Position numbers and translations under genes: made by a program. Of a stretch of 64,000 bases of DNA, positions 1 through 64,000 are shown one piece after another. The notes under the pieces were generated by a model. The model saw only the letters and a program-made list of their open reading frames with translations. It ran no database searches and was not told the origin of the DNA. The stretch spans positions 11,361-75,360 of the forward strand of contig CAYYLW010000002.1 of NCBI GenBank assembly GCA_964472465.1. The letters are read 5' to 3'. Source of the stretch: an uncultured Oscillospiraceae bacterium (GTDB lineage Bacteria > Bacillota > Clostridia > Oscillospirales > Ruminococcaceae). Numbering within the stretch: position 1 is the first letter of the stretch; the number at the start of each line of letters is the position of its first letter.

Positions 1-53
1 CAAGGCGGATGCCCGGTTGGCTCGCCTGTGTACCAATCGGGTGATTCGGCATG

Positions 54-1193
54 TCAGGAGGCACTGAATGCTGTAAAAAAGCGGAGGAGGTTTTCGGTTG
101 TGAGGGCTAGATCCTGGCGGCAACGGGTGCGTGCCTCAGAAAAGGGAAGCGCCACACGGTTTATGCTGAACACACCTGAAAGCCCCTGTGCATAAGCGGG
201 CTCAATATGATCGCCGATATCACCCACCAGGGCAACCACAGGCACATGGAACATTTGGGCACGGCGCGCCACGCCCATCACCACCTTGCCGCGCAGGCTT
301 TGCCCATCCATTTTCCCCTCCCCGGTGAGTACCAAGCTGGTTCCGGGCAATAGATCTTCAAAATGTACCAAATCCAGTACCGTTTCAATGCCCATTTGTA
401 GATGTGCACCCAGAAACGCGGCCATACCCCCGCCCATTCCCCCGGCGGCGCCTGCGCCAGGCATCCTGGCGATATCTTTCCCCATCTGGCTGTGAACAAG
501 CTGAGCCACAGCGCGAAGTTGGTCATCTAGCATGTGTACCATGGAGGGGCCGGCACCTTTTTGTGGCGCAAAAACATGGGCTGCTCCTAGTGGGCCATAC
601 AAAGGGTTATCTATATCGCACATCACGGTGATTTCCGCCTGTGCCAAAGCGGTATTCAGCCCTGTGGGGTCGATGCGATGTATTTCAGAGAGTGTTTCAC
701 CAACAGGGACAAATTTCTGGTTCTGTGCGTTAGTAAAAACGATGCCCATGGCGGCGGCGGCGCCTGCGCCAAAATCGTTGGTAGCGCTTCCCCCCAAGCA
801 CAGAATGATTTTACGGCAACCGGATTCAGCAGCGTGTAACATCATCTGGCCTACACCGTAACTGGTGGTTTTGGCAGGGTTTGTCCTCCCATCAACCAGA
901 GGGAGCCCGGCACAGGCAGCCATTTCCACCACGGCGGTTTTGCCATCTGCCAACAGTCCATAGTCAGCTTTCATCCTTTCTGTATAGGGCCCTTGCACCC
1001 AAACGGTTTGTCTCCGCCCGCCCAGTGCGGCTAAAAATGCCTCAACACTGCCTTCGCCCCCGTCGGCCACCGGAAGGCAGATCACCTCGGCCGGTGGCAA
1101 AACATGGTGAATGGCCTCCTCCATAATGCGGCAAACCTCTACGGAGCACATGGTGCCCTTGAAGGAATCTGGAACCAAAAGGAATTTATGCAT
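54..1193 (-). CDS. glxK: glycerate kinase
   Basis: 379-aa ORF. Contains the N-terminal LVPDSFKGT block, ADGGEGS, and C-terminal LVLTGEGKMDGQS, which are typical of the GlxK/GarK glycerate kinase family. Confidence 0.85.
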   Translation of the reverse strand: MHKFLLVPDSFKGTMCSVEVCRIMEEAIHHVLPPAEVICLPVADGGEGSVEAFLAALGGRRQTVWVQGPYTERMKADYGLLADGKTAVVEMAACAGLPLVDGRTNPAKTTSYGVGQMMLHAAESGCRKIILCLGGSATNDFGAGAAAAMGIVFTNAQNQKFVPVGETLSEIHRIDPTGLNTALAQAEITVMCDIDNPLYGPLGAAHVFAPQKGAGPSMVHMLDDQLRAVAQLVHSQMGKDIARMPGAGAAGGMGGGMAAFLGAHLQMGIETVLDLVHFEDLLPGTSLVLTGEGKMDGQSLRGKVVMGVARRAQMFHVPVVALVGDIGDHIEPAYAQGLSGVFSINRVALPFSEARTRCRQDLALTTENLLRFFTAFSAS

Positions 1194-1223
1194 GTCGTCT
1201 CCTGCGTTGCATTGCAGCTAGAA

Positions 1224-2378
1224 TTACTGGCCACAAAAGGTGCTACGAAAACGCTCGCAATAGTATTGTACATTCTCCCAAATGGCATCCGGGGGGATTC
1301 GATGATCTGGGCAGGGGAGATATCCACCCAGTTCGACCAAAGGTTTTAGCCGTTCTATTTCGGTATCGATGGCGGCGCGGTCTTTTCCAAAAATACTTTT
1401 GTCCACACCGCCCACTCCCCGCAACGCTTTTCCATATTCCTGCCGCCAAGGAAGAATGCTGGCGTTCCAGTTGCCTTGCTCTATGGGGAACATGGTGTTG
1501 ACGCCATGTTTTAGCCAAATGGGTACCAAAGTGTCTGTTTTTCCGTCGCAGTCCAGCGAGACCGTATCGATTCCATGCTCCCCCAAAAGTCTGCCGATTG
1601 TCTCATAGTGGGGTCCAGCTACCATATCAAGCACTTCTGGTAATACCAAGGTGCCATCATTGCCACAGATGTCCTCCCAGAAAAGAGCATAATCAAAGTG
1701 GCCCAGGGCTAGAAAGTTTTGGGTTTGCCGGTACATCTGTTCACCCAATGTATTTACCATATCGGTAAATAGAGCGGGGTCATCATACCAAAGAAAGCAG
1801 AAATTCTCTAGCCCCAGCCAGTTGCGCAAGCGCCCCACCAACGACCCACAAAACAAGCCCGCGGGGACACCCAGGGTTTCACAGCGGTTCAAATAACGTG
1901 TCAAGAAGGCCTGGTCAATCACCTCAGCACCATATTGAAGGCGTGGCAAATAGTGTGTTTCCCAGCTTTTCCTATCAACCAAAGTGTGCCCAGCGTCTTT
2001 GGGGATAGAGGCAATTTCGGGATGTGTCAGTACCAGGTTTCCCTCGATATCTCGCTGCAGTTGCTTCCCATCCCCTAGCACTTCAAGAATTTGGGAATCA
2101 AAAAGGGGTTCCAACAAATACTGCCCCATTCCGGCCAAAGAATTCCAGTTAAAATCAAACCCCAAGGCGGTTGTAATATCATCGTACTCAAAATCATACA
2201 TCGGGCGGTCCAGCACTTGCTGAGGCTTTATATGCCCCTCATCGCGCCAGCGCCGCAGGGTCTGTGTCCAAAAACCAAACCCCACCACGGGGAGGGATTC
2301 ATATGGTTCGTACCGCATTACAGCATGGAAATTTTCTCTCACTGTCACAAAGCGTACCCCCTTATCGATTTGGGCCAA
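1224..2378 (-). CDS. uroporphyrinogen decarboxylase (URO-D)-like family protein, function unknown
   Basis: 384-aa ORF. The C-terminal block GGYLPCPDHRIPPD and overall layout resemble URO-D/MtaA-like proteins often found in Firmicutes sugar loci. Appears co-transcribed with glycerate kinase. Confidence 0.55.
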   Translation of the reverse strand: MAQIDKGVRFVTVRENFHAVMRYEPYESLPVVGFGFWTQTLRRWRDEGHIKPQQVLDRPMYDFEYDDITTALGFDFNWNSLAGMGQYLLEPLFDSQILEVLGDGKQLQRDIEGNLVLTHPEIASIPKDAGHTLVDRKSWETHYLPRLQYGAEVIDQAFLTRYLNRCETLGVPAGLFCGSLVGRLRNWLGLENFCFLWYDDPALFTDMVNTLGEQMYRQTQNFLALGHFDYALFWEDICGNDGTLVLPEVLDMVAGPHYETIGRLLGEHGIDTVSLDCDGKTDTLVPIWLKHGVNTMFPIEQGNWNASILPWRQEYGKALRGVGGVDKSIFGKDRAAIDTEIERLKPLVELGGYLPCPDHRIPPDAIWENVQYYCERFRSTFCGQ

Positions 2379-2388
2379 TTATAAGGAA

Positions 2389-2402
2389 CAAAAACGTTTT
2401 CG
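2389..2402. promoter_or_regulatory. LacI-type operator palindrome CAAAAACGTTTTCG
   Basis: Lies 11 nt upstream of the URO-D-like start codon. It is the exact reverse complement of the site at 3710-3723. Confidence 0.55.
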
Positions 2403-2522
2403 TCAACCCAAGACGGATTCTTTCCAGAGTGTTTGTAGGGGTGAACAAATTTTTATGTGTAATCTGTACATATTGGGAAAAACTGGCACTTGATTGTTTA
2501 TCCGGGGTCATATACTATAAGA

Positions 2523-2536
2523 ATAAAACGTTTTAG
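2523..2536. promoter_or_regulatory. LacI-type operator palindrome ATAAAACGTTTTAG
   Basis: Shares the AAAACGTTTT core. Sits just upstream of the LacI gene start, which suggests autoregulation. Confidence 0.5.
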
Positions 2537-2562
2537 GCCGGTATGGCCGGAAAGGGGAGAGC

Positions 2563-3564
2563 ATGGCCTCCATACGGGAAGTGGCAAAAAGGGCCGGGGT
2601 AAGCATCACCACTGTGTCCAAAGCCCTGAATAACTATGTGGATGTAAACCCGGATACCCGCCAGCGTGTGTTGGATATCTGCCGTCAAATGGATTATAAG
2701 CCAAACCCTTCCGCCAGAAATTTGGCCTCAAAACGTTCAAAAAATATTTCTCTCCTCATCTCTGACATCAAAGAGACCGACTCCAACGGCAATATCATTT
2801 TTCGCCTGCTTGTGGGTGCACAAAACGCGTGCAGCAAACGCGGGTATGAGTTATCTATTATTTTTACCGACGTTGAAAAGCAGCGTCGCAAACCTTTTCG
2901 GGAACTGTGCCAAGAGCGTAACCTGTGTGGTGCCATTTTGTATGGCCTGAAAATAACGGACCAGTACTATCAAGAGCTTGCCCATCAGGAAACCCCCTGC
3001 GTGGCCATTGATGTGGAGAGTGACATTGAGGGTGTTGTGGCGGTTTCCACCGATAACCGCGCGGCGGTAACGGAGATTGTAAACTTGCTACACAGCCGTG
3101 GACACCGGCGCATAGCCATGGTAAACGGGGCAAGGGATGCGCGTATTAGCTATGTGCGTGAGGAGGGGTTCCGGCAGGCGATGGAGCAGTTGGGCCTGCC
3201 CGTAGAAGAGGGGATGGTGCGATACGCGAATTTTTTTGAAAAGGACGCCTTCAACGAGACCCATGTGTTGATACATGAGCACCCTAAAACCGAGGCGATT
3301 TTTGCCGCATCGGATTTGATGGCCATGGGCGTGATGCGTGCGGCACGGAAATTGGGGCGCTCCATTCCGGCGGATTTGGCCGTGGCGGGCTTTGATGGAA
3401 TTCAGGTGGGGGAGTTCATTGCGCCCCCGCTTACCACGGTATACCAAAATTTCAAAACCATGGGCAAAACGGCCGCCAATGCCGTGATGGATATGGCGGA
3501 AGGCAAAACAAGTTCTAGCCTTATCTATGTGCCGCACGAGCTATTGGTTCGAAAAAGCGTGTGA
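2563..3564 (+). CDS. LacI family transcriptional regulator
   Basis: N-terminal HTH MASIREVAKRAGVSITTVSKALNN followed by a periplasmic-binding-protein-like sugar-binding domain. Confidence 0.9.
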   Translation: MASIREVAKRAGVSITTVSKALNNYVDVNPDTRQRVLDICRQMDYKPNPSARNLASKRSKNISLLISDIKETDSNGNIIFRLLVGAQNACSKRGYELSIIFTDVEKQRRKPFRELCQERNLCGAILYGLKITDQYYQELAHQETPCVAIDVESDIEGVVAVSTDNRAAVTEIVNLLHSRGHRRIAMVNGARDARISYVREEGFRQAMEQLGLPVEEGMVRYANFFEKDAFNETHVLIHEHPKTEAIFAASDLMAMGVMRAARKLGRSIPADLAVAGFDGIQVGEFIAPPLTTVYQNFKTMGKTAANAVMDMAEGKTSSSLIYVPHELLVRKSV

Positions 3565-3608
3565 AAAACTGCCAAAAGCGGGCGTAAAGGTTTGTGATAA
3601 ATGGCAGT

Positions 3609-3637
3609 TTACAAAGGGGAAGAGCCTGGGCTATAAT
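3609..3637 (+). promoter_or_regulatory. sigma-A-type promoter for the ABC operon
   Basis: TTACAA (3609-3614), 17-nt spacer, TATAAT (3632-3637). An operator lies immediately downstream. Confidence 0.5.
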
Positions 3638-3644
3638 ACAGTTA

Positions 3645-3658
3645 CGAAAACATTTTCG
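3645..3658. promoter_or_regulatory. LacI-type operator CGAAAACATTTTCG
   Basis: Imperfect palindrome with the same core, overlapping the predicted transcription start. Confidence 0.5.
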
Positions 3659-3709
3659 AAAAAAGAAATATCGGTTTCATGGATAACGGTATATTTTTTT
3701 GCAATATAA

Positions 3710-3723
3710 CGAAAACGTTTTTG
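3710..3723. promoter_or_regulatory. LacI-type operator CGAAAACGTTTTTG
   Basis: Reverse complement of the 2389-2402 site. Lies in the 5' UTR of the binding-protein gene. Confidence 0.55.
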
Positions 3724-3805
3724 TAATTGTAATTTGTGCTTGTGTCCGTTTGCTACACGCACGCGAAGAAAGAAGAAATGGCTAAAAACAATTGGGAGGT
3801 AGAAA

Positions 3806-5170
3806 ATGAAAAAAGTACTGGCACTGATGATGAGTTTGGCAATAGGTGTTAGCTTGCTTGCGGCTTGTGGCACAAGCGCCTCTGGCAGCGGTGCGGCTGC
3901 CGCCCCGGCAGAAAGTGGGGGAGCTAGTGCGCCCGCGGCTTCTGCAAATGGTGCCACAGTGGAAATTCAAATTCTGCATGGCCAACCGGAAGAGGAACGC
4001 GTGACGGCGATTCAGAGTATTATTGATGGCTTTATGGCGGAAAACCCTGGTATTACGGTAACGCAGTTGCCCACGCCGGAAGAGGGCTTTTGGACCAAAA
4101 TTACCACCCAGATTAGCTCGGGCCAACTGCCGGCGCTTGTGGAGGGTGGCGTGGACCAGTTGCGTATGATGAATGCCGAAGAAGCGATCGATACGGCGGC
4201 TGTAACCGAGGCCATCGAACTGGCCGGCAAAGACCGTTTTTTCACCGGTGCGCTGGAAATGGCGAAAGCGCCGGGCGTGGATGAATACCTAGGAATGCCG
4301 GTGTCTGGCTGGGTGAGCGGAATTTGGTACCGGAAATCCCTGTTCGAGGAAAATAATTTGGAACCGCCTACAACTTGGGAAAATATCGTAAAGGCGGCAG
4401 AAACATTGAACGACCCTGCCAATAAGTTCTACGGCATTATGTTCCCCACAGAAGAATCGGATTTTACAGAGCAGATGTTCAATAACTTTGCCCACTCAAA
4501 CAACGTTCAAATATTCGATGCTGAAGGCAACGCCAACTTCAATACGCCTGAAGTAAAAGAAGTTTTGGAACTGTACAAAGACATGTACCAATACACCATG
4601 CCTGGCTCCAATGGTGTGGAGCAGGTGAAGGATGCGATGGTGGGCGGCCATACAGCCATGGCCATGTATTCTACCTATATTATGGGCGCTTTGAATGATG
4701 CTGGTATGGCGGAAGATATAGGGTTTGCCATCCCGGAAAAAGAATCTGACGGTGCATTTGGGATGACTTCCACCATGACCATTTCCAGCATGATTGACGA
4801 ACAGCAGCGCGAAGCGGCCATCAAGTTTTTGGCCTACATGGCCAGCGCAGATGCCAATATCACCTGGTGCCACATGGCGGCTGGCGGCTCTAACCCCGTG
4901 CTGCGTGATGTGGCCAGCGACCCGGCCTACATGGAAAATGATGTTCTGAAAGCCTTTGGAGAGACGGCGGAGACTGTGCCCCTGGCCTTTGAGGAACTAA
5001 AGATGCTGGGCGTGCAAGACGGCGAGGTAAACCCCGCTATGGGTAATATTTCAGCCAAATTCATTATCCCCAGGTGCATCAACCAAATTCTGGTACAAGG
5101 GGCGGATATAGACGCCCAGATGGAAATTTGCCAGCAGGAAATGCAGGCAGAGGTGGACGCGCTGGGCTAA
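3806..5170 (+). CDS. sugar ABC transporter substrate-binding lipoprotein (family 1 SBP)
   Basis: Signal peptide plus lipobox (LLAACG), a Gly/Ala/Ser linker, and SBP_bac_1-like sequence. SD GGGAGG lies upstream. Confidence 0.85.
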   Translation: MKKVLALMMSLAIGVSLLAACGTSASGSGAAAAPAESGGASAPAASANGATVEIQILHGQPEEERVTAIQSIIDGFMAENPGITVTQLPTPEEGFWTKITTQISSGQLPALVEGGVDQLRMMNAEEAIDTAAVTEAIELAGKDRFFTGALEMAKAPGVDEYLGMPVSGWVSGIWYRKSLFEENNLEPPTTWENIVKAAETLNDPANKFYGIMFPTEESDFTEQMFNNFAHSNNVQIFDAEGNANFNTPEVKEVLELYKDMYQYTMPGSNGVEQVKDAMVGGHTAMAMYSTYIMGALNDAGMAEDIGFAIPEKESDGAFGMTSTMTISSMIDEQQREAAIKFLAYMASADANITWCHMAAGGSNPVLRDVASDPAYMENDVLKAFGETAETVPLAFEELKMLGVQDGEVNPAMGNISAKFIIPRCINQILVQGADIDAQMEICQQEMQAEVDALG

Positions 5171-5190
5171 TAATCTAACTGCGGACGAAT

Positions 5191-5241
5191 GGGGCTGCTG
5201 GCGATCGATTCCCTTGAATCGTTGTACAGCAGCCCCTTTTT
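5191..5241 (+). terminator. intra-operon hairpin / partial terminator after the SBP gene
   Basis: GGGGCTGCTG (5191-5200) pairs with CAGCAGCCCC (5227-5236), followed by TTTTT. Confidence 0.55.
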
Positions 5242-5281
5242 ACAGAAGTTTTTTGGCTAAGCATTACAAAGGAGGTGGGCC

Positions 5282-6178
5282 GTGAATACGCAGCCCGAAT
5301 TCAAAAAGCGCAGAGGGTCACTCAAAAAGGCAGAGACACGGCTGGGCATTCTGCTGCTGTTGCCTACCGCTATCCTCATTGCCGGGGTGATTATTTACCC
5401 TATTATTTACAATTTCGTCATGAGCTTCCACAAGGTGGCCATGAACCCCAACCGTCCAAATATTTTCATTGGTTTTTCTAACTACGCAAAATTGTTTAGC
5501 GACCAAACCTTTTATACATCCCTGCTTACCACCATTTTATATGTACTGGTTACCGTGGCGGGCTCCACCGTGGCGGGTTTGCTGGTAGCGCTGCTGATGA
5601 ATAAGGCATTTAAGGGCAGACGCATTGCACGTAGCCTGATTTTATTGCCCTACGTGGCGCCCATGGTGGCACTGGTATACGTGTGGCAGTATATGTTCAA
5701 TGGGCTATATGGGGTGATGAACTACCTGACGGTGGATGTGTTCCACATATTTGCCGAAAATCCCATGTGGTTTGACCATAAGGTGTTTTCTTTCCTGCTG
5801 GTTACGTTGTTTGATATCTGGCGGGTATTCCCCTATAGCTTTTTGATGATTTTGGCGGCGCTTCAATCTATAGATGCCAGCTTATATGAGGCGGCTGATG
5901 TGGATGGCGCAAGCGCTTGGCGGAAATTTTGGGCCATTACCTTCCCGGAAATTCTGCCTTCAGTAGCAGCCATTGTTACACTGCGTACCATTTGGAATTT
6001 CTATAAATTTGACGATGTGTTTTTGTTTACCAAAAACGTGCCGGTGCTGGGCGTTTACCTGTACAATGCCGCGTTTGCCACCCACGATATTGGGCGGGCA
6101 GCCGCCATCACCATTGTGCTGTTTGTTATTGTGTTTACCTTTGTGGTGCTGTTTGGAAGGAAGGTGATTCGGCGGTGA
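5282..6178 (+). CDS. carbohydrate ABC transporter permease (MalF/UgpA-like)
   Basis: Multi-TM protein with an EAA-loop region (LYEAADVDGASAWRKFWAITFP). GTG start follows an AGGAGG SD. Confidence 0.85.
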   Translation: MNTQPEFKKRRGSLKKAETRLGILLLLPTAILIAGVIIYPIIYNFVMSFHKVAMNPNRPNIFIGFSNYAKLFSDQTFYTSLLTTILYVLVTVAGSTVAGLLVALLMNKAFKGRRIARSLILLPYVAPMVALVYVWQYMFNGLYGVMNYLTVDVFHIFAENPMWFDHKVFSFLLVTLFDIWRVFPYSFLMILAALQSIDASLYEAADVDGASAWRKFWAITFPEILPSVAAIVTLRTIWNFYKFDDVFLFTKNVPVLGVYLYNAAFATHDIGRAAAITIVLFVIVFTFVVLFGRKVIRR

Positions 6179-7017
6179 GCAAACATAAGAAGGTTTTGCG
6201 AATGGCGGTGCGTTATCTGCTTGTTGTGCTGGTGCTTATGCTGGTGCTTTTCCCCTTTTACAGCATGCTAACAACGGCACTGAAAACCACCCAAGGGGCG
6301 GTGGCCTACCCGCCGGAAATTGTGCCCAAGGAGTTTACCTTGCAGCACTTCCGCGATGTGCTGAACCCGGAGATTTTTCCGTTTTGGCGATACTTTTTCA
6401 ATAGTTTTAAAATTGCTTTTGCCACGGCCAGCATTGCGGTGGTAATAGGGGGGATGGGGGCCTACAGCTTGGCACGTCTCACCTTTCCTGGGCGTATTGT
6501 GTTTAAAGAAGCCACCCTTATTGTATATATGTTTTCCGGTATTTTGCTTGTGGTACCGCTGTTCCGTATTCTTAGCGCCATTGGCCTAAATGATAATATG
6601 TGGGCGGTGGTGCTGGCGAACTTGGTCTCTACGTTGCCGGCGGCTATTTATATGCTCAGTGGGTATTTTGCCACCATCCCCTACTCTTTGGAAGAGGCCG
6701 CTATGATAGATGGGCTGACACGGGTGCAGGTGATTTACAAAATCATTGCGCCGCTCTCGGTACCGGCTATCTCTTCCGCCTTTATTTACGTGTTCATGAT
6801 TGCCTGGAATGACTTTTTGTTCTCCTTCACCTTCCTTACTTCGCCGGCAAAGTTTACCCTGGCCATTGGCTTGCGACAGTTATTTGGCTCTATGGACTAT
6901 GTGTGGGGCCGTATGATGGCCGCGTCTTTCCTCACAGCCATTCCGGTTATCATTATGTTCTCCGCCGTGGAAAAATTCATTGCGGGTGGCCTGACGGCGG
7001 GGGGAGAAAAAGGATGA
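6175..7017 (+). CDS. carbohydrate ABC transporter permease (MalG/UgpE-like)
   Basis: Multi-TM protein with an EAA loop (LEEAAMIDGLTRVQVIYKIIAP). GTGA overlap with the upstream permease. Confidence 0.85.
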   Translation: MSKHKKVLRMAVRYLLVVLVLMLVLFPFYSMLTTALKTTQGAVAYPPEIVPKEFTLQHFRDVLNPEIFPFWRYFFNSFKIAFATASIAVVIGGMGAYSLARLTFPGRIVFKEATLIVYMFSGILLVVPLFRILSAIGLNDNMWAVVLANLVSTLPAAIYMLSGYFATIPYSLEEAAMIDGLTRVQVIYKIIAPLSVPAISSAFIYVFMIAWNDFLFSFTFLTSPAKFTLAIGLRQLFGSMDYVWGRMMAASFLTAIPVIIMFSAVEKFIAGGLTAGGEKG

Positions 7018-8396
7018 GCAAAGCCGAAAACATACTGGCCGATGTGCGGCTGCCCTTTATTAGCAGGCATGCTCAGATAGATATTGAACTGCGGCAGAGC
7101 CTGGAAGAAGGGCGGGACTTGCGCGCCTATGAGACCGAAATAGCCAAGGTGAGAGCGATGCCAAAGGGCGATGCACAGGCGGAAGAGGCGGCACTTTTGC
7201 TTTGCTGTGCACTGGAAAAGGCCCCTAGGCAAGAGGGTTATGCCTATGACGAACCGGAAACGATAGAGGAAATTCTGGCACTGTTCCCACCGCCGGAAAA
7301 GCCAGTTCCAATTTCCAAACAAGTGCTGGAAGATAAAATTTTAGGCGCTTGGCTGGGCCGGGCGGCAGGCTGTTTGTTGGGACAACCGGTGGAAGGTTGG
7401 ATGCGGGAGCGTATACAGGGCTTTGCAAAGGACACCGGGAATTATCCCATAGAGAGGTATTTTTCTTCGGATGTGCCGCCGGCGCTACGCGAGAGGTACG
7501 CGGTTACAGATTTTCCCGGTGCCTATGGGAACCAGAAAATTAGCTGGTTGAACAATATTGAGGGTATGCCCGAGGATGACGACACCAATTACACCGTACT
7601 GGGGCTGTATATCCTGGAAAAATATGGCCGTGACTTTACGGCGATGGACGTGGCCGAAGCGCTGGTGACAAACATACCGCTGTTCCTCACGCATACAGCG
7701 GAGCGCATGGCGTATAAAAATATAGCAAATGGTATTTTACCGCCGCGCTGCGCAAGCTACGGCAACCCTTACCGTGAGTGGCTGGGTGGCCAAATTCGCG
7801 TGGATAGCTATGCCTATGTGAACCCGGGCAAGCCCTGGCGGGCCGCCGAGATGGCCCTGCGGGACGCCTGCGTCACACACACGAAAAATGGGCTCTATGC
7901 CTCTGCCTTCTGTGCGGCCCTCATTGCAGTGGCAGCAAAGTGCCAAACAGCCAGGCAGGCCATTGATTTGGCGCTTTCTTACATACCGCCCCGTTCGCGG
8001 CTGCGCCTGGCGTTGGAAGAATTTTTGGCCTTGTACGAAGAAGCACCCAATGCCGAAAAAATGATGGACTGGGTACACCAAAAATACAACGAGGCCGACC
8101 GACACGACTGGTGCCATGTAATTCCCAATGACATGATTATCTGCTTGGCCCTGCTTTGTGCAAAAGAGGATTTTACCCGCCTGATTGGCCTATGCGTGGA
8201 GGCTGGCTTTGATACCGACTGTAATGCGGCCACAGCGGGCAGTGTGTTTGGCATGATGTACGGGGCAAATGCCATCGGACGGCAGTGGATAGAACCGCTT
8301 GGGGGCGCGGTGCTCTCCCGTGTGGGATATGGTGGGCGCACCCCCTTTGCAGAGCTGGTTCGCCGGACAGTGGCGCTGGCAGAAGCCGAAGAGTGA
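7014..8396 (+). CDS. ADP-ribosylglycohydrolase family protein
   Basis: Motifs GMPEDDDTNYT and GFDTDCNAATAGSVFG. I place the start at the ATG at 7014 (ATGA overlap with the permease stop) rather than the ORF-track start at 6903. Confidence 0.75.
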   Translation: MSKAENILADVRLPFISRHAQIDIELRQSLEEGRDLRAYETEIAKVRAMPKGDAQAEEAALLLCCALEKAPRQEGYAYDEPETIEEILALFPPPEKPVPISKQVLEDKILGAWLGRAAGCLLGQPVEGWMRERIQGFAKDTGNYPIERYFSSDVPPALRERYAVTDFPGAYGNQKISWLNNIEGMPEDDDTNYTVLGLYILEKYGRDFTAMDVAEALVTNIPLFLTHTAERMAYKNIANGILPPRCASYGNPYREWLGGQIRVDSYAYVNPGKPWRAAEMALRDACVTHTKNGLYASAFCAALIAVAAKCQTARQAIDLALSYIPPRSRLRLALEEFLALYEEAPNAEKMMDWVHQKYNEADRHDWCHVIPNDMIICLALLCAKEDFTRLIGLCVEAGFDTDCNAATAGSVFGMMYGANAIGRQWIEPLGGAVLSRVGYGGRTPFAELVRRTVALAEAEE

Positions 8397-8417
8397 AAAA
8401 ATATAGGAGATGACAAC

Positions 8418-9470
8418 ATGCCCAAAATGTTAATTGCTACCCAACCCTTGGAGGCTGCCTTTCGGGAGTATACAGACCCTCCCCTTAAAAACGACGAGGT
8501 TTTGTGTAAGGTGTTGTATGCTGCACCGAAACATGGCACCGAAGCCACCGAGTTTAGCGGGAAAAGCGTGCACTTTGCAGAGCGTTACGACGCAGAATGG
8601 CAACTGTTTGTACCGCGTGAAAAGAACGAAAAGCCAGACACTGTTTTTGGTGAATGGAACCTGGGTAACCAGTGGGTGGGCGAAGTGGTGCAAGCGGGTT
8701 CTGCCGTTACCGATTTTCGCATAGGCGACCTGATTAGTTCATACGGCGGGATACGTGAGACGCACATCATAAAAGCGGTGGATAATTTCCGCTGCCGCAA
8801 GCTAAACGATGTGAAAAACTGGAAAAACGCGCTGTGTTATGACCCCGCCCAATATGCGCTGGGTGGTGTGCGAGACGGTAACGTGCGCCCGGGTGATGCC
8901 GTGGCGGTGTATGGCATGGGCGCCATTGGGCAGTTGGCGGCCCAAATGTGTGTGAAGCTGGGGGCAAGTTTGGTTGCCGTGATAGACCCCATAGCCCACC
9001 GCGGTGACATCGCCTTAAAAAATGGGGCCCATGTGGCGCTTGACCCTAGCAACTGTGACGTGGGTTTGGAATTGAAAAAACTGACGGATAAACGCGGTGT
9101 GGACGTAGTGATAGAAACCAGTGGGCACGAGACAGCTCTGCAGAGTGCCTTACGTGGGCTGGCAATGGGGGGTACCATATCTTTTGTGGCGTTTGCCAAA
9201 CCCTTCACACGCCTTGAGCTAGGGCGCGAAGCCCATTTCAACAACGCGAATTTGGTGTTCTCCCGCGCCAGCTCGGAACCGCTACGCGATTTTCCCCGTT
9301 GGAACCGCCGCCGGATAGAGGATGTGTGCTGGGAGATGCTGACGAACGGCCACCTGAACTGTGAGGATTTGATTTGGCCGGTGGTTTCCTTTGCCGAAGC
9401 CGAGGAGGCGTATGTAAAATATCTGGTCCGCGAGCCCCAGCTTTCCATCAAACTTGGCATACAATTTTAA
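8418..9470 (+). CDS. zinc-type (MDR) alcohol/polyol dehydrogenase-like oxidoreductase
   Basis: 350-aa ORF with Rossmann motif VYGMGAIGQLAA and MDR-family layout. Confidence 0.7.
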   Translation: MPKMLIATQPLEAAFREYTDPPLKNDEVLCKVLYAAPKHGTEATEFSGKSVHFAERYDAEWQLFVPREKNEKPDTVFGEWNLGNQWVGEVVQAGSAVTDFRIGDLISSYGGIRETHIIKAVDNFRCRKLNDVKNWKNALCYDPAQYALGGVRDGNVRPGDAVAVYGMGAIGQLAAQMCVKLGASLVAVIDPIAHRGDIALKNGAHVALDPSNCDVGLELKKLTDKRGVDVVIETSGHETALQSALRGLAMGGTISFVAFAKPFTRLELGREAHFNNANLVFSRASSEPLRDFPRWNRRRIEDVCWEMLTNGHLNCEDLIWPVVSFAEAEEAYVKYLVREPQLSIKLGIQF

Positions 9471-9484
9471 CGGAGGTATATGGT

Positions 9485-10297
9485 ATGGTGCGCCTGGCAA
9501 CCCAAGATAAACCCTTTTTCCCGGCTGAATATAGTGCAAAGCTGAGAATGGTGAAAGATTTTGGCTTCGATGGCTTTGAGGCCGACGGCGGCATGCTGCT
9601 GAACGACTTTGACAAACTGAAACAAGCGGTTCAAGAAACCGGTGTGCCCATCACCTCGGTGTGTGGCGGCTACCGTGGCTGGATTGGTGATTTCTGCGAC
9701 TACCGCCGCCGGGTGGGGCTGGAAGACATCCGGGTGATTTTGGAGCGCGCAGGAGAACTGGGCGCCAAGGGAATTGTGGTTCCGGCTGCCTGGGGCATGT
9801 TTTCGCTGCGCCTGCCCCCCATGACACCGCCCCGCCCTGCCGAGGAAGATGAAGCGGTGTTGCTGGATTCTTTGAGCCAACTGCAACAGGTGTGCCAGGC
9901 CAGTGGCACCACGGTTTTGTTGGAACCGCTGAACCGCTATGAAGACCACATGCTGAACACCCTGGAGGCGGCCGGCAAGCTGATTCAAAAAGGTGGTTTT
10001 TCCCATGTGAAGATTATGGCAGATTTCTTTCACATGAACATTGAGGAACCGGATATTGCCAAAAGCCTGCATGTGTGGAAAGATTTGGTGGACCATGTGC
10101 ACATTGCCGATAGCCATCGCTTCCAGCCGGGCCACGGCCACACCGACTTTGTAAGTGGCTTTAGCGCGCTACGCGAAATTGGCTTTGCGGGAACCATGGC
10201 CTTTGAGTGCCGCGTTTTGGGCGATGATCAAGAGGGGCTGTACCGGCAATCCGTTACCTATATCCGGGAGTGCATGCAAAAGGCGGGCCTAAGGTGA
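9485..10297 (+). CDS. sugar phosphate isomerase/epimerase (xylose-isomerase-like TIM barrel)
   Basis: AP_endonuc_2-like sequence (LEPLNRYE, HVHIADSHR). Start ATG at 9485 follows GGAGG at 9473-9477. Confidence 0.75.
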   Translation: MVRLATQDKPFFPAEYSAKLRMVKDFGFDGFEADGGMLLNDFDKLKQAVQETGVPITSVCGGYRGWIGDFCDYRRRVGLEDIRVILERAGELGAKGIVVPAAWGMFSLRLPPMTPPRPAEEDEAVLLDSLSQLQQVCQASGTTVLLEPLNRYEDHMLNTLEAAGKLIQKGGFSHVKIMADFFHMNIEEPDIAKSLHVWKDLVDHVHIADSHRFQPGHGHTDFVSGFSALREIGFAGTMAFECRVLGDDQEGLYRQSVTYIRECMQKAGLR

Positions 10298-11028
10298 GTA
10301 TCCGGGTAACGGTGTGGAATGAAAACCGGGTGAAACCCACTACGCAAAAAATGTACGAGATCTACCCCGGGGGCTTGCATATGGCGCTGGCAGAACTTTT
10401 TGAGGCCGAGGGCTATGCGGTACATACGGCTACCTTGGACCAACCCGAACACGGCTTGAGTGAGGCCGTGCTGGAAGCCACAGATGTGCTGGTATATTGG
10501 GCGCATCTGGCCCACGATGAACTGAGCGACGAGGTGGCAGAGCGTATCTGCCGCCATGTGAACAACGGCATGGGGTATATTCCCCTACATTCTGCCCATT
10601 TGGCAAAACCCTTTCGGCAGTTGATGGGCACCAGTTGCACCCTAAGCTGGCGTGAAGCCAGCGACCAAGAGCTTTTGTGGTGCGTGGCGCCGGGGCATCC
10701 CATCGCCAAAGGGGTAGAGCCGTGTGTAGAGCTTGCATGCGAAGAGATGTATGGCGAATACTTCGATATTCCCGCCCCAGAGGAACTGGTCTATCTGGGT
10801 TGGTTTTCGGGCGGGGAGGTATTTCGCAGCGGGGTGTGCTACCGCCGCGGGCAAGGGCGTATTTTCTATTTTCAGCCCGGGCATGAGACCTGCGCCACGT
10901 TCCAGCGTCCCGCTATCAGGCGCATATTGGCAAATGCTGTACAATGGGCCTGCCCGGTAGCGCGCGGCCAGGATGCGCGGGCTTGCCGGCATGTGGCCCA
11001 GCCACCAATTGAAAAACAGGGGAATTGA
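10294..11028 (+). CDS. ThuA domain-containing protein (trehalose-utilisation-like)
   Basis: The block IRVTVWNENRVK...DVLVYWAHLAHDELSDE...YIPLHSAH matches ThuA family blocks. GTGA overlap with the upstream gene. Confidence 0.75.
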   Translation: MSIRVTVWNENRVKPTTQKMYEIYPGGLHMALAELFEAEGYAVHTATLDQPEHGLSEAVLEATDVLVYWAHLAHDELSDEVAERICRHVNNGMGYIPLHSAHLAKPFRQLMGTSCTLSWREASDQELLWCVAPGHPIAKGVEPCVELACEEMYGEYFDIPAPEELVYLGWFSGGEVFRSGVCYRRGQGRIFYFQPGHETCATFQRPAIRRILANAVQWACPVARGQDARACRHVAQPPIEKQGN

Positions 11029-12731
11029 TGATGAACGGACTGATGGAGAAGGCCCTTCAACTAGCAGAAACCGTGTACCAGGGTGAAACCCTGGCCCAGG
11101 CCATGCAGGTATTGCAGCGTATAGCCAAGGAGTGGCTGCCCAAGGGGAAGCCTTGTACCAGGCCGCTAAGCAGCCGGGATGTAATGCTGATTGCCTATGG
11201 CGATTCCCTTGTTTCCCCGCAGGATAAAGCGCTGCATGTGTTGGATACCTTTGTGCAGCAATATTGCCAGGGCGCTATTTCCAATATTCACCTGCTGCCT
11301 ATTTTTCCCTATACTTCGGACGATGGATTCTCGGTGGCGGACTATGCCCAGGTGGACGAAAACCTAGGGGGCTGGAACGATGTGGAGGAAATGGCCGAGC
11401 ATTTCGGGGTGATGTTGGATGCGGTGGTGAACCACACCTCACAGGCGCATCCCTGGTTCCAAAAATGCTTGGCGGGGCAAGCCCCGTACACAGAGTACTA
11501 TCTGGAGTGCGACCCAGCCAAAGATTACACAAGGGTAGTACGCCCCCGCGCTTTGCCCCTTCTCACCTCTTTTGTGACCAAAGGTGGCAAAAAATGGTAC
11601 TGGACCACGTTCTCGGAGGATCAAGTGGATTTAAACTACGGCTGCCCGCTGGTGCTGGGGGAGGTACTTGAAATTTTGCTACATTACGCCGCGCGGGGCG
11701 CCAGGTTTATCCGGCTGGATGCCGTGGGTTTTATCTGGAAACAACTGGGGACCAGTTGCATGCATCTGCCGCAGGCCCATGCCATTGTAAAGCTGATGCG
11801 TCTTTTTATGGATGCTGTTTTTCCCGGCACCATTCTCATCACAGAAACCAATGTGCCCCATATGGAAAACATCAGCTATTTTGGTGGAGGGGATGAAGCA
11901 CAGCTTGTCTATCAGTTTCCGCTTCCTGTTCTGGGCCTGCACACCATGCTTACCCAAAACAGCGAAAAACTTACGGCTTGGGCGCAGTCTCTGGCGGAAA
12001 CACCTCTGCCCGCAGGCTGTACCTATTTCAACTTCCTGGCTTCGCACGATGGGGTGGGCATGCGCCCAGCCGAGGGCTTGCTGAGTGTGAGTGAGCAAAA
12101 ACACCTGGTGGATACCGTTTTACAAAATGGTGGCCGTGTAAGCTACCGCCAGAACAGCGATGGTAGCCAAACACCCTATGAACTGAATATCAGCTATATT
12201 GATGCTCTAACGGAAAAAGATGAGATGGATGATGAGACCCTCTGTGCGCGGTTCTTGGCGGTGCAAGCCATCATGCTTTCCCTGCAAGGGATGCCGGGTA
12301 TTTATTACCACAGTCTTCTGGGTTCCCGTAGCTGGCAGGCCGGGGTACAGGAATCGGGCATCAACAGGCGCATTAACCGTGAAAAGTTACAGGTGAACTT
12401 ACTCAGGGAGCAGTTGCAAGCGTCGGATAGCCTTCGTCAGCGCGTATTTTCGGCCTACTGCCGCCTGCTGCAAACCCGTGCAGGCTGCAAAGCCTTTTCC
12501 CCCATGGTGCCCCAGGAAGTAAAAACCTATGGGCCGGAATTCTTTGTGGTGCTACGCCGCTGTGAGGAAAGTGGCCAGGCGGTGCTGGCAGTCGTGAATG
12601 TAACCAACACACAGCGTCTTTTCCCCTGTGCGCTACAAGGGGTGGATTTATTAGAGAAGACAACGGGCGAAAGCGCGCGGCTATTTGCCCCCTATCAAGT
12701 ACGATGGATGGCAACAGGAGGGGTACAATGA
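11028..12731 (+). CDS. GH13_18 sucrose-phosphorylase-like alpha-glucoside phosphorylase
   Basis: GH13 conserved regions are present: DAVVNHTS, FIRLDAVGFIWK (nucleophile Asp), ILITETNV (acid/base Glu), NFLASHDGVG. Confidence 0.8.
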   Translation: MMNGLMEKALQLAETVYQGETLAQAMQVLQRIAKEWLPKGKPCTRPLSSRDVMLIAYGDSLVSPQDKALHVLDTFVQQYCQGAISNIHLLPIFPYTSDDGFSVADYAQVDENLGGWNDVEEMAEHFGVMLDAVVNHTSQAHPWFQKCLAGQAPYTEYYLECDPAKDYTRVVRPRALPLLTSFVTKGGKKWYWTTFSEDQVDLNYGCPLVLGEVLEILLHYAARGARFIRLDAVGFIWKQLGTSCMHLPQAHAIVKLMRLFMDAVFPGTILITETNVPHMENISYFGGGDEAQLVYQFPLPVLGLHTMLTQNSEKLTAWAQSLAETPLPAGCTYFNFLASHDGVGMRPAEGLLSVSEQKHLVDTVLQNGGRVSYRQNSDGSQTPYELNISYIDALTEKDEMDDETLCARFLAVQAIMLSLQGMPGIYYHSLLGSRSWQAGVQESGINRRINREKLQVNLLREQLQASDSLRQRVFSAYCRLLQTRAGCKAFSPMVPQEVKTYGPEFFVVLRRCEESGQAVLAVVNVTNTQRLFPCALQGVDLLEKTTGESARLFAPYQVRWMATGGVQ

Positions 12732-13792
12732 ATAAAAAACTGCGTGTTTGCGTGGTGGGTGCGGGTAACGAGGCGGTGGGGCAGCATATCCCCAGTTTTT
12801 TGGAGTGCGCGGAAACGGCAGAGTTGGCGGCGGTATGTGATGTGAACCCAGAAGCCGCCAAAGCGGCGGCTGAACGCTTTGAGTTGCATGGCTGGTACAC
12901 CTGCCATCAGGAAATGTTGGAAAAAGAAAAACCAGATTTGGTAAGCGTGTGTGTACCAAACCGCTATCACGCGGGAATTGCCATAGATGCGCTTCATGCA
13001 GGGTGCCATGTTCTGTGTGAAAAACCCCCGGCCATGAATGCACTTGAGGCGGCGGAGATGCAGGATGCAGCCAAGCGCGCGGGCCGTTTTTTGAGTTTTA
13101 ACCTACACTGGCGGCTGGCCCCAGAAACCCAAGCGGTGAAGCAAATGGTAGACCGCGGCGCTTTTGGAGAAATATATTATGGCCGCGCCCAGGCGTTGCG
13201 GCGGCGGGGCATTCCGGGCTGGGGCAATTTTACAAACAAAGAAATGCAAGGTGGCGGCGCACTGATTGATATTGGGGTGCATATGCTGGACGCCGCGCTC
13301 TATCTTATGGGTTATCCACGTGTTTCTTATGTCTCGGCCTCCTCTTCCAGCCGTATTGGCCGCCGTGGCGGCGTAGGGTTGATGGGGTGTTGGAACCCGG
13401 AGGCATTCACGGTGGAAGATGGATTGTTTGGGTCTATCCATTTTGTGGGTGGCGGTATGTTGGTGGTGGAGGCGGCCTTTGCACTGAATGTGGGTTTCAA
13501 GCAGAAGTTGAATGTGGAATTGTTTGGAAATTTAGCGGGTGCATCGGTGTTTGAGCGGCAAGTTTTTAGCGAGAGCGAGGGAAGCTTGCTAGACAGTAGC
13601 TTGCCTTTCCTGCCTGAAACCAATACCCGCCGTGCCTGTATTGCGCAGTTTGTGCGTAGCTGTATGGAGCGGGATGCGCCACTGGTAAGCGCAGAAGAGG
13701 GCACGCGGCTGATGCAGGTGATAGACGGGCTATATCTTTCCGCCGCCGAAAACAGGCCGGTGCCAATAGACGGGGAGGACAAGCCATGCTGA
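12728..13792 (+). CDS. Gfo/Idh/MocA family oxidoreductase
   Basis: N-terminal Rossmann LRVCVVGAGNEA and the EKP motif (LCEKPPAM). ATGA overlap with the phosphorylase stop. Confidence 0.85.
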   Translation: MNKKLRVCVVGAGNEAVGQHIPSFLECAETAELAAVCDVNPEAAKAAAERFELHGWYTCHQEMLEKEKPDLVSVCVPNRYHAGIAIDALHAGCHVLCEKPPAMNALEAAEMQDAAKRAGRFLSFNLHWRLAPETQAVKQMVDRGAFGEIYYGRAQALRRRGIPGWGNFTNKEMQGGGALIDIGVHMLDAALYLMGYPRVSYVSASSSSRIGRRGGVGLMGCWNPEAFTVEDGLFGSIHFVGGGMLVVEAAFALNVGFKQKLNVELFGNLAGASVFERQVFSESEGSLLDSSLPFLPETNTRRACIAQFVRSCMERDAPLVSAEEGTRLMQVIDGLYLSAAENRPVPIDGEDKPC

Positions 13793-16095
13793 ATTATACC
13801 TGTGGAGACGGTGAGATGCAAAACTGGGTTCTTGCCGAAGAAAGTTTTGACCAGGAGCACCAGGGAAAATGTGAAAGTGTGATGCACCTGGCCAACGGAT
13901 ATGTAGGCATTCGTTCCGCTTTCGAAGAAAATTACCCTGGTCAAACGCGGGGGATGTTTGTGGCGGGCAGCTTTAACCGCCTACCTGGTGAAGTGGTGGA
14001 ATTGCCCAATGCCGCCGATGGCTGTGCCATGGAGATAGGGTTGGATGGAGAGCGTTTCTCCCAAAGCAGTGGCACAGTGGAACACTATTCTCGCAGGCTG
14101 AACCTGCGCACAGGAGAGCTTTTGCGGGAATTGCAATGGACTTCGCCCAAAAAACGTAGATACCGCCTGGAATTTAGGCGTTTTGTCTCTTGGGAAGAAC
14201 CGCAGCTCTATGCGCAGCAGGTGACTATTGTCTCTCTGGATGGGCCGGTGGTCATCGAACTGAAAACGGGCATCAATGCGCGTGTTACCAACAGTGGGGC
14301 GCAGCATTTTTGCGAGGGCACCAAACGGGTTTTAGAAGATGAGGTATTGTATCTTACCCAGCAAACCAGCGAGAGCCAATTTTGGTTTGAGCACGCCTGC
14401 CTGTGTAAGGCAGATGACCCAAAGGTGAAAAACACCTTTTATATGGAGCGTCGCCATCTCTATCAAACCATAGAAGGCCAGGCTGCCCGGCAGGAACCCT
14501 GGATAGTGCAAAAGTTCTCATCGGTAGAGGTGCTGGCCACAGCACCGGCCGCTGAGGAGGACAGGATGGTGCAAACGGTAAAGCGGCTGCAAAATTGGGC
14601 AGGCAGAGGCTACAAAGCTTTGTTCAGGGCCAGCGCCCAGGCCTTGGCGCGGCGGTGGAACCAGCAAGATATTCGCGTGGATACCGATACGGCTGGCTTG
14701 CAATTGGCCATACGCTATGCACAGTATTCCCTAATGGCTGCCATGCCACCCAACAAAGAAAGTTCCATTGCGGCCAAAGGCCTCAGTGGAGAGGGCTATA
14801 AAGGCCATGTGTTTTGGGATACCGAAGTATTTATGCTGCCCTATTTTCTGCATACCTGCCCACAGCAGGCTCGCCTTTTGCTGGAATATCGCATAGTCCG
14901 TATTGACCAGGCCATGGAAAACGCGTCCAATCGAGGATATCGTGGCATTATGTTCCCCTGGGAAAGCGCCATAACCGGGCAGGAGGAAACGCCCCGTTTT
15001 GCCAATATAGATATATCCACAGGGGCGGCCATGCCAGTTTGGGCTGGCGAAAAAGAACACCATATCACAGCGGATGTGGCTTTTGCCGTGTGGAACTACT
15101 GGCGCTCCACCGGGGATGACGCGCTGATACAGCAGGGGGGGGCTTTGCTGCTGGTGGGCTGTGCCCTATTTTGGTGTAGCCGCGCCACCTGGATGCCCGA
15201 AAAAGGCCGCTTTGAGATTTTGGATGTGGTGGGCCCGGACGAATATACCGAGCATGTGAATAACAACGCCTATACCAATTATATGGCTTGGCAGGTGGGG
15301 AAATATGCGCTGGCTGTGTGGGAGATGCTCCCCGAGGATTTGAAAAAAGAGATTGCAGCGCGTTTGAAAGAAAAAAATGTGCCAGGCATATTGGAACACT
15401 TCTGTGAAAAATTATACCTTCCCCTGCCCGGCGAAGAGGGTGTGCTACCGCAGGATGATAGCTTTTTGGGCAAAAAGGTGATTGATATCACCCCCTACAA
15501 ACAGCACCATGTGAAACAGATGATATTGAAAGACTATAGCCGGCACCAGGTGGACAATATGCAGGTGCTGAAGCAGGCTGATGCCATCATGCTGATGGCC
15601 CTATACCCTCGCCTGTTTTCTGCCGAGATTCAAAGTGCAAGCTGGGACTATTATGAGCCCAAAACCATCCATGATTCCTCCCTAAGCCATGCGGTATATG
15701 CGCTGGTGGCCTGCCAATTTGGCCAGGCGGAGAAAGCCTACGAGAGCTTTTTACAGGCAATGCAGATTGACCTTGGGCCAAACCCCTGTTCGTCAGATTT
15801 GGGTACGCACACAGCTTCTATGAGTGGAATTTGGATGGATATAGTACAGGGTTTTGCCGGGCTGCGCCGCGCGGGGGATAGCCTTAGCATTTCCCCTTGC
15901 CTGCCCAAAGCAATCCGAAGCATTGAACTGGAATTTGTCTTCCACGCCCGCCGTTACCATTTGCTGGTGAACCAGCAGGGCGTACAATTGGACTGCCAGG
16001 ATAGCGAAGAGACAGAAGTGCTGGTTTTCGGAGAGAGCCACAGGTTTAGCGGCCGCCTTTTGTTGCCACTGGGGCCGCGGGCAGAGCCAGCTTAG
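13786..16095 (+). CDS. GH65 glycoside phosphorylase (kojibiose/maltose/glucosylglycerol phosphorylase family)
   Basis: 769 aa. Contains the GH65 catalytic block GEGYKGHVFWDTEVF and family-wide similarity. Confidence 0.85.
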   Translation: MLNYTCGDGEMQNWVLAEESFDQEHQGKCESVMHLANGYVGIRSAFEENYPGQTRGMFVAGSFNRLPGEVVELPNAADGCAMEIGLDGERFSQSSGTVEHYSRRLNLRTGELLRELQWTSPKKRRYRLEFRRFVSWEEPQLYAQQVTIVSLDGPVVIELKTGINARVTNSGAQHFCEGTKRVLEDEVLYLTQQTSESQFWFEHACLCKADDPKVKNTFYMERRHLYQTIEGQAARQEPWIVQKFSSVEVLATAPAAEEDRMVQTVKRLQNWAGRGYKALFRASAQALARRWNQQDIRVDTDTAGLQLAIRYAQYSLMAAMPPNKESSIAAKGLSGEGYKGHVFWDTEVFMLPYFLHTCPQQARLLLEYRIVRIDQAMENASNRGYRGIMFPWESAITGQEETPRFANIDISTGAAMPVWAGEKEHHITADVAFAVWNYWRSTGDDALIQQGGALLLVGCALFWCSRATWMPEKGRFEILDVVGPDEYTEHVNNNAYTNYMAWQVGKYALAVWEMLPEDLKKEIAARLKEKNVPGILEHFCEKLYLPLPGEEGVLPQDDSFLGKKVIDITPYKQHHVKQMILKDYSRHQVDNMQVLKQADAIMLMALYPRLFSAEIQSASWDYYEPKTIHDSSLSHAVYALVACQFGQAEKAYESFLQAMQIDLGPNPCSSDLGTHTASMSGIWMDIVQGFAGLRRAGDSLSISPCLPKAIRSIELEFVFHARRYHLLVNQQGVQLDCQDSEETEVLVFGESHRFSGRLLLPLGPRAEPA

Positions 16096-16121
16096 GCAGA
16101 ATGAAGCAGAGGGAAGTGACT

Positions 16122-16787
16122 ATGCGGATACAAGCGGTGATCTTTGATTTGGACGGGGTACTGTGCCATACAGATCGATACCACTATTTGGCATGGAAGG
16201 TGGTGGCGGAGCAAGAGGGGATTCCGTTCACAGAAACGGACAACCACCGCCTGCGCGGTGTCTCACGTATGGAAAGCCTGGACATCATTTTGGAAAAAGC
16301 AGGCCGGGGGTATACCGGCGAAGAAAAACAGGCGCTGGCGGAGAGAAAAAACGAGAGGTATAAAGAATACCTGGCAGAGATTGGCCCCGCCGATTTGGTC
16401 TTAGGGGCGAGAGAAACCATACAACAGTTGAGAGCGGAGGCCCTTTTGCTTGCAATAGGATCCTCCAGTAAAAACGCGGGTTTTATTTTGAAACAACTGG
16501 ATATATTTTCTCTCTTTGATGCGGTGTCTGACGGAAACAATATCATGCATTCGAAGCCCGACCCAGAGGTCTTTCTCTGTGCGGCGAAATGGCTTCGAGT
16601 GGCGCCGGACCACTGTTTGGTGGTGGAGGATGCCGTGGCTGGTGTAGAGGCGGCACAAAACGCCGGGATGGTAGCGGTGGCCATTGGCGAGGCCGCACAG
16701 GCGGGTATAGCAGGGCATAGCATTCGAGAACTGTGTGAGCTCCCGCCTTTGGTGAAGGCCATCAACACACAAGAACAAATGAAATGA
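16122..16787 (+). CDS. pgmB: beta-phosphoglucomutase
   Basis: HAD motif I AVIFDLDGVL and a HAD cap typical of PgmB. Lies directly downstream of the GH65 gene. The ATG at 16122 has a better SD than the one at 16101. Confidence 0.85.
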   Translation: MRIQAVIFDLDGVLCHTDRYHYLAWKVVAEQEGIPFTETDNHRLRGVSRMESLDIILEKAGRGYTGEEKQALAERKNERYKEYLAEIGPADLVLGARETIQQLRAEALLLAIGSSSKNAGFILKQLDIFSLFDAVSDGNNIMHSKPDPEVFLCAAKWLRVAPDHCLVVEDAVAGVEAAQNAGMVAVAIGEAAQAGIAGHSIRELCELPPLVKAINTQEQMK

Positions 16788-16887
16788 GGCAATAATAAAA
16801 CTGCGCCTTTCATGGCAAACAGCGGGAATGCGTGTTTGTACAAGAAGGTGCAGTTTTCTGTTGAAAGCTGGATAAAAGAAACTTGGT

Positions 16888-18207
16888 TTAGGAATATGTA
16901 GGCATCCAGTTGCCATGTGCTGCCAGCAACTCATCCACCATACAAACGATTTGGTCGAGCGAAAGCTCTGCCGCGGTGTGGGGGTCTAGCATTGCGGCAT
17001 GGTAAATATGTTCTCGCTTTCGTGTGGCGGCGGCTTCCAGTGTAAGCAATTGTGGTAGTATGTTGGTGGTGTTCATGGCGGCAAGCTGCGTAGGAAGCCG
17101 CCCCACCTGGCAGGGGTGAATGCCGGTGCTATCGGCAAGGCAGGGTACCTCTACACAGGCTTCCTCCGGCAAGTTTTCAATAAGTCGCCCCGTGTTCAGC
17201 ACGTTCCCTCCAAAATTGTAACAGCCCCCGGTAACCATTGCCTCTATGATGTGCGAGGCATATTCGTGGCTACGCGTGTGTGGCAATTGGGCTTGCTGCG
17301 CAAGGCTTTCATATTCTTTGTTCCATTCCTCTATCTGCACCCGGCACCGCCTAGGGTATTCGTCAAGAGGAATGGCGTAACGCTCTATCAATTCCGGGTG
17401 ATGTGTTTTAATATAGAAAGGATTATATTCGGCATTGTGCTCGCTGGATTCTGTGCAATAGTACCCCAGCTTGTCTATATAGTCAAAGCGGACCATGTCT
17501 TTATGCGGGCTGGCGTTTTTCTCTCTGGCGCGGCGGCGAATTTCGGGATAAAGGTCGTTTCCGTGGCGGTCAGATAGTTCTAGAAGCCAAGCCATGTGGT
17601 TGATACCGGCAATCTTTTCTTTTCGGCCGTCCAGGTGTTCCTCTAGGCCCAGTTGTTCCAACAGTTTGCTGGTACACACCTGTACGCTGTGGCACAGCCC
17701 GATGGTTTTTATCCCGGTATGCCGCAACAAATAGCTGGTAAGCACAGCCATGGGGTTTGTATAGTTTAAAAACCAGGCGTCTTTACAAACTTCTTCCATG
17801 TCGTGTGCAAAAGCCTCTAGCACAGGAATGGTGCGCAGGGCACGCATGATGCCGCCAATGCCCACAGTATCGCCAATTGTTTGCCGTAGACCGTATTTTT
17901 TAGGGATTTCAAAATCTGTGATGGTGCAGGGGTCATAGCCGCCCACTTGTATGGCATTCACCACAAAATCTGCGCTTTTTAGTGCCTCCTTGCGCCGTTC
18001 CACACCCAGAAAGCTATGGATTTTTGCCTTGCCGCCAAGCCCTTGATTGATGGCGGTTAGTATGGCAACGCTCTGCTTTAAGCGGCTTTCGTCAATGTCA
18101 TATAAGGCAATCTGCGCATTGGATAATTCTTTTGCACACATGCAATCGCCTAAAACACTGCGCGCAAAGATGGTACTGCCAGCACCCATAAATGTAATTT
18201 TTACCAT
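16888..18207 (-). CDS. GH4 family alpha-glucosidase/alpha-galactosidase (NAD+/Mn2+-dependent)
   Basis: N-terminal KITFMGAGSTIF Rossmann and GLCHSVQ metal-site block. ATG at 18207 lies about 6 nt after GGAAAGGTG. Confidence 0.85.
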   Translation of the reverse strand: MVKITFMGAGSTIFARSVLGDCMCAKELSNAQIALYDIDESRLKQSVAILTAINQGLGGKAKIHSFLGVERRKEALKSADFVVNAIQVGGYDPCTITDFEIPKKYGLRQTIGDTVGIGGIMRALRTIPVLEAFAHDMEEVCKDAWFLNYTNPMAVLTSYLLRHTGIKTIGLCHSVQVCTSKLLEQLGLEEHLDGRKEKIAGINHMAWLLELSDRHGNDLYPEIRRRAREKNASPHKDMVRFDYIDKLGYYCTESSEHNAEYNPFYIKTHHPELIERYAIPLDEYPRRCRVQIEEWNKEYESLAQQAQLPHTRSHEYASHIIEAMVTGGCYNFGGNVLNTGRLIENLPEEACVEVPCLADSTGIHPCQVGRLPTQLAAMNTTNILPQLLTLEAAATRKREHIYHAAMLDPHTAAELSLDQIVCMVDELLAAHGNWMPTYS

Positions 18208-18327
18208 GATGTACACCTTTCCGCCCTGAGGGCTTTGCTGGCCATATCATAACAAAGCACAAAGGGTTTGCCCAGGGCTTGCTGTGTGATAGTTTTGTTT
18301 TTATGTGACTTTGGGGAAGGAGAGCAT

Positions 18328-19102
18328 ATGCGTAAGGATCTCATGTTAGAAAACCGGCACTTGCCGGGAATAAACCCGCGCGTTTGTGGCACCCAAAGCT
18401 GTGCGCCCCGGCATAGCTTTGGGCCGGCTGTGCGGGACTATACCCTGCTTCATTATGTGCACACAGGAAAGGGCGTTTTGTGCAAGGCCCGGGGGAAATA
18501 TTTGGTGGAACCCGGCCATATTTTTGTCATTCAAGCCGGCGAGACCAGCGTTTATACAGCCGATGCAAAAGAGCCTTGGGCATACTCCTGGGTGGGTTTT
18601 GAAAACCGCCTTTCCGCGGAGGAAAAAATTGAGAATGATTTGATTTTTGCCCCTGCGGCGGGCGGGCTTTTTACCGAGATGACCGATTGCGGTATGGGGA
18701 GCGAACTGTATATCTGTGGGAAAATTTATGAACTGTTGCATCTGCTTACTTACCCGGCGCCTTCATTACCAGAAGCGGGCCTGTATGTGCGGCTGGCTTT
18801 GGATTATATTGAGGCAAATTATATGCAGAAGATTACTGTGCGGCAGATTGCAAACAGTTTGGGTTTGGAGAGAAGTTATTTCTCCCGCCTGTTCAGCAGG
18901 GTGAAAGGCCAGTCTCCACAACAATACATATTGCACTACCGTCTGGCAAAGGCTTGTACATTTTTGCGGCAGGAACAGCTTCCGGTTGCCCGGTTGGCCG
19001 GCCCGGGTTGGCTATGCAGACGCCGCCAGCTTTAGCCATATATTTACAAAGTACATGGGGGTTTCTCCCCGCCTGTACACCCAAAGGGCAAAAATGGAAT
19101 GA
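18328..19102 (+). pseudogene. AraC family regulator (cupin + HTH) with a +1 frameshift in the second HTH
   Basis: The frame from 18328 ends at 19035 as ...LPVARLAGPGWLCRRRQL*. The adjacent frame from 19007 reads VGYADAASFSHIFTKYMGVSPRLYTQRAKME* (stop at 19100-19102), which is the canonical AraC C-terminus. Confidence 0.75.
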
Positions 19103-19209
19103 TTTCCATTTTGTGCGCCGGTAAGGCACTGGGGTGATACAGGGGCCGGAAATTCTATGCAGAGTATAGATAGGCAACACACACGGCCATTCATCTGGAG
19201 GCGGATACC

Positions 19210-20577
19210 TTGGCGGAAAAAAGTGAGGCCCCGAGCGGGCTGATATTCACAAATGGAGACCTGTGGCGGCTGGTCGTTCCTCTTATTATAGAGCAGTTGT
19301 TGATGATGACGGTAGGCATGGCGGATATTGTGATGGTGACCTCTTTGGGGGAGGCGGCGGTATCTGCCGTTTCGCTTGTGGATAGCATCAACAGTTTGAT
19401 TGTCCAGGTTTTTTCGGCGCTTTCCACAGGAGGGGCTGTGGTGGTGGCACAATATCTTGGCCGCCGGGAGGCAGACAACGCGAAAAAGGCTTCCAAGCAA
19501 GTGTTGTACATTATGGCGGGGATTTCTGTGCTTCTTATGGCCATTGCCTTTGCGTTTAGGCAAGGGATTCTGGTTCTGTTGTTTGGGCAGGTGGAACAGG
19601 TTGTTATGCAAGACGCCCTGGTGTATTTTTTGTTGACGGCTGCCGCCTACCCTTTTATGGGTATATACAATGCGGGTGCAGCCTTATTTCGGGCGGCCGG
19701 CAACAGCAAAGTGTCTATGTTTTGTTCGTTTGTAGTGAATTTGGTGAATATCTCGGTGAATGCGGTGCTCATTTACCTGTTCCGAATGGGAACGGCAGGG
19801 GCGGGTATTGGTACGCTATTATCGCGTGTGGTTGCGGCCGTTATTGTAGTTGTATTGCTCAAGAGGCGCAACCATGTGCTTCATCTAGGAAAGATTCTTC
19901 GCGTTCGTTTTCACAAAGACATGGTGAAGCGCATCTTGATTATTGGTGTTCCCAATGGTTTGGAAAACGGGATGTTTCAAATAGGAAAACTTCTCACCCT
20001 GGGTTTGATTACCTCTTTTGGCACTGTGGCGGTGGCGGCGAATGCCATTGCGGGTAGCATCGCAAGTTTGGTGAATATACCCGGCATGGCAATAGGGCTG
20101 GCCAGCATCACGGTGGTGGGGCGTTGCATGGGTGCGGGTGCAATTGACCAAGCGGTTTTCTATACAAAGCGCTTGGTCAAGACCTGCTATCTTTTCATGG
20201 CGGTGTTCGGGTTCGGGCTATACGTTACCGCCAGTTTTTGGGTGGGGTTGTTTCATCTCAATGCAGAAACTGCCACCATGGCGGCAGAGGTACTACGTAT
20301 TTGTGCCGTTGGTACCATTTTCATTTGGCCGTTGGCCTTCACGCTGCCCAATTCCCTGCGTGCATCGGGGGACGCATTATATACCATGGTGGTATCCCAG
20401 TGCTCCATGTTTGCCTGCCGGGTTATTCTCAGCTATGTGTTTGCCTGTGCCTGGGGGCTAAATTTAAAGTTGAGAGGGGTGTGCCTGGCAATGATTGTTG
20501 ATTGGGCAGTGCGGGCAATTTTTTTCGAGGTACGTTTCCGCAGGGGAAAGTGGAAATCTCTTCGCCTGATAGGGTAA
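19210..20577 (+). CDS. MATE family efflux transporter
   Basis: 455 aa, 12-TM pattern, N-terminal DLWRLVVPLIIEQLL typical of MATE. TTG start follows a GGAGG SD. Confidence 0.85.
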   Translation: MAEKSEAPSGLIFTNGDLWRLVVPLIIEQLLMMTVGMADIVMVTSLGEAAVSAVSLVDSINSLIVQVFSALSTGGAVVVAQYLGRREADNAKKASKQVLYIMAGISVLLMAIAFAFRQGILVLLFGQVEQVVMQDALVYFLLTAAAYPFMGIYNAGAALFRAAGNSKVSMFCSFVVNLVNISVNAVLIYLFRMGTAGAGIGTLLSRVVAAVIVVVLLKRRNHVLHLGKILRVRFHKDMVKRILIIGVPNGLENGMFQIGKLLTLGLITSFGTVAVAANAIAGSIASLVNIPGMAIGLASITVVGRCMGAGAIDQAVFYTKRLVKTCYLFMAVFGFGLYVTASFWVGLFHLNAETATMAAEVLRICAVGTIFIWPLAFTLPNSLRASGDALYTMVVSQCSMFACRVILSYVFACAWGLNLKLRGVCLAMIVDWAVRAIFFEVRFRRGKWKSLRLIG

Positions 20578-20862
20578 TAGAGGAGAAAGCCTCCGGCAAT
20601 TTTAGTACGGCTGGATTGACTGCGAAGGGTGGCGCCTGTCATAGCGGGTGGCGGGGGCGCCTTTCTCTTCTGCAAAAGCCCATTTCTCGGCCACCCCCCG
20701 AATGTACAAAATCAACATCTTTGTCTCTCGTTGTGCCAAAATTTTATGAGGTCTATTGTATTTTGGTGGTTTTTGTATTAAAATGGGGCCAGAAGCTGGG
20801 TGAAGCGCTTTTGCAAATAAGGGCTGCTACCACCACAAATTGCCATAAGGAGCAAGCTTGCT

Positions 20863-21204
20863 TTGGAGGATGAAAAGAAGTATATCAAGCAAAATATTGC
20901 AAAAGAATATACACGTATCTGCCAAGAAATTTTTCGAGTGGGTGTGCAGCGTATTCGCATCAATGTCACCGCACAGTGTATCACTATTATGACCGAGCAA
21001 AACCAAAGCGCCTTCATTGAAACACTGGCAAGGGAGGATTACCCTGAGCTGGCGGCAGAGGTGGGGCATAAGATGGGGCGCATTTTTAAAAAGCGCTTGT
21101 TGGAGGCGTGCACACAACGGCTTGGAATTCCCGTTATGCGTATCTTTCGCGACTATGAGGAGGGTGTAACTTTCACCTATATTCAACTGGCTGAGGAATT
21201 GTAA
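20863..21204 (+). CDS. DUF2294-like small protein
   Basis: 113-aa ORF resembling DUF2294 (YbcI-like) proteins. TTG start. A candidate promoter TTGTAT-17-TAAAAT lies at 20756-20784. Confidence 0.45.
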   Translation: MEDEKKYIKQNIAKEYTRICQEIFRVGVQRIRINVTAQCITIMTEQNQSAFIETLAREDYPELAAEVGHKMGRIFKKRLLEACTQRLGIPVMRIFRDYEEGVTFTYIQLAEEL

Positions 21205-21340
21205 ATGGTGGAAAATTCTGTGTTATTGGCCATGGCGTAAAACAATAAAATTATATTGCAAAGTGTTTGGGAAGCTGCCCCATGGCAGTGCCCGGCATTA
21301 TGCGAAGCCCTGAAGGTATCGGAATAAATTTTGTTCAGGC

Positions 21341-21390
21341 ACCGCAGGCGGAAACCCCAAGAGGGGGGTCTCTGCCTGCGGTTTTCTTTT
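21341..21390 (+). terminator. leader-region intrinsic terminator (candidate attenuator) upstream of the ABC operon
   Basis: ACCGCAGGC (21341-21349) pairs with GCCTGCGGT (21374-21382), followed by TTTCTTTT. Located about 90 nt before the first permease gene. Confidence 0.5.
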
Positions 21391-21478
21391 GTGTTCATTT
21401 GTTCTGCACGGTTTTGATGCATAAGAGACAAACTTGCTTTGAGCAGCATAATTCAACGGCAGAAGAAGGAGGATGAAG

Positions 21479-22561
21479 ATGAAGGAACGAACACGAAAAG
21501 GAAAGGTGACACAAGGGCTACAGTCTCTTTTGTATCCGGTACTGGCGCTTATTTCGGCGCTAGCCATTGGCGCCGTGCTCATCAGCGCTATGGGCTTTGA
21601 TTGGGTGCTGGCTTACAAAAGCTTACTGGCGGGTAGTTTTGGCAATTACAAGGCCATCACAGAGTCACTTGTAAAAGCAACCCCCCTTATTTTTACCGGT
21701 ATTAGCTTCGCCATGGCCCAGCGCTGCGGGATGATCAACCTGGGGGCCGAAGGGCAGGTCTATATGGGTGGGTTATTTGGCAGTTTTGTGGCCCTTGGTT
21801 TGCAGGGTTTACCCCGTGCTATCCATCTGCCGCTTACCCTGGTGGCTGGTTTTGTGGGGGGCGGTTTGCTGGGTTTGCTCATCGGTTTCTTAAAGGTGCG
21901 CTTTGGAGCCAGTGAACTGATTGTGGGGATTATGTTCAACTATATAGCCATCAAGTTGGTGAGCTATATGGTAACCGGCCCTATGAAAGAGCCGCCCGGC
22001 ATCTATGATCAAACCGCTATGATGCCGGCCTCTGCCACCTTGCCGCGCATTTTGCCAGATACGCGCTTAACGGCGGCCTTCCTGCTGGCGGTGGCCAGCG
22101 TGTTGGTGTTCCACATTCTGTTTTGGAAAACCACCAAAGGGTATGAGATGCGCTGTGTGGGGCTGAGCGCCACGGTGGCAGAATATTCCGGCATACGCGT
22201 AAAACCCAACATGATGCTGGCGATGTCTCTATCTGGGGGTTTCGCGGGTTTGGGGGGCTGCTGCGATGTAATTGGCGTGCAGTTCAGGTTGCTGGCGGAC
22301 TTTTCGCCCCAGTACGGCTTCGACGGTATCGCCGTGGCTTTGTTGGGAGGTTGTACACCGCTGGGCGTACTATTGTCCGGTATTCTTCTAGGGGCTTTAA
22401 AAAGTGGTAGCAACACCATGAAAATGCTGGCGCAGGTACCGGTTGCCGCGGTGCAAATTATCCAGGCGCTCATTATTATTTTTGTTGTAGGACGTGAAAT
22501 TTATCACATCACCACCAAAAGGTCCAAACAGAAAATGATTCGTGAACAGAAGGGAGTTTAG
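21479..22561 (+). CDS. BMP-family (nucleoside/simple sugar) ABC transporter permease
   Basis: Multi-TM YufP/NupP-like protein. ATG at 21479 lies 6 nt after GGAGG. Confidence 0.85.
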   Translation: MKERTRKGKVTQGLQSLLYPVLALISALAIGAVLISAMGFDWVLAYKSLLAGSFGNYKAITESLVKATPLIFTGISFAMAQRCGMINLGAEGQVYMGGLFGSFVALGLQGLPRAIHLPLTLVAGFVGGGLLGLLIGFLKVRFGASELIVGIMFNYIAIKLVSYMVTGPMKEPPGIYDQTAMMPASATLPRILPDTRLTAAFLLAVASVLVFHILFWKTTKGYEMRCVGLSATVAEYSGIRVKPNMMLAMSLSGGFAGLGGCCDVIGVQFRLLADFSPQYGFDGIAVALLGGCTPLGVLLSGILLGALKSGSNTMKMLAQVPVAAVQIIQALIIIFVVGREIYHITTKRSKQKMIREQKGV

Positions 22562-22565
22562 CGGA

Positions 22566-23486
22566 ATGCAAACGGAAATTGCCGATTTTATCTCCATGAT
22601 GTTGCGCTGTGCTATGCCCATTATGATTTGTGGGCTGGGGCTGGTGTTTAGTGCTAAAGCGGGTACTGTCAATATTGGCGCAGAGGGCATGATGCTGACG
22701 GGGTCTTTGATGGCAGTGGTGGGTACCCATCTGTTTGGAAACGCGGTAATGGGTATTGTGGTTGCTATGCTTAGTTCCATGTTGCTCTCTTTGATTTTTG
22801 CTTTTTTTACCGTGACCATCCGGGCCGACCAGACCGTGATGGGCATGTCCATCAATATTTTGGCGCTGGGGTTTACCACCATGCTCTACCGGGTGCTGTT
22901 TGGCATGAACACCACCCCGGTGGAGATAACCGGGTTACAGACTGTGGCCCTGCCGGGCCTGTCGGCATTGCCGGTGCTAGGCCCCTCGCTGTTTAGCCAA
23001 AACTGGATTGTCTATATCAGCTTTTTATTAGTGCCCCTAACGCATGTGTTTCTTTACCGTACCCGAACAGGCCTTAGCATACGCGCCGTGGGGGAATACC
23101 CCCGCGCTTGCGACACCATGGGAATCAATGTGTACCAAGTGCGCTATGGCACCATTTTATTCAGCGGGCTGATGTCTGGGCTGGCCGGGGCCTACCTGTC
23201 CCTGGGGCTTTTGAGTTTTTTTGTGGAGGACTTGACCGCAGGACGGGGCTTTATGGCTGTGGCAGCCGTGGTGTTTGGAAAGTACAGCCCGGTGGGCGTG
23301 ATGCTGGCTGCGCTTGTATTCGGTGCGGGGGATGCTTTGCAATACCGCCTGCAAGTAGCGGGTTCAGGAATTCCGTATCAGTTCTTGCTGATGATTCCGT
23401 ACGTGCTTACCGTGGTTGCCGTGTGTGGGTTTACGGGGAAAAACAAAGGCCCCAGCGCAATGGGCCGCCCCTATGTGAAGGAGTGA
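22566..23486 (+). CDS. BMP-family ABC transporter permease
   Basis: Multi-TM YufQ/NupQ-like protein. Confidence 0.85.
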   Translation: MQTEIADFISMMLRCAMPIMICGLGLVFSAKAGTVNIGAEGMMLTGSLMAVVGTHLFGNAVMGIVVAMLSSMLLSLIFAFFTVTIRADQTVMGMSINILALGFTTMLYRVLFGMNTTPVEITGLQTVALPGLSALPVLGPSLFSQNWIVYISFLLVPLTHVFLYRTRTGLSIRAVGEYPRACDTMGINVYQVRYGTILFSGLMSGLAGAYLSLGLLSFFVEDLTAGRGFMAVAAVVFGKYSPVGVMLAALVFGAGDALQYRLQVAGSGIPYQFLLMIPYVLTVVAVCGFTGKNKGPSAMGRPYVKE

Positions 23487-23496
23487 GGTGGCAGGG

Positions 23497-25026
23497 ATGG
23501 CATATTTGGAAATGAAAGAGATTACCAAAATATTCCCCGGTGTCTTGGCCAACGATAGGGTGAGCCTGGCGGTGGACAGGGGCGAGATTCATGCCTTGCT
23601 GGGGGAAAATGGGGCGGGAAAATCCACCCTAATGAATATTTTGTACGGTATGTACCAGCAGGATGAAGGGGAAATTTTACTGGATGGCAAGGCCGTACAG
23701 ATGAAAAGCCCGCGGGATGCAACGCGCCTGGGCATAGGGATGGTGCACCAGCATTTCATGCTGATTCCGGCGCTTACCGTAATTGAAAATGTGGTGCTGG
23801 GCTTAAAAGACGGTAAGGGCCTTATGAACTTGAGGGCCTCGGCGGAAAAGGTTCAGCGCCAGGCCGCCAAGTTCAACATGCGCATAGACCCCTTTACAGA
23901 GGTTTGGAAATTAAGCGTGGGTGAGCAGCAACGTTTGGAGATTATTAAAGCCCTGTACCGCGGGGCAAAGTTGCTGGTATTGGACGAGCCTACCGCCGTG
24001 CTTACACCAAAGGAGGTAGAGGATTTATTTACCATGGTACGGCAGTTGGCAAACGAGGGCTACGCCATCATCTTTATTACGCATAAGCTGGCAGAGGTGA
24101 TGGAAATTTGTGACCGCTGTACGGTGCTGCGGCAGGGTAAGCTAGAGGCTACTGTATGTGTGAAGGACATCGAAAACCGCGAGGAACTGGCCACCTTGAT
24201 GGTGGGGCACCATGTGGATTTAGTAAGCGAAAAATTGGCGGCCCATGTGGGTAAAACCATGCTGAATGTGCAGGGGCTTTGCAGCAAGAACGACAAAGGC
24301 TTGCCCGCACTGAAAGGGGTGGATTTGGAAATACGCGCAAGGGAAATTGTGGGTGTGGCCGGCGTGGACGGAAATGGACAAAGTGAACTGGTGGAATGCC
24401 TAACAGGGCTACGGAAGATAGAAGAAGGAAAGGTGGAGATAGACGGGGTAGATAGCACCAAGCTGGATACCCGGAAGGTTTTGCAATTGGGGGTTTCCCA
24501 CATTCCGGAGGACCGGCATAAGCGTGGAATGTTTAAAGATATGTCGGTAAAAGAAAATCTCATTTTGGTAAGCTACCATCAGCCACCTTATTCCAAAGCG
24601 GGGTTTATCAACTGGAAATGGGTGGCGCGCCACAGCCAGGAATTGTGTGCCGAGTATCAGGTGAAAACCCCTTCTATCGAAGAAAAGGCGGGCAAACTGT
24701 CTGGCGGGAACCAGCAGAAATTTGTGGTGGGGCGTGAGATAGAGCGCCACCCGAAACTGCTGATTGCCATGCACCCTAGCCGCGGCTTAGATATCGGCGC
24801 CACCAAGTATATCCATTCCCGGCTGTTGCAGGGCAGGGAAGAGGGGATGGCTATTCTGCTGGTTTCCACAGAATTGGATGAGGTATTAGAAATGAGTGAC
24901 AGGATCATCGTGATGTATGAAGGGAGGGTAATTGGCCAGATACATGACCCTAAAACAATCACAAGAGAAAAAATTGGCCTTTTGATGGCCGGGCATTCGG
25001 AACCAGTACAGCAAAATGCCGAATAA
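23497..25026 (+). CDS. ABC transporter ATP-binding protein (tandem ATPase domains)
   Basis: Walker A GENGAGKST, two ABC domains, signature LSGGNQQK. Confidence 0.9.
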   Translation: MAYLEMKEITKIFPGVLANDRVSLAVDRGEIHALLGENGAGKSTLMNILYGMYQQDEGEILLDGKAVQMKSPRDATRLGIGMVHQHFMLIPALTVIENVVLGLKDGKGLMNLRASAEKVQRQAAKFNMRIDPFTEVWKLSVGEQQRLEIIKALYRGAKLLVLDEPTAVLTPKEVEDLFTMVRQLANEGYAIIFITHKLAEVMEICDRCTVLRQGKLEATVCVKDIENREELATLMVGHHVDLVSEKLAAHVGKTMLNVQGLCSKNDKGLPALKGVDLEIRAREIVGVAGVDGNGQSELVECLTGLRKIEEGKVEIDGVDSTKLDTRKVLQLGVSHIPEDRHKRGMFKDMSVKENLILVSYHQPPYSKAGFINWKWVARHSQELCAEYQVKTPSIEEKAGKLSGGNQQKFVVGREIERHPKLLIAMHPSRGLDIGATKYIHSRLLQGREEGMAILLVSTELDEVLEMSDRIIVMYEGRVIGQIHDPKTITREKIGLLMAGHSEPVQQNAE

Positions 25027-25189
25027 TGGGATTGTTTTTTGGTGGATTTACGAGGGCTTAGGCTCTTGCATTTTACTACGGCGTATGGTATACCATAAAA
25101 TAAGAAGTGGCGGTTGCACGTTCTCCTATTGAGGCAGTGCAATGCCCCTTATCACATCTGAAGGCTGAAAGATTCAAATTTGGATTTTT

Positions 25190-25237
25190 AGCTGCAGGTG
25201 AATCCGCATAATGCGGGTTTATCCTGCAGCTTTTTTG
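25190..25237 (+). terminator. intrinsic terminator inside the ATPase-SBP intergenic leader
   Basis: AGCTGCAGG (25190-25198) pairs with CCTGCAGCT (25223-25231), followed by TTTTTT. Confidence 0.55.
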
Positions 25238-25298
25238 TTGGGTAAAATGCCTGGGTAGGCAGAGCCGGGTATAAAAATAAAAAAGTAGGAGGTTCAAA

Positions 25299-26381
25299 AT
25301 GGGCAGAAAGAAATGGAAAGTATTGGCATTGCTGGTGGTGGTGATGATGCTGTTTACCGCATGTGGGGCTGGGGCAAGTTACACATCTACGGCAAATTCT
25401 GGGAATGGAGCCACTTCGTCGGCGGCGTCTGTGGCCTCCAGCGCCCCGGCTTCTGCTGCTGCCAGTGGCGAAAAAATGGACGCGAACGGTGCAAAGGTGG
25501 CACTGCTTACCTTAGGGGCGATTAACGACGGCGGCTGGAATGCCACGGTATACGAGGGCCTACAGGCCATGGAAGAATATGGCTTTGCCACCACGCTGGC
25601 AGAAAAAATTAACTTTGCCGAAATGGAGCAGGTTATCCGCACCTATGCGGACAACGACTACCAGATTATTGTGGGGCACGCACATAATTTTATGGATATT
25701 TTTACCCGCATCGCGCCAGAGTATCCAGACACTTTGTTCGTGTGTACCAACTCCCAAACCTCGCAAGACCCCAATGTAAGCAGTGTTACGGCCGATGACC
25801 TGGTACAGGGCTTTTTGGCTGGTTGCGCTGCGGGGCTGCTTACCGAAAGTAACAAAGTTGCCTACGTGTACGGCCAGGAATCTCCGGCGAATAACCTTTC
25901 TGCGCAGGGGTTTGAGCTAGGGGTGAAGCATGTGAACGAAGACGGCCAGCCAGAAATTGTGATTACCGGCAGCAATGCAGACCCGGTGCGTATGAAAGAG
26001 GCCACCACCACATTTATAAAAGAAGGTGGCGATGTGGTGTTTACCAGCGGAAATGCGGTGGGCCTTGGCACCATTGAGGCCTGCAAGGAAGCCGGTGTGA
26101 TGGTGGTGGGTAGCACCACAGACCAAAACCCTGTAGCACCCGAGGTGGTAGCCATTAGCGTGCTGAAGGACTACACTGCCGTGATGAAACATGTGGCGGA
26201 ATTGTACCTGGCGGGTGAGTTAAAAGGGTTTATAAATATGGGCATCAATGAGGGGGCCGTGTATTATAGCCCTTGGCATGAGTTTGAAGATACGGTGCCA
26301 GAAGAGGTAAAATCACAACTTGAGCAAATTCAAAAAGATGTAGCCAGCGGAACCATTGATGTGGCGGCCTTGGCAGCCTAA
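25299..26381 (+). CDS. BMP family ABC transporter substrate-binding lipoprotein
   Basis: Lipobox LFTACG, Ser/Ala linker, Bmp/PnrA/Med-like domain. SD AGGAGG upstream. Confidence 0.85.
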   Translation: MGRKKWKVLALLVVVMMLFTACGAGASYTSTANSGNGATSSAASVASSAPASAAASGEKMDANGAKVALLTLGAINDGGWNATVYEGLQAMEEYGFATTLAEKINFAEMEQVIRTYADNDYQIIVGHAHNFMDIFTRIAPEYPDTLFVCTNSQTSQDPNVSSVTADDLVQGFLAGCAAGLLTESNKVAYVYGQESPANNLSAQGFELGVKHVNEDGQPEIVITGSNADPVRMKEATTTFIKEGGDVVFTSGNAVGLGTIEACKEAGVMVVGSTTDQNPVAPEVVAISVLKDYTAVMKHVAELYLAGELKGFINMGINEGAVYYSPWHEFEDTVPEEVKSQLEQIQKDVASGTIDVAALAA

Positions 26382-26506
26382 CAAAAGCCAGATAGATTAG
26401 ACAAAGCAGCCTCTGGTAACCAGGCCGGAAGGCTTGAGGAAATGTTGTTGTTTTTGGTAGATAATGAAAAAATATTACGATAAAAAGAAAAATGAATAGG
26501 AGCTGA

Positions 26507-28246
26507 ATGAGCATGGAAAACCTGAGAAACACCCCGGAATTTGCAACCTTGAGAGCCAGATTTGACGCCATTTTAGGAAAGGGCCCCGCTGATTTGCTGA
26601 TTAAAAACATCCGCATTGTGGATGTTTACAGTGAGCGTGTAACCGAGGGTTCCATTCTGATAAAGGATGGCATTATCATGGCGCTGAACCCGCCAGAGGA
26701 TGAGGTGCGACCAAACGAAGTGCTGGATGGGCAGGGGCTGTATGTGGCCCCCGGCCTGGTGGATGCGCACTGTCACATCGATAGCCACCTGGTGACACCG
26801 GCAGCATTTTCGGAGTGCATTACCCCAAACGGTACCACCACACTTTTCTGCGAGATAGAGGATATTGTGGGAAGCGCCAAAAAAGAGGGCGTAAAGTGTG
26901 TGGAGGTGCTGTTTAAAGATTTGGAAAAGCTCCCCTATCGCATCTATCTGCAAGCGCCTGGCAAGAAGGTAAAATGGGATATTTGTCGCCAAATTTTGGA
27001 TATGGACATCACTGTGAACCAGGGTGAGTTCCCAGAACTGGACTATTTGGAAGCCAAGGATGAGGTGCTGGAGCAAATTCTTTATGCCAAGAAGATTGGC
27101 AAACCGATCCATAGCCATATTAAGTACCTGTATGAGAGCACCTATCCCGTGAATATGTTTGCCATGGTAAATACGTACAACACCCATAATATTTGGGATT
27201 ACAAGAGTTTGCAGGCAGCCATACAACTGGGCATACCTTCCATGCTGCGCGAGGGTGTGGGTGGGGTACTAAGCTGTATGGATGCCGCAGTGCCTGGGAT
27301 GATCAACGACCACCTACCCACAGATAACATCATGTTCTGCACGGATAACCTTACCGTAGACACCATATTTAAGCAGGGACATTTGAACCACAACCTAAAC
27401 CGTGCCATCAGCATGGGTATTTCTCCCATTCAGGCCCTCAAGATGGGTACGCTGAATGCGGCCCGCGCTTTCCACATGGAGCAGTATATTGGTTCTGTTG
27501 CCCCTGGCCGCTTTGCAGACCTCATCTTCCTAAAAGATTTGCAGACCATTGAGCCTGTGATGGTGATGAAGGGGGGCAAAATGGTGGCGAAGGAAGGCCG
27601 CTTGCTGGAGCTGCCCAAAATAGATTACTCCGATATCATCAGCAAGGCAAAACCAGGCCTGGCCAGCCTGAAGAAAGAAGATTTGGAAATCACTCCGCTG
27701 GAAATTTCCTCCGATGGTACCAAGGCAAAGGTGGTGTGCCTGTATATGGGCATGCCCGCTTACATGGAGCCCTACTGGATGGACTACAAAGATGGTCAAG
27801 TGGTCATTCCAAAAGGGATGAACCGCATGAGCATCATCCAGCGTTACCCAAAGGGCGAGAGAAAGATTACCAATGGCCTGGTGAGCCAGTATGAGCTGGA
27901 GCGTGGTGCCTTGGCATTCAATTACTCTTCCTTGGATCAACAGATTTGTGTGGTAGGTACCAAGGTAGAGGATATGTACGAGGCCGCCCTGGCCATGGAC
28001 AATTACCCCGGCGGCTACATCTCCTGGTTAAACGGGAAGGTAACCTCGGAAATGCCTGCCGAGATTTACAGCATGATTACCACCATGAGCGCCAGCGAGT
28101 TCAACGAATGTGCCAAACGCCTGAAAAAAGCGGGCGAGGAACTGGGCTACTTTGAGGAAAAGGCAATTTCCCCCTGGCAATTCCGTATGCAAATCATGTC
28201 CTGGATGTTTGACCGCCGCCGCTATGTGGGGATGGAGGAAGACTAA
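26507..28246 (+). CDS. adenine deaminase-like amidohydrolase
   Basis: 579 aa. N-terminal DLLIKNIRIVDV...GLVDAHCHIDSHL (HxH metal motif) and a length typical of the Ade family. Confidence 0.7.
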   Translation: MSMENLRNTPEFATLRARFDAILGKGPADLLIKNIRIVDVYSERVTEGSILIKDGIIMALNPPEDEVRPNEVLDGQGLYVAPGLVDAHCHIDSHLVTPAAFSECITPNGTTTLFCEIEDIVGSAKKEGVKCVEVLFKDLEKLPYRIYLQAPGKKVKWDICRQILDMDITVNQGEFPELDYLEAKDEVLEQILYAKKIGKPIHSHIKYLYESTYPVNMFAMVNTYNTHNIWDYKSLQAAIQLGIPSMLREGVGGVLSCMDAAVPGMINDHLPTDNIMFCTDNLTVDTIFKQGHLNHNLNRAISMGISPIQALKMGTLNAARAFHMEQYIGSVAPGRFADLIFLKDLQTIEPVMVMKGGKMVAKEGRLLELPKIDYSDIISKAKPGLASLKKEDLEITPLEISSDGTKAKVVCLYMGMPAYMEPYWMDYKDGQVVIPKGMNRMSIIQRYPKGERKITNGLVSQYELERGALAFNYSSLDQQICVVGTKVEDMYEAALAMDNYPGGYISWLNGKVTSEMPAEIYSMITTMSASEFNECAKRLKKAGEELGYFEEKAISPWQFRMQIMSWMFDRRRYVGMEED

Positions 28247-28266
28247 TACTGCGTTTGGCTAAAGAC

Positions 28267-28300
28267 GAAAGGGAGGGGCCAGTTTTGGCGCCTCCCTTTC
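28267..28300. terminator. bidirectional hairpin terminator
   Basis: GAAAGGGAGG (28267-28276) pairs with CCTCCCTTTC (28291-28300). Lies between convergent genes. Confidence 0.5.
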
Positions 28301-28331
28301 ACCATAAGTGCCCCCATTTGTTCGCCATGTG

Positions 28332-28496
28332 CTAACAAAGAAGCTTGAGCGATGGGTAAAAAAGACCTTCTCTGATATATAGGGTGAGGTTTGCCAACCG
28401 CACAAAGAAAACAGAGATGGGCAAGCTAAGTAGAAAAAAACCCACACCCACGCCGGCCAGCTTTGCCACGTCCATCAGCCGCACAGTTTTACTCAT
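28332..28496 (-). CDS. 54-aa predicted small membrane protein with a LacI-like N-terminal 16 residues
   Basis: Hand translation gives MSKTVRLMDVAKLAGVGVGFFLLSLPISVFFVRLANLTLYIREGLFYPSLKLLC. Preceded by GAGGAG, 7 nt, ATG and a near-consensus promoter. Below the ORF-track length cutoff. Confidence 0.4.
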   Translation of the reverse strand: MSKTVRLMDVAKLAGVGVGFFLLSLPISVFFVRLANLTLYIREGLFYPSLKLLC

Positions 28497-28532
28497 AGAT
28501 TCGCTCCTCATACCAGGCGTCTTCTGTCCCCT

Positions 28533-28560
28533 ATTGTAGCAAATTTTGGGGGGCTGTCAA
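28533..28560 (-). promoter_or_regulatory. near-consensus sigma-A promoter
   Basis: On the minus strand: TTGACA (28560-28555), 16-nt spacer, TACAAT (28538-28533). Confidence 0.6.
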
Positions 28561-28653
28561 ATTAAGGCGCGGGAGGGGCAGGCCACAATAGGTTGCCGGT
28601 GGCGCAAAGCGATAGGCATAACGATAGGGGCGCCCAATTGGCAAGAGGTGGAT

Positions 28654-28698
28654 AAAAAAATCCCCCGGGCAGGTTATTCCTACAACCCGTCCGGGGGA
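28654..28698 (-). terminator. intrinsic terminator after the sORF tandem
   Basis: Minus-strand stem TCCCCCGGACGGGTT...AACCTGCCCGGGGGA followed by TTTTTTT. Confidence 0.65.
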
Positions 28699-28721
28699 TT
28701 TGAAAAGATAGTTGTGTGTGT

Positions 28722-28775
28722 TTACCACCATATGTTCTGGAGGATGCCGGAGAGGAAAAAAATCATTGCGTTCAT
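28722..28775 (-). CDS. 17-codon sORF A: MNAMIFFLSGILQNIWW
   Basis: AAAGGAGG, 8 nt, ATG, 17 codons, TAA. Duplicated 147 bp upstream. Not in the ORF track because it is under 60 aa. Confidence 0.45.
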   Translation of the reverse strand: MNAMIFFLSGILQNIWW

Positions 28776-28992
28776 GAGTGTGGCCTCCTTTCGTGTGGGG
28801 TATGCTTTCAGTATAGCCATGGGCCGTAACCAAGCCGTAACCGGGGGCTGGTTTAATTTTTGGGGGGACTACCACCATATGTTCTGGAAGATGCCGGAGA
28901 GGAAAAAAATCATTGCGTTCATGTGTGTGGCCTCCTTTCGTGTGGGGTATGCTTTCAGTATAGCCGTGGGCTGTAACCAAGCCGTAACCGGG
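28723..28992. repeat. tandem direct repeat, 2 x ~123 bp, 147-bp period
   Basis: Copies at 28723-28845 and 28870-28992 align with about 4 mismatches by eye. Each carries an SD, an sORF and a TATACT box. Confidence 0.9.
28869..28922 (-). CDS. 17-codon sORF B: MNAMIFFLSGIFQNIWW
   Basis: AAAGGAGG, 8 nt, ATG, 17 codons, TAG. One residue differs from sORF A. Confidence 0.45.
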   Translation of the reverse strand: MNAMIFFLSGIFQNIWW

Positions 28993-29022
28993 TTTTCAAT
29001 TTGTTGGCCATGTTGAAAACCC
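28990..29022. promoter_or_regulatory. perfect 10-bp inverted repeat (operator-like)
   Basis: GGGTTTTCAA (28990-28999), 13-nt gap, TTGAAAACCC (29013-29022). No flanking T-run, so it is unlikely to be a terminator. Confidence 0.4.
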
Positions 29023-29157
29023 ATTGTAAAACACCTCACACATAGATATCATAAATGCTACTATAATTATAAATAGATATCTAATAAATAATAAATGATA
29101 TGTAATGGATAATGGAGTGCAAGGCCTATTTTAGCTACACTGAAATAGGTGATAATA

Positions 29158-29409
29158 ATGGGTAGAAACAAAAAAATTAAATTTGAAAACTGAGATAAAT
29201 ATATTGCGCTTGGTTTAAACATTTCTTATTACCGAAAAAGAAAAGGGATGACCCAAGAGCAATTGGCTGAGGTGGCAGAACTGAGCCGCGGGTATTTGGG
29301 CGTTATTGAAGCCCCAGGGACGGTGACCAATATTTCCCTAGAAACCTTGTTTGGTTTGGCGGGTGCCTTGGAAGTAGACCCCGCACAGCTATTGGAAATA
29401 CGCAAGTAG
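29158..29409 (+). pseudogene. short XRE-family HTH gene interrupted by an in-frame TGA
   Basis: Reads MGRNKKIKFEN-TGA(29191-29193)-DKYIALGLNISYYRKRKGMTQEQLAEVAELSRGYLGVIEAPGTVTNISLETLFGLAGALEVDPAQLLEIRK*. The HTH_XRE pattern spans the stop codon. Confidence 0.55.
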
Positions 29410-29454
29410 GGTAGAGAAAAGGCCTTGGTGTAGAGGGGCAGAATGAAATAGAAA

Positions 29455-29496
29455 AATAGCCCACCGGTGTGGTTTGGACACACCGATGGGCTATTT
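29455..29496. terminator. bidirectional hairpin terminator between XRE and radical SAM genes
   Basis: AAATAGCCCACCGGTGTG...CACACCGATGGGCTATTT. Confidence 0.55.
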
Positions 29497-29533
29497 GGTT
29501 GCGTCAAGCGGGTTTGTGCCGGGATACTATTTT

Positions 29534-30871
29534 TTATCGGCGGTAGAGTGCCTGCCCGTTTTGGCCGCTTAGGTTGAAGGCGCAAAAGGGAACAAGCTCG
29601 CCCTCTGGCGAAACCACGTGAACGTGGCAGTGCTGCAAACGTTTGGTGTCCAAGGTCCACGCGTCTTGAAACATCATGCCGGAAATGGCAAGCCGAGATT
29701 GTTGTTGCAGGGCGAGAAACCCTTCCAGAGAATCCTCTTTCGGCGGCCCCTCTTGGCTGCAAGCCCCCACGGGAGACCATTTTTGCGCCACCGCCTGCCG
29801 GGCCCTATCGCTGCTGGGGCGCGGGGGGGCCTTGCCACAGCAGGGGTGTGTGGCGGTTTGTACCCGCCGCCATCTTCCCCCGGCGAGGGTATAATCCGCA
29901 TGAAAAGAACAAAGTGGGTGCTCTGCGCCGCCGGGCATAAAATCGGCCGCCTGCACCTGGCCGCCGCTCTGCTGTTCCAGCGCCCAAAGCAGCCCCGGCA
30001 GTGTGAGCCTCTCCTCGCGTTCCCAGGCCGCGCCATACCGGCCAAAATAGCTGATTGGCTGGAAGTGCACCCCCCGTACGGTGGGGCTATGCAGCGCGGC
30101 ATATTCCAGTATGCTCCACACATCTTGTAGGTTGCAGCCGGGTTTCACCGTGGGCACCAAAACCACACCCAGCCCCGCCCGGCCACAGTTTTCCACGGCT
30201 TTTTTTTTCACGTTTAGCAAAGGCCTGCCGCGCAGTTCTTGGTAGGGGGCTTCGCGTGTTGAATCAAATTGCAGGAACACGGTTTGCAAACCCGCTTTTT
30301 TTAGGCTGTGCGCAAAGGCTTCTTCTTCGGCCAGGCGCAGGCCATTTGTGTTGATTTGAAAGAACGGGAAGCCTTTGCGGCGGCCCGCCTCAACAATTTC
30401 TGGCAGGTCTTCCCTCAGGCTGGGTTCACCGCCAGAAAGCTGGATGTTGAAGGGCCCGCCCTTTTCCAGCAACAGATCAAACCAGGCCAAAATCGTTTCC
30501 AAGCTGGGGTCTGGCGGGGCGGACGCGCTGCCGCCGGAATTGGCAAAACAAACGGGGCAGGCCATGTTGCAGCGCGCCGTCACCTCCAGCAGCACACAAC
30601 AACTGGCCTGCTGATGGTTTTCACACAGCCCACAGTCATAGGGGCACCCGTTTTTAGCGGCGCGGTGGGCCCCTATTGGCTTTTGTGGCAGGGGCTCTTT
30701 GTACCGGGCCAGGAAGCTGGCCTCACCCTGCCAGACCCGGGTTTCAAAAAAGCCATGCTCCTCGCAGCTTTTTTGCAGTAAAATCTCCTCTTGCTGCAAC
30801 ACATACCGTGCGTCTATCTTTTTCAGGCACACGGGGCAAACGCTTTGGGCCGTACACAAGAATTTAGCCAT
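29534..30871 (-). CDS. radical SAM protein with an N-terminal Cys-rich (Zn-ribbon-like) domain
   Basis: CxxxCxxC motif CNMACPVC. Upstream Cys motifs CPVC and CPYDCGLC. C-terminal ISGMMFQDAWTLD...PFCAFN block, as in the MJ0619/Tes-like radical SAM family. Confidence 0.8.
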   Translation of the reverse strand: MAKFLCTAQSVCPVCLKKIDARYVLQQEEILLQKSCEEHGFFETRVWQGEASFLARYKEPLPQKPIGAHRAAKNGCPYDCGLCENHQQASCCVLLEVTARCNMACPVCFANSGGSASAPPDPSLETILAWFDLLLEKGGPFNIQLSGGEPSLREDLPEIVEAGRRKGFPFFQINTNGLRLAEEEAFAHSLKKAGLQTVFLQFDSTREAPYQELRGRPLLNVKKKAVENCGRAGLGVVLVPTVKPGCNLQDVWSILEYAALHSPTVRGVHFQPISYFGRYGAAWEREERLTLPGLLWALEQQSGGQVQAADFMPGGAEHPLCSFHADYTLAGGRWRRVQTATHPCCGKAPPRPSSDRARQAVAQKWSPVGACSQEGPPKEDSLEGFLALQQQSRLAISGMMFQDAWTLDTKRLQHCHVHVVSPEGELVPFCAFNLSGQNGQALYRR

Positions 30872-31283
30872 ACAGGCCCACTCCCTGGGCTTCTAAAATA
30901 TCCAGCATTTTTTCAAATGTGGCCACCATCAACTTGGGGCAAAACCCTGCCATGCCGCTGGGCGCACCCGCCAGCAATTCCCGGCACTCCAGGCTGCCGT
31001 ACTCCTGTGTAAACCACGCCACCAGCTCCCGCGCCGGCGCTTGATAGCCTGCTGGCTCCGGCTGGGTAGCGCCGCGGGGAAAATAGGTGCCAATGGCGGC
31101 CACAGCGCCCGTTAGGGTGCCGCAGGTGCGCTGGGCGCACATGCCCCCGCCCAGTGCGCCCAGCGCACGCACCGCAAAGGGGTGGTCTAGCCCGCGCATG
31201 TCCAGCGAAAGCTGCATCATCACCTGGCTACAGTGCAGGCCATTTTGTAGTTGCTCTTTTACCAGCGCTTCAAGGCTTTGCAT
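30864..31283 (-). CDS. C_GCAxxG_C_C family putative redox protein
   Basis: HCSQVMM...GGGMCAQRTCGTLTGAV...ECRELL...FCPKL matches the C-GCAxxG-C-C cysteine pattern. Overlaps the radical SAM start by 8 nt. Confidence 0.75.
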   Translation of the reverse strand: MQSLEALVKEQLQNGLHCSQVMMQLSLDMRGLDHPFAVRALGALGGGMCAQRTCGTLTGAVAAIGTYFPRGATQPEPAGYQAPARELVAWFTQEYGSLECRELLAGAPSGMAGFCPKLMVATFEKMLDILEAQGVGLYG

Positions 31284-31306
31284 GCAAACCCTCCTTTGGC
31301 CTTTTT

Positions 31307-32584
31307 CTATTGGGCATCCGCCGCCTCATAGCCGCACCAGTCCAGCAGTGTGCAAGCCAAAACCTGGCAGGAATGCAGGTAGTCCTCCAGCCCAACCCAT
31401 TCGTTGTTGGCGTGCATTTGCTCGGTTTTGCCCGGGCCAAAAATGACGGTGGGCGTGTGGCCGTACTGGTTTAAAAAACGGATATCGGCAGCGCCTTGGC
31501 GGCCACTGATGCTGGGCGCCTGCCCCAAAACGGTTTCGTAGTTGTGGCATAGGGTTTGCACAATGGGGCTATCCACGGGGATTTCAGAGGGTTCTGCAAA
31601 ATAGCCGGTGTACACCACCTCCGGCGGGTTTTCGCGCAGCCAGGGTTCTTCCTCTGCGGCGCGGCGCGCAACAAAGGCCGCAAAGGCCTGTTTTACAGCG
31701 GCGGAGTCCTCGCCCGGCAAGGTGGCCAAAGAGCCTTTCAGTAAGGCGCTATCGGGAAAGGCGCTGTTGTAGCTTCCGCTGCAAAACTGGCCAATCATGC
31801 AGGGAACCGAGCCAAAGACGTCGGGATAGAGTGGGTGGGACACCTGCTCGATGCGCAGGGCCTCAAATTCGGAAACGATTTGTGTGACCAGCCACCCCAG
31901 CCGGATGCCGCTTACGCCCAGGTCTCGCCGCTGTATTCCCGCGGCCTTGCCCTTCACCCGGATATCAAACCAGATGCGCCCAATGGAGCCGGGCTGCACC
32001 TGCATGCTGGAGGTTTCGCAGCAAATGCCGGCGTCCGCCCGGTAGCCCCGCTGTACACAGGCCAGGGTTCCGTTCCCGGTCAATTCCTCGTCCATCACAT
32101 ACTCGGCCAGCACATCCCCTTTAGGCTGTAGGCCGCAGGCTTTTACCGCCTTCATGGCCATGGTAAAAGCGGCCACACCGCTTTTCATGTCGGAGGTGCC
32201 GCGGCCATACATCTTGCCGTCCGCAATATCGGCAGACCAGGGCCCATGCTCCCAGTTTTCGGCCGCCCCCTCCGGAATCACGTCCACATGCCCATTGAAC
32301 AGCAGGCTGCGCCCACCGCCCCGGCCGGCCCATTTCGCCACCAGGTTGGGTCGCCCCTCATATGGTAAGGATTCTTTTACATACCCCGGGTGCTGGCGCA
32401 GCTCTTGCAGAGAGGGCACGAAACAATCCACTTCCAGCCCCATCTCCTGTAGTTGCTGCTGCAAAAAAGCCTGCACGGGCCCTTCGTCTCCGGTCACACT
32501 CGGTATTTGAATCAATTGCCGTAAAAAGTCCACCAATTCCTCGCGGTGTTCTTCCATCCAAGCACATACCCGCTCTTTGCTCAT
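31307..32584 (-). CDS. M20 family metallopeptidase / ArgE-DapE-type deacylase
   Basis: Blocks LLFNGHVDVIP, GRGTSDMKSG and DEELTGNG. Confidence 0.8.
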   Translation of the reverse strand: MSKERVCAWMEEHREELVDFLRQLIQIPSVTGDEGPVQAFLQQQLQEMGLEVDCFVPSLQELRQHPGYVKESLPYEGRPNLVAKWAGRGGGRSLLFNGHVDVIPEGAAENWEHGPWSADIADGKMYGRGTSDMKSGVAAFTMAMKAVKACGLQPKGDVLAEYVMDEELTGNGTLACVQRGYRADAGICCETSSMQVQPGSIGRIWFDIRVKGKAAGIQRRDLGVSGIRLGWLVTQIVSEFEALRIEQVSHPLYPDVFGSVPCMIGQFCSGSYNSAFPDSALLKGSLATLPGEDSAAVKQAFAAFVARRAAEEEPWLRENPPEVVYTGYFAEPSEIPVDSPIVQTLCHNYETVLGQAPSISGRQGAADIRFLNQYGHTPTVIFGPGKTEQMHANNEWVGLEDYLHSCQVLACTLLDWCGYEAADAQ

Positions 32585-32823
32585 AAAAGGCTCCTCTTTT
32601 CAGTATTATTGTGAAAAACATCTCTTACCCGGAATAGTAGCACAAGCGGGCCCAAAGAAGAATAGAAGAATACAGTTTTTGCTTCACTTTTAGTACATTG
32701 GTACAATTGTCTTTTATGAGGCTACAAAAATAACCGCTATTTTTCTATACAAATGTCAAATTGTTCCCGCTGCCATTTGGTGTTATCATACAAACACAAG
32801 TTTGCCAAACCCAGGAGGCAGCC

Positions 32824-34503
32824 ATGAGTATTGAATTGCGGGACGTAATGAAAATATTTCCATTTTCGATGGCCCGGTTGATTGCAGGCGAAGCGGGGCT
32901 CTCCCGCCCGGTGATTTCGGCCAACATCCAGGAGGTGCCCGATGTAGACCGCTGGATGAAGGGGGGAGAGATTGTGTTCACGGCCGGATACGCCTTCCAA
33001 AGCGCGGAAAACGGCTGCAAGATGATGGAAAAATTGAACCAGGTGGGAATTGCGGCCCTGGCCATAAAGCCGGGGCAGTACCTGTCTATCATTCCAGATG
33101 CGATGATAGAATGCGCGAATAGCCTGGGGCTACCCCTGTTTGAACTGCCGCAGGATTTGCCTTATATGGATTGCATTATCGCCATATTTGAGCAAATTAC
33201 ACAAAAGCAACTGTCCTTGCTAAAGCGGGTGGATAGGGTACACGCCATGCTTACCCAAACCATTCTGAACAAAGAAGGGCTGGACGGAATTTGCGATATT
33301 TTGTATGAGGTGACGGGCAACCCGGTGTTCATCACAGATTCCCACGGGGCCGTGTTTGCCGATAAGACCCACGCGGAGGATGAGGCAGATACCAACAACT
33401 ATAGAGAGATGATTTTGGGGCAACTGGAGCATTATTTCTCCCGCAGTGAGGAGAAGCATTTGCGGGAAAACCAGTGCAATATCCTTTCGCCAGGGCCCGG
33501 CCTGCGCCTGCTTATTGTGCCCATTGCGGTGCAGGCAAAGCGGATTGGCTATCTGATTTTAGACATGGTGCACAACGAGATGCTGGATGTGGACATGATA
33601 GCGTTTGAGCAGGCCAGCAGCATGGTGGCTGTGGAATTTTTGAACGAAAAGGCCCTGTGGCAACAGGAGCAAAAAGTACGTGAACAGCTTTTGGAAGATT
33701 TGCTGATGAAGCACTATGGAGATGAAAAACTGGTGATTCAACGCGGTAGATACCTAGGCTTTGACATGACAGGGCGCTACAGCCTGTTTGCCATTGATGC
33801 GGATTCGTTTGAAGAAAAACTGAAAAACGAAATGATGGACCTGGGAGAGGAGCGAGTGCAGCAAATCAAAAGCCAGGTGCAGCAGAAAATACGCGCCGGC
33901 ATGGAAAAATACCACCGCCCCAGCCTTGTGTTAGATAGAAGCATGGGGGCCATTGGGATGATTAGCATCCGCAAAGATTCGGATGTGCAGGAATGTGCCC
34001 TTGTGATTGGCGAGATTTTGGAGGAGCTGAACAAGCTGAACACCAGCCTTTCTTTTTCGGCCGGGATAGGAAGGATTAAACAGGGGATTCGGCATGTGGA
34101 AAAAGGTAGCCGGGAGGCCCTGCTGGCCATGCGTGCCGGGCGGAATTTGCAGGTGGAAAATGAAACCGGGCGGGTGCATACCTTTGATGAGGTGGGTTGC
34201 CTGAGTTTTTTGTGTGAGCTGACTGGCTCCACCGCCATGCAAGAATTTTACGAGGAATACCTGGGTTGCCTGCAACAGTATGACCAGGAAAATAACGCCG
34301 AACTGATTAAAACATTGAAATGCTATTTCGCCTGCAACAAAAATTTGCGTAAAACGGCGGAAATGTTGTTTGTCCATAAAAACTCCGTCATTTACCGGCT
34401 GGGGAAAATTGAAACCCTGATGGGCAAAAAGCTAGACCACCATCAAACTTCTTTTGATTTGCAACTGTGCCTAAAACTTCAAAGCATCCTGCGGGATGTG
34501 TAA
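32824..34503 (+). CDS. PucR family transcriptional regulator
   Basis: N-terminal PucR-like sensor domain and C-terminal HTH LRKTAEMLFVHKNSVIYRLGKIE. ATG at 32824 follows AGGAGG. Confidence 0.85.
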   Translation: MSIELRDVMKIFPFSMARLIAGEAGLSRPVISANIQEVPDVDRWMKGGEIVFTAGYAFQSAENGCKMMEKLNQVGIAALAIKPGQYLSIIPDAMIECANSLGLPLFELPQDLPYMDCIIAIFEQITQKQLSLLKRVDRVHAMLTQTILNKEGLDGICDILYEVTGNPVFITDSHGAVFADKTHAEDEADTNNYREMILGQLEHYFSRSEEKHLRENQCNILSPGPGLRLLIVPIAVQAKRIGYLILDMVHNEMLDVDMIAFEQASSMVAVEFLNEKALWQQEQKVREQLLEDLLMKHYGDEKLVIQRGRYLGFDMTGRYSLFAIDADSFEEKLKNEMMDLGEERVQQIKSQVQQKIRAGMEKYHRPSLVLDRSMGAIGMISIRKDSDVQECALVIGEILEELNKLNTSLSFSAGIGRIKQGIRHVEKGSREALLAMRAGRNLQVENETGRVHTFDEVGCLSFLCELTGSTAMQEFYEEYLGCLQQYDQENNAELIKTLKCYFACNKNLRKTAEMLFVHKNSVIYRLGKIETLMGKKLDHHQTSFDLQLCLKLQSILRDV

Positions 34504-34871
34504 GTATACTAAAATAACTGGAAGATAATTGGTTTTTTAGTACAATGACACCAAAGGTTGGCTGTGCTATGATGTGGCTGGAATACCAGCGGCAAAACCA
34601 GCAATGAACCCAATAGGAGGCGGCCCAGCGGTGGCCGCTTTCCTTTCAGCCACTATCATTAAGAAACAGAACAACACCCAAAACCCCTGTTTTCCATCCG
34701 GTAGGGAGGTTGGTTAAATTAGAGTTTGGCATTTTTGCCTGGTTCTAGTACAGAAAACGTTTCACGGCCCGTGCCCGGTACACTGCGCAGGAATACGAAT
34801 TCTCTTGAATACCCGCAGCCCAGTTAAACCATTGGTAGAAGAAACCAATTGAACACAAGGGAGGAAGAGAT

Positions 34872-35999
34872 ATGGTAAAAGCAGCAGTTTTTCTAGGAAA
34901 GGAAAAAATGGAGGTGCGTGAATTTCCGAAGCCAGAGGTGGCCCCGGATCACGCCCTGCTGAAAGTGGCTGCCTGCGGTGTTTGCGGTACAGACCCGCAC
35001 ATCTACATGGGGCATCTCAACGTGCCCGCACCGCTGATTATTGGGCATGAGTTTTCGGGCATAGTGGAGGAGTTTGGAAAAGAGTATTTGATGCAGGACA
35101 TGTATGGCCAGCCCTTGAAAGCGGGCGACCGCGTGGCCTTGGGCACCACGATGAACTGTGGCAAATGCTACTACTGCCGCTTTACCCCACACCGTAACAA
35201 CATGTGCGCCAATTGTGATATTTACGGCATCACCATGGGCATTGACCGTGCGCCCTCCCTATGGGGCGGCTATTCGGAGTATGTGTATCTGCTTCCGGGC
35301 TCCTGGATGTTCAAAATTCCCGATGATATGAGTTTTGAAGTGGCCGCCTTGTCCGACCCTTGCGCCTGCGCCACCCGCACGGTAGAGCGTGCCTTCACGC
35401 CGGGTATGCCAGGGTCTGCGGATAGCTTTGGGGTGAACAGCAGCGTGGTGGTGCAGGGGCTTGGCAGCATTGGGCTTTTGGCGGCCGCCTACGCAAAAGC
35501 CGCCGGGGCCTATCCGGTTATCGGCATTGAGGGAAACCCCACACGGATATCGTACGCCAAGAAATTTGGCTGTGACATTGTGATTGATATGAACGAATAC
35601 CCCACGGCAGAAGAACGGGTGGCCAAGGTGAAAGAGTTGACCCGGGGCCTGGGTGCCGATGTTGTGCTGGAGATGGCCGGTGTTCCCGCCGCCTTCGCGG
35701 AATCCATGCAACTGGTGCGCTGTGGCGGCAAGCTGGTGGAGTTTGGGCACTTTTCCAACGTGGGCACCACCCCCCTCAACCCCCAAGATATCGTGAACAA
35801 GGATTTGGATATTCACGGCGTGTTTGCCTATCCCAACACCCAAATTGGCGTCGCGCTGAATTTCTTGCACAATTTTGCGGATCGATTCCCCTTCCACGAG
35901 CTCATCACACACCGTTTCAATGTACAGGATACCGAAAAAGCCATTTTGGCCGGGCGAGACAAAACCTGTGTGAAGGCAATGATTGTGAACCCGGTATAA
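34872..35999 (+). CDS. zinc-dependent (MDR) alcohol dehydrogenase
   Basis: Blocks CGVCGTDPH, GHEFSG, structural-Zn Cys cluster CGKCYYC...C, and GLGSIGL Rossmann. Confidence 0.8.
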   Translation: MVKAAVFLGKEKMEVREFPKPEVAPDHALLKVAACGVCGTDPHIYMGHLNVPAPLIIGHEFSGIVEEFGKEYLMQDMYGQPLKAGDRVALGTTMNCGKCYYCRFTPHRNNMCANCDIYGITMGIDRAPSLWGGYSEYVYLLPGSWMFKIPDDMSFEVAALSDPCACATRTVERAFTPGMPGSADSFGVNSSVVVQGLGSIGLLAAAYAKAAGAYPVIGIEGNPTRISYAKKFGCDIVIDMNEYPTAEERVAKVKELTRGLGADVVLEMAGVPAAFAESMQLVRCGGKLVEFGHFSNVGTTPLNPQDIVNKDLDIHGVFAYPNTQIGVALNFLHNFADRFPFHELITHRFNVQDTEKAILAGRDKTCVKAMIVNPV

Positions 36000-36079
36000 A
36001 GCGGCAGGCGAAACCCAGTTCTGTTTGTGCACGTTTTGCGTTTTTAGGCTGAACGAGGATTCAAAGGGAGGAATTTGGG

Positions 36080-37549
36080 ATGAGTAGCAGTACTTTATTC
36101 GTAATTTTGATGGTTATCTATTTGGTTGGCACCGTTATATTTGGCGTTGTAAAGGCGAAAAAGCAAGATGAGGGTACCACGAAGGACTGGTTTGTGGGTG
36201 GTGGCAAGGTGTTTTGGGTTGCGGTGGGCTTTACCATTGCGGCCGCCTGGCTGGATATGGCCACCATCTTTTTAAACTCTGGCGAAGGTTATGTGGTGGG
36301 CATCTCGGCATTTTGGTACTTGGCCGGGGCAGAAATGGTGGCCTTCCTCATTATGACCTTCTTCTTTGCCAAACCCATTCGCAATACCGGCATGATTTCC
36401 CAGGGTGAGATGATGGAAAAACGCTTTACCCCGGCCATCCGCCCCTTTTATGCCATCATCTGGGTGTTTTCCCTCTGTGGCTACGCGGCACTCAGTTTCC
36501 TGGTCTTTAATGAGTTCTTGCAGTTCCTGTTTGGGGTAAACCAGTTTGTTTCGGCCGCTATCTGCTTGGTGGTGGTGTTGGCCTTCCAACTATTTGGCGG
36601 TTTTGCCGCCACCGTTTACGCCGATTATATCCAGGGCGCTTTAATCATCGTGGGTTCCATTGTACTGGGCATATTTGCGGTAAAGGCTGCCGGCGGTATG
36701 GGCAACATCGCCGCTGCCGTTCCGGCCGAATTTCTGAACCTCTTTGGTATTGGCGGCGGGGAAATATTGGCCCTTACGGTGCCCCTGATGCTGGCCTTTG
36801 TGATTGAGCCCACCCTTTGGATGCGGGTGGTTTCCTCCCGCAGCTTGCGCAGCGCACAAAAAGCCAACCTGTTTGCGTTTGTTGTGTACATCCCCGTGTG
36901 CATAGGCACCCTGCTTACCGGCCTGGCCGCCTATGTGCTGTACCCCAACTGGAATCAATCGCTGAATATGATTGCCGTGGATATGGCGGAAAACCTGTTC
37001 CCGGCCCCTGTTACCGCCATCATTTTTGTGGCCATTATTGCGGCGCTTATCTCCTCTTTCAACGCCTTCATGAGCGCCGCCAACATGAACCTCAGCTACG
37101 ATTTTATCCCCTCTATCTACGCGGCCATCAAGAAAAAGCCCTTCCCCGAAAACAAATACCGTTTTGTTAGCCGGATTGGCATGGTGGCCATCGCCTTCCT
37201 GGGCACCTTTATCGCCCTGTGGCTGCCTTCACTGGTGGAGATTCTGTCTTTCTCGGGCGCCTTGGCCGCTTCGGGCCTGTTCCTGCCGGTGTTCTGCATG
37301 TTCTTTAGCAAAAAGGTGAACACCACCGGCGCCATGGCCAGCTTCGTGGTGGGCTCGGCCTCCCAGCTCATCCTGTTTATTATAGACAAAGTCTCCACCA
37401 CGGGCGGGCTGGGCTTCGACGCATTCTTTGTCTCCTTCCCGCTGGCGTTTGTGGCCTTGCTTGTGGGCACCTACCTGGGTCGGCACAAACCACCCACGGC
37501 GGAACAACTGGCCCCCTTCGATATGAGCCGTTCTTCCGAGGCGAAATAA
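36080..37549 (+). CDS. sodium:solute symporter (SSS) family transporter
   Basis: 489 aa, about 13 TM segments, SSF-like sequence. Confidence 0.8.
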   Translation: MSSSTLFVILMVIYLVGTVIFGVVKAKKQDEGTTKDWFVGGGKVFWVAVGFTIAAAWLDMATIFLNSGEGYVVGISAFWYLAGAEMVAFLIMTFFFAKPIRNTGMISQGEMMEKRFTPAIRPFYAIIWVFSLCGYAALSFLVFNEFLQFLFGVNQFVSAAICLVVVLAFQLFGGFAATVYADYIQGALIIVGSIVLGIFAVKAAGGMGNIAAAVPAEFLNLFGIGGGEILALTVPLMLAFVIEPTLWMRVVSSRSLRSAQKANLFAFVVYIPVCIGTLLTGLAAYVLYPNWNQSLNMIAVDMAENLFPAPVTAIIFVAIIAALISSFNAFMSAANMNLSYDFIPSIYAAIKKKPFPENKYRFVSRIGMVAIAFLGTFIALWLPSLVEILSFSGALAASGLFLPVFCMFFSKKVNTTGAMASFVVGSASQLILFIIDKVSTTGGLGFDAFFVSFPLAFVALLVGTYLGRHKPPTAEQLAPFDMSRSSEAK

Positions 37550-37682
37550 ACGTTTTGCCCAAAGCAAGCAGGCTTCCTTGGCCAAGGCCTCCAAAGCATT
37601 CACCCAAAGGAAGGCCTGCTTGCTGCCATTCACTTATTGTCCCGCAGTGTACTGGGGATTCATACAAAAGGAGCGAAGGACT

Positions 37683-40535
37683 ATGGCAACTGTTAGAAAA
37701 ATTTTTCTCAAAGTAAACGGCGTGGAGCGGATGTTTATCTGTGATCCTGAACGGGATTCACTGGCAGACGTGCTTCGCCGCCAGGGCCTTACCGGCACCA
37801 AAGTGGGCTGTGGAACGGGCCAGTGTGGTGCTTGCTCTGTTATTCTAGATAAAAAAGTGGTGCGTGCCTGTGCACGCAAAATAAAAAGTGTACCCCAATA
37901 CAGCGAGATAACCACCATAGAGGGAATTGGCACCCCCACCAGCCTGCACCCGCTGCAATTGGCCTGGATTGCCTACAATGGCGTACAGTGCGGTTTTTGT
38001 GCGCCGGGATTCATCGTGTCTGCCTATGGCCTTCTGCAAGAAAACCAAAGCCCCACCCGGGAAGAGGTGCGGGACTGGTTCCGTACCCACCGCAACCTTT
38101 GCCGCTGCACGGGCTACAAGCACCAGGTAAACGCCGTAATGGCCGCCGCCGAAGTGATGCGCGGGGAAAAAACCATGGAGGACCTGCGGTATCAAATACC
38201 GCCGGACGGCCGCATCTATGGTACGGGGTTCCCGCGCCCATCCGCCGTGGCCAAGGTGACTGGCACCTGTGACTATGGGGATGACATCAACATAAAAATG
38301 CCGGATGGGGCTTTGCATCTGGCTTTGGTGCTGGCCCGTGTCAACCACGCCAAGGTGAAGCAGGTGGATTTTTCTGCGGCGGAAAAAATGCCGGGCTTTG
38401 TGCAGGCCATCACCTACAAAGATGTGAAAGGCACCAACCGCGTCTCCTTGCCCTCCGGTATGGCGCGTTGTGTGGCCGATGGTGTGGAGCGCCCGATTTT
38501 GACCGAGGACACGGTGTACCGCTATGGCGACGTGATTGCCATTGTGGCAGCCACCTCCCGGCGTGAAGCCCGAGACGCCGCTGCCAAGGTGCAGGTGGAG
38601 TACCAGGAAATGCCCGCCTATATGAATGCGCTGGACGCCATTGCCCCAGATGCGGAACCGATTCATTATTTCCCGAACCTGTACGCGGAATCTCCCCTTG
38701 TGGTGGGGGATGCCAAGAAGGCCATGGATGGCAGCGATTTTGTGGTGGAGAGCAGTTGCTACACCCAGCGCCAGCCCCATTTGGTCATTGAGCCGGACAC
38801 CGCTTTGTCCTATATCGACGAAGAGGGCCGGGTGACGGTGCAGTGCAAATCGCTGGACATCATCATTGCCATGGGCAGTTTGGCGGACGGCCTTGGTATT
38901 CCGCCGGAAAAAATGCGGATGATACAAAACAACACGGGTGCCAGCTTTGGCTACGCGGCCACGCCCTATACCCAGGCCGTTATGGCGGTGGCCGCCATTG
39001 CCACCCAGCGGCCTTGCTGCCTTACGCTGGATTACGAGGAACACCAGCACTTCACCGGAAAACGCATGCCCTGTTTTTCCAATGTGCGCATAGGCTGCGA
39101 CAAAGACGGCAAATTGACCGCGATGGAAGTGGAGGCACTGTACGACAAGGGCGCCTACACCGAGCTGACCGCGGGCATTTTGAAAGGTATGAAATTCATT
39201 GGAACGCCCTACACCATCCCCAATGCCACGGTGCTGACCAAAGCAACCGTAACCAACCACAATTTCACAACGGCTTTCCGTGCGTTTGGCTCCCCACAGG
39301 TGTACCCCGCGTTCGAACAGGCCATCGATGACTTAGCCGAAAAAGCCGGAATCGACCCACTGGAATTCCGCCGGAGGAATGTGTATAAAACCGGCGAGTT
39401 GTGCAGCACCGGGCACCCGATGGACATCTACACGATGGAGACCCTGTGTGACAATTTGAAACCCCGGTATCTGGCGGCCAAAGAGCGGGCTGCCAAGCAC
39501 AGCACCCCGGAAAAGCGCAGGGGCGTGGGCGTGGCCTGCGGGGTATACCATGCCAGCGCGGGGCCGCTGGACCGTAGCGAGGCCGCCCTTGAATTGAACG
39601 CGGACGGAAGCGTGACCTGTTTTAACACCTGGAGCGACCAAGGGCAGGGCGGGGATGTGGGCTCGGTTATCCACACGCATGAGGCGCTGAAGCCACTGGG
39701 CTTAAAGCCGGAGCAGATTCGCCTTGTGCAAAGTGACACTGCCATCTGCCCCCCCTCCGGCGGCGCTTACAGCAGCCGCTCGAACGTCATGGTAGGAAAT
39801 GCCATATTGGATGCCGCACGCCAATTGATGGAGGCCATGAAGAAGCCAGACGGCACCTGGCGCACCCATGCCGAGATGGTGGCCGAAGGAATCCCTGTTA
39901 AATATACCGGCGTGTTTGACCTGGCGGGTGTGGCGAACCTTTCTGCCCTAAACCCGAACGATGGCCAGGGAAACTTTTTCCTGATGTACACCTATGGCCT
40001 GTTCCTGGTAGAGGTGGAGGTGGACACGGCCAGCGGCAAAACACAGGTGCTTAGCGTGGATATGGAGGCCGACGTGGGGGTGGTTACCAACCCGCAATCT
40101 TTAGAAGGGCAGGCCTTTGGCGGTTTTGCGCAGGGCATTGGCATGGCGCTGAGCGAGGATTACGAGGACATGGAAAAGCACACCAGCCTGCTGGCCTGCG
40201 GCATTCCCACCATAGATATGGTGCCGGACGAGATGCATGTGCACCATGTGGAAACGCCCAGGGCCCTGGGGCCCCATGGCTCGGGCGGGGCGGCAGAACT
40301 TTACCTGACGGCACCGCACGCCGCCGTGCTGAATGCTTTACACAATGCCTGCGGTATCCGGGTGCGGGAACTGCCCGCCACGCCCGAAAAGGTATTGGCT
40401 GAGCTGAAAAAGAAAGCGGAAGGCGTGAACGAGCCCTACCGGCCATATTATTTGGGGGCCGATTTCCATGAGCGGATGCAAGAAATAAAGGAAAACCCTG
40501 TGCAGGTGGTTGAATTCAAAGGGTTCTCGGGCTAA
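37683..40535 (+). CDS. Mop-type molybdopterin aldehyde oxidoreductase (fused 2x[2Fe-2S] + Moco domains, no FAD domain)
   Basis: CGTGQCGACSV and CGFCAPGF...CRCTGY Fe-S motifs fused to an XDH-family a/b-hammerhead and Moco-binding domains. ATG at 37683 follows AAAGGAG. Confidence 0.85.
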   Translation: MATVRKIFLKVNGVERMFICDPERDSLADVLRRQGLTGTKVGCGTGQCGACSVILDKKVVRACARKIKSVPQYSEITTIEGIGTPTSLHPLQLAWIAYNGVQCGFCAPGFIVSAYGLLQENQSPTREEVRDWFRTHRNLCRCTGYKHQVNAVMAAAEVMRGEKTMEDLRYQIPPDGRIYGTGFPRPSAVAKVTGTCDYGDDINIKMPDGALHLALVLARVNHAKVKQVDFSAAEKMPGFVQAITYKDVKGTNRVSLPSGMARCVADGVERPILTEDTVYRYGDVIAIVAATSRREARDAAAKVQVEYQEMPAYMNALDAIAPDAEPIHYFPNLYAESPLVVGDAKKAMDGSDFVVESSCYTQRQPHLVIEPDTALSYIDEEGRVTVQCKSLDIIIAMGSLADGLGIPPEKMRMIQNNTGASFGYAATPYTQAVMAVAAIATQRPCCLTLDYEEHQHFTGKRMPCFSNVRIGCDKDGKLTAMEVEALYDKGAYTELTAGILKGMKFIGTPYTIPNATVLTKATVTNHNFTTAFRAFGSPQVYPAFEQAIDDLAEKAGIDPLEFRRRNVYKTGELCSTGHPMDIYTMETLCDNLKPRYLAAKERAAKHSTPEKRRGVGVACGVYHASAGPLDRSEAALELNADGSVTCFNTWSDQGQGGDVGSVIHTHEALKPLGLKPEQIRLVQSDTAICPPSGGAYSSRSNVMVGNAILDAARQLMEAMKKPDGTWRTHAEMVAEGIPVKYTGVFDLAGVANLSALNPNDGQGNFFLMYTYGLFLVEVEVDTASGKTQVLSVDMEADVGVVTNPQSLEGQAFGGFAQGIGMALSEDYEDMEKHTSLLACGIPTIDMVPDEMHVHHVETPRALGPHGSGGAAELYLTAPHAAVLNALHNACGIRVRELPATPEKVLAELKKKAEGVNEPYRPYYLGADFHERMQEIKENPVQVVEFKGFSG

Positions 40536-40623
40536 AATGGGCCTAGCGGCTCACACCAAATGGTTGCGGCGCGTATGCGCCGCAACCTATGTTTTATTCT
40601 AATGGCAGCAAGGGGGCTTACCG

Positions 40624-42915
40624 GTGGAAGAAAACCAGCCAGAGATGAGGGTGTTTGAGCAAAAACACAATTGCGTGCAGGGAGAAGCGCCTTTTTGCAC
40701 GGCGGCCTGCCCGCTTCACGTGGATGTGCGCCTGATGATGGCACATATTCAAAAAGAAAACTGGGAGGCCGCCCTTGAGCTGTACCGCAGTGCGGTGTTG
40801 CTTCCGGGCATCGTGTCCCGCCTGTGTACGAAGCCTTGCCGCGGTGCTTGTTTACGGGCCAAAATGGGTGATGGGCTGGAGATAGGCTTGCTGGAACGCT
40901 GCCTGGTGGAAACGGTTCCCCTTCCCCCCAAAAACCGGTTTATTCGCCCCAAAAATCAATCGGCCATCGTGGTGGGCGCAGGGCTTGCGGGGATAGCCTG
41001 TGCCCTGACGCTGGCGCAAAAAGGGTTTTTGGTTACCCTGCATGCGAACGGAGCCTACCCCGGCGGTGCCGCCGTGATGCATCCCTTGCTGGATACGACG
41101 GCCGCCATTACAGAGATAAAAACCAAACTGGAAAGCTGCGGCGTAAGCCTGCGGCTTTCCAGCCCTGTGGACGCCCCAGAAAATCTGCCGGCCGATGTGG
41201 TGCTGTTGGCGGAGGAAGAGGACGCCGCGGTGCCCGGCGGTTTGCTGGCGGGGGCTGGCGTTCCGCTGGTGCAGAACAAAGCCGACCCCCACATTTTTTA
41301 TGCCACTTACCTCCCCACGCCAGAGCGTGCCCTGGCCCAGGGAAAACAGGCGGCCAGGGCCATGGAACAGTATCTGGGGGGGCTTACTTTTCCGGTGCTG
41401 GAAGCCGCTGAACCCAAAACACGCCTATACACCCCCCTGGCCCAGGGTTTGGCGCCGCTACCGGCCACCGCCCCCGGCGAAACCGGCGCTTATACCCGCC
41501 AGCAGGCTCAAGAGGAGGCCCGGCGCTGCCCGCTTTGTGAATGCAAAGCCTGCCTGCCGCACTGTTTGTTTTTGCAGGAGGGCAAACAGCACCCCAAGCA
41601 ATATATTGTGGAAGCGCAGCAAAGCCTACGCACCCTGAAGCTTCTGCAAAGCAAGCTAAAGGCACGCCGCACCAACGCCTGCAACCTCTGTGGCCTTTGC
41701 CGGGAGTATTGCCCCGGCGGCGTGGACATGAGCGAGGTCTATCTGTACAGCCGCCGCATCATGCACAGGCAGGGGGAACTGCCGGAGGCATTCCATGCAT
41801 TTTGGCTGGAGGACATGGCGTTTTCCCAATCGGAAGAAGCCTTTCTGTGCAAGGCGGAGCCCGGGTTTGAGACGGTAGAGTATTTGTTCTTTCCCGGCTG
41901 CCAACTGGGGGGTGTGCAGCCAAGCCAGCTACAGCAGGTGTATGCGTACCTCAGGGAGCATCTTGGGGGCGGGGTGGGTATGCACCTGGGCTGTTGCGGC
42001 GCGCCCGCCGAATGGGCCGGTTATGAGGAACAGACACAGGAACTGCTGGAACATTTCCGCGCCCTGCACGCCAAACTGGGAAACCCGGTGGTGATACTGG
42101 CCTGCCCAAGCTGTGAGAAACTGTTTGCCAAATATCACGCGGACATACGGCGGATGCCGCTGTGGCAGGTGTTTTGCGAACAGGGCCTGCCCCAGGGCGC
42201 CCGGCCTGCGCAGCAGCAAGAGGTGGCCGTGTTCGACCCTTGCGCCAGCCGGTATAGCCCCCCCACGCAGGGCTATGCCCGCCGTTTGCTAAAGCAGATG
42301 GGGTACGCGGTGCAAGAGCTTCCCCACCATGGCCGCTATGCCCAATGCTGTGGGCACGGGGGGCTTATTTCGGCCTCCAACCCCCAAATGGCAAAGCGGG
42401 TGGCGGCCGATAGGGTGGCGGCCAGCAGCCTGCCGTATGTAAGCTATTGCACCAATTGCTGCGAAATTTTCCGGCGGGAGGGAAAAACAGCGTGGCATTT
42501 GCTGGATTTGTTGTTTGGGGCGGATGCCCAAAACGCGGCGGGGAGCCTGGCGCTCAGCTACTCGGCCCGGCGCGATAACCGCAGGAAACTCAAACAGACC
42601 CTGCTGAACACCTATTGGGGGGAGGCGTTTTCACTGGAAAAACCACAGGAATGGCTGGGCCTTGCGCTGGAGATACCCGGTGCTTTGCGCACGAAAATGG
42701 AAGAGCATTTGATTTTAGAAGAGAATATCCAGCAGGCCATTTACCGCGCGGAAGCCAACCAAAGCAAACTGGCCCAGGGGGAACAGTTCATCTGCCACTT
42801 ACAGATAGGGGTGGTTACCTACTGGGTTTATTACCACCCCCTGCCAGGCGGGCGGTTTGCCGTGGATAATGCGTATTGCCACCGTATGCAAATTGTAGAG
42901 GAGGCACCCAAATGA
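40624..42915 (+). CDS. fused GltD-like FAD/NAD(P) oxidoreductase, 4Fe-4S and two CCG (HdrD/GlpC-like) domains
   Basis: Cys-rich N-terminus (CTAACPLH, CTKPCRGAC), GxGxxG (VVGAGLAGIA), CNLCGLCREYCP, and CCG motifs LGCCGAP and AQCCGHGG. Confidence 0.75.
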   Translation: MEENQPEMRVFEQKHNCVQGEAPFCTAACPLHVDVRLMMAHIQKENWEAALELYRSAVLLPGIVSRLCTKPCRGACLRAKMGDGLEIGLLERCLVETVPLPPKNRFIRPKNQSAIVVGAGLAGIACALTLAQKGFLVTLHANGAYPGGAAVMHPLLDTTAAITEIKTKLESCGVSLRLSSPVDAPENLPADVVLLAEEEDAAVPGGLLAGAGVPLVQNKADPHIFYATYLPTPERALAQGKQAARAMEQYLGGLTFPVLEAAEPKTRLYTPLAQGLAPLPATAPGETGAYTRQQAQEEARRCPLCECKACLPHCLFLQEGKQHPKQYIVEAQQSLRTLKLLQSKLKARRTNACNLCGLCREYCPGGVDMSEVYLYSRRIMHRQGELPEAFHAFWLEDMAFSQSEEAFLCKAEPGFETVEYLFFPGCQLGGVQPSQLQQVYAYLREHLGGGVGMHLGCCGAPAEWAGYEEQTQELLEHFRALHAKLGNPVVILACPSCEKLFAKYHADIRRMPLWQVFCEQGLPQGARPAQQQEVAVFDPCASRYSPPTQGYARRLLKQMGYAVQELPHHGRYAQCCGHGGLISASNPQMAKRVAADRVAASSLPYVSYCTNCCEIFRREGKTAWHLLDLLFGADAQNAAGSLALSYSARRDNRRKLKQTLLNTYWGEAFSLEKPQEWLGLALEIPGALRTKMEEHLILEENIQQAIYRAEANQSKLAQGEQFICHLQIGVVTYWVYYHPLPGGRFAVDNAYCHRMQIVEEAPK

Positions 42916-43106
42916 GCGAAGCGCAGCAGCTACTGTGTATGAAATGCCAAGTGCCCTTGGAGCTGGCCCCCGTGGATTTATGTTACCTGGGGCACAGTTT
43001 TACGCAGGAATTGCCCCGGTGCCCCCGTTGCGGCCAAATGCTGGTGCCAGAAGAGCTGGTGCAGGACAAAATTCAGCCCGTGGAAATTACGCTGGAAGAT
43101 AAATAG
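42912..43106 (+). CDS. 64-aa Zn-ribbon protein (CxxC...CPRC)
   Basis: MSEAQQLLCMKCQVPLE...LPRCPRCGQ. ATGA overlap with the upstream gene suggests translational coupling. Confidence 0.6.
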   Translation: MSEAQQLLCMKCQVPLELAPVDLCYLGHSFTQELPRCPRCGQMLVPEELVQDKIQPVEITLEDK

Positions 43107-43124
43107 ACCCCGGTTTTCAAGCCC

Positions 43125-43814
43125 TCACACTTTGGCCCAAACGCCATAGGCATAGCCAAGGCCGCTTTTTGGGCCCCCAGGTTCCATGCCCATAGCCTGC
43201 CAAACCGGGGAAGACGAGCCATACTCCCACAGCAGTTTGGCCGTAAAAGCGCGCAGATGGGGCGTGGCATCCTCCCAAACCAAAGGGGAGAAGCCCGCTT
43301 TTTTTGCCAGTGTGGCCCATTGTTCCCGGCTTTTGGCCCAGATGGGGGAGGCGGCGCTATCCTGGGGGGAGTTGCCGGGGGAAACGGGCTTATAAAAATC
43401 GGTGACAATCCATTTCCCGCCGGGTTTTAGAACACGGTGTATTTCTTTCCATACCCTATAGGGGTCTTCAAACAGGCAGCAGGTACACTCGCATATCGCG
43501 GCGTCAAAATAGGCGTCACCCCAGGGGATGCTTTCCGCCCTGCCCTCGCGCAGGTCAAGCTGGGGGTAACGCTGTTTTGCTTTTTCCAGCAAAGCGGCGG
43601 CACTGTCCAGCCCCGCCACAAGGTAGCCCTGGGCGCCCAGGGCACCGGCCGTTTCGCCCAGGCCGCAGCCCACATCCAGCAGGCTCTGGCCTTTTTCCAG
43701 CCCGGCCGCCTGTACCGCCTGGTTTGTCAAAGCAAGGCCGCCGGGCCGAAGCGTTCGGCCCAGGCAGGCCTGGAAGGCGTCCTCCTCGTAGATGTTGTGG
43801 GTAAGCAAAGCCAT
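43125..43814 (-). CDS. class I SAM-dependent methyltransferase
   Basis: SAM motif I LLDVGCGLGE and post-I LVAGLD. ATG at 43814 follows AAGGGGG. The longer ORF-track N-terminus (to 44048) is unlikely. Confidence 0.8.
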   Translation of the reverse strand: MALLTHNIYEEDAFQACLGRTLRPGGLALTNQAVQAAGLEKGQSLLDVGCGLGETAGALGAQGYLVAGLDSAAALLEKAKQRYPQLDLREGRAESIPWGDAYFDAAICECTCCLFEDPYRVWKEIHRVLKPGGKWIVTDFYKPVSPGNSPQDSAASPIWAKSREQWATLAKKAGFSPLVWEDATPHLRAFTAKLLWEYGSSSPVWQAMGMEPGGPKSGLGYAYGVWAKV

Positions 43815-43925
43815 GACCCCCTTTTTGGCGCTGTGGTTTGGGTGGTGATGGATGGTGCCAGCAAGGGCTAAGCCAGCGTGTTTTTGCGCCGCAGCTGGCC
43901 CCATTTTTACCGTAGGAGGGGCGCT

Positions 43926-45182
43926 ATGAGCCCAGTGAAAAAGCAGGACGGGTGTGATTCTTTTTGGATGGAACCGTGGCTGGACAGCCTTTGCCCGGCC
44001 AGTTCCCCCGTGAAGCTGGCCCGGTGGCAGGAGGAAAAAGCGAAACAAGCCATCCTACGCGCCAAAGCGTGTAGCCCTTTTTACCAGCAGCACCTCGCCA
44101 AAGTTTCGGCCTTGGATATGGCGCGGCCCAACTGGCTGGCCCAAATTCCGTTTACGGATGCGGCCACCATTTCAAAACAAGGGCCGGGGATGCTGTGTGT
44201 GCCGGCCCATGAGGTAGCCCGCATTCGCAGCATTCCCACATCGGGCAGCACGGGCCCGGCCAAGCGTATTTTTTTCACCGAGGGAGACCTGGACAGGACG
44301 GCCCGGTTTTTTGACGCCGGAATGCGGCATATGGTGCAGCCGGGGCAAGAGGTTGCGGTGATGATGTCCAGCCCGCAAGAGGGAAGCGTTGCCGATTTGC
44401 TGGAAAAAGGGCTGGAGCGTTTTGGGGCCAAAGCGCGATTCTGCGGCCAGGTGCACAATGCCGAGCAGGCGGCCCAGGAGGCTTTGGGGGCGGCCTGCTT
44501 GGTGGGTTTGCCCTCGGAGATGCTATACCTTTGCCGCAAGGCCCCCCATCTGCGCCCCAAAACCGTGCTCCTCAGTGCCGATTATGTCTCCCCAGCCGTG
44601 GTGCAAGCCTTGCAGCAGGCCTGGGGTTGCCAAGTGTTTTCGCATTATGGGCTCACCGAGACGGGCTATGGTTTGGCCGTGCAGTGCCCCTGCCGGGAGG
44701 GCCACCACCTGCGGGCGGCGGAATTTTTGGTGGAAATTATCTGCCCCAAAACCGGGGCGGTGTTGCCCGTAGGGCAGGAGGGGGAACTGGTGCTTACCAG
44801 TCTGTGCAATGAGGCGCTGCCCCTGCTGCGCTACCGCACCGGAGACATCACCTCGCTGCTGGCCCAGCCCTGCCCCTGTGGCAGTGTGCACCCCCGCCTG
44901 GGGCCGGTGCGGGGCCGGTATACCCACCTGCAAGAGGCGGTGAACATCTATAGGCTGGATGACCTGCTCTTTTCCCTACCGGGTATGGTGGGCTATGAGG
45001 CAAGCTGGGAGAGGGAAACCCTTTGCCTGCTGGTGGAGGGCCCGGTTCTCCCGGAGCAGGAATTGCGAGACCGGCTGGGTGTTCCGCTGAAGGTGGAGTA
45101 CGGCCCGGTCAAGCTGGGCGGCCGCGAAAAGCGGCGGGTGGGCGGCGCGTTTTATGGCGGTGAACCGGCAAAACACGGATGA
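43926..45182 (+). CDS. PaaK/F390-synthetase-like AMP-dependent ligase
   Basis: Blocks TSGSTGPAKRIFF (AMP-binding P-loop), YGLTETG and YRTGD. ATG at 43926 follows AGGAGGGG. Confidence 0.8.
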   Translation: MSPVKKQDGCDSFWMEPWLDSLCPASSPVKLARWQEEKAKQAILRAKACSPFYQQHLAKVSALDMARPNWLAQIPFTDAATISKQGPGMLCVPAHEVARIRSIPTSGSTGPAKRIFFTEGDLDRTARFFDAGMRHMVQPGQEVAVMMSSPQEGSVADLLEKGLERFGAKARFCGQVHNAEQAAQEALGAACLVGLPSEMLYLCRKAPHLRPKTVLLSADYVSPAVVQALQQAWGCQVFSHYGLTETGYGLAVQCPCREGHHLRAAEFLVEIICPKTGAVLPVGQEGELVLTSLCNEALPLLRYRTGDITSLLAQPCPCGSVHPRLGPVRGRYTHLQEAVNIYRLDDLLFSLPGMVGYEASWERETLCLLVEGPVLPEQELRDRLGVPLKVEYGPVKLGGREKRRVGGAFYGGEPAKHG

Positions 45183-45234
45183 CCCGCAACCCGCCTTGCC
45201 GCCGTAGATGGCGCAGGGGCCAGGGTGGGGCGGC

Positions 45235-45984
45235 CTACCGGCTTTCCGCTAAGCGGGCCACCACGATGTAACGCTGGTCGCCCCCCACCAACTGCACACA
45301 GGTGGACATCACCAGGAAGCGGTCTTGGCTGGTGGTGTTTTCTAAGGCGAGGTTCGCGCCGGGGGCTTCGGCCATCCAGGTGATAAAATCTTGCAAAGCG
45401 CCAGGGCGCGAAAAATCTTTCCTATACAGGATGTTTTCGTCGCCCGTGGTAAAGGCGGCCACCACCTCGTAGCGGTTTTGCGACGTGGGGCTATAGAGGA
45501 ACACTTCCCGGTTCTGGGCGAAATACGCCGGGTCCTTGTACCGGTGGAGCTGGGTGAAGAAGGTGTCTTCGGAGGTGAAATGCCCATAGGCCACCGTCAC
45601 GGGGTCCCTAAAATCCTCGCTGTTGCCCATGTCTATAAAAATGGCCCCCCATTTGCTGGGCTGGCCCTCGGCGCTGGTGCGCAGGTAAAGGCTGTTGTCC
45701 ACCCCGCGCATCACGGGGTAATCTATCACCGTGCCGGGCACTTCTATCCAGCCAATGGTGTCCGCATTGCCAGCCTGCAAGGCGGCAAAATCCAGCCCGG
45801 TGCGAAACGGCTCCCGTGGTGCCGGGGCAGAGGAGGACGGCGGGGCGGTGGCCGCAGGTTCGGGCAGAACAGAAGAGGCGGGGGGCGGTTTTGCGGTTTG
45901 GCAACCGGCCAGGCCCGGCAGGAACAGGCAAGCGGCCAGCAGGGCCAGGGCGTTTGTGCGCCAAGGGCAGGGGGGCTTTGGCAT
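45235..45984 (-). CDS. class B sortase-like transpeptidase
   Basis: Blocks GWIEVPGTVIDYPVM, AYGHF, and catalytic-Cys LVMSTC...RYIVVARL. N-terminal signal with LAGC lipobox. Confidence 0.6.
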   Translation of the reverse strand: MPKPPCPWRTNALALLAACLFLPGLAGCQTAKPPPASSVLPEPAATAPPSSSAPAPREPFRTGLDFAALQAGNADTIGWIEVPGTVIDYPVMRGVDNSLYLRTSAEGQPSKWGAIFIDMGNSEDFRDPVTVAYGHFTSEDTFFTQLHRYKDPAYFAQNREVFLYSPTSQNRYEVVAAFTTGDENILYRKDFSRPGALQDFITWMAEAPGANLALENTTSQDRFLVMSTCVQLVGGDQRYIVVARLAESR

Positions 45985-46027
45985 GGGGAACTGTCCTTTC
46001 CTCGGGATAAAAAGCAGGGCAGGGCCC

Positions 46028-46987
46028 TTACAGGCCGTTTACCACGTTTTGCGGCCGGCCGGCAAGGAAACCGCGCAGGTTTGCCACCGCCGTGTCCATC
46101 AGCCGCTGGCGGGCATCCAGGGGGAGCCAGGCGTTGTGCGGCGTGATGAAACAGTTCTTAGCGCCCATCAGGGGGCAGTGGGGGTCCATGGGTTCCCGCG
46201 CCAGTACGTCCAGCCCGGCGGCATACACCTTGCCGCTTGCCAGCGCGTCGGCCAGGGCCTGTTCGTCCACCAACAGGCCCCGGGCGGTGTTCAGCAAAAT
46301 CACCCCATCCTTCATCTTGGCCAGGGTGGCAGGGTTAATAAGGCCCTGGGTCTCGGGCAGCAAGGGGCAATGCAGGCTGATGATATCCGATTCCGTCAGC
46401 AGGGTATCCAGCGGCACATAGCGGGCAATGGCACGGCCCTCTTCGGTTTCGCGGCTGCCGCTGGCCAGCACACGCATGCCCAAGGCGGCGGCCAGGCGGC
46501 CGGTTTGCTGCCCAATGGCCCCAAAGCCGATGCAGCCAAAGGTTTTGCCTGCCAGGGCCAGCAGGGGCACCCGGAAATAGCAAAAATCTGTACCAGCGGC
46601 CCATTCGCCCGCGTGCACGGTGGCACTGTGCCGCCCCACCTGGTTGGTGATTTCCAGCAGCAAAGCCAGGGTGTGCTGGGCCACCTCGTTTGTGCTATAG
46701 GCGGGAATGTTGGTAACGGGGATGCCTTTTTCCCGCGCGGCGCCCAGGTCTACAGCGTTGGTACCGGTGGAAAGAAGCCCTATATAGCGGAGGTTTTGGC
46801 AGCTTTGAATGCTTTCAGCGGAGAGATAGGTCTTGTTGGTGAAGAGGATATCGGCCCCTTCGATGCGGCTGGCCAATTCTTCGGGGCCGGTGCGGTCATA
46901 CACGGCCAGCTCCCCGGCCGCGGCAATGCCCTCCCAGGAGAGGTCTCCGGGGTTTGTGGCGTAGCCGTCCAAAATCACCATTTTCAT
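46028..46987 (-). CDS. D-isomer-specific 2-hydroxyacid dehydrogenase (glycerate/hydroxypyruvate reductase-like)
   Basis: GFGAIGQ Rossmann and the conserved TPHNAW C-terminal block. Confidence 0.85.
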   Translation of the reverse strand: MKMVILDGYATNPGDLSWEGIAAAGELAVYDRTGPEELASRIEGADILFTNKTYLSAESIQSCQNLRYIGLLSTGTNAVDLGAAREKGIPVTNIPAYSTNEVAQHTLALLLEITNQVGRHSATVHAGEWAAGTDFCYFRVPLLALAGKTFGCIGFGAIGQQTGRLAAALGMRVLASGSRETEEGRAIARYVPLDTLLTESDIISLHCPLLPETQGLINPATLAKMKDGVILLNTARGLLVDEQALADALASGKVYAAGLDVLAREPMDPHCPLMGAKNCFITPHNAWLPLDARQRLMDTAVANLRGFLAGRPQNVVNGL

Positions 46988-47439
46988 CGGCCATTTTCCT
47001 TTTCCAGCGCGGCCACTTTGGCCACCCGCCCGGCGTGCCGCCCGCCCTCAAACTCGGTGTTCAAAAACAAATCCACCATCATCTCGGCCAGGCCGCTGCC
47101 CACCACGCGCCCGCCCATACACAGGGCGTTGGCATCGTTGTGGCGGCGGGTGTATTCGGCGCTAAAGGCATCGGAGCAGCAGGCTGCCCGGATGCCGCGC
47201 ATCTTGTTGGCCGCTATGGAGATGCCCACCCCCGTGCCGCAAAACAGCAGCGCGCAGCGGCAGCTACCGTCCAATACGGCCTGGCAGGCGGGCCGGGCAA
47301 AATCGGGGTAATCCACGCTGTCGGGGCTGTTGGTGCCAAAATCCACCGTTTCCACACCCAGCTTTTCCAGGTGGGCCTTGATGTGGTTTTTCAGTTCGAA
47401 ACCGCCATGGTCGGCGGCCAGGGCAACCGGTTTATTCAT
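46984..47439 (-). CDS. rpiB: ribose-5-phosphate isomerase B
   Basis: Blocks ADHGGFELK, CGTGVGISIAANK and GGRHAGRV are typical of RpiB/LacAB. Confidence 0.9.
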   Translation of the reverse strand: MNKPVALAADHGGFELKNHIKAHLEKLGVETVDFGTNSPDSVDYPDFARPACQAVLDGSCRCALLFCGTGVGISIAANKMRGIRAACCSDAFSAEYTRRHNDANALCMGGRVVGSGLAEMMVDLFLNTEFEGGRHAGRVAKVAALEKENGR

Positions 47440-47596
47440 GTGTGGGGCCTCCTATGCTGTATTTCGCTTACCAGTATACCATAGCCCATGCCAAAAGGAA
47501 AAGCGGGGTTTGTGCTGGCCGGGGCGGCTGTGCTATACTGGTGCCTGGGGCCAAAGCCCCCCAATAGCACGGCTGAACGAAGCCTATGGAGGAGAC

Positions 47597-48517
47597 ATGC
47601 AAAACACGCAAACCGCAAAAGGCCACCTGTGCGCCCTGGCCTGTGTGCTGATGTGGGGCACCACCTTTATTGCCACCAAGGTACTGTTGGTGGAATTTAG
47701 CCCGGCGGAGATTTTGTTTTTCCGTTTTACACTGGGGTATTTGGCCCTGCTGGCCGCCTGCCCAAAGATGCTGCACGGCCTGACAAGGCGGGAGGAACTG
47801 TTGATGGCGGGGGCGGGGCTGTGTGGCGTCACCCTGTATTTTTTGATGGAGAATATCGCCTTGACGTATTCCTCGGCGTCCAATGTAGGGGTGCTGGTTT
47901 CGGTGGCGCCCTTTCTCACCATGTTGTTGGCCCACTGGTTTGCCAAGGAGGAAAAACCAGGCCCTTGGTTCTATCTGGGCTTTGTTTCGGCCATCCTGGG
48001 CATTTTTCTCATCAGCTACAATGGCGCAACGGCGCTGCAATTAAACCCCCTGGGGGATATTTTGGCCATTGGCGCGGCGGCGGTGTGGGCGGTGTATTCC
48101 ATCTTGGTAAAAAAAGTAGGGCAGGGCGGCCACAACAGCCTGCTGGTTACTCGGCGCATTTTTTTCTATGGCATTCTTTTTATGGTTCCGGCCTTTTTCT
48201 TTCTGCCTTTCCGGCTGGATTTGGGGCGGTTTGCCCAGCCGCAAAACCTGTTTACCATGCTGTTTTTGGGCCTTGGCGCTTCGGCGCTGGGCTTTGCGGT
48301 GTGGAACTGGGCGCTGAACATCCTGGGCGCCGTGAAGGTGAGCGTGTACATCTATCTGGTGCCGGTGGTCACGGTCATCACCTCGGTGCTGGTATTGGGC
48401 GAACGCATCACCCTGCTTTCGGCGGCGGGCACGGCGCTGGCGTTGCTGGGGCTGGTGCTTTCAGAGCGGGGGAAGGGAAAAGCCCGGAAACCCGGCTCCC
48501 AGCGGGGGGCAGCATGA
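47597..48517 (+). CDS. EamA/DMT family transporter
   Basis: 10-TM pattern with two EamA repeats. ATG at 47597 follows GGAGGAG. The ORF-track start at 47330 is an upstream extension. Confidence 0.8.
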   Translation: MQNTQTAKGHLCALACVLMWGTTFIATKVLLVEFSPAEILFFRFTLGYLALLAACPKMLHGLTRREELLMAGAGLCGVTLYFLMENIALTYSSASNVGVLVSVAPFLTMLLAHWFAKEEKPGPWFYLGFVSAILGIFLISYNGATALQLNPLGDILAIGAAAVWAVYSILVKKVGQGGHNSLLVTRRIFFYGILFMVPAFFFLPFRLDLGRFAQPQNLFTMLFLGLGASALGFAVWNWALNILGAVKVSVYIYLVPVVTVITSVLVLGERITLLSAAGTALALLGLVLSERGKGKARKPGSQRGAA

Positions 48518-48525
48518 AAACAGAA

Positions 48526-48553
48526 AAGGCCCCTGCCATTTGGCAGGGGCCTT
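48526..48553. terminator. bidirectional terminator
   Basis: AAGGCCCCTGCC-ATTT-GGCAGGGGCCTT perfect hairpin between convergent genes. Confidence 0.7.
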
Positions 48554-48584
48554 AGTTGCGCTTTGGCCCCCGTGCCCACACCCG

Positions 48585-49571
48585 TTAGGCAAAAAAGGTG
48601 TCCAGCACCTCCTGCGGGGTGATGGCCCCAAAACAATCGGCCAGGGGGAAACGGGAAAGCACGGCAGCCACCTCTTCACGGCGTAGGGGGCAGCCCACCA
48701 AAGCCTCGCACAACTCTTCCAAAGAGCCGCGGCAGAGGAAATCTCCCCGGAAATCTGCCTTGGTGATGCAGCCCTTTTCCACCAGCAGAAGCACTTCCAG
48801 CAGCCCCCCCTCCCAGCGGTTCCGGCCACGGTAATCGTAACGGGGGCTGTGGCCAAAATTCCACTCCCAGGTGTTGTAGCGGCTGGCTTGCAGCGCTTCC
48901 ACGGCCTGTAGCTCGGCGGGGTTTAGCGTGCCTGCCTCAAAGCCGTTTTGGGCCAGTTGGCCTTTTAGGTATTCCCAAAAAGCGGGCATGTCCATATCGG
49001 CTGGCAAGGCAGGGCGTATGTTGCCAATGCGGCTGCGCACCGATTTGGAGCTTTTGGATTGGAACTTGCTGGGGTCGGCGTTCAAAGCGCCCGCCACCAT
49101 GGCAGGGTCGGATTCAAACAGAAGGGTGCCGTGGTGCAAAATGCGGCCCTTGTATAGGCGCTGCGCGGTGCCGCTCACCTTTTTTCCATCCACCAGGATA
49201 TCGTTGCGGCCCGAGGCCTCGGCGGCTAGCCCCAGGTTTTGCAGGGCCTCTACCACCGGCTGCGTAAAACGGCCCATGCTCAGCATCTCGGCATGGCCGG
49301 AATCGGTGATAAAGGAATAGTTGAGGTTGCCAAGGTCGTGGTACACGGCGCCGCCGCCGGTGATGCGCCGCACCACATGCACGCCGTGCTGTTCCACAAA
49401 GGGGCGGCAGATCTCCTCCTCGGCGTTTTGGTGCCGGCCAATCACCACGGTGTTGGCGTTCTGCCACAGCAGCAGATAGTCGCCCTCGCGGCGGTTTTCC
49501 AGCATATATTGCTCAAAGGCCAGGTTGTAGCGGGGGTCTTGCGATTGGGTTTCTAAATAGGTGGTTTTCAT
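48585..49571 (-). CDS. lplA: lipoate-protein ligase A
   Basis: Blocks LLWQNANTVVIGRHQN, RRITGGGAVYHD and KVSGTAQR are typical of LplA. Confidence 0.9.
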   Translation of the reverse strand: MKTTYLETQSQDPRYNLAFEQYMLENRREGDYLLLWQNANTVVIGRHQNAEEEICRPFVEQHGVHVVRRITGGGAVYHDLGNLNYSFITDSGHAEMLSMGRFTQPVVEALQNLGLAAEASGRNDILVDGKKVSGTAQRLYKGRILHHGTLLFESDPAMVAGALNADPSKFQSKSSKSVRSRIGNIRPALPADMDMPAFWEYLKGQLAQNGFEAGTLNPAELQAVEALQASRYNTWEWNFGHSPRYDYRGRNRWEGGLLEVLLLVEKGCITKADFRGDFLCRGSLEELCEALVGCPLRREEVAAVLSRFPLADCFGAITPQEVLDTFFA

Positions 49572-49652
49572 ACGGGTACTCCTGCCTTACAAAAGGATAT
49601 CCGCCTGTGGCAAGGCCACAGGCGGTTACATGTTCACGCTGGGGAAAAGGTT

Positions 49653-50051
49653 TTAGTCCTCGATACGCTCGAAACGGCTCACACGGTGGATGCCAAAATT
49701 TTCTTCGTCTTGAATGGCGCGTAGCATCACATATGGCTTGTCGCATTTGGCGGCAAATTCGGCCTCTAGCTTATCTTGAATATCCTGCCGCAGCATTTTG
49801 TTCCAGGCGTCCATGCTTTCCCAGGCGAAGATATAGTGAATCTCGCCGGGGTTGTTCTCGTTCACCCACACCTCTTTGTACAGGAAGGGGATGTGCTCAA
49901 ATTCCTCATGCAGGGCCTCGCCTAGGGTCCAGATGGCGTGGTCGGTTTCCAGGCACTCTTTTAGGTATTCGGGCTCGGTTTTGTAGATGAGATGCTCAAT
50001 GGGGTAGTGTTCGTCTTTGATGTACCGGTATTTTTTTTCGCTGAGTGACAT
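49653..50051 (-). CDS. ABM-like (dimeric alpha/beta barrel, TIGR03792-like) protein of unknown function
   Basis: 132 aa. The pattern EVWV...GE...I..WES..AW is shared with the paralog at 61211-61549. AAGGAG SD 9 nt upstream. Confidence 0.5.
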   Translation of the reverse strand: MSLSEKKYRYIKDEHYPIEHLIYKTEPEYLKECLETDHAIWTLGEALHEEFEHIPFLYKEVWVNENNPGEIHYIFAWESMDAWNKMLRQDIQDKLEAEFAAKCDKPYVMLRAIQDEENFGIHRVSRFERIED

Positions 50052-50105
50052 GTTGCAAGGCTCCTTTATCTTCTTTTTAATACGGCGGCGCCATAGGGGG
50101 TACCG

Positions 50106-50717
50106 CTATTTTTTGGCCACCAGCTTGGTGGTCATGGCCAGTTTTTCGCCCAGTTGGCGGGCGCGCTCTAGGCCGTACTCATCATCCATCTCGCCGGAAC
50201 CATCGCCGGGGTTCCACAGGCTGGCCCCGCCGTATACACCCACCCCACCGTTACAAATGGTGAAGCCCTGGGTGTTGAAAAAGCCCATGATGCCATTGAT
50301 GGCAGATTCCTGCCCGCCGTTGCGGGTGCCGCCCACGGCAATGGCCGCGCCCACCTTGTGGGCGAAGTAATCGGGGTCCTTTTGCAGCATCACCCAGGTG
50401 GGGCGGAAACGGTTGAAGAACACGGATAACTGGCCGGTGATGTTCATCTCATACACCGGTGTGGCCACCAGCAGGCCGTCGCACTGGTACACTTTGTCAT
50501 ACAGTTCGTCCATGTCATCGTGGAACACGGTGCAGTAGGGGGAGTTATCGCGCAAGCATTTGTTGCAATGCACGCAGAAATTGAGTTTCCTGGCACGAAG
50601 TTCCACCAGTTCAATCTCCACGTCACCGGTGGCTTTGGCGGCCTCAAGGGCGGCTTGCAGAGCCTTGTAGCTGGATTTTTTGCGTGGGCTACCACAAACA
50701 CCTAGAATTTTTACCAT
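50106..50717 (-). CDS. flavodoxin-like NADPH-dependent FMN reductase / iron-sulfur flavoprotein-like
   Basis: Blocks KILGVCGSPRKKS, Cys cluster CVHCNKC...C, and VATPVYEMNITGQL. ATG at 50717. Confidence 0.7.
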   Translation of the reverse strand: MVKILGVCGSPRKKSSYKALQAALEAAKATGDVEIELVELRARKLNFCVHCNKCLRDNSPYCTVFHDDMDELYDKVYQCDGLLVATPVYEMNITGQLSVFFNRFRPTWVMLQKDPDYFAHKVGAAIAVGGTRNGGQESAINGIMGFFNTQGFTICNGGVGVYGGASLWNPGDGSGEMDDEYGLERARQLGEKLAMTTKLVAKK

Positions 50718-50776
50718 ACTATACAACTTCCTTTCTTTTGTAAAAGCAGGCATACCGTGTTCTGCATGGCCTGCTG

Positions 50777-53032
50777 TTATTGCTGTAAAACCGCCAAAAT
50801 CTTGTCCGGGGTAAGGGGCAGTTGGCCAAGGTCGGCATCCAAAGCGTCGTTCACAGCCCCCACGATGGCGGGCACCACCGGCACGATGGAACTTTCGCCC
50901 ACGCTCTTGCCGCCAAAGGGGCCGCCCTCTTCAAAGTTGTCCACAAACTGTACGTCAATATGGGGCATATCGCTGGCTTTGGGCAGGCGATATTTTTTGA
51001 GATTGGTGGTTTTTGGCACGCCATTTTCGTCTAGCACCACCGCTTCGAACAAGGCCATGCCCAGGCCCATCATAATGGCGCCCTCTATCTGGCCTTCCAG
51101 CAACAGGGGGTTCAGCGGGGTGCCAATGTCGCACATAGCAAGATAGTCCTCCACCTTCACCTCCCCGGTCTCCCGGTCGATGCGCACCTTGGCAAAATGC
51201 GCGCCGTAGCTGCCAGCGTTTGTGTCGGAGTTGTAGCGTGCCAGTTCAATCAGCCGGGTGCGCTGTTTTTCGTAGGCATAGCTGGAAATTTCGGCCCGGG
51301 TGAGACTTATTCCGCCGGGGCCCGCCACCACACCGTTTTCAAAACGAAGCGCCTGGGGGCTGCATTCCAAAGCGGCTGCGGCGGTGTCCAGCATGGTATC
51401 CAAAAGTTGGCGGGCCACCGTTTCCACGGCTGCGCCACCGCTCCAGGTGTTGCGGCTGGCGCCAGAGCCCATGTCGTAGTTGCAGCTATCGGTGTCGGAG
51501 TGAACCAGGAACACCTCTTCCAGCGGGCAGCCCATCACTTCGCTCACAATCTGCCGCAGTAAGGTGTAGGTGCCTGCGCCATGGTCGGTAACGGCAGTGC
51601 GCAACAGGAAGCTACCGTCCTCGTTCAGCATCAGTTCGGCCAGGGTGATGTCCGGCGCAAAGGGGGCCACGCCTTTGCCGTGCATGGCGGTGGAAACACC
51701 GTAGCCGTAGAGGTAACGCTCCGTGTTCAGGCTTTTGCGGGCGGCCCATTTTTCTTTCCAGCCGAAGGCTTTGGCACCCTGGGCTAGGCATTCGCGCACC
51801 TGTGCGCTACCCAGGCTGTCGCCGTGTACGGGTTCAGCGCCAAAGGGCTCAATCAAGTTTTTCTCCCGCAACAAAACGGGGTCCATATTCAGCGCGCGGG
51901 CGGCCTTGTTTACCAGCAGTTCCAGCGCGGTGAAAATTTTGGGCGAACCAAAACCGCGCATGGCCCCACCCACGGGGGTGTTGGTGTAGACGTTATAGCC
52001 ATGGAAGCGCATGCTGGGGGAGGCATATACTTTAAACATCTTGCCGCACATGGCGTTCATCACGTTGATGCTGCCGCCGCAGTACGGCCCGGCGTTCATA
52101 TAGTTGGTGAAACCAAAACCGGTGATGAGGCCCTCTCTGGTTAGGGCCATTTGGCCATATAGACGCACGGCGTGCCGGGTGTAGGTGGAAACGATGCTTT
52201 CGGCACGGTTGTAGCGGATTTTCACCGGCAGGTGCCCGGCTTTTTTGGAAAGCAGCAGGCAAAGGGGCTGTAGCAGCACGCCGTCCTTGCCGCCAAAGGT
52301 GCCGCCAATTAAACCATTGTGCAGGTGTATTTTAGTAAACGGCACGCCAAAAATTTGGCTGAGCATCACCTGTACACGGTGCACGCCCTGCTGGGGTTCC
52401 CACACCTCCAACTCGCCGCTACGGCTCCACTGGGCGATGCAGAGATGTGGCTCAATGGCGCCGTGGTGAATCATGGCGGTTTCGGTGAGGTTTTCCACCC
52501 GCACTTCGGCCTCATGGAGGGCCTTGTCCAGGTCCCCGCACTCTGTGAGCAGTTCCTGTAGCAGGTTGCCCTCGGGGTACAGGCGGGGGGCGTTTTCGGC
52601 CAGGGCCTCTTCGGGGTCGAACACGCTGGGCAGTGGCTCGTACTCCACGCGGATTAGTTTAACGGCTTTGCGGGCAATCTCTTCGCTGGTGGCGGCCACG
52701 GCGGCCACCTCGTCGCCCACAAAGCGCACCACTTCGTCCAGCACCCGTTCGGTGGCGGGCAGCGGGTCGCGCGACCAGCGCATGATGCGGTTGAAACACC
52801 CCTTCGGGGCGTCTTCGTGGGTGATGACGGCGCACACCCCGGGCAGGGCCTGTGCGGCCGAGGCATCAATCGATTTGATGCGTGCATGGGCCACGGGGCT
52901 GGTGAGCACCGCGCCATACAGCAGGCCGGGAAAGGTGAGGTCATCGGCAAATTGGGCGCTGCCGGTTACCTTTTCGAAGGCGTCTATGGTGGGGGTGGGC
53001 TGGCCGATATACGGCCCTACATACTTTTTCAT
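50777..53032 (-). CDS. xanthine dehydrogenase family molybdopterin-binding subunit
   Basis: 751 aa with a/b-hammerhead and Moco-binding domains (GGTFGGK, GFGSP, GESSIVP). Confidence 0.9.
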   Translation of the reverse strand: MKKYVGPYIGQPTPTIDAFEKVTGSAQFADDLTFPGLLYGAVLTSPVAHARIKSIDASAAQALPGVCAVITHEDAPKGCFNRIMRWSRDPLPATERVLDEVVRFVGDEVAAVAATSEEIARKAVKLIRVEYEPLPSVFDPEEALAENAPRLYPEGNLLQELLTECGDLDKALHEAEVRVENLTETAMIHHGAIEPHLCIAQWSRSGELEVWEPQQGVHRVQVMLSQIFGVPFTKIHLHNGLIGGTFGGKDGVLLQPLCLLLSKKAGHLPVKIRYNRAESIVSTYTRHAVRLYGQMALTREGLITGFGFTNYMNAGPYCGGSINVMNAMCGKMFKVYASPSMRFHGYNVYTNTPVGGAMRGFGSPKIFTALELLVNKAARALNMDPVLLREKNLIEPFGAEPVHGDSLGSAQVRECLAQGAKAFGWKEKWAARKSLNTERYLYGYGVSTAMHGKGVAPFAPDITLAELMLNEDGSFLLRTAVTDHGAGTYTLLRQIVSEVMGCPLEEVFLVHSDTDSCNYDMGSGASRNTWSGGAAVETVARQLLDTMLDTAAAALECSPQALRFENGVVAGPGGISLTRAEISSYAYEKQRTRLIELARYNSDTNAGSYGAHFAKVRIDRETGEVKVEDYLAMCDIGTPLNPLLLEGQIEGAIMMGLGMALFEAVVLDENGVPKTTNLKKYRLPKASDMPHIDVQFVDNFEEGGPFGGKSVGESSIVPVVPAIVGAVNDALDADLGQLPLTPDKILAVLQQ

Positions 53033-53033
53033 A

Positions 53034-53513
53034 CTAGCAGCCCCCCTCTTCCCGCAGGTAGCGGCCCGCCAGCAAAATGGCCTCTACTATTTTTTTGTAG
53101 CCGGTGCAACGGCAGAGGTTGTTGTCCAGCGCACCCATGGCTTCTTCGGCGGTGGGCTGCGGGTTTTTGCGCAGCAAGGCCAGGGCGGTCATCACCATGC
53201 CAGGGGTACAAAAACCACACTGGATGGCACCGGCATCTACGAAGGCGCGCTGGACGGGGTGCAACTGTTCACCCTGGCTCAGCCCCTCAATGGTTAAAAT
53301 TTCTTTGCCCTCCAGGTTTTTGGCCAGCAGAACGCAGCTATTTTTAGCTTCGCCATCCACCAGAACCTTGCAGGCGCCGCAGTCGGCGGTGCCGCAACCA
53401 TATTTTGTGCCGGTGAGGCCCATGGTCTCCCGCAGCACATGCAGTAGGGTCCAGTTTTCTTCTATCTGTACCACAGCAGGCTTACCATTGATGTGTAGAT
53501 TGATGCTTTTCAT
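53034..53513 (-). CDS. (2Fe-2S)-binding subunit of the XDH-family enzyme
   Basis: Motifs CGTADCGACKV, CGFCTPGM and CRCTGY. ATG at 53513. The ORF-track extension to 53672 would run through the predicted promoter and leader. Confidence 0.85.
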   Translation of the reverse strand: MKSINLHINGKPAVVQIEENWTLLHVLRETMGLTGTKYGCGTADCGACKVLVDGEAKNSCVLLAKNLEGKEILTIEGLSQGEQLHPVQRAFVDAGAIQCGFCTPGMVMTALALLRKNPQPTAEEAMGALDNNLCRCTGYKKIVEAILLAGRYLREEGGC

Positions 53514-53561
53514 CGTTTTTTTGTCCTTTCTTGCAGAGGTATAGGCGCATGTGCCCTGCCG

Positions 53562-53615
53562 AAAAAACGGGGGCGACATGCAAGCATGCCGCCCTGATAA
53601 AGCCGTGCGATGGCT
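53562..53615 (-). promoter_or_regulatory. leader element L2: conserved hairpin AGCCATCGCACGGCTTTA plus intrinsic terminator
   Basis: On the minus strand the 18-mer (53615-53598) is followed by GGGCGGCATG-CTTG-CATGTCGCCC and then TTTTTT. The same 18-mer recurs at 55038-55021. Confidence 0.55.
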
Positions 53616-53643
53616 AAACTCATTAGAAGTCTTAACAAAAAAT

Positions 53644-53672
53644 ATTTTAACACAGCTGCCCTTAAACCGCAA
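53644..53672 (-). promoter_or_regulatory. candidate promoter of the XDH-family operon
   Basis: On the minus strand: TTGCGG (53672-53667), 17 nt, TAAAAT (53649-53644). Confidence 0.4.
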
Positions 53673-53804
53673 GGGGAGGGGGCTTTTTTAGTCTCTTCGC
53701 CCAAAAAAACGCTTTGTTTTTGTGAATTTGGCGGGGAAACCCGGGTTGCCCCTGGTCTCCCCGCCGAAGGTTTGCACAGTAATGTGGATTGCCGGAAAAG
53801 TTTC

Positions 53805-54905
53805 TTAGGCGTCCAGCATCTCTTGGGCCTTGTCTTGCTCATATTCGTTGGGCACGGTGATGACGCCACTGGCGATATCCTCGTATGCTTTGTCGGCCGC
53901 GGCAATCACCTCTTCCGGCAGGGTGGCTTTAAGTGCGTCATTCCATTTTAAGGTGATGCAACCGTCGGCCAGGGTGAGGAACATCGTCTCGGCCTTGGCG
54001 GTGCCGCCCATAATTTTGTTGGTGGCCCCCAGGTAGCCCGCGCCGTAGTCGCAGATGATATTCACAATCACGCGGTCGGGGGCCAGGTCGGTAAAATCGC
54101 CCAGGCTACCAAAAGTATAGATGTTTTCGCTCTCGCTCACGGCCTTGATGGCGCCGGATTGCCCCTCGTTGGTGTTGGAGTAGATCATGTCGGCACCGCT
54201 TTTAATTTGGTTAAGCGTGGTCTCATAGCACTCGTTGGCATCGGGGCTACTCAACACAGCGCGCATCACCTCAATATCTGGGTTCACACTTTTGGCGCCC
54301 AAAGCCCAGCCCATAGGGGTTTTGGTGTAGGCGGGGTAATCGCCGCCTACGGTGATTCCCAGCTTGTTTGTCTCGGTCATCATACCGGCCACCACACCGG
54401 CCACGTAGGTGCCCTGCTCAACACACATAATCACAGGGAAGAGGTTGTCGCGCACTTCGGTGCCACCGAAGGTGACAAACCAGGTGTCGGGGTAATCGGC
54501 GCAAATTTCCGCAAAGGGCACCGAGCACTGCCCGCCGTGGCCAAAGACGATGTTGTAGCCCTCGCTGGCCATGTTCTCGCCTTCCTGCTTAATCTCCTCG
54601 GCGCTACCGGCCTCCACAACAGAGACGGTATAGCCCAGGGTCTGCTCAATCTTCTTGCCAGATTCCGCCCCCTGCTGGCTGAATCCACCGTCGGTGGGGC
54701 TACCGGGCAACAAAATACCGATTTTGATGTCCTTGGGGTCTTTTGTGTTACTACCGCTGGTAGCCGCCGTGCTGGTGGGGGCTGTGGAGCCAGAAACCGC
54801 TGCAACGGCGCTGGGCGACGCAGAAAAGGAGTTTCCACCACATGCCGCAAGGCTGAAAATAAGTAATAAGGCCAGTACCAGGGCAAAGCATTGTTTCTTG
54901 TTCAT
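53805..54905 (-). CDS. BMP family ABC transporter substrate-binding lipoprotein (paralog 1)
   Basis: Lipobox SLAACG and Bmp/PnrA-like domain. Highly similar to the neighbouring paralog, with identical C-terminus VPNEYEQDKAQEMLDA. Confidence 0.85.
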   Translation of the reverse strand: MNKKQCFALVLALLLIFSLAACGGNSFSASPSAVAAVSGSTAPTSTAATSGSNTKDPKDIKIGILLPGSPTDGGFSQQGAESGKKIEQTLGYTVSVVEAGSAEEIKQEGENMASEGYNIVFGHGGQCSVPFAEICADYPDTWFVTFGGTEVRDNLFPVIMCVEQGTYVAGVVAGMMTETNKLGITVGGDYPAYTKTPMGWALGAKSVNPDIEVMRAVLSSPDANECYETTLNQIKSGADMIYSNTNEGQSGAIKAVSESENIYTFGSLGDFTDLAPDRVIVNIICDYGAGYLGATNKIMGGTAKAETMFLTLADGCITLKWNDALKATLPEEVIAAADKAYEDIASGVITVPNEYEQDKAQEMLDA

Positions 54906-54987
54906 TCCATTTCCCTCCTGTTTTTACGGGTGCTATTGTTCCATAAAACTACCGGTTTTATGGGGGTACAACGCAAATAAACGCACG

Positions 54988-55038
54988 AAAAAAGGCGGCC
55001 TGCATACGCGTGCCGCCCCTTAAAGCCGTGCGATGGCT
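54988..55038 (-). promoter_or_regulatory. leader element L1: conserved hairpin AGCCATCGCACGGCTTTA plus intrinsic terminator
   Basis: On the minus strand the 18-mer (55038-55021) is followed by GGCGGC...GCCGCC and then TTTTTT. Confidence 0.55.
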
Positions 55039-55070
55039 TAGTGCTAGGTAGTACAATTGTTTCTGTTGCC

Positions 55071-55099
55071 ATCTTAGCATATTCCATAAAAACAATCAA
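55071..55099 (-). promoter_or_regulatory. candidate promoter for SBP paralog 1
   Basis: On the minus strand: TTGATT (55099-55094), 17 nt, TAAGAT (55076-55071). Confidence 0.45.
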
Positions 55100-55160
55100 G
55101 ATAAAACCTTAAAATAATTTAATTTGTAACCATTTTGGCAAGGCAGGGCTGGGGTAAAAG

Positions 55161-55190
55161 AAAACACCGCCACATAAGTGACGGTGTTTT
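55161..55190. terminator. hairpin terminator after SBP paralog 2
   Basis: AAAACACCG...CGGTGTTTT, with T-runs on both strands. Confidence 0.6.
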
Positions 55191-55218
55191 GCGGTTTTAA
55201 CGGAATGCAATGTGTGTA

Positions 55219-56322
55219 CTAGGCGTCCAGCATTTCCTGGGCTTTGTCCTGCTCGTACTCGTTGGGCACTTCAACAGCGCCGCTCTTTACGTCTTCGTAG
55301 GCTTTTTCCACGGCTGCAATCACGTCCTCAGGCAGGGTGGATTTCACGGCTTCGTTCCACTGAATGTCCACACAGCCATTGGCAATGGTGAGGAACATGG
55401 GCTCCGCTTTCACGGTGCCAGCCATAATCTGTTTGGTGGCGTCCAGGTAACCCGCGCCGTAATCGCAGATGACGTTCATGATGACCTGCTCGGGGGCCAG
55501 GGAGATGAAGTCGCCCAGGCAGCCGATGGTGTACACGCCCTCGCTTTCGCTTACGGCTTTCATGGCACCAGCTTGGCCTTCGTTGGAGTTCGAGAGAATC
55601 TGGTCGGCACCGCTCTTGATTTGGTTGAGGGTGGTCTCGTAGCACTCGTTGGCATCGGGGCTGCTCAGAACGGCGGTCATCACTTCGATATCGGGGTTCA
55701 CGCTTTTGGCGCCCAGGGCCCAGCCGGTGGTGGTTTTGGTGTAGGCGGGGAAATCGCCACCCAGGGTGATGCCGATTTTGTTGGTCTCGGTCATCATGCC
55801 GGAAGCAACACCGGCCACATAGGTGCCCTCTTCGGCGCACATGATTACCGGGAAGAGGTTGTCGCGGATTTCGGTGCCACCAAAGGTGACGAACCAGGTA
55901 TCGGGGTAGTCTTCACAGATTTCGGCAAGCGGGGCGGAGCACTGGCCACCGTGGCCATACACGATGTCATAGCCGTCGTCGGCCATGGTCTCGCCTTCTT
56001 GCTTGATCTCTTCGGCGCTGGCGGCTTCCACCACAGAAACGGTGTAGCCAAAGGTCGATTCAATCTTTTTGCCAGCCTCGGCGGCCTGCTGGCTGAAGCC
56101 GCCATCGGTGGGGCTGCCGGGAATCAGGATACCAATTTTTACGTCTTTGGCGTCTTTGGCGCCACTGTCTGCGGCGGCGCTGCCGGCGGCAGAAGAAGCG
56201 GCAGGGGCGGTGCTGCCACTAGCGGCAGGAGCGGCGCTGCTGCTGGTGCTGCCACCACAGGCGGCCAGGCTGACGACCAACAGGGCAGCCAGGGCAAAGG
56301 AAAGTAGCTTTTTCATGTTCAT
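55219..56322 (-). CDS. BMP family ABC transporter substrate-binding lipoprotein (paralog 2)
   Basis: Lipobox SLAACG and Bmp/PnrA-like domain. Confidence 0.85.
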   Translation of the reverse strand: MNMKKLLSFALAALLVVSLAACGGSTSSSAAPAASGSTAPAASSAAGSAAADSGAKDAKDVKIGILIPGSPTDGGFSQQAAEAGKKIESTFGYTVSVVEAASAEEIKQEGETMADDGYDIVYGHGGQCSAPLAEICEDYPDTWFVTFGGTEIRDNLFPVIMCAEEGTYVAGVASGMMTETNKIGITLGGDFPAYTKTTTGWALGAKSVNPDIEVMTAVLSSPDANECYETTLNQIKSGADQILSNSNEGQAGAMKAVSESEGVYTIGCLGDFISLAPEQVIMNVICDYGAGYLDATKQIMAGTVKAEPMFLTIANGCVDIQWNEAVKSTLPEDVIAAVEKAYEDVKSGAVEVPNEYEQDKAQEMLDA

Positions 56323-56419
56323 TCAAATATCCTCCTAAAAATGTGGGCTTTCGTATGGAACTATCCGCACCAAAGCACCGGCCCCGGCGCCTTGGAACGC
56401 AACAAAGGAAAGTGTGGGA

Positions 56420-57346
56420 CTAGGCCTTGATGTAGGGCTGGCCTTTGGCGCTGGCATCGATGGCCTTTTGCTTGCAGGCGGCAATAACGGCCAGCACAGT
56501 GATGATATAAGGCACCATGAGAATGAGGTTGTTGGGTATGCCCAGCCCCAGGTTTTGCAGGGTCATCTGCAGGGCGTTGGCGCCGCCGAAAATCAAAGCG
56601 CCAATCAGTACGCCTTCCGCCTTCCACTTGCCCAGTACCACCACGGCCATGGCAATATAACCTTTGCCGCCGGTCATGTCCACATTGAAACCGTTGGATT
56701 GCGCAATGGCCAGATAGCTGCCGGCCATGCCCATCATGAGACCGCTGAACATGGTGGCCAGGTAGCGTGTGGTGAACACGTTGATGCCCAGGCTATCGGC
56801 CGCTTTGGGATGTTCGCCCACGGCGATGATGCGGGTGCCGATGGAGGTACGGTTCATGAGGAACCAAATGGCGGGTACCATCAAAAGTCCGATATACACG
56901 ATGATGTTGTGGTTGAACAGCATCTCGCCCAGCACGGGAATTTGGGACAGGCCGGGGATGGGCATCTGCTGGAAGGTTTCCACCTGGGTACCGCCGGTGG
57001 AAGCATCGAAGAAAAGTTTGCGGAACAGCACGGCGGTCATGCCCGAGCCAAACATGTTGATGGCACAGCCCACCACCACCTGCGGGGCGCGGAAGTGGAT
57101 GGAGACCACCGCGAAGAGGGCCGAGACAACCACACCGGCGGCCATGCCGCCCAAAAGGCCCAGCCAGTAGTTCCCACCGGTGTAATAGGTGACGACGAAC
57201 GAAACGAACGCGCCCGAGAGCATGGTGCCCTCCACACCGATATTGATGATGCCGGCACGCTCAGAAACCAGCAGGCCCAGCGCGGCAATCAAAAGAGGGG
57301 TGGCCATACGAATGGCCGAAGCGAGGAAGAAAGCCAATAAGTCCAT
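56420..57346 (-). CDS. BMP-family ABC transporter permease
   Basis: Multi-TM YufQ/NupQ-like protein. Confidence 0.85.
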   Translation of the reverse strand: MDLLAFFLASAIRMATPLLIAALGLLVSERAGIINIGVEGTMLSGAFVSFVVTYYTGGNYWLGLLGGMAAGVVVSALFAVVSIHFRAPQVVVGCAINMFGSGMTAVLFRKLFFDASTGGTQVETFQQMPIPGLSQIPVLGEMLFNHNIIVYIGLLMVPAIWFLMNRTSIGTRIIAVGEHPKAADSLGINVFTTRYLATMFSGLMMGMAGSYLAIAQSNGFNVDMTGGKGYIAMAVVVLGKWKAEGVLIGALIFGGANALQMTLQNLGLGIPNNLILMVPYIITVLAVIAACKQKAIDASAKGQPYIKA

Positions 57347-57349
57347 ACT

Positions 57350-58423
57350 CTAGGCCTCCTTTCCGGCGGCGGTTTTCTTTTCCGCCTTGCGTTTGGGCAG
57401 CCCACGGTTCACCGCTGCCACGGCCACAAAGATGATGATGATGCTTTGCACAATGTCTGCGAAAGAGGAGGACAAACCCAGGTTCCGCTGCATGGCGGCA
57501 GAACCGGTGCGCAAGAAGCCGAAGAGCAGGGCGCTGAAAACAACGCCAATGGGGTTGTTGCCAGCCAGGATGGATACCGCAATGGCGGTATAGCCGTATC
57601 CTGGGGAGATGCGCTCAAACAGGTAGTGGGAACTACCCGAGAGCTCGAATGCACCGCCCATGCCAGCCAGAGCGCCCGAGATGAGCATGGAGAAAATGGT
57701 GGTGCGGGTGACGCTGATACCTGCGTATTTGGAGGCGGTGCTGTTGTAGCCCACCGCACGTAGTTCAAAACCAAAGGAACTCTTAAATAGAATAATAAAA
57801 ACGACGATGGCCACCAGCACGCCCACCAGGAAGCCGGGGTGGGATTTGGTGCCGGGCAGCAGGTAGGGAAGGAAGCCCTGCTCTGCGATGGCGTAGCTTT
57901 GGGGCTCGGCTTGGGCACGGTCACGCAAGGGGCCGCGAACCAGGAAACCCACCAACTGCAAGGCGATATAGCTGAACATGATGGTGGTGATGATTTCCGA
58001 GATGCCACTTTTGGCTTTGAGATAGCCCGGGATGAGGGCCCAGGCCGCACCGGCCAGCGCGCCACCCACTATCATCAGTACCATTAGCAGGGGGCCGGGC
58101 AGGCTGGTGAAGGTGATGCCCACCCAGGTGGCCGCGGTGGCGCCCAGCAGGAACTGGCCTTCGGCGCCGATGTTGAAGGTGCTACCGCGGTAAGCCACGG
58201 CCACGGCGATACCGGTGAAGAGCAAGGGGCTGGCGTTGTTCAGCAGGTTGCCGAATGAACGCATGTTTTTGAAGGAGGCTTCCCACATAGAGCCGAAGGC
58301 CTCCACGGGGCTGTAGCCGAAGGCGGCCAGCAGCAGGGCGCTTACGGCCACCGCGCCCAGTATGGCCAGGAAGGGCCGTAGGATGGAGGAGAGAATGCCT
58401 TTGATACTCAATTGACTGATCAT
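57350..58423 (-). CDS. BMP-family ABC transporter permease
   Basis: Multi-TM YufP/NupP-like protein. Confidence 0.85.
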   Translation of the reverse strand: MISQLSIKGILSSILRPFLAILGAVAVSALLLAAFGYSPVEAFGSMWEASFKNMRSFGNLLNNASPLLFTGIAVAVAYRGSTFNIGAEGQFLLGATAATWVGITFTSLPGPLLMVLMIVGGALAGAAWALIPGYLKAKSGISEIITTIMFSYIALQLVGFLVRGPLRDRAQAEPQSYAIAEQGFLPYLLPGTKSHPGFLVGVLVAIVVFIILFKSSFGFELRAVGYNSTASKYAGISVTRTTIFSMLISGALAGMGGAFELSGSSHYLFERISPGYGYTAIAVSILAGNNPIGVVFSALLFGFLRTGSAAMQRNLGLSSSFADIVQSIIIIFVAVAAVNRGLPKRKAEKKTAAGKEA

Positions 58424-59943
58424 GCGCCCACCCCTCCGTCTTTCTCCTGTTCCCGCCCGGCCATCATCAGGCCAATTTCGGCAATGGGGACATCGTAGCT
58501 CACTTCGCCCATAAAGCGCCCGCCGTGCATGACCAAGATGCGGTCACTCAGTGAGAGAATCTCGTCTAAGTCGGTGGAGATGAGCAGTACGGCGGTGCCT
58601 TTTTCGCGCTCCTCCACCAGCTTTTGCCGCACAAACTCAATGGCGCCAATGTCCAGGCCACGGGTGGGCTGGATGGCCAGCATCACATTGGGGTTGCGGT
58701 CTACCTCGCGGGCCAAAATCACCTTTTGCTGGTTGCCGCCGGAAAGGCTGCCCGCCGGGTAGTTGATATCGGCTGGGCGTACGTCAAACTCGCTAACCAG
58801 TTCGGCGGCATGGCTTTCGATTTTCTGGGTGTTGAGGAAATGGAAGTTGGAGTATTGCTCGCTGTGCTGGTTGCTCAGCACAAAATTGTCTTTCACGGGG
58901 TATTGCAGCACCAGGCCTTTTTTGTGGCGGTCGTCCGGGATATGGGCCAGGCCGTGGTCCAGGTGGTGGCGGATGCTTTTCTTGGTCATGGTTTCGCCGC
59001 CAAGCAGAACGTCGCCGCTCTCTATCTTGCGCCCGCCCACAATGGCCTCGCCCAGCTCTAGCTGGCCGTTGCCGTCAACGCCGGCAATGCCCACAATCTC
59101 GCCAGAACGCACCGAGAAGGAAAGTTTCTTCACGGCCTCCAGGCCTTTGTCGTTCTTCACACAAAGCTCCCGCACGTCCAGGCGTACCTCGCCGGGTTCT
59201 TTGGGCTGGATGTGGCGGTCCAGGGAGACGTCGCGGCCCACCATCATGCGGGCCAACTGATCTTTATCGGTCTCCTTTACATCCACAGAGTCCACCACCT
59301 CACCCAGGCGCATAACAGTAACGCGATCGGTGTATTCAAGCACCTCGCTCATTTTATGGGTGATTAAGATGATGGAGTAGCCCTCTTTTGCCAGGGCTTT
59401 GATGGAGGCGAACAGCTCCTCCACCTCTTTTGGGGTGAGCACAGCGGTGGGTTCGTCCAAAATCAAAATTTTGGCTTGGCGCATCAGCACCTTTACAATT
59501 TCCACCTTTTGCTGCACGCCAACGGGCAACTGCCAAATCAAAGCGGTGGGGTCGATATTGAAACCAAAGCGGTTGCTCATATCGGCCACACGGCCATTCA
59601 GCACCTTCATGTGGTGTACCACACCGGCTTCTTTCATGCCCAAAAATACGTTTTGGGTAACCGTGAGCTGGGGGATGAGCATGAAGTGCTGGTGCACCAT
59701 GCCAATGCCCTTGGAAATGGCCACACTGGGGCTTTCCATCTTCACTTCTTCCCCACAGATATGGATGGTGCCCTCATCGTGCCCATATAGGCCGTACAGG
59801 ATGTTCATCAAGGTGGATTTGCCTGCCCCGTTTTCACCCAGCAAGGCATGGATTTCCCCCTCCTTCAGGGTGAAATCCACCTTTTTGTTGGCGCAGAAGC
59901 TCCCAAAATATTTGTAAATTCCGCGCATTTCAACCACGTTCAT
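58420..59943 (-). CDS. ABC transporter ATP-binding protein (tandem ATPase domains)
   Basis: Walker A GENGAGKST and signature LSGGNQQK. 4-nt overlap with the permease gene. Confidence 0.9.
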   Translation of the reverse strand: MNVVEMRGIYKYFGSFCANKKVDFTLKEGEIHALLGENGAGKSTLMNILYGLYGHDEGTIHICGEEVKMESPSVAISKGIGMVHQHFMLIPQLTVTQNVFLGMKEAGVVHHMKVLNGRVADMSNRFGFNIDPTALIWQLPVGVQQKVEIVKVLMRQAKILILDEPTAVLTPKEVEELFASIKALAKEGYSIILITHKMSEVLEYTDRVTVMRLGEVVDSVDVKETDKDQLARMMVGRDVSLDRHIQPKEPGEVRLDVRELCVKNDKGLEAVKKLSFSVRSGEIVGIAGVDGNGQLELGEAIVGGRKIESGDVLLGGETMTKKSIRHHLDHGLAHIPDDRHKKGLVLQYPVKDNFVLSNQHSEQYSNFHFLNTQKIESHAAELVSEFDVRPADINYPAGSLSGGNQQKVILAREVDRNPNVMLAIQPTRGLDIGAIEFVRQKLVEEREKGTAVLLISTDLDEILSLSDRILVMHGGRFMGEVSYDVPIAEIGLMMAGREQEKDGGVGA

Positions 59944-60408
59944 TTTCTGGCTCCTTTCAAGTAGATGGGTGGCGTTGCAGGGTAAACCCAGCGTGCAACC
60001 ATACCCGGAGAAAATGATAAACGTTTGGTATGGTTTTTATAGGCTTCTACAGGGCAAGAAACGGCCCCTTTGAAGAAAATCCATCTGCGTGAGCACATCA
60101 TAATTCTTTTATTTGAATCTATACTAAAAAAGCAAGAGGTACAAAATTGCTTTCAACACAAAACACCTTGTAGTACATAGGACTATTTAGATTTTAGCTT
60201 TTCTTCCTGTAAAGTCAATATGTTTTTCGGCATTTCATAAGATACGTATAATTTAGAGAAAAAATTTTGTGGTTATTGAACAATAAAAATGCACTATTTC
60301 CCGCAATATAATTTTACAACATCCCTTGCACTAGGTAATACAAAATGTTATGATTATGAAAACCATGCAGAAATCCCTCTCTTGTATCAATTATAAGGAA
60401 TGGTGACC

Positions 60409-61149
60409 ATGGAGCAATTGCACATTACGCGGATGGACAGTGAGGAACTTTCATATAGAACCAAAGTTGCCTTGCTGGATATTATCCGGGAAAACGGGAA
60501 AGACGGGGCCCCCTTCAAGCTGCCCAACGAGGACGAGCTTTCCCAGCGCCTAGGGGTGAGCCGAAATGTGCTGCGCGATGCACTGATGAGCCTGGAGGAG
60601 ATGGGTGTGGTAACCCGCCGCCGCAGCAAGGGCACCATTGCAAACCCCAAAATAGCCACGGCGGTTTGCCGCCTGGACACAAACCCGGAACTGTTCTGTG
60701 CCATCCGGGATTCTGGTTACGAGGCGCGGGTGGAGACCATCCGTTTGGGTTTTGTGTTCGAGCCGGACGCGGTGCTGGAAGGCGATGAGATGTATCTCAA
60801 TGTGGAGAAGCTTTTCTATGCCGATGACCTACCCGCCGCTTTTTGCGCCGACCATCTTTCGGGCCGTCTTACCGCGCAGGCGGGGGAAAATATTTTGGCC
60901 TTGCGGGATTTGAGCCATTATCATTTCTTGGAGACCTACTGTGGCACCTCATTGGCCTACACCATGGCCAATATTGATGCCACCCTGCCGCCCCCCTGGT
61001 TGGCCGAACTGATGCAACTGGAGCCGGGCGAGCCAGTGCTGGTGATGGATGATAGCGGCTATAACTATGACCATGAATTGGTGGTGCACTCAAACATCTA
61101 TTTCCGCCGCAATTTGTTGCACCCCAAGTTTTTACGAAAAAGCTGGTAA
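60409..61149 (+). CDS. GntR family (HutC/UTRA-type) transcriptional regulator
   Basis: Winged HTH LPNEDELSQRLGVSRNVLRDALMSLEEMGVV plus a UTRA-like C-terminal domain. The ATG at 60409 has better SD spacing than the one at 60400. Confidence 0.8.
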   Translation: MEQLHITRMDSEELSYRTKVALLDIIRENGKDGAPFKLPNEDELSQRLGVSRNVLRDALMSLEEMGVVTRRRSKGTIANPKIATAVCRLDTNPELFCAIRDSGYEARVETIRLGFVFEPDAVLEGDEMYLNVEKLFYADDLPAAFCADHLSGRLTAQAGENILALRDLSHYHFLETYCGTSLAYTMANIDATLPPPWLAELMQLEPGEPVLVMDDSGYNYDHELVVHSNIYFRRNLLHPKFLRKSW

Positions 61150-61152
61150 GGC

Positions 61153-61198
61153 GATAGAGAAAAAAGCCGCTGTGAAAACAGTGGCTTTTTTCTCTATC
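61153..61198. terminator. bidirectional terminator
   Basis: GATAGAGAAAAAAGCCGCTGT-GAAA-ACAGTGGCTTTTTTCTCTATC. Confidence 0.7.
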
Positions 61199-61210
61199 TA
61201 GGTGATGGGC

Positions 61211-61549
61211 CTAGCGGTATTCTTTTACCTTAAAGCGGCGGTCCTCGCCATGCCAGGCGCGCACAAACTCGCTATCCATGGCCTTGTGGGTCTCCTCTTT
61301 TTTTCCGGCCAGCCAGGCGGGGTCGATGGCTTTGAAGGCCTCTTCACTCTCCCAGAAATACAGGCTGGTCACCTCGCCGGGATGGTCGGCGCTCACCCAT
61401 ACTTCGCCCCCCAAAAAGCCGGGGGTGGCGGCAAGCCCTTCCAGCCAAATTTCTTCTTCCAGTTGCATATAGCGCTCGGTGTCTTCGGGTTTTACACGGA
61501 TGGTTAAGCCCTCTACGAACTGGGGTTTTGCAAATTTAGTGGTCTTCAT
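61211..61549 (-). CDS. ABM-like (TIGR03792-like) protein, paralog of 49653-50051
   Basis: 112 aa from the ATG at 61549 (AAGGAG 9 nt upstream). Shares the EVWV...GE...WES..AF pattern. Confidence 0.5.
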   Translation of the reverse strand: MKTTKFAKPQFVEGLTIRVKPEDTERYMQLEEEIWLEGLAATPGFLGGEVWVSADHPGEVTSLYFWESEEAFKAIDPAWLAGKKEETHKAMDSEFVRAWHGEDRRFKVKEYR

Positions 61550-61714
61550 AGATGGTATCTCCTTTTGGCAAACATAATCTTGCAATTGCATAATACCGCC
61601 AACGTAGGTTGGCGGTATGGGTGGTTTTTTTGCGCCGTTTTCACCCCTATGGCAAGCTGCGGCTGCTGGTGTTTGCCCAGGGGTGAAAGACGGGCGGGTC
61701 TGCCCGGCAAAAGT

Positions 61715-63112
61715 CTATTTTTTCTTGGCGGGCATACCGTGGATGGCACAGCCCAGCACTTCGCACAGGGCTTCTTCGAAGGCCTCACTAAGGGTGGGGT
61801 GCCCGTGCATGATGCCCGCGGCCTCTTCCACGGTGAACATCCCGCCCATGGCGGTGGCCGCTTCGGCCAGCAGGTCGCTGGCGTTGGGGCCCACGATGTG
61901 CACGCCCAGAATCTGCTGCTTATCGGCGCTGGCCAGCACCTTGACCATGCCTTCGGTATCGTGCATGGTGAGGGCCTTGCCGTTGCCGCTGAACTGGAAA
62001 CGGCCCACGGTGTAAGGGGTACCGGCGTCTTTCAGTTCCTCTTCGCTCTTGCCAATGGAGGCCACCTCTGGGAAGGTGAACACGGCGCTGGGGATGAGGT
62101 CATAATCCACGCTGGCGGGGTGCCCGGCCAGTTTTTCCACGCACACCTTGCCCTCTTCGCTGGCCACATGGGCCAGCATTACCCCACCAATCACGTCGCC
62201 AATGGCGTAGACGCCCGGCAGGCTGGTTTGGTAGTTTTCGTCCACCTGGATGCCGCCGCGGCCATGGGTGATGCCCACGGTATCCAGCCCCAGGCCCTCA
62301 ATGTCCAGTTGCCGCCCGGTGGATACCAGCACCTGCCCGCAGGGCAACTGGGTTTTTTCGCCGCTCTTGTCCGCGGTGACCATCAGCCCGGCGCCGGATT
62401 TCTCGATTTTTTCCACCTTGGTGGCCAGCAAAAAGCGGATGCCTTTGCTCTCGAGGCATTTTTGCAGCCGGTCGGTGATTTCTTTGTCGATGGCGGGGAT
62501 GATTTTGGGCATGAACTCCACCACCGTCACCTCGCTGCCGAAAGCCTGGTAGATGCCGGCAAACTCGATGCCGATGACCCCGCCGCCGATGATGACAATC
62601 TGTTTTGGAATTTCCGCCATCTCCAGGGCTTCTTTGCTGGTGATGACCCCGGGGCTATCGATGCCCGGAATGGGGGGCAGGGCGGCCTTGCTGCCCGAGG
62701 CGATGAGGATGTTTTTGCACGCATGTACCTTGGCGCCGTCTTTCCCTTGTACCTCCACCTTGCCTTGGCCCAGAATTTTGGCACTGCCGCGTAGCAGCTC
62801 CACCCCGTTGGCTTTCAGCAGAAACTCCACCCCGGTGGAGAGGGTCTTCACAACGTCCTCTTTTTCCTTGCGCAGCTTGTCTAGGTTCAGCCTAAAGCTG
62901 TCCACCTCAAAGCCGTAACTGGCGGCGTTTTGCAGATAATGCGCCACCTGGGCATCCTTAAACAGGGCCTTGGTGGGGATGCAGCCGTAATTTAGGCAGG
63001 TGCCGCCGAAGGCGTCTTTTTCTACAATGGCCACCTTCATACCCAGTTGGGCAGCGCGGATGGCGGCCACATAGCCCCCAGGCCCCGCGCCAATGACAAC
63101 CAAATCGGTCAT
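61715..63112 (-). CDS. lpdA: dihydrolipoyl dehydrogenase
   Basis: Blocks VIGAGPGGYVAA, redox disulfide GGTCLNYGCIPTK, and C-terminal HGHPTLSE. ATG at 63112 lies 8 nt after AGGAG. Confidence 0.9.
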   Translation of the reverse strand: MTDLVVIGAGPGGYVAAIRAAQLGMKVAIVEKDAFGGTCLNYGCIPTKALFKDAQVAHYLQNAASYGFEVDSFRLNLDKLRKEKEDVVKTLSTGVEFLLKANGVELLRGSAKILGQGKVEVQGKDGAKVHACKNILIASGSKAALPPIPGIDSPGVITSKEALEMAEIPKQIVIIGGGVIGIEFAGIYQAFGSEVTVVEFMPKIIPAIDKEITDRLQKCLESKGIRFLLATKVEKIEKSGAGLMVTADKSGEKTQLPCGQVLVSTGRQLDIEGLGLDTVGITHGRGGIQVDENYQTSLPGVYAIGDVIGGVMLAHVASEEGKVCVEKLAGHPASVDYDLIPSAVFTFPEVASIGKSEEELKDAGTPYTVGRFQFSGNGKALTMHDTEGMVKVLASADKQQILGVHIVGPNASDLLAEAATAMGGMFTVEEAAGIMHGHPTLSEAFEEALCEVLGCAIHGMPAKKK

Positions 63113-63136
63113 GGGAAACACTCCTTATGCTGTGTG

Positions 63137-64000
63137 CTAGTATTGGTAAGCCGTCAAATCGGCCGCGCAGGTGACCCCGTAGTGGAGTTTCTGGCGGGTG
63201 AAGAGGAAATTTTGGTGGTGGATGCCCACACTGAGAAGCTGGGAGTGGGGGTGATCCAGATAGCCGAAGGGCTGTGCATAGCCCGGCGTGGTGCCGCCGC
63301 CCACAAACACCATGGAATAGTTGATGAAATACTCGTCCAGCGCGCCCAGCCCCAGTAGATGGGTGCAGTAGGAGGGGGACTCCACACACACGCGCTCCAT
63401 ACCCAGCTTGCGCAGAATATACAGCAGCAGGGGGGTGTTGGGCTGGCTGCCCTCGCCCGTTACGATGACGGGGAACACGTCAAAATCCTGGTAGAGGGGG
63501 CCAAAATTGAAAGCGTCCACCTCTTCGCGGGTTTGGAAGGGCCCCCAGTAGAGGTGCTTGCGGGAGGAGTTCTTTTGCAGGTGTGCCATGCCGTTTGGCG
63601 AGGTGGCAATCACCATCTTGTACTGCTCGGCGGGGTCGATGTCGAAGGAGTAATGGTCCAGCGGGATATCGGTGCCGTCTAGCGAGAGCAGCACCACGGC
63701 GGGGTTACAGGCCTGGCCTAGGGCCTCTTTACGCTGGCGGGCCAGGTCTTGGTCATACACATGGCAGCTCACGCCCGGCTCGTTCGCCAGGGTACCCGCC
63801 CCCACCAGCACGCCATCGCTGAGGGCGCGCAGCAGATTCAGAACCCAGAAATCACCCAGGGAACCGGCGGGGTCCATAAAGTTGTTTTTGGCCACCAGGG
63901 GGCCGGCGGGGTTGTCCTGATAGGCCATTTTGCCATCGGAGCTGAGCACGATGGAGGAATAGGTGTAGGGGCGGTCCTCCGGGGGAGCGGGAAACTGCAC
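63137..64000 (-). CDS. RibD_C-like (dihydrofolate-reductase-fold) reductase domain protein, 5' end outside the window
   Basis: The pattern IVLSSDGKMAY...LRALSDGVLVGAGTL resembles the RibD C-terminal reductase domain. The ORF runs off the window edge. Confidence 0.45.
   Translation of the reverse strand: MQFPAPPEDRPYTYSSIVLSSDGKMAYQDNPAGPLVAKNNFMDPAGSLGDFWVLNLLRALSDGVLVGAGTLANEPGVSCHVYDQDLARQRKEALGQACNPAVVLLSLDGTDIPLDHYSFDIDPAEQYKMVIATSPNGMAHLQKNSSRKHLYWGPFQTREEVDAFNFGPLYQDFDVFPVIVTGEGSQPNTPLLLYILRKLGMERVCVESPSYCTHLLGLGALDEYFINYSMVFVGGGTTPGYAQPFGYLDHPHSQLLSVGIHHQNFLFTRQKLHYGVTCAADLTAYQY

Follow-up and report, generated by a model that had tools for sequence, protein, structure and literature searches.

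Two very short reading frames (sORFs), repeated in tandem on the minus strand and each preceded by a strong SD sequence, raise the question of whether such a pair can be read as genes and, if so, to what kind of peptide they belong. The locus sits in a 1.3-kb gap of the window, by which we mean the whole 64-kb stretch of DNA that was analysed. An adenine-deaminase-like gene on the plus strand, which closes a nucleoside ABC-transporter cluster, flanks this gap on one side. The other side is taken by a minus-strand operon encoding a radical SAM protein, a C-GCAxxG-C-C protein and an M20 deacylase, beyond which lie a PucR regulator and xanthine-dehydrogenase-type genes. An initial annotation of this DNA had offered three identities for the sORFs: pheromones of the ComS/SHP type, type I toxins, and RiPP precursors for the nearby radical SAM enzyme. 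Here we describe the repeat and the regulatory switch next to it, and then weigh these and other explanations.

The tandem repeat and its short reading frames

The sORFs are carried by a duplicated unit. A gapless repeat finder identified two 123-nt head-to-tail copies (28723-28845 and 28870-28992) that are 97% identical, Tandem Repeats Finder reported an array at 28723-28992 with a period of 147, 1.8 copies, 96% matches and a score of 512, and a pairwise alignment that included the flanks gave 4 mismatches between the copies. The repeat finders and the alignment agree on the coordinates, so that the duplication of about 123 bp with about 4 mismatches reported in the initial annotation is correct, the number of mismatches being exactly 4. 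Identity between the copies sets in abruptly at CCCGGTTACGG and ends at TGGTGGTA, while no alignment is possible for the flanks and the 24-nt spacer. No further copy of the unit and no paralogous peptide was found in the 64-kb window.

Both copies share one design, consisting of AAAGGAGG, 8 nt, ATG, 16 more codons and a stop codon (Table 1); the 17-codon ORF with its SD had been described in each unit and was found there. As the period of 147 nt equals 49 codons, sORF1 and sORF2 lie in one frame with a single TAG between them. Each of the four mismatches alters an amino acid when read in the sORF frame (Q/R, T/M and H/L upstream and F/L inside the sORF), and the last of these is the one coding difference that had been noted between the two sORFs. 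Because only four positions differ, the comparison of the copies has no statistical power for selection on the sORF frame. The TATACT box that had been pointed out is indeed present in both copies, but neither box has an acceptable -35 element upstream or appears in the promoter scan list.

Table 1. Coordinates of the features at the sORF locus (positions in the window)
Feature	Position	Strand	Details
Intrinsic terminator	28651..28701 (stem 28701->28658)	minus	18-bp arms, -31.0 kcal/mol, 7 U (run of 7 T)
sORF2	28722..28775 (28775->28722)	minus	MNAMIFFLSGILQNIWW + TAA; SD AAAGGAGG at 28791->28784, 8 nt to ATG
Repeat unit copy 2	28723..28845	minus	97% identical to copy 1, 4 mismatches
Inter-copy spacer, 24 nt	28846..28869	minus	contains sORF1 TAG stop; unlike either outer flank
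sORF1	28869..28922 (28922->28869)	minus	MNAMIFFLSGIFQNIWW + TAG; SD AAAGGAGG at 28938->28931, 8-nt CA-rich spacer
51-aa ORF, in frame with sORF1	28869..29024 (29024->28869)	minus	MGFQHGQQIENPVTAWLQPTAILKAYPTRKEATH + sORF1; SD GAGGTG at 29037->29032
Repeat unit copy 1	28870..28992	minus	starts CCCGGTTACGGCTTGGTTACAGCC, then TATACT, SD, sORF1; ends TGGTGGTA
Perfect 10-bp inverted repeat	28990..29022 (arms 28990-28999, 29013-29022)	minus	RNA hairpin -14.8 kcal/mol
AT-rich repeats, 21-bp period, GATATC cores	29051..29113		overlap both divergent promoters
Divergent promoter	29066..29094	minus	-10 TATAAT 29071->29066; -35 degenerate TTATTA 29094->29089; six aligned HTH loci
XRE-family HTH gene (83-aa family)	29158..29409	plus	HTH_3; in-frame TGA at 29191-29193

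The 54-nt sORF pattern has two matches in the window and none in 100 shuffles. AAGGAGG followed by ATG 4-10 nt later occurs six times in the window: at three true starts of long genes, at the two sORFs and once within a gene. Since one such combination arises by chance inside a gene, the SD motif of the sORFs is strong evidence for a start site, not proof of one. The encoded peptide contains no charged residue, and with a GRAVY of 1.11 it ranks among the top 7% of the window's 417 small ATG ORFs. Ten of residues 1-15 are I, V, L, F, C, M or A, the C-terminus reads QNIWW, the polar face is narrow and the N-terminus is without basic residues.

At the RNA level, the sense strand of the two units folds worse than 188 of 200 and 200 of 200 shuffles (z +1.5 and +2.1, respectively), and such unusually unstructured RNA would suit an open translation-initiation region. 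When the full transcript is considered, the SD and AUG are no more accessible than average (0.47 against a mean of 0.48). The 17-codon reading is a reasonable gene model.

The pair is bracketed by two structures that the initial annotation had also recognized: the strong intrinsic terminator that follows it, with its stem of -31.0 kcal/mol plus 7 T, and the perfect 10-bp inverted repeat that precedes it, whose arms were located and which reaches -14.8 kcal/mol as RNA. The stem of the latter hairpin starts at the G of the AUG at 29024, and no U-run follows it on either strand. In the 377-nt stretch 29024->28648, which makes up most of the putative transcript, there is no riboswitch-like structure (z -0.42), and Rfam gave no matches, whether with E-value thresholds on 28000-29600 or with gathering thresholds on the whole window. 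A weak terminator-like hairpin is present on the plus strand at 28839-28853.

An adjacent XRE-type switch

The sORFs are divergent from a gene of the XRE family (Pfam HTH_3, E-value: 1.8e-10) that has a good SD and ATG and in which codon 12 is TGA. Its 14 homologues are all 83 aa in length (except for one of 86 and one of 78) and are 51-78% identical to it over the full length; the 78% identity is found in run SRR31913092. In 13 of the 14, the position equivalent to the TGA is occupied by Arg or Lys within a conserved motif, FENRDKY, so that the gene of the window carries a CGA>TGA nonsense change. The initial annotation mentions neither the switch nor this codon. The best matches of the HTH protein in PADLOC are restriction-modification control proteins.

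Six HTH loci could be aligned, and across these a divergent promoter of the form TTGxxx-17-TATAAT is conserved. The -35 element of this promoter is degenerate in the window, while that of the relatives is TTGACA, TTGCTT or TTGCTA (locus L100). The AT-rich repeats at 29051-29113 are probably operators of the XRE protein. What lies on the divergent side is not constant: among five homologue contexts it is a 67-aa acidic protein, a 58-aa protein followed by a serine recombinase, YpsA, or a PMT_2 glycosyltransferase. As the window and the closest locus share nucleotide homology only at 29042-29409, the divergent "cargo" of the switch is a variable slot, which is here filled by the sORF pair. No comparable sORF was found in the HTH-homologue contexts looked up, including the multi-copy Monoglobus loci.

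An alternative reading of the first copy

The first sORF can also be read as the end of the 51-aa ORF, which has an SD (GAGGTG) 7 nt upstream of its ATG at 29024. In the alignment with the closest HTH locus, this ATG and its SD fall at the point where the 67-aa divergent gene begins. Both the 51-aa ORF and a 54-aa ORF are annotated in the source NCBI record, and both are singletons; as the public protein collection contains the 51-aa product as a singleton from NCBI, the source annotation evidently chose the 51-aa model. The 51-aa ORF has no family match in Pfam, NCBIfam, PHROGs or PADLOC, and an exhaustive phmmer search of 1.84 billion representatives returned only the ORF itself and spurious repeat proteins. 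When remnants of the relatives' divergent genes were sought in the window, the only match was a marginal one: residues 7-31 of the 51-aa ORF are identical at 9 of 25 positions to the 58-aa divergent partner in locus L107 (shuffle p ~0.01, uncorrected). This may be regarded as a weak lead that is not significant after correction. The 54-aa ORF was considered as a LacI-HTH remnant and rejected (6/12 identities, not significant). The 17-codon start and the 51-aa start may both be used.

Searches for relatives

Neither the unit nor any of its reading frames has a relative in the genome, metagenome, viral, plasmid, phage and protein collections searched. A concatenation of the repeat's three reading frames (361 aa) gave no match at E ≤ 10 against 5.8 billion proteins. 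The genome scan was confined to the surroundings of homologues of TrsS (the assignment of the radical SAM protein, see below); at one genome per species, the sORF pattern occurred at 0 of 80 loci, the best relatives being 42-46% identical. The metagenome scan used one strict pattern (SD, MNAM, 27-39 nt and WW-stop), and its 15 loci are all chance matches inside high-GC soil genes. Four scans of viral contigs gave no match or chance matches only, and the unit was unmatched by blastn against plasmids and phages. Exact look-ups of the radical SAM protein, the 53-aa HTH fragment, the adenine deaminase and the 51-aa ORF found none of them in the gene-position index.

Homologues of the adjacent adenine deaminase are 94% and 80% identical to it, and homology of the neighbourhood stops at 28256. 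Because the contig with the 94% identical gene (run SRR10912416) diverges fully 10 nt past the stop codon of this gene, the sORF region is not syntenic.

A small-peptide transcription unit or a relic

The reading that we prefer, although only tentatively, is that of a lineage-specific transcription unit for a small peptide, joined to an XRE-type switch, with a product that is hydrophobic and probably embedded in the membrane. A minus-strand RNA of approximately 400 nt would start near 29059 at the conserved divergent promoter, pass through the 5' hairpin and both repeat units, and stop at the terminator (28654). Each unit would present an unstructured ribosome-binding site (AAAGGAGG, an 8-nt CA-rich spacer and AUG), and from such a perfect site each would give a hydrophobic 17-mer without charge and with Trp-Trp at its end; translation of copy 1 could start at the AUG at 29024 as well, giving the 51-aa protein with the same hydrophobic tail. 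The length and hydrophobicity of the peptide would be enough for a single short membrane helix anchored by the terminal Trp pair, and its role may be that of a membrane-active or membrane-protein-modulating micropeptide. Expression would be gated at transcription by the XRE protein on its 21-bp-periodic operators, not by an antisense RNA. Given the nonsense codon in the repressor, the unit would be either derepressed or part of a decaying module. What is seen directly is the anatomy of the sequence, the conserved switch, the nonsense codon and the lack of homologues; transcription, translation, a membrane location and any activity of the unit are what we infer.

Several features argue for this small-peptide unit. 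Both SD-ATG-17-codon-stop units are intact, and identity between the copies ends exactly at the stop codon. The peptide, with its lack of charge, its GRAVY of 1.11, 10 of 15 hydrophobic residues and an aromatic/polar C-terminus, passes a published screen for small membrane toxins (discussed below). The sense RNA of the units is open, a strong terminator directly follows the pair, and the transcript has neither riboswitch-like structure nor an Rfam match. The switch belongs to an 83-aa HTH family with 14 homologues, its divergent promoter and operator-like repeats recur in the six aligned loci, and the sORF pair occupies the slot that varies in this family. Against it stand the lack of any homologue of the unit in the collections searched, the four nonsynonymous differences between copies, the equally good SD and ATG that arose once by chance within a gene of the window, an internal TATACT that is without a -35 element, and an SD/AUG accessibility that is merely average. 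In addition, AAAGGAGG could simply represent codons R-K-E-A of the 51-aa ORF, and the degenerate -35 element of the divergent promoter and the pseudogene state of the repressor both fit decay.

Alternatively, the pair may be a functionless relic, i.e. debris in a decaying switch that derives from a fragment of a former divergent gene or from a de novo ORF and that was duplicated by slippage or unequal recombination. An SD, ATG and ORF could survive by chance in this case because the target is only about 70 nt. The failure to find homologues in the collections searched is consistent with this, as are the absence of synteny, which holds even for a relative whose neighbouring gene is 94% identical, the nonsynonymous nature of 4 of 4 differences between the copies and the chance SD and ATG elsewhere in the window. 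However, AAAGGAGG at optimal spacing, unstructured RNA, a coherent hydrophobic peptide and a dedicated terminator would together be many coincidences, and the copies, which are 3% diverged, both keep their SD, start, frame and stop (an observation of weak power). Taken by itself a relic is possible but on the unlikely side; the nonsense codon in the repressor, the weakened -35 element and the lack of relatives make it almost as plausible as the small-peptide unit.

A third reading, which we consider doubtful, takes the annotated 51-aa ORF (29024->28869) as the real gene, encoding a small tail-anchored protein in the usual slot of the divergent gene. The internal SD would then be no more than the codons Arg-Lys-Glu-Ala, and copy 2 would be a 3' partial duplicate. 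The alignment of its ATG and SD with the start of the 67-aa divergent gene, its annotation in the NCBI source record and the similarity of residues 7-31 to the 58-aa partner in L107 speak for such a gene. That similarity is not significant once corrected, though, and the ORF is a singleton with no match in the four family collections. Its start codon is also locked in the perfect hairpin of -14.8 kcal/mol. Strong internal SDs are expected to be selected against, and an intragenic AAGGAGG with ATG makes up only one of the six occurrences in the window.

The named peptide families

On the tests applied, none of the named families fits the sORF pair. The least probable is that of RiPP precursors, for which proximity to the radical SAM enzyme (0.6 kb) and the Trp-rich C-terminus were the sole support. 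Such a precursor would call for a neighbouring radical SAM maturase, transcribed together with it, from a family that modifies peptides (SPASM or RRE domain). The enzyme proved to be a TrsS equivalog (585 bits against a cut-off of 490) with an HMPTM-type zinc ribbon, its partner is a C-GCAxxG-C-C protein of the DVU_1555 family, and models of peptide maturases score at most 48 bits on it against 367-650. It belongs to a separate transcription unit, as its operon has its own terminator (29496->29454, 18-bp stem) and an opposite-strand gene lies between the operon and the sORFs. TrsS homologues in 80 genomes are likewise without such an sORF nearby. The TrsS assignment and the terminator of the operon remove the RiPP proposal of the initial annotation, which we regard as largely refuted and extremely unlikely.

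A Trp-sensing leader peptide (or two) that controls the terminator by attenuation is highly improbable. The tandem Trp codons and the downstream terminator would fit such a leader, the peptide bears a loose resemblance to TrpL, and there is a weak Rfam match to Phe_leader (19.6 bits, E-value: 2.9). This score is, however, far under the gathering score of 55 bits, and no regulated gene or biosynthetic operon lies downstream, where the next ORF has its own consensus promoter. The stop codon is 20 nt before the terminator stem, the sole alternative pairing is a 4-5 bp CCGG contact, and a search for an antiterminator or competing hairpin found none.

The genes for PptAB, Eep and Opp/Ami are usually unlinked from the peptide gene in pheromone systems, and the receptor that senses a ComS/SHP-like precursor after its export and trimming could be encoded at another place in the genome. 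The size of the peptide is that of Streptococcus mutans ComS (17 aa), its WW pair is as in type II XIPs (PMC5131902), it is hydrophobic, and its gene adjoins an HTH regulator. An RRNPP receptor was taken to be a cytoplasmic protein of ~280-320 aa with an HTH and a TPR-like peptide-binding domain, encoded next to the peptide gene. A Pfam search of every sizeable ORF in the window found no Rgg, ComR or other RRNPP receptor, no two-component system and no peptide exporter, in agreement with the earlier remark that no Rgg/ComR-type TPR regulator is visible, and there is no Opp, PptAB or Eep in the 64 kb. The neighbouring regulator is an 83-aa, HTH-only protein that pairs with unrelated genes in its relatives. 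In type II XIPs the conserved WW lies in the C-terminal mature peptide of 7-8 residues, and in rearranged XIP agonists designed for one ComR (that of S. agalactiae 2603) three residues follow the WW (PMC5131902), while here the WW is terminal with no residues after it. The N-terminus is uncharged and hence not basic. The resemblance to such a pheromone goes no further than length, hydrophobicity and the WW pair, and we consider this identity very unlikely.

Of the earlier proposals, that of a type I toxin comes closest. In a system of the Ibs/Sib kind, tandem toxic hydrophobic peptides would each be silenced by a cis-encoded antisense RNA, and the toxin mRNA is expected to have a closed structure that masks the SD until the RNA is processed. 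Part of the proposal stands: the in-silico screen of Fozo et al. 2010 (PMC2887945) selects ORFs of 16-70 aa that occur in tandem within a single intergenic region, contain 10 or more hydrophobic residues out of 15 and have an aromatic or polar C-terminus, and the pair agrees with it throughout (tandem, 17 aa, 10/15 hydrophobic, QNIWW). The weak terminator-like hairpin on the plus strand at 28839-28853 also speaks for it. No antisense RNA could be recognized from the sequence, however: a sigma-70-like plus-strand promoter was not found within or beside the units, antisense folds are no stabler than shuffles (z +0.5, -0.4, +1.65 and -1.3), and the two copies have different flanks at the places expected for antisense promoters. 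Around the SD, the mRNA is open instead of being closed by folding (188/200 and 200/200 shuffles fold better), and Rfam gave no match (rdlD reached 16 bits against a threshold of 50). We consider a type I system improbable. A related possibility is a new small-toxin or micropeptide module, in which the XRE repressor, instead of an antisense RNA, would gate tandem membrane peptides of 17 aa that are uncharged and end in WW; these would be expressed upon loss or inactivation of the repressor, which is the state of this genome; we give this rather little credence at present.

Significance and comparison with known systems

Should the sORFs be translated, their products would rank among the shortest membrane peptides known to be encoded on a chromosome, and the locus would represent a widespread XRE switch that has captured a micro-ORF in its variable "cargo" slot. 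It would then also be useful for the annotation of small proteins in Clostridia-type genomes, where 17-codon genes are never called. The locus carries a caution as well, in that a perfect SD and a tandem repeat are insufficient to name a family. For the moment the locus is chiefly of value as a candidate for Ribo-seq or peptidomics.

Several known systems resemble parts of the locus. Ibs peptides are 18-19 aa in length, close to the 17 aa of the sORFs. Like the Ibs/Sib and the Ldr/Rdl loci in Enterobacteria (PMC2887945), the pair consists of tiny hydrophobic ORFs in tandem in one intergenic region, with a repeat unit larger than the ORF and an aromatic or polar C-terminus. It differs from them in that no antisense RNA gene is detectable, the mRNA is open and sequence similarity is lacking, and control appears to be exerted by a protein-repressor switch. 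With S. mutans ComS and the type II XIPs (PMC5131902), the peptide has in common its 17 aa, its hydrophobicity, adjacent Trp residues and an HTH regulator gene next door, but here the regulator has no TPR domain, WW forms the last two residues, export and import genes are not nearby, and the host is of the Clostridia type rather than a streptococcus.

The phenol-soluble modulin (PSM) alpha operon of Staphylococcus encodes several peptides of ~20 aa in tandem, without signal sequences, each with its own SD and under a DNA-binding transcriptional regulator. The sORF pair is similarly tandem and short, with an SD for each ORF and a proposed transcriptional control. PSMs are charged amphipathic helices, in contrast to the uncharged peptide with a narrow polar face predicted here, and there is no Pmt-type exporter near the sORFs.

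Divergent XRE switches of the Cro/CI-like and C-protein types share with the locus an 83-aa HTH_3 protein, back-to-back promoters and periodic operators. In contrast to these switches, a duplicated micro-ORF here takes the place of an ordinary protein gene in the divergent slot, and a stop codon interrupts the repressor gene. If real, the peptides would belong to the small hydrophobic peptides encoded by sORFs, a broad class, and their regulatory position would be unusual.

Divergent HTH gene and its relatives

The XRE helix-turn-helix (HTH) gene that diverges from the sORF pair (two tandem 123-nt units, each with a 17-codon sORF) carries an in-frame TGA at codon 12, a position occupied by Arg or Lys in 13 of 14 homologues (motif FENRDKY). 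Judging from this alignment, the gene is likely a pseudogene that arose through a CGA>TGA change, with sequencing error or read-through as possible alternatives. Its product was not found in the protein collection, which does contain several of its neighbours (TrsS, C-GCAxxG-C-C, M20 deacylase and Bmp). The AT-rich repeats between the divergent promoters are probably operators of this 83-aa XRE family; similar motifs are also present in the closest homologous locus (L100).

Monoglobus pectinilyticus encodes at least 10 members of the same HTH family (~50% identity). Upstream of each of the three copies examined is an unannotated stretch of 0.85-1.15 kb, filled by a multi-copy repeat (TATATTGAACACTGCGTGTTCAGATG...; GGTTCAAACACC...TATATGGGGTCATATAC) for which no Rfam match was found. 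This repeat and the 123-nt unit are unrelated in sequence.

Features of the sORF region and of related loci
Feature	Position	Strand	Remarks
XRE HTH gene	29158-29409	+	TGA at 29191-29193
AT-rich repeats	29051-29113		21-bp period, GATATC cores
Weak terminator-like hairpin	28839-28863	+	AACCGGGGGCTGGTT then TAATTTTT
54-aa ORF	28335-28496	-	MSKTVRLMDVAKLAGVGVGFFLLSLPISVFFV...; promoter 28560->28533; SD GAGGAG
TrsS operon	29534-32584	-	TrsS radical SAM, DVU_1555-family C-GCAxxG-C-C protein, M20 deacylase
Unannotated DNA, M. pectinilyticus L129	2143-2994		upstream of HTH copy
Unannotated DNA, M. pectinilyticus L130	2000-2997		upstream of HTH copy
Unannotated DNA, M. pectinilyticus L131	1844-2994		upstream of HTH copy

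Intergenic region and flanking genes

The only hint of a possible antisense transcript end is the weak plus-strand hairpin in the spacer that separates the units; no promoter matching it was found. The source record annotates the 54-aa ORF, which lies directly 3' of the sORF terminator and has a near-consensus promoter (TTGACA-16-TG-TACAAT). Its product, a singleton with no family match found, contains one TM-like segment, and its N-terminus bears only a vague likeness to the LacI HTH (6/12 identities).

Because a 94%-identical adenine deaminase homologue (L096) has a different gene neighbourhood on both flanks, the intergenic region 3' of the adenine deaminase gene is a rearrangement point. 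Synteny is lost 10 nt past the stop codon (window 28256; L096 11744).

The radical SAM (seleno)protein of the minus-strand operon, which is adjoined by a PucR regulator and xanthine-dehydrogenase-type genes, is a TrsS equivalog. In a scan of one genome per species, its nearest relatives, from Clostridium MAGs and Desulfovibrio, were only 42-46% identical.

Follow-up and report, generated by a model that had tools for sequence, protein, structure and literature searches.

The archaeal tetraether synthase Tes/GDGT-MAS (MJ0619; PDB entries 7TOL and 7TOM) couples two inert sp3 carbons in the formation of archaeal lipids, and its metal sites have been described (PMC9433317). It is the closest structurally characterized relative of the bacterial radical SAM protein TrsS analyzed here. 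The older annotation of MJ0619 as a pterin methylase was not corroborated by Lloyd et al. (2022), and this function was rejected for TrsS as well. TrsS itself is entered in a list of selenoprotein families, with credit to Haft & Tolstoy 2025 (PMC13188914).

For the genomic surroundings of TrsS, the reference is the DVU_1551-DVU_1559-type cluster of D. vulgaris Hildenborough (NF045645, NF045663-NF045669), in which DVU_1559 is Aor (PMC10920352). Furthermore, C. ljungdahlii harbors tandem four-gene sets encoding a MOP-type aldehyde oxidoreductase, an FAD/CCG oxidoreductase, a 4-Cys protein and a C_GCAxxG_C_C protein; such a four-gene set is upregulated on syngas or H2/CO2 (PMC5640608). A literature search on TrsS, GCAxxG and the DVU cluster returned only these four-gene sets and the TrsS table entry. 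By analogy only, the tungsten cofactor oxidoreductase radical SAM maturases (TIGR04317) represent a precedent for a function in maturation, since these proteins are named as maturases of pterin-dependent oxidoreductases. TrsS is not a member of this SPASM-type family (41.9 bits versus a cutoff of 380).

Here, a 64-kb stretch of DNA from an uncultured Oscillospiraceae bacterium, called the window in the following, was analyzed. It is likely that this locus holds a Cys-type TrsS and a C_GCAxxG_C_C protein (CGCA) as parts of a rearranged seven-gene MOP set, that the adjacent M20 gene stands outside of this set, and that TrsS would perform radical chemistry.

Layout of the locus

The features of the locus are listed in Table 1. 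A first-pass annotation had described three tightly packed genes on the minus strand, and the ORF coordinates agree with this: M20 and CGCA are separated by 23 nt (31284-31306), and the CGCA and TrsS genes overlap by 8 nt (30864-30871, ATGGCTAA). Shine-Dalgarno sequences are present upstream of CGCA (AAAGGAGG) and of TrsS (GGGAG). The divergence of the PucR gene from this group is real as well, and the arrangement recurs in the closest relatives. Behind the TrsS stop codon the terminator forms a perfect palindrome with an 18-bp stem, flanked by T-runs on both sides. Using gathering thresholds, Rfam gave no matches in the whole window.

Table 1. Features of the TrsS locus (positions refer to the window)
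Feature	Position	Strand	Family or remark
17-aa ORF ending WW, two copies	28722-28775 and 28869-28922	-	
HTH_3 ORF, 53 aa, convergent with TrsS	29248-29409		Pfam
Palindromic (bidirectional) intrinsic terminator, 3' of TrsS	29454..29496	.	18-pair stem, 9 GC pairs
TrsS-family radical SAM gene (445 aa, Cys form)	29534..30871	-	NF045646
C-GCAxxG-C-C (CGCA) gene, DVU_1555-type (139 aa)	30864..31283	-	PF09719; NF045669 just below cutoff
M20 ArgE/DapE-family deacylase gene (425 aa)	31307..32584	-	TIGR01910
Candidate operator TTTTAGTACATTGGTACAA in the M20/PucR intergenic region	32686..32704	+	weak, counterpart in L083
PucR-family regulator gene	32825..34503	+	Pfam PucR, GGDEF_2, HTH_30
Zn-dependent alcohol dehydrogenase (ADH) gene	34872..35999	+	lineage-specific context
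Sodium:solute symporter (SSS) gene	36080..37549	+	lineage-specific context
MOP-type Mo-MCD aldehyde oxidoreductase gene (950 aa)	37683..40535	+	NF045668
NAD(P)/FAD-FeS-CCG oxidoreductase (Diclust, "dicluster") gene	40624..42915	+	NF045663
DVU_1557-family 4-Cys redox protein gene (DUF7479, 64 aa)	42912..43106	+	PF24292, NF045645
DVU_1556-family SAM methyltransferase (MTase) gene	43125..43814	-	NF045667
DVU_1553-family PaaK-like adenylating enzyme (ligase) gene	43926..45182	+	NF045666

Family placement of the radical SAM protein

The first-pass annotation had left the family of the radical SAM protein open and named it MJ0619/Tes-like. The latter agrees with the best sequence match in the PDB, GDGT-MAS (7TOL, E=1.5e-81). 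Nevertheless, NCBIfam already has a name for the family, "radical SAM (seleno)protein TrsS" (NF045646), and placement by profile search was carried out here. Residues 8-444 align to positions 3-441 of the 441 positions of this profile with 585.2 bits (cutoff 490). As judged from this match and from its translation, the protein represents TrsS in full length and in its Cys form; TrsS is a named family distinct from the archaeal tetraether synthase Tes/GDGT-MAS. The members found here come almost wholly from bacterial and metagenomic contigs. No in-frame TGA that could mark a selenocysteine position was found in the window gene or in any of 102 TrsS loci, and the uninterrupted ORF therefore indicates the Cys form.

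The domains assigned by Pfam and NCBIfam are Radical_SAM and Zn_ribbon_HMPTM. All sequence motifs reported earlier (CPVC, CPYDCGLC, CNMACPVC, FQDAWTLD, PFCAFN) were found in the translation. Likewise, none of the SPASM or RRE models of Pfam and NCBIfam matched, as had been proposed; SPASM families align at the radical SAM core only, with 30-50 bits.

Metal sites and predicted structure

The AF2 model of TrsS (pLDDT 87.7) superimposes on GDGT-MAS (7TOM) with a TM-score of 0.82, the next structure being MoaA with 0.47. Four groups of ligand residues are invariant in 33 homologs and align with 7TOL: C12x2C15x20C36x2H39, which corresponds to the rubredoxin-type site (CX2CX20CX2H), C76/C80/C83 together with H86 for the N-terminal [4Fe-4S] site, C101x3C105x2C108 for the radical SAM cluster (CX3CX2C), and M399/C415/C430 for the C-terminal cluster with its labile Met. 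On the sequence level TrsS thus appears to keep all four metallocofactor sites of GDGT-MAS, and they match the sites described for this enzyme (PMC9433317).

In contrast, the Tes profile NF045702 scores only 333.6 bits (cutoff 450) and aligns over positions 2-339 of 486. Between the aligned blocks, GDGT-MAS contains about 110 residues, whereas TrsS has about 68 (residues 323-390) of unrelated sequence, a segment shorter by about 40 residues in which the model falls below pLDDT 50 at positions 342-347 and 371-374. The shorter segment suggests that TrsS lacks most of the second lipid pocket, which amphipathic helices form in GDGT-MAS.

The conserved seven-gene set and its rearrangement

Elsewhere, TrsS is found in a set with the order MOP, Diclust, DVU_1557 4-Cys protein (DUF7479), DVU_1556 methyltransferase, CGCA, TrsS and DVU_1553 adenylating enzyme, and the majority of the 102 TrsS loci keep this order. 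All partners are present in 29 of the 30 loci having at least 9 kb on each side of TrsS, usually as one contiguous run on the same strand; these counts were ascertained via TrsS and include near-duplicate contigs. Anaerobes of many kinds carry the set, with examples from Desulfovibrio, Clostridia, Sporomusa, Pelotomaculum and human gut contigs. It brings together an aldehyde oxidoreductase with structurally solved close relatives and a protein related to the synthase that couples inert carbons in archaeal lipids.

The window contains all seven core families, with part of the genes at 29.5-31.3 kb and the others at 37.7-45.2 kb. The genes claimed earlier at 40.6-45.2 kb are real, and the proposal of an accessory system split between this region and the radical SAM operon is borne out by the same gene set in the fully flanked loci. 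The suggested check for co-occurrence of the radical SAM gene with CGCA and mop genes likewise returned this conserved neighborhood. TrsS and CGCA are therefore ordinary members of a known and widely conserved set accompanying MOP, which is broken up here.

The individual assignments are supported by profile scores. MOP reaches 1240.8 bits with NF045668 (cutoff 1100) and matches the aldehyde oxidoreductase entries 1DGJ and 1SIJ/1VLB over its full length (E ~1e-276). Diclust, with 725 bits for NF045663 (cutoff 530) and an N-terminus like NfnI/GltD, is inferred to be of the DVU_1558 type. The DUF7479 protein was identified by PF24292 (E=4.4e-23) and NF045645 (76.2 bits, cutoff 60), the methyltransferase by NF045667 (181.9 bits, cutoff 155, match at residues 99-301) and the ligase by NF045666 (370 bits, cutoff 300). 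Several starts differ from the longest ORF: that of MOP begins at 37578, and the start at 37683 has a Shine-Dalgarno sequence; the methyltransferase is taken to start at Met79 of a 307-aa ORF (43125-44048), and the ligase behind a GGAGG, its longest ORF beginning at 43878.

In comparison to the D. vulgaris cluster, with which the seven core families are shared, the set in the window is non-contiguous and occupies both strands, with three transcription units. TrsS, CGCA and M20 form the minus-strand unit, the PucR, ADH, SSS, MOP, Diclust and DUF7479 genes follow one another on the opposite strand, and the methyltransferase and the ligase stand separately and in opposite orientation behind them. 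Compared with other TrsS loci, which agree in the full-length NF045646 match, the neighbors and the overlap with CGCA, TrsS has moved off the rest of the cluster and lies behind the M20 gene. The window furthermore contains PucR, ADH, symporter and M20 genes, and lacks genes of the XdhC and DVU_1551/MocA types (none in the 64 kb by tblastn at 1e-3). Within the seven-gene span of other loci, XdhC-family genes for an "aldehyde oxidoreductase maturation factor" occur in 10 cases and DVU_1551/MocA-like genes in 16. Fusions were found between TrsS and the methyltransferase, between an MbdU-like/DUF5714 domain and TrsS, and between the methyltransferase and the ligase. Such fusions, together with the Moco maturation genes interspersed in the set, narrow the hypotheses on its function.

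The association of TrsS with MOP is asymmetric, MOP being nearly always near TrsS and TrsS often missing near MOP. Among five MOP-anchored loci of isolate genomes, one had the full set, two MOP alone, one MOP with Diclust and one MOP with Diclust and DUF7479. This suggests that TrsS is no universal requirement of MOP, unless it is encoded elsewhere in these genomes.

The C_GCAxxG_C_C protein

CGCA matches PF09719 with 77.7 bits (cutoff 27) and NF045669 over its full length with 97.1 bits, just below the cutoff of 103; C18, C54, C100 and C115 are invariant. Its pairing with the radical SAM gene, initially regarded as unusual, is the norm for the family: among 90 TrsS loci, 79 contain CGCA; in 63 it is directly adjacent, and 37 of these show an overlap, so that overlapping start and stop codons are typical as well. 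In all 14 GTDB loci CGCA lies immediately upstream of TrsS. The four-gene sets of C. ljungdahlii support the assignment of CGCA to the MOP redox module. In contrast to these sets, the CGCA gene of the window is apart from MOP, Diclust and DUF7479 and is translationally coupled to TrsS. This coupling is kept even where both genes are removed from MOP, and other locations are possible for the methyltransferase and the ligase. The structure model of CGCA is confident (pLDDT 93.8) and had no structural neighbor in the PDB (best E=1.1, TM-score at most 0.31); a sequence search of the PDB found none either, and the fold gave no clue to the function.

The M20 gene

The M20 protein belongs to the ArgE/DapE family (TIGR01910, 265.9 bits, cutoff 217.6; Pfam Peptidase_M20), and its nearest equivalog, PRK06915, scores 379 bits, below the cutoff of 428. 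The proposal of an operon uniting M20, CGCA and the radical SAM gene did not hold in the related loci, and their vicinity is a local juxtaposition. The closest relative, locus L083, lacks M20, and L083-L085 have the layout of the window minus this gene. In L082, where the layout is contiguous, a remnant beside PucR covers residues 1-90 and 385-424. Apart from this remnant, no gene similar to the M20 of the window was found in the other TrsS-anchored loci; in L086 a gene of the M20/M28 family lies downstream at a distance of about 7.6 kb and is dissimilar. M20 is thus a lineage-specific neighbor of PucR outside the conserved set.

A dedicated three-enzyme pathway of M20, CGCA and TrsS under PucR would fit the tight spacing, the Shine-Dalgarno sequences and the lack of a predicted terminator between the genes, as well as a divergent PucR/M20 pair that lies upstream of MOP-Diclust in Formimonas. 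The distribution of M20 described above makes such a pathway very unlikely, and the Formimonas genes were rejected as orthologs (no M20 match at 1e-6; PucR 26% identical).

Proposed function

Since all four metal sites are kept, it is probable that TrsS acts on an unactivated carbon by removing a hydrogen, followed by coupling of this carbon (C-C or C-S) via the C-terminal cluster. In line with the chemistry of GDGT-MAS, the substrate carbon radical may be captured on a sulfide of the auxiliary cluster. A membrane diether lipid is an improbable substrate, since the second lipid pocket seems to be largely absent. The partners of TrsS would be the adenylating enzyme and the methyltransferase, given the fusions described above. 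Tentatively, and with somewhat less than an even chance, the three proteins together produce or attach a modification, of cofactor type or on a protein, for the MOP/Diclust redox module; CGCA and DVU_1557 would then serve in redox reactions or as carriers, by means of thiols or Fe-S. Against such a role in MOP maturation stand the single full set among the five MOP-anchored isolate loci and the solved MOP structures of D. gigas, which reportedly contain an ordinary MCD cofactor. That TrsS, together with the methyltransferase, the ligase and the Cys-rich carriers (CGCA, DVU_1557, MbdU-like), builds a so far undescribed modification of the Mo-pterin cofactor or of the MOP/Diclust proteins, or a new small redox cofactor, is unlikely; an undescribed modification by TrsS would, if true, represent a new class of molybdoenzyme maturation.

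A metabolic pathway, in which the ligase, the methyltransferase and TrsS process a small-molecule carboxylate made by MOP from an aldehyde, does not seem very likely either. Its steps would be activation as acyl-AMP or CoA ester, O- or C-methylation and radical C-C coupling, and in the lineage of the window the ADH and an imported substrate would be the source of the aldehyde. This would be in line with the PaaK-like ligase (127 bits to PaaK), the weak similarity of the methyltransferase to BioC and fatty-acid O-methyltransferases and the ADH and symporter genes adjoining MOP, and the asymmetry between TrsS and MOP would suit an optional downstream pathway. However, the core set contains no conserved transporter or CoA-processing enzymes, the flanking catabolic genes vary by lineage, Moco maturation genes are interleaved and fusions to a Cys-rich metal-binding domain occur. 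Far less probable is that TrsS makes membrane-spanning lipids as the bacterial counterpart of Tes, although GDGT-MAS is the best match by sequence and structure and all metal sites are kept. TrsS lies below the Tes cutoff, lacks profile positions 340-486 and the long segment between the blocks, and its steady partners are molybdoenzyme-related rather than lipid genes, whereas the Tes loci of archaea and acidobacteria (L015-L080) contain none of the MOP-cluster partners. The chance that TrsS is a RiPP maturase for the two 17-aa peptides ending in WW, raised earlier as a long shot, is practically negligible. Both peptide ORFs have strong ribosome-binding sites and lie only about 0.6 kb from TrsS. 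However, TrsS matches neither SPASM nor RRE models, the convergent HTH_3 (XRE) gene and the bidirectional terminator reported earlier are indeed both present in between, and the WW ORF was found in none of 173 related loci.

Regulator and neighboring genes

The longest ORF of the PucR gene begins at 32761; translation more likely starts at the ATG at 32825, which is preceded by AGGAGG, and the protein then has 559 aa, equal in length to the ortholog in L083. The latter is 80% identical and likewise divergent from CGCA-TrsS. A sigma-70 scan of the spacer between M20 and PucR gave no convincing promoter. With regard to the putative control of the split system by one regulator, only the candidate operator was found; at the equivalent position, L083 has TTTTGGTACATTGGTACAA. 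A related 10-mer is present at the ADH promoter; about 0.17 such 10-mers common to two intergenic regions are estimated to be expected by chance, which is not significant by itself, and what speaks for the candidate operator is thus only its conservation in L083. The ADH is 88-92% and the sodium:solute symporter 77-89% identical in L082 and L083.

Identity of the Radical SAM Protein

The radical SAM protein of the window is a Cys-form member of the named family TrsS, encoded in a rearranged copy of a gene neighborhood already modeled by NCBI (NF045645, NF045646, NF045663-NF045669). In NCBIfam it falls, over its full length, into NF045646, "radical SAM (seleno)protein TrsS" (585 bits, curated cutoff 490), which is the profile placement that the first-pass annotation had proposed as a check. 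The profile of the tetraether synthase Tes reaches 333.6 bits, below its cutoff of 450, and its match extends over no more than positions 2-339 of the 486 in the profile. Pfam and NCBIfam display an N-terminal "Zn_ribbon_HMPTM" domain and, as had been noticed, neither a SPASM nor an RRE domain. A table in a 2026 review credits TrsS as a selenoprotein family to Haft and Tolstoy 2025 (PMC13188914); an in-frame TGA codon for selenocysteine was found in none of 102 related TrsS loci.

The proposed MJ0619/Tes-like character is borne out, since the archaeal tetraether synthase GDGT-MAS (MJ0619; PDB 7TOL/7TOM) is the only close solved relative (E=1.5e-81 by sequence), and the AF2 model of TrsS (pLDDT 87.7) gives a TM score of 0.82 to its structure. 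Four metal sites have been described for GDGT-MAS; the rubredoxin-type site is C9X2C12X20C33X2H36, the N-terminal [4Fe-4S] cluster is liganded by C73, C77, C80 and a His, and the radical SAM cluster motif is CX3CX2C (Lloyd et al., PMC9433317). Between the two aligned blocks GDGT-MAS contains approximately 110 residues, whereas TrsS contains approximately 68, partly of low confidence in the model. We infer that this stretch would correspond to the second lipid pocket.

The Three-Gene Block and Its Borders

The coordinates of the three tightly packed minus-strand ORFs proved to be exact, with a gap of 23 nt between the M20 gene and the gene of the C_GCAxxG_C_C protein (CGCA) and an overlap of 8 nt (ATGGCTAA) between CGCA and TrsS, both of which are preceded by a Shine-Dalgarno sequence. 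The PucR gene is indeed divergent from the block and probably starts with the ATG at 32825. The model of CGCA is confident (pLDDT 93.8) and all-helical with seven helices. Relatives in the PDB were found neither by fold (best Foldseek E=1.1) nor by sequence; CGCA therefore appears to belong to a family without a solved representative.

Features of the window discussed in the text
Feature	Position	Strand	Evidence or remark
Radical SAM protein TrsS, 445 aa	29534-30871	-	ORF call, Pfam/NCBIfam
C_GCAxxG_C_C protein (CGCA), 139 aa	30864-31283	-	ORF call, Pfam/NCBIfam
M20 ArgE/DapE-type deacylase, 425 aa	31307-32584	-	ORF call, Pfam/NCBIfam
Terminator, perfect palindrome, 18-bp stem	29454-29496		right after TrsS stop
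WW sORFs, two copies, 17 aa	28722-28775 and 28869-28922	-	MNAMIFFLSGI(L/F)QNIWW, hydrophobic
Candidate operator TTTTAGTACATTGGTACAA	32686-32704		GTACA-TTG-GTACA direct repeat; conserved in L083 CGCA/PucR spacer
MOP-type aldehyde oxidoreductase			NF045668, 1241 bits; matches aldehyde oxidoreductase structures 1SIJ, 1DGJ at E about 1e-276
NAD/FAD-FeS-CCG "dicluster" oxidoreductase			NF045663
DVU_1557-family 4-Cys protein			DUF7479
DVU_1556-family methyltransferase			family profile match
DVU_1553-family PaaK-like adenylating enzyme			family profile match

Between TrsS and the two WW sORFs, the convergent gene (a 53-aa HTH ORF) and the terminator described earlier are both present. This XRE-type ORF (29248-29409) has only 53 aa, its HTH_3 match begins at profile position 10, and it may be a truncated remnant. 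Each WW sORF is preceded by a ribosome-binding site (AAAGGAGG) and lies inside a 123-nt repeat unit (28723-28845 and 28870-28992; spacing 147 nt, 97% identity), with an AT-rich region upstream on the minus strand. The product may be a small membrane peptide, a toxin or a leader. An Rfam search of the window gave no match.

A Conserved Gene Set Around TrsS

Besides CGCA and TrsS, the window encodes five further families: the molybdenum aldehyde oxidoreductase (MOP), the dicluster oxidoreductase, the DUF7479 protein, the methyltransferase and the PaaK-like ligase. Profiles made from the window's proteins were run against 102 TrsS-anchored loci, of which 14 come from GTDB genomes, 80 from metagenomes and the other 8 from the regions around the nearest relatives in the databases. 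The usual order on one strand is MOP, dicluster oxidoreductase, DUF7479, methyltransferase, CGCA, TrsS and ligase. These loci were selected by their TrsS gene, and some of them are near-duplicate contigs. In 30 of them the sequence extends 9 kb or more to either side; the methyltransferase is present in all 30 and the other partners in 29. As to the co-occurrence with CGCA and mop genes, which had been suggested for analysis, MOP is found in 43 of the 45 loci that reach 8 kb or more upstream, and CGCA in 79 of the 90 with at least 600 nt upstream of TrsS. CGCA abuts TrsS in 63 of these 90 (gap -10 to +62 nt), overlapping it in 37. In several of the other loci, genes of the XdhC and MocA types come between the two. 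By these counts, the pairing regarded as unusual at first pass is the norm. The conjecture of a split accessory system was correct, since the remaining members of this conserved set are also in the window. In archaeal and acidobacterial Tes loci, no partners of the MOP set were found. The interest of this TrsS cluster is modest and lies in the unexplained biology of the system, not in the present instance of it.

Rearrangement in the Lineage of the Window

The closest relatives show the steps of the rearrangement. In L082 (TrsS 57% and MOP 89% identical to the window), PucR diverges from an alcohol dehydrogenase (ADH), a sodium:solute symporter, MOP, the dicluster oxidoreductase, DUF7479, CGCA and TrsS, with an M20 remnant (residues 1-90 and 385-424 only) between PucR and ADH; TrsS is followed by a methyltransferase-ligase fusion on the opposite strand. 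L083-L085 (TrsS 62%, MOP 92%, PucR 80%) have the layout of the window without M20, with CGCA-TrsS divergent from PucR, ADH, symporter and MOP. Therefore, M20 is an old neighbor of PucR in this lineage, beside which CGCA-TrsS moved, and M20, CGCA and TrsS very probably form a local grouping rather than a functional unit. A search of the TrsS loci for genes similar to this M20 gave only the remnant in L082; the M20/M28-family gene found in L086, approximately 7.6 kb downstream, is unrelated. PucR, ADH and symporter are limited to this lineage, and other lineages have LysR-type or sigma-54-type regulators in place of PucR. PucR and M20 genes also form a divergent pair in CP017634 (1-15173) from Candidatus Formimonas warabiya, where genes for an ABC transporter, an M24 peptidase, MttB, a lyase, MOP and the dicluster oxidoreductase follow downstream of them. 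This pair was rejected as orthologous (PucR 26% identical, M20 no match), and only the theme is alike.

Compared to L082 and L083, ADH, symporter and MOP (34872-40535) share 77-92% protein identity, TrsS and CGCA (29534-31283) and the dicluster oxidoreductase (40624-42915) only 53-62%. At long range, toward Desulfovibrio, MOP (~47%) and TrsS (~44%) are similarly divergent. Judged from these sequences, a recent exchange of the ADH-symporter-MOP block looks more likely than unequal rates of divergence. GC content is 0.59 at 30-32 kb and 0.50-0.52 in the flanks.

Proposed Function

Five MOP-anchored loci from isolate genomes form nested sets: MOP alone (Syntrophotalea acetylenica, Formimonas copy 2), with the dicluster oxidoreductase (Formimonas copy 1), with DUF7479 in addition (Acetobacterium woodii) and the full set (Pelotomaculum schinkii). 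In C. ljungdahlii, a set of MOP, dicluster oxidoreductase, 4-Cys protein and CGCA is induced on syngas or H2/CO2 (PMC5640608). A layered system can be proposed, in which the dicluster oxidoreductase, probably also DUF7479 and CGCA, would be the redox partner layer of MOP, and TrsS, methyltransferase and ligase would constitute an optional outer layer. In the complete P. schinkii cluster, a small Nitro_FeMo-Co (NifX/NafY-like) domain protein lies between MOP and the dicluster oxidoreductase (L173, 12970-13362), and a cluster of roughly 130-aa ORFs in four other loci is possibly related to it.

TrsS is fused to the DVU_1556 methyltransferase in P0021 and P0045, and to an MbdU-like/DUF5714 Cys-rich metal-binding domain in P0057 and P. 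schinkii (17054-19138); methyltransferase-ligase fusions occur in L082 (11425-13248), L086 (1110-2909) and L088 (8170-10008). Among extra neighbors, a DVU_1551/MocA-like nucleotidyltransferase occurs in 38 loci (within the seven-gene span in 16) and the maturation factor of the XdhC family for aldehyde oxidoreductase (NF045664) in 26 (within the span in 10); these two are the commonest, and MbdU-like and MoeA-like proteins come next. The core set includes no conserved transporter, and the catabolic surroundings differ between loci. Tentatively, we prefer a maturation or cofactor-type modification via GDGT-MAS-like radical chemistry, although its chances fall somewhat short of even. The main rival, a small-molecule pathway acting on the carboxylate product of MOP, is somewhat less likely. 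A Tes-type lipid role of TrsS is unsupported and very improbable. Even less credible is a RiPP role for the 17-aa WW peptides, a link raised at first pass, since such sORFs occur in none of 173 related loci.

Candidate Operator and Flanking Genes

The direct repeat at 32686-32704 is, on sequence grounds, a candidate PucR operator. A related TTTTAGTACAATGACAC at 34535-34552 overlaps the -35 element of the best promoter-like site in front of ADH. Upstream, 21473-28246 encodes a nucleoside ABC transporter of the PnrA/Bmp type, with two permeases, an ATPase and a binding protein, together with an amidohydrolase that resembles adenine deaminase (TIGR01178, 214 bits, under cutoff). These genes are compatible with a regulon of the PucR type for nitrogen compounds surrounding the cluster. 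A 526-aa ORF (45731-47311) is probably spurious due to its low-complexity composition and lack of a family match. On the opposite strand, the product of the ORF at 45235-45984 resembles, by eye, a secreted protein of sortase-like type.

Follow-up and report, generated by a model that had tools for sequence, protein, structure and literature searches.

What role is played by the uncharacterised genes around a Mop-type aldehyde oxidoreductase gene in the 64-kb stretch of DNA analysed here (the window)? The original prediction likened them to DVU1551−DVU1559 of Desulfovibrio vulgaris, where DVU_1559 is an aldehyde oxidoreductase, and to the NCBIfam families bearing DVU_155x names. This likeness was found to be correct, with all genes at the positions named, and the window is confirmed to hold a rearranged copy of a conserved, anaerobe-wide Mop gene set. 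In this set, Mop always comes with two dedicated redox partners, the DVU_1558- and DVU_1557-family proteins (D1558 and D1557), and usually with four helper enzymes. Seven of the nine D. vulgaris families (NF045663−NF045669, NF045645 and NF045646) are present in the window, six of them (Mop, D1558, D1557, methyltransferase, ligase and the radical SAM enzyme TrsS) above the curated NCBIfam cut-offs in profile searches and the seventh, a C-GCAxxG-C-C protein, narrowly below. The conserved set outside the window also includes an XdhC-type maturation factor (NF045664, XdhC_rel_AOR) and the DVU_1551 MocA+HD NTP transferase (NF045665), neither of which gave a match anywhere in the 64 kb. The set is already catalogued (NCBIfam; Aklujkar et al. 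2017; Haft & Tolstoy 2025, mSystems 10:e0141724). A literature search found neither papers assigning a function to the helper proteins nor experiments on any of them, in line with the prediction that the DVU_155x families have no assigned function. What is new is the evidence presented below, which supports two modules, a core enzyme and a cofactor-maturation line.

The mop gene (37683−40535, plus strand) starts with an ATG preceded by an AAGGAG ribosome-binding site and encodes 950 aa, scoring 1241 bits against NF045668 (cut-off 1100). Pfam domains Fer2, Fer2_2, Ald_Xan_dh_C (a/b hammerhead) and MoCoBD_1/2 were found, with two [2Fe-2S] domains and, as predicted, no FAD domain in the Pfam search. 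The best PDB sequence matches were the Desulfovibrio aldehyde oxidoreductases 1DGJ (925 bits) and 1VLB (921 bits), aligned end-to-end; the window protein shares the domain order of these D. desulfuricans and D. gigas enzymes (MOD and MOP), likewise has no FAD domain and keeps the catalytic Glu of 1DGJ. In the structural literature the enzyme is a stand-alone homodimer for which flavodoxin is still only a 'putative' partner, replacing the 'missing flavo-domain', whereas the genomic evidence here points to D1558 and D1557 as the encoded partner.

D1558 (40624−42915, plus strand, 763 aa) reached 725 bits with the NF045663 profile, for which the cut-off is 530. Pfam (Fer4_20, one Rossmann motif, Fer4_17 and two CCG domains) and Foldseek agreed with the predicted fusion of a GltD-like Fe-S/FAD part, a 2x[4Fe-4S] region and two CCG domains. 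Its layout starts with an NfnB/GltD-type 2x[4Fe-4S] domain and a small FAD Rossmann domain, followed by a 2x[4Fe-4S] ferredoxin domain and two HdrB-type CCG domains; the C-terminal alpha/beta domain gave neither a Pfam nor a fold match. In the AF2 model (pLDDT 88), the first ~220 residues superpose on NfnB/GltD, with Foldseek matches to NfnABC/StnABC, but the NAD(P)H domain of those proteins has been lost: a single GxGxxG motif is present and a disordered loop occupies the place of the NADPH domain. Relative to NfnB/GltD, D1558 has gained an HdrD-like ferredoxin domain, the double CCG module and the C-terminal domain without a detected relative. The CCG part, with two complete CXnCCGXmCXXC motifs whose ten cysteines are all invariant, matches the EtfD/HdrD fold (EtfD, 9OJN); compared with HdrB/HdrD, DsrK and EtfD, D1558 is predicted to be soluble, with no transmembrane segment, and is fused to a flavin/Fe-S module. 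The combination of NfnB/GltD and EtfD/HdrD folds, the missing NADPH domain and the invariant CCG cysteines suggests that D1558 is an electron-transfer module. The E. coli XdhD-YgfK type pairs similarly place a Mo/Fe-S subunit lacking FAD beside a GltD-like Fe-S flavoprotein.

D1557 (42912−43106, plus strand, 64 aa) matched NF045645 (75 bits, cut-off 60) and the Pfam family DUF7479 (PF24292), and consists of a CxxC...CxxCG zinc ribbon, a helix and a C-terminal LEDK. Its start codon and the stop codon of D1558 overlap in an ATGA, in agreement with the translational coupling predicted for this small protein, and D. vulgaris has the same Mop-D1558-D1557 order and coupling. LEDK forms the chain end in 58 of 61 orthologues, and the domain lies almost always at the extreme C-terminus, also in fusion proteins. 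Several proteins carry D1557 as a C-terminal extension of D1558, and others join only the C-terminal domain of D1558 to D1557. Tandem copies of the core carry one D1557 for each D1558 in two loci (L002 and L022); a single D1557 was detected in a third (L047). D1557 and D1558 thus form one unit, given these fusions, the ATGA coupling and their joint duplication.

Beyond D1557 lies the DVU_1556-family class I SAM methyltransferase (43125−43814, minus strand, 229 aa), with its true start at the ATG at 43814 behind an AAGGGGG ribosome-binding site and a score of 182 bits against NF045667 (cut-off 155). It is transcribed divergently, across 111 bp, from the DVU_1553-family PaaK-like adenylate-forming ligase (43926−45182, plus strand, 418 aa, true start ATG at 43926). 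The ligase scored 370 bits against NF045666 (cut-off 300) and far under the PaaK cut-off (TIGR02155, 91 vs 646); it has 4R1L as best PDB sequence match and conserves the SGTTGxPKR, HYGMTE, RYRTGD and C-terminal KR motifs. The divergent methyltransferase and the PaaK/F390-synthetase-like ligase were recognised correctly. As an adenylate-forming enzyme, the ligase lacks an obvious substrate in Moco chemistry, a point against a maturation role.

The other two helpers were expected at 29.5−31.3 kb, and members of both families are indeed encoded there. The radical SAM enzyme, reportedly named TrsS by Haft and Tolstoy in 2025, belongs to the Tes/HMPTM family (29534−30871, minus strand, 445 aa) and scored 585 bits against NF045646 (cut-off 490) and 414 bits against GDGT-MAS (7TOL). 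It shares with Tes/GDGT-MAS and the HMPTM enzyme MJ0619 the N-terminal Cys3His ribbon, both CX3CX2C motifs and the C-terminal Cys pair. However, it falls under the Tes cut-off (334 vs 450), has a shorter middle region and carries Cys or Sec at position 91 in place of Thr (Cys is invariant in TrsS, and TGA is found in locus L074); it is encoded beside a Moco enzyme rather than lipid genes. A pterin C-methylase belongs to the TrsS family (Pfam Zn_ribbon_HMPTM). The gene of the C-GCAxxG-C-C protein (30864−31283, minus strand, 139 aa) shares 8 nt with the start of TrsS. This DVU_1555-like protein matched PF09719 clearly (77.7 bits vs 27), with C18, C54, C100 and C115 invariant, and narrowly missed the DVU_1555 cut-off (NF045669, 97.1 bits vs 103). 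Both TrsS and the C-GCAxxG-C-C protein are Cys forms in the window, not selenocysteine forms.

Linkage was evaluated in 160 related loci from at least eight phyla, anchored on D1558 or TrsS, and co-occurrence with mop was found to be far above chance. The usual one-strand order is Mop, D1558, D1557, methyltransferase, C-GCAxxG-C-C protein, TrsS and ligase, often followed by XdhC and the MocA+HD gene, which matches DVU1559 to DVU1551. Among the 80 D1558-anchored genome loci, Mop was present in 70/70 (counted only where upstream sequence sufficed) and D1557 in 79/79. The TrsS-anchored metagenome loci contained D1558 and D1557 in 32/33 each and Mop in 30/33. D1558 directly follows Mop in 104 loci, and TrsS-ligase is the second most constant adjacent pair (106 loci). 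All four helper genes were found in 38 of the 55 loci with at least 8 kb on each side; the 5/55 with none of the four nearby count against a maturation role. The NF045664 XdhC and NF045665 MocA+HD genes stand among the helper genes in an order that varies, and the helper set is single-copy where the core is duplicated, one set serving two or three Mop paralogues. A MocA-like NTP_transf_3 plus HD protein is fused to TrsS in ~35 distinct protein clusters (46−100% identity), one such fusion lying within an intact Paludibacterium operon; other TrsS fusions involve DUF5714, which is weakly related to the C-GCAxxG-C-C protein. Of 12 related loci scanned, 2 have a Moco riboswitch preceding the mop gene set.

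In the window, the usual single-strand operon is broken up and partly inverted. The genes for TrsS and the C-GCAxxG-C-C protein share an operon with an M20 deacylase gene on the opposite strand, 6.8 kb upstream of mop, and the methyltransferase gene is inverted. The block between the two halves (31307−37549) encodes this M20 deacylase (31307−32584, minus strand), a PucR-type regulator (32761−34503, plus strand), a Zn alcohol dehydrogenase (34872−35999, plus strand) and an SSS symporter (36080−37549, plus strand). It is specific to the window, as essentially no matches to the four genes were found next to the set in the 80 related genome loci. A terminator-like hairpin (29454−29496, minus strand; 18-bp stem and T run) directly follows the TrsS stop codon.

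We propose, with about even confidence, that the set works as two modules, an enzyme of Mop, D1558 and D1557 and a maturation line formed by the helpers. Mop would oxidise an aldehyde at its Mo-pterin site and pass the electrons to its two [2Fe-2S] clusters. D1558, with D1557 docked on its C-terminal domain, would stand in for the FAD subunit that Mop, unlike the rest of the xanthine-oxidase family, lacks, providing the NfnB-like [4Fe-4S] pair, the FAD, two more [4Fe-4S] clusters and the HdrB-type double CCG site. A thiol/disulfide-type substrate at this site is the most likely terminal acceptor, rather than NAD(P)+ or a quinone. Purified Mop is a homodimer lacking D1558, so any complex would be weak or transient. 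The second module (methyltransferase, C-GCAxxG-C-C protein, TrsS and PaaK-like ligase), acting with an XdhC-type factor and a MocA+HD cytidylyltransferase encoded elsewhere in the genome, may be devoted to completing or tailoring a cofactor for the first. It most probably acts on the molybdopterin cytosine dinucleotide or the ligand sphere of its Mo, and this role is supported by the pterin C-methylase in the TrsS family and by the Moco riboswitches. High-resolution Desulfovibrio Mop structures show ordinary MCD, which makes an extra covalent pterin change unlikely unless it is labile or the tailoring target is something else.

Both roles suggested for the set in the original prediction, cofactor building or modification and acid activation and reduction, were weighed, and the former is favoured because of the MocA::TrsS fusions, the interleaving of XdhC and MocA among the helpers and the sharing of one helper set by several cores. 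The same three features make it unlikely that the helpers form a catabolic or biosynthetic pathway around Mop, in which an alcohol would be converted to an aldehyde, to an acid by Mop and to an acyl-CoA or acyl-AMP by the ligase, with TrsS and the methyltransferase modifying that metabolite. The complete adenylation motifs of the ligase, whose closest relatives are aryl-acid CoA ligases, and the TrsS-ligase adjacency fit such a pathway, as do the Zn- and Fe-type alcohol dehydrogenases, sigma-54 AcoR-like regulators and, at one locus, tungsten AFOR that adjoin the set, and the alcohol dehydrogenase and symporter directly upstream of mop in the window; however, the flanking dehydrogenase, transporter and regulator genes vary between genomes. 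Somewhat less probable is that D1557, a small acidic zinc-ribbon protein resembling LysW, is a carrier with a chemically used C-terminus. Its terminal Lys might be acylated by the ligase and built by TrsS, the C-GCAxxG-C-C protein and the methyltransferase into a lipoyl- or biotin-like swinging arm reduced at the D1558 CCG site, or its C-terminal carboxylate might be adenylated, as in MoaD and ThiS. The LEDK end, a domain that nearly always reaches the last residue, the ability of HdrB-type CCG sites to reduce disulfides and the fact that the set combines an adenylating enzyme and a Cys/Sec protein with a radical SAM enzyme bearing auxiliary clusters are consistent with this. Nevertheless, D1557 is duplicated with each core copy and the ligase is not, the MocA::TrsS fusion suggests a nucleotide-linked cofactor over a protein substrate, and we know of no ANL-family enzyme that adenylates protein C-termini.

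D1558 and D1557 might instead be a reductase for maturation (for example, of the TrsS clusters or the cofactor) rather than the electron acceptor of Mop, given that radical SAM enzymes require a low-potential reductant and that D1558, lacking an NAD(P)H domain, resembles a pure electron relay. This is improbable, since the two proteins accompany Mop where TrsS is missing within 8−10 kb, are duplicated one-for-one with Mop when TrsS is not, and D1558 so regularly follows Mop directly. Chance juxtaposition of genes with unrelated functions, as the split set on both strands with unrelated genes mixed in might suggest, was rejected with near certainty: the linkage counts, obtained with either of two anchor genes, refute it, and protein fusions of three kinds tie members of the set together.

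As for the acceptor, the D1558 family was also found in Acetobacterium and C. ljungdahlii, which lack quinones; with D1558 having no membrane segment either, a membrane electron carrier is unlikely. Such a carrier has been proposed for C. ljungdahlii, where tandem four-gene sets (CLJU_RS11815-11830 and RS11850-11870) were flagged by Aklujkar et al. 2017 (PMC5640608), who left their function open. These sets likewise have a Mop-type AOR, the FAD/CCG fusion, a four-Cys small protein and a C_GCAxxG_C_C protein, and are described without the methyltransferase, TrsS or ligase. Alcohol dehydrogenase genes adjoin several loci, as in the window, and would fit a plain catabolic role as against maturation.

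The genes in question were found to be a rearranged member of an already catalogued gene set, that of the Desulfovibrio vulgaris neighbourhood DVU1551-DVU1559, all nine families of which have curated NCBIfam models named for D. vulgaris locus tags. The original prediction had made this match correctly: six of the seven window proteins scored above their family cut-offs, and the C-GCAxxG-C-C protein fell just short of its own. Linkage was evaluated by tblastn with the window proteins in the best 80 of 523 related loci from species-representative genomes, anchored on D1558, the 763-aa FAD/Fe-S/CCG fusion (DVU_1558 family). These loci came from Bacillota, Desulfobacterota, Chloroflexota, Actinomycetota, Spirochaetota, Bacteroidales, Holophagaceae and Synergistota. 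Mop, the 950-aa Mop-type aldehyde oxidoreductase, was present in 70 of the 70 loci with enough upstream sequence, and D1557, the 64-aa DVU_1557-family protein, in 79 of the 79 with enough downstream sequence. The four helper genes, MTase (DVU_1556 methyltransferase), CGCA (C-GCAxxG-C-C protein), TrsS (radical SAM protein) and the PaaK-like ligase (DVU_1553), were found in 47, 47, 46 and 44, respectively, of the 55 loci with at least 8 kb on both sides, together in 38 and with no helper in 5. In the reverse test, 33 TrsS-anchored metagenome loci with enough flank contained D1558, D1557 and the ligase in 32 cases each and Mop in 30. The proposed co-occurrence with mop was thus seen with either anchor. 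The gene set occurs widely among sulfate reducers, syntrophs, acetogens and gut Bacillota. Its commonest architecture, Mop-D1558-D1557-MTase-CGCA-TrsS-ligase on one strand, matches DVU1559 down to DVU1553 exactly. Clustering of the leftover ORFs gave two further recurrent members, an XdhC-type factor (NF045664, 'XdhC family aldehyde oxidoreductase maturation factor') and a MocA-like NTP transferase with an HD domain (MocA+HD; NF045665, 'DVU_1551 family'), both missing within ~8-10 kb in about half of the well-flanked related loci. Some loci also carry a CobC-like histidine phosphatase, a MoeA-like protein, sigma-54 regulators and Fe-type alcohol dehydrogenases.

The instance itself is not new; concrete, testable predictions do follow from its fusions, from the tail of D1557 and from the pattern of copy numbers. 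A four-gene core was described in C. ljungdahlii by Aklujkar et al. 2017 (PMC5640608), who called for study of its redox reactions and reported one set as up-regulated on syngas and/or H2/CO2. The searched literature assigned no function to DVU_1553, DVU_1555, DVU_1556 or DVU_1557, in line with the original prediction, and gave nothing functional for DUF7479.

Mop is encoded on the plus strand (37683-40535), its ATG preceded by an AAGGAG site, and matched NF045668 ('molybdopterin-dependent aldehyde oxidoreductase') with 1241 bits against a cut-off of 1100. The Pfam order in this single chain of 950 aa is two [2Fe-2S] domains, hammerhead and MoCoBD_1/2; no FAD domain was found over the 950 aa by Pfam scan, in agreement with the predicted Mop-like molybdoenzyme without one. 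The alignment with the Desulfovibrio enzymes 1DGJ and 1VLB runs from end to end (~925 bits), and the catalytic glutamate close to Mo (Glu869 of the D. gigas enzyme) is kept, with ...GGAAELYLTAPHAA... of the window protein pairing with ...SGVGEMPLTAPHAA... of 1DGJ. Desulfovibrio Mop was the first xanthine-oxidase-family enzyme with a solved structure; its structures contain an ordinary MCD, and the enzyme purifies alone. To our knowledge, its physiological substrate and electron acceptor are still unsettled after some 40 years, and the gene set bears on this old question of partner and acceptor. In a 2023 review of the D. gigas AOR, flavodoxin is still given as a putative (docked) partner in place of the 'missing' flavo-domain, and activity is described without the usual sulfido ligand. 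In a D. vulgaris proteome, DVU_1559 is entered as 'Aor' under ethanol metabolism.

D1558 (40624-42915, plus strand) starts ~88-89 bp downstream of the Mop stop codon and scored 725 bits with NF045663 (cut-off 530); its nearest species-representative relative (L001) is only 45% identical. According to the AlphaFold model (pLDDT 88) and Foldseek, the N-terminus is an NfnB/GltD-type domain that would hold two [4Fe-4S] clusters. Downstream of it come, in this order, a small Rossmann domain, a ferredoxin domain of the 2x[4Fe-4S] type and a pair of CCG domains. Model, motifs and family score agree with the GltD-like Fe-S/FAD, 2x4Fe-4S and twin CCG modules originally predicted for the fusion. A single GxGxxG motif is present (residue 118), ~140 residues separate the Fe-S domain from the ferredoxin domain, and a disordered loop (200-211) occupies the place of the NAD(P)H domain of GltD and NfnB. 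Unlike these NAD(P)H-dependent flavoproteins, D1558 showed no second dinucleotide-binding domain in the motif scan or the AlphaFold model. Because of the single motif, the ~140-residue span and the loop, D1558 probably binds FAD and not NAD(P)H. Both CXnCCGXmCXXC motifs are present, with C426/C457/C458/C494/C497 and C540/C575/C576/C609/C612 invariant in an alignment of 24 homologues; these ten cysteines are those of the HdrB-type motifs, and the CCG region resembles mycobacterial EtfD (9OJN) by Foldseek. No membrane segment is predicted in D1558. An alpha/beta domain, modelled with confidence, makes up the C-terminal ~130 residues and has invariant Arg, Glu, Trp, Tyr and His. Pfam gave no match to it and Foldseek no significant one; the best hits, to small toxin folds (E-value 0.02), were taken as uninformative.

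D1557 (42912-43106, plus strand, 64 aa) scored 75 bits with NF045645 (cut-off 60) and belongs to Pfam DUF7479. Its start codon lies within the D1558 stop codon (ATGA overlap), in line with the translational coupling predicted for a CxxC...CxxC protein. A CxxC...CxxCG ribbon is followed by a helix, and the window copy ends in LEDK, the C-terminal end of 58 of 61 orthologues, with LEEK or LEQK in the other three. A word-index search with the 64 aa had given two proteins only and was superseded by an exhaustive search of 1.84 billion representatives, which gave 177 relatives. In almost all of these the alignment extends to the very C-terminal residue, and several are D1558::D1557 fusions of ~690-915 aa or join the D1558 C-terminal domain to D1557. 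Because of this terminal position and these fusions, D1557 amounts in effect to a C-terminal domain of D1558 that can be detached and whose free tail is constrained.

Among the helper genes, TrsS (29534-30871, minus strand) scored 585 bits with NF045646 (cut-off 490) and is not Tes, with 334 bits for NF045702 against a cut-off of 450. Judged by sequence, it is a sister family of Tes; the GDGT-MAS tetraether synthase (7TOL) is a close relative (414 bits), and the Cys3His ribbon and both CX3CX2C motifs are common to TrsS and Tes/GDGT-MAS. Residue 91 is an invariant Cys in TrsS, Thr in Tes and an in-frame TGA in Aminivibrio (L074), which agrees with the '(seleno)protein' of the family name; the family entry describes a radical SAM selenoprotein and cites Haft & Tolstoy 2025. 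The in-frame TGA was seen this once only, none being seen in the CGCA genes of the genome loci, and the window set is, on its sequences, a Cys-type member of the gene set. CGCA (30864-31283, minus strand) overlaps TrsS, passed Pfam PF09719 and reached 97.1 bits with NF045669 (cut-off 103); its four family cysteines are present and invariant, and no sequence relative was found in the PDB. MTase (start 43814, minus strand, 229 aa; NF045667, 182 bits vs. cut-off 155) and the ligase (start 43926, plus strand, 418 aa; NF045666, 370 bits vs. cut-off 300) diverge over 111 bp, and their scores bear out the divergent SAM methyltransferase and PaaK-like ligase first proposed. The ligase matches 4R1L in the PDB and keeps every adenylation motif; it is not PaaK (TIGR02155, 91 bits vs. 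cut-off 646), with which it has only fold and motifs in common.

The co-linear single-strand order is broken in the window, where TrsS and CGCA lie upstream on the minus strand and MTase is inverted. Of the two genes at 29.5-31.3 kb that were originally proposed to complete the set, TrsS passed its family cut-off and CGCA fell just short of its own. A tblastn search of all 64 kb gave no match for XdhC or MocA+HD; a MoeA-like protein and a CobC-like phosphatase are likewise absent from the 64 kb. TrsS and CGCA form a minus-strand operon with an M20 deacylase, closed by a strong terminator. The deacylase gene (ArgE/DapE family, 31307-32584, minus strand) belongs to the same gene run and precedes CGCA by 23 bp, an arrangement that did not recur among the best 80 of 523 related loci. 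A LysK-like role of M20 as release enzyme for a LysW-like carrier was rejected as a general feature because the gene is not conserved beside the set. The PucR regulator, Zn-ADH, SSS symporter, sortase B and 2-hydroxyacid dehydrogenase genes flanking the window copy are, like M20, not conserved at related loci.

Copy number, interleaving and fusions set a stoichiometric core apart from a shared helper set. Three loci with a duplicated core (L002, L022, L047) have each helper gene once; in L002 and L022 every copy of D1558 is accompanied by a separate D1557 with a terminal LEDK, and in L047 one D1557 only was detected. Candidatus Formimonas has three core loci, two of them with no helper gene nearby, and C. 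ljungdahlii has two tandem core sets (Aklujkar et al. 2017, PMC5640608). The helper genes are mixed with XdhC and MocA+HD in an order that varies between loci. TrsS is joined to the MocA-like NTP transferase and HD domain in ~35 distinct 90%-identity clusters (830-875 aa, down to 46% identity) from Telmatospirillum, Azospirillaceae, Dongiaceae and Paludibacterium, the intact operon of the last reading XdhC, Mop, D1558, DUF7479, MTase, CGCA, [MocA-HD-TrsS], ligase, phosphatase. A further type of fusion joins TrsS to DUF5714, a weak relative of C_GCAxxG_C_C. This C-terminal domain, with a GxCAxxGxCG-like stretch weakly matching C_GCAxxG_C_C, was observed in L021 (4446-6620), L162 (6066-8249), P0352, P0359, P0374 and P0385; L162 has no MTase gene.

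A two-module model is judged to have an even chance of being right. The working enzyme would consist of Mop, D1558 and D1557, with D1558 providing the flavin and Fe-S relay that Mop is without, and electrons would go through D1558 to its own HdrB-like CCG site. NAD(P)+ is an unlikely acceptor since D1558 is without an NAD(P)H-binding domain, and a quinone was rejected for the CCG site since D1558 is soluble, without a predicted membrane segment, and its family extends to the quinone-free acetogens Acetobacterium and C. ljungdahlii. With both unlikely, a thiol/disulfide acceptor is the best guess, CGCA being one candidate. MTase, CGCA, TrsS and the ligase, in concert with XdhC and MocA+HD, would mature the cofactor of this enzyme. 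The target would be the pterin cofactor or the ligand sphere of Mo because of the Moco cytidylyltransferase link and the TrsS relative MJ0619/HMPTM, which, going by Pfam naming, C-methylates a pterin. The ordinary MCD and the solitary purification of Desulfovibrio Mop speak against this model, as does the absence of an obvious Moco substrate for the ligase. A fuller version, rather doubtful as a whole, is that the four helpers with XdhC and MocA+HD make an undescribed, probably labile form of Moco or Mo ligand, maybe with S or Se, lost in aerobically purified Desulfovibrio Mop, that D1558/D1557 is the long-sought physiological flavoprotein partner of Mop, coupling aldehyde oxidation to disulfide reduction, and that the LEDK tail is functional and possibly modified.

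The fusions and the copy-number pattern that favour a shared helper set speak against a catabolic acid-activation pathway around Mop, which is considered unlikely even though it is supported by regulators and ADH genes close to several loci and within the window. D1557 could instead be a carrier, its terminal Lys or carboxylate being acylated or adenylated by the ligase and then elaborated by TrsS, CGCA and MTase; this is attractive through the constrained, almost always terminal LEDK tail, but it is without direct support and regarded as distinctly unlikely. The one-to-one duplication of D1558/D1557 with Mop contradicts a role of the pair as a reductase for maturation only, which is held to be very improbable, and chance juxtaposition, excluded by the linkage counts, has a negligible probability. 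The set points to a specific encoded Mop partner, D1558/D1557, and to a dedicated maturation line with a Tes-like radical SAM enzyme. If the helpers do tailor the Mo cofactor, they would represent a new branch of Moco biosynthesis, and if the CCG site reduces a disulfide, aldehyde oxidation would be tied to thiol-based energy metabolism.

Several further features were observed around the set. The GC content is 0.57-0.61 in the TrsS/CGCA/M20 segment, 0.58-0.62 from Mop to the ligase and 0.48-0.555 in the PucR/ADH/SSS block between them (compared over 30000-32000, 38000-47000 and 32000-37999, respectively); a set that was once contiguous may have been split here by an insertion. A perfect 11-bp GC-rich hairpin (GGTTGCGGCGC...GCGCCGCAACC, 40562-40587) lies in the 88-bp gap between Mop and D1558 and, being without a clear T run, may serve in mRNA processing, in mRNA stability or as an attenuator. 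Between the SSS symporter and Mop, a long inverted repeat with mismatches (GCAAGCAGGCTTCCTT ... AAGGAAGGCCTGCTTGC, 37563-37625) has no Rfam match, and no Rfam family, the Moco riboswitch included, was found in the window. Two of 12 related loci scanned have a Moco riboswitch upstream of the mop set (RF01055, 50-61 bits), namely L019 (Sporomusa silvacetica, 3295-3409) and L063 (Desulfuromonadaceae MAG, 5014-5135 and 19172-19291), the second copy in L063 lying after the operon. In the Paludibacterium locus L161 (14572-16340), a small ferredoxin and a tungsten-type aldehyde:ferredoxin oxidoreductase (AFOR_N/AFOR_C) directly follow the Mop set, and the locus therefore holds two unrelated aldehyde oxidoreductases. 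The window also has a second xanthine-dehydrogenase-family locus (50106-53672, minus strand), comprising an FMN_red-type flavoprotein (50106-50753), an XdhA-like Mo subunit (50777-53032, 751 aa, under all equivalog cut-offs) and a [2Fe-2S] subunit (53034-53672); like Mop, it is without a CoxM/XdhB-type FAD subunit. Two BMP/PnrA-type nucleoside ABC transporter operons (21473-28246, plus strand, with an adenine-deaminase-like amidohydrolase at 26507-28246, and 53805-59943, minus strand) and the PucR-family regulator (32761-34503) are also present, and the mop set looks to be placed in a purine/nucleoside utilisation region of the genome. A lipoate-protein ligase (48585-49571, minus strand; TIGR00545 above cut-off) and a dihydrolipoamide-dehydrogenase-like flavoprotein (61715-63121, minus strand), both within 20 kb of the set, gave no sign of a tie to it. 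The ~1.2 kb from the amidohydrolase to the TrsS terminator (28259-29500) contains only ORFs without a family match (28546-29016, plus strand; 28531-28980 and 29229-29780, minus strand), and its minus strand has a promoter-like site close to the consensus (28560-28533).
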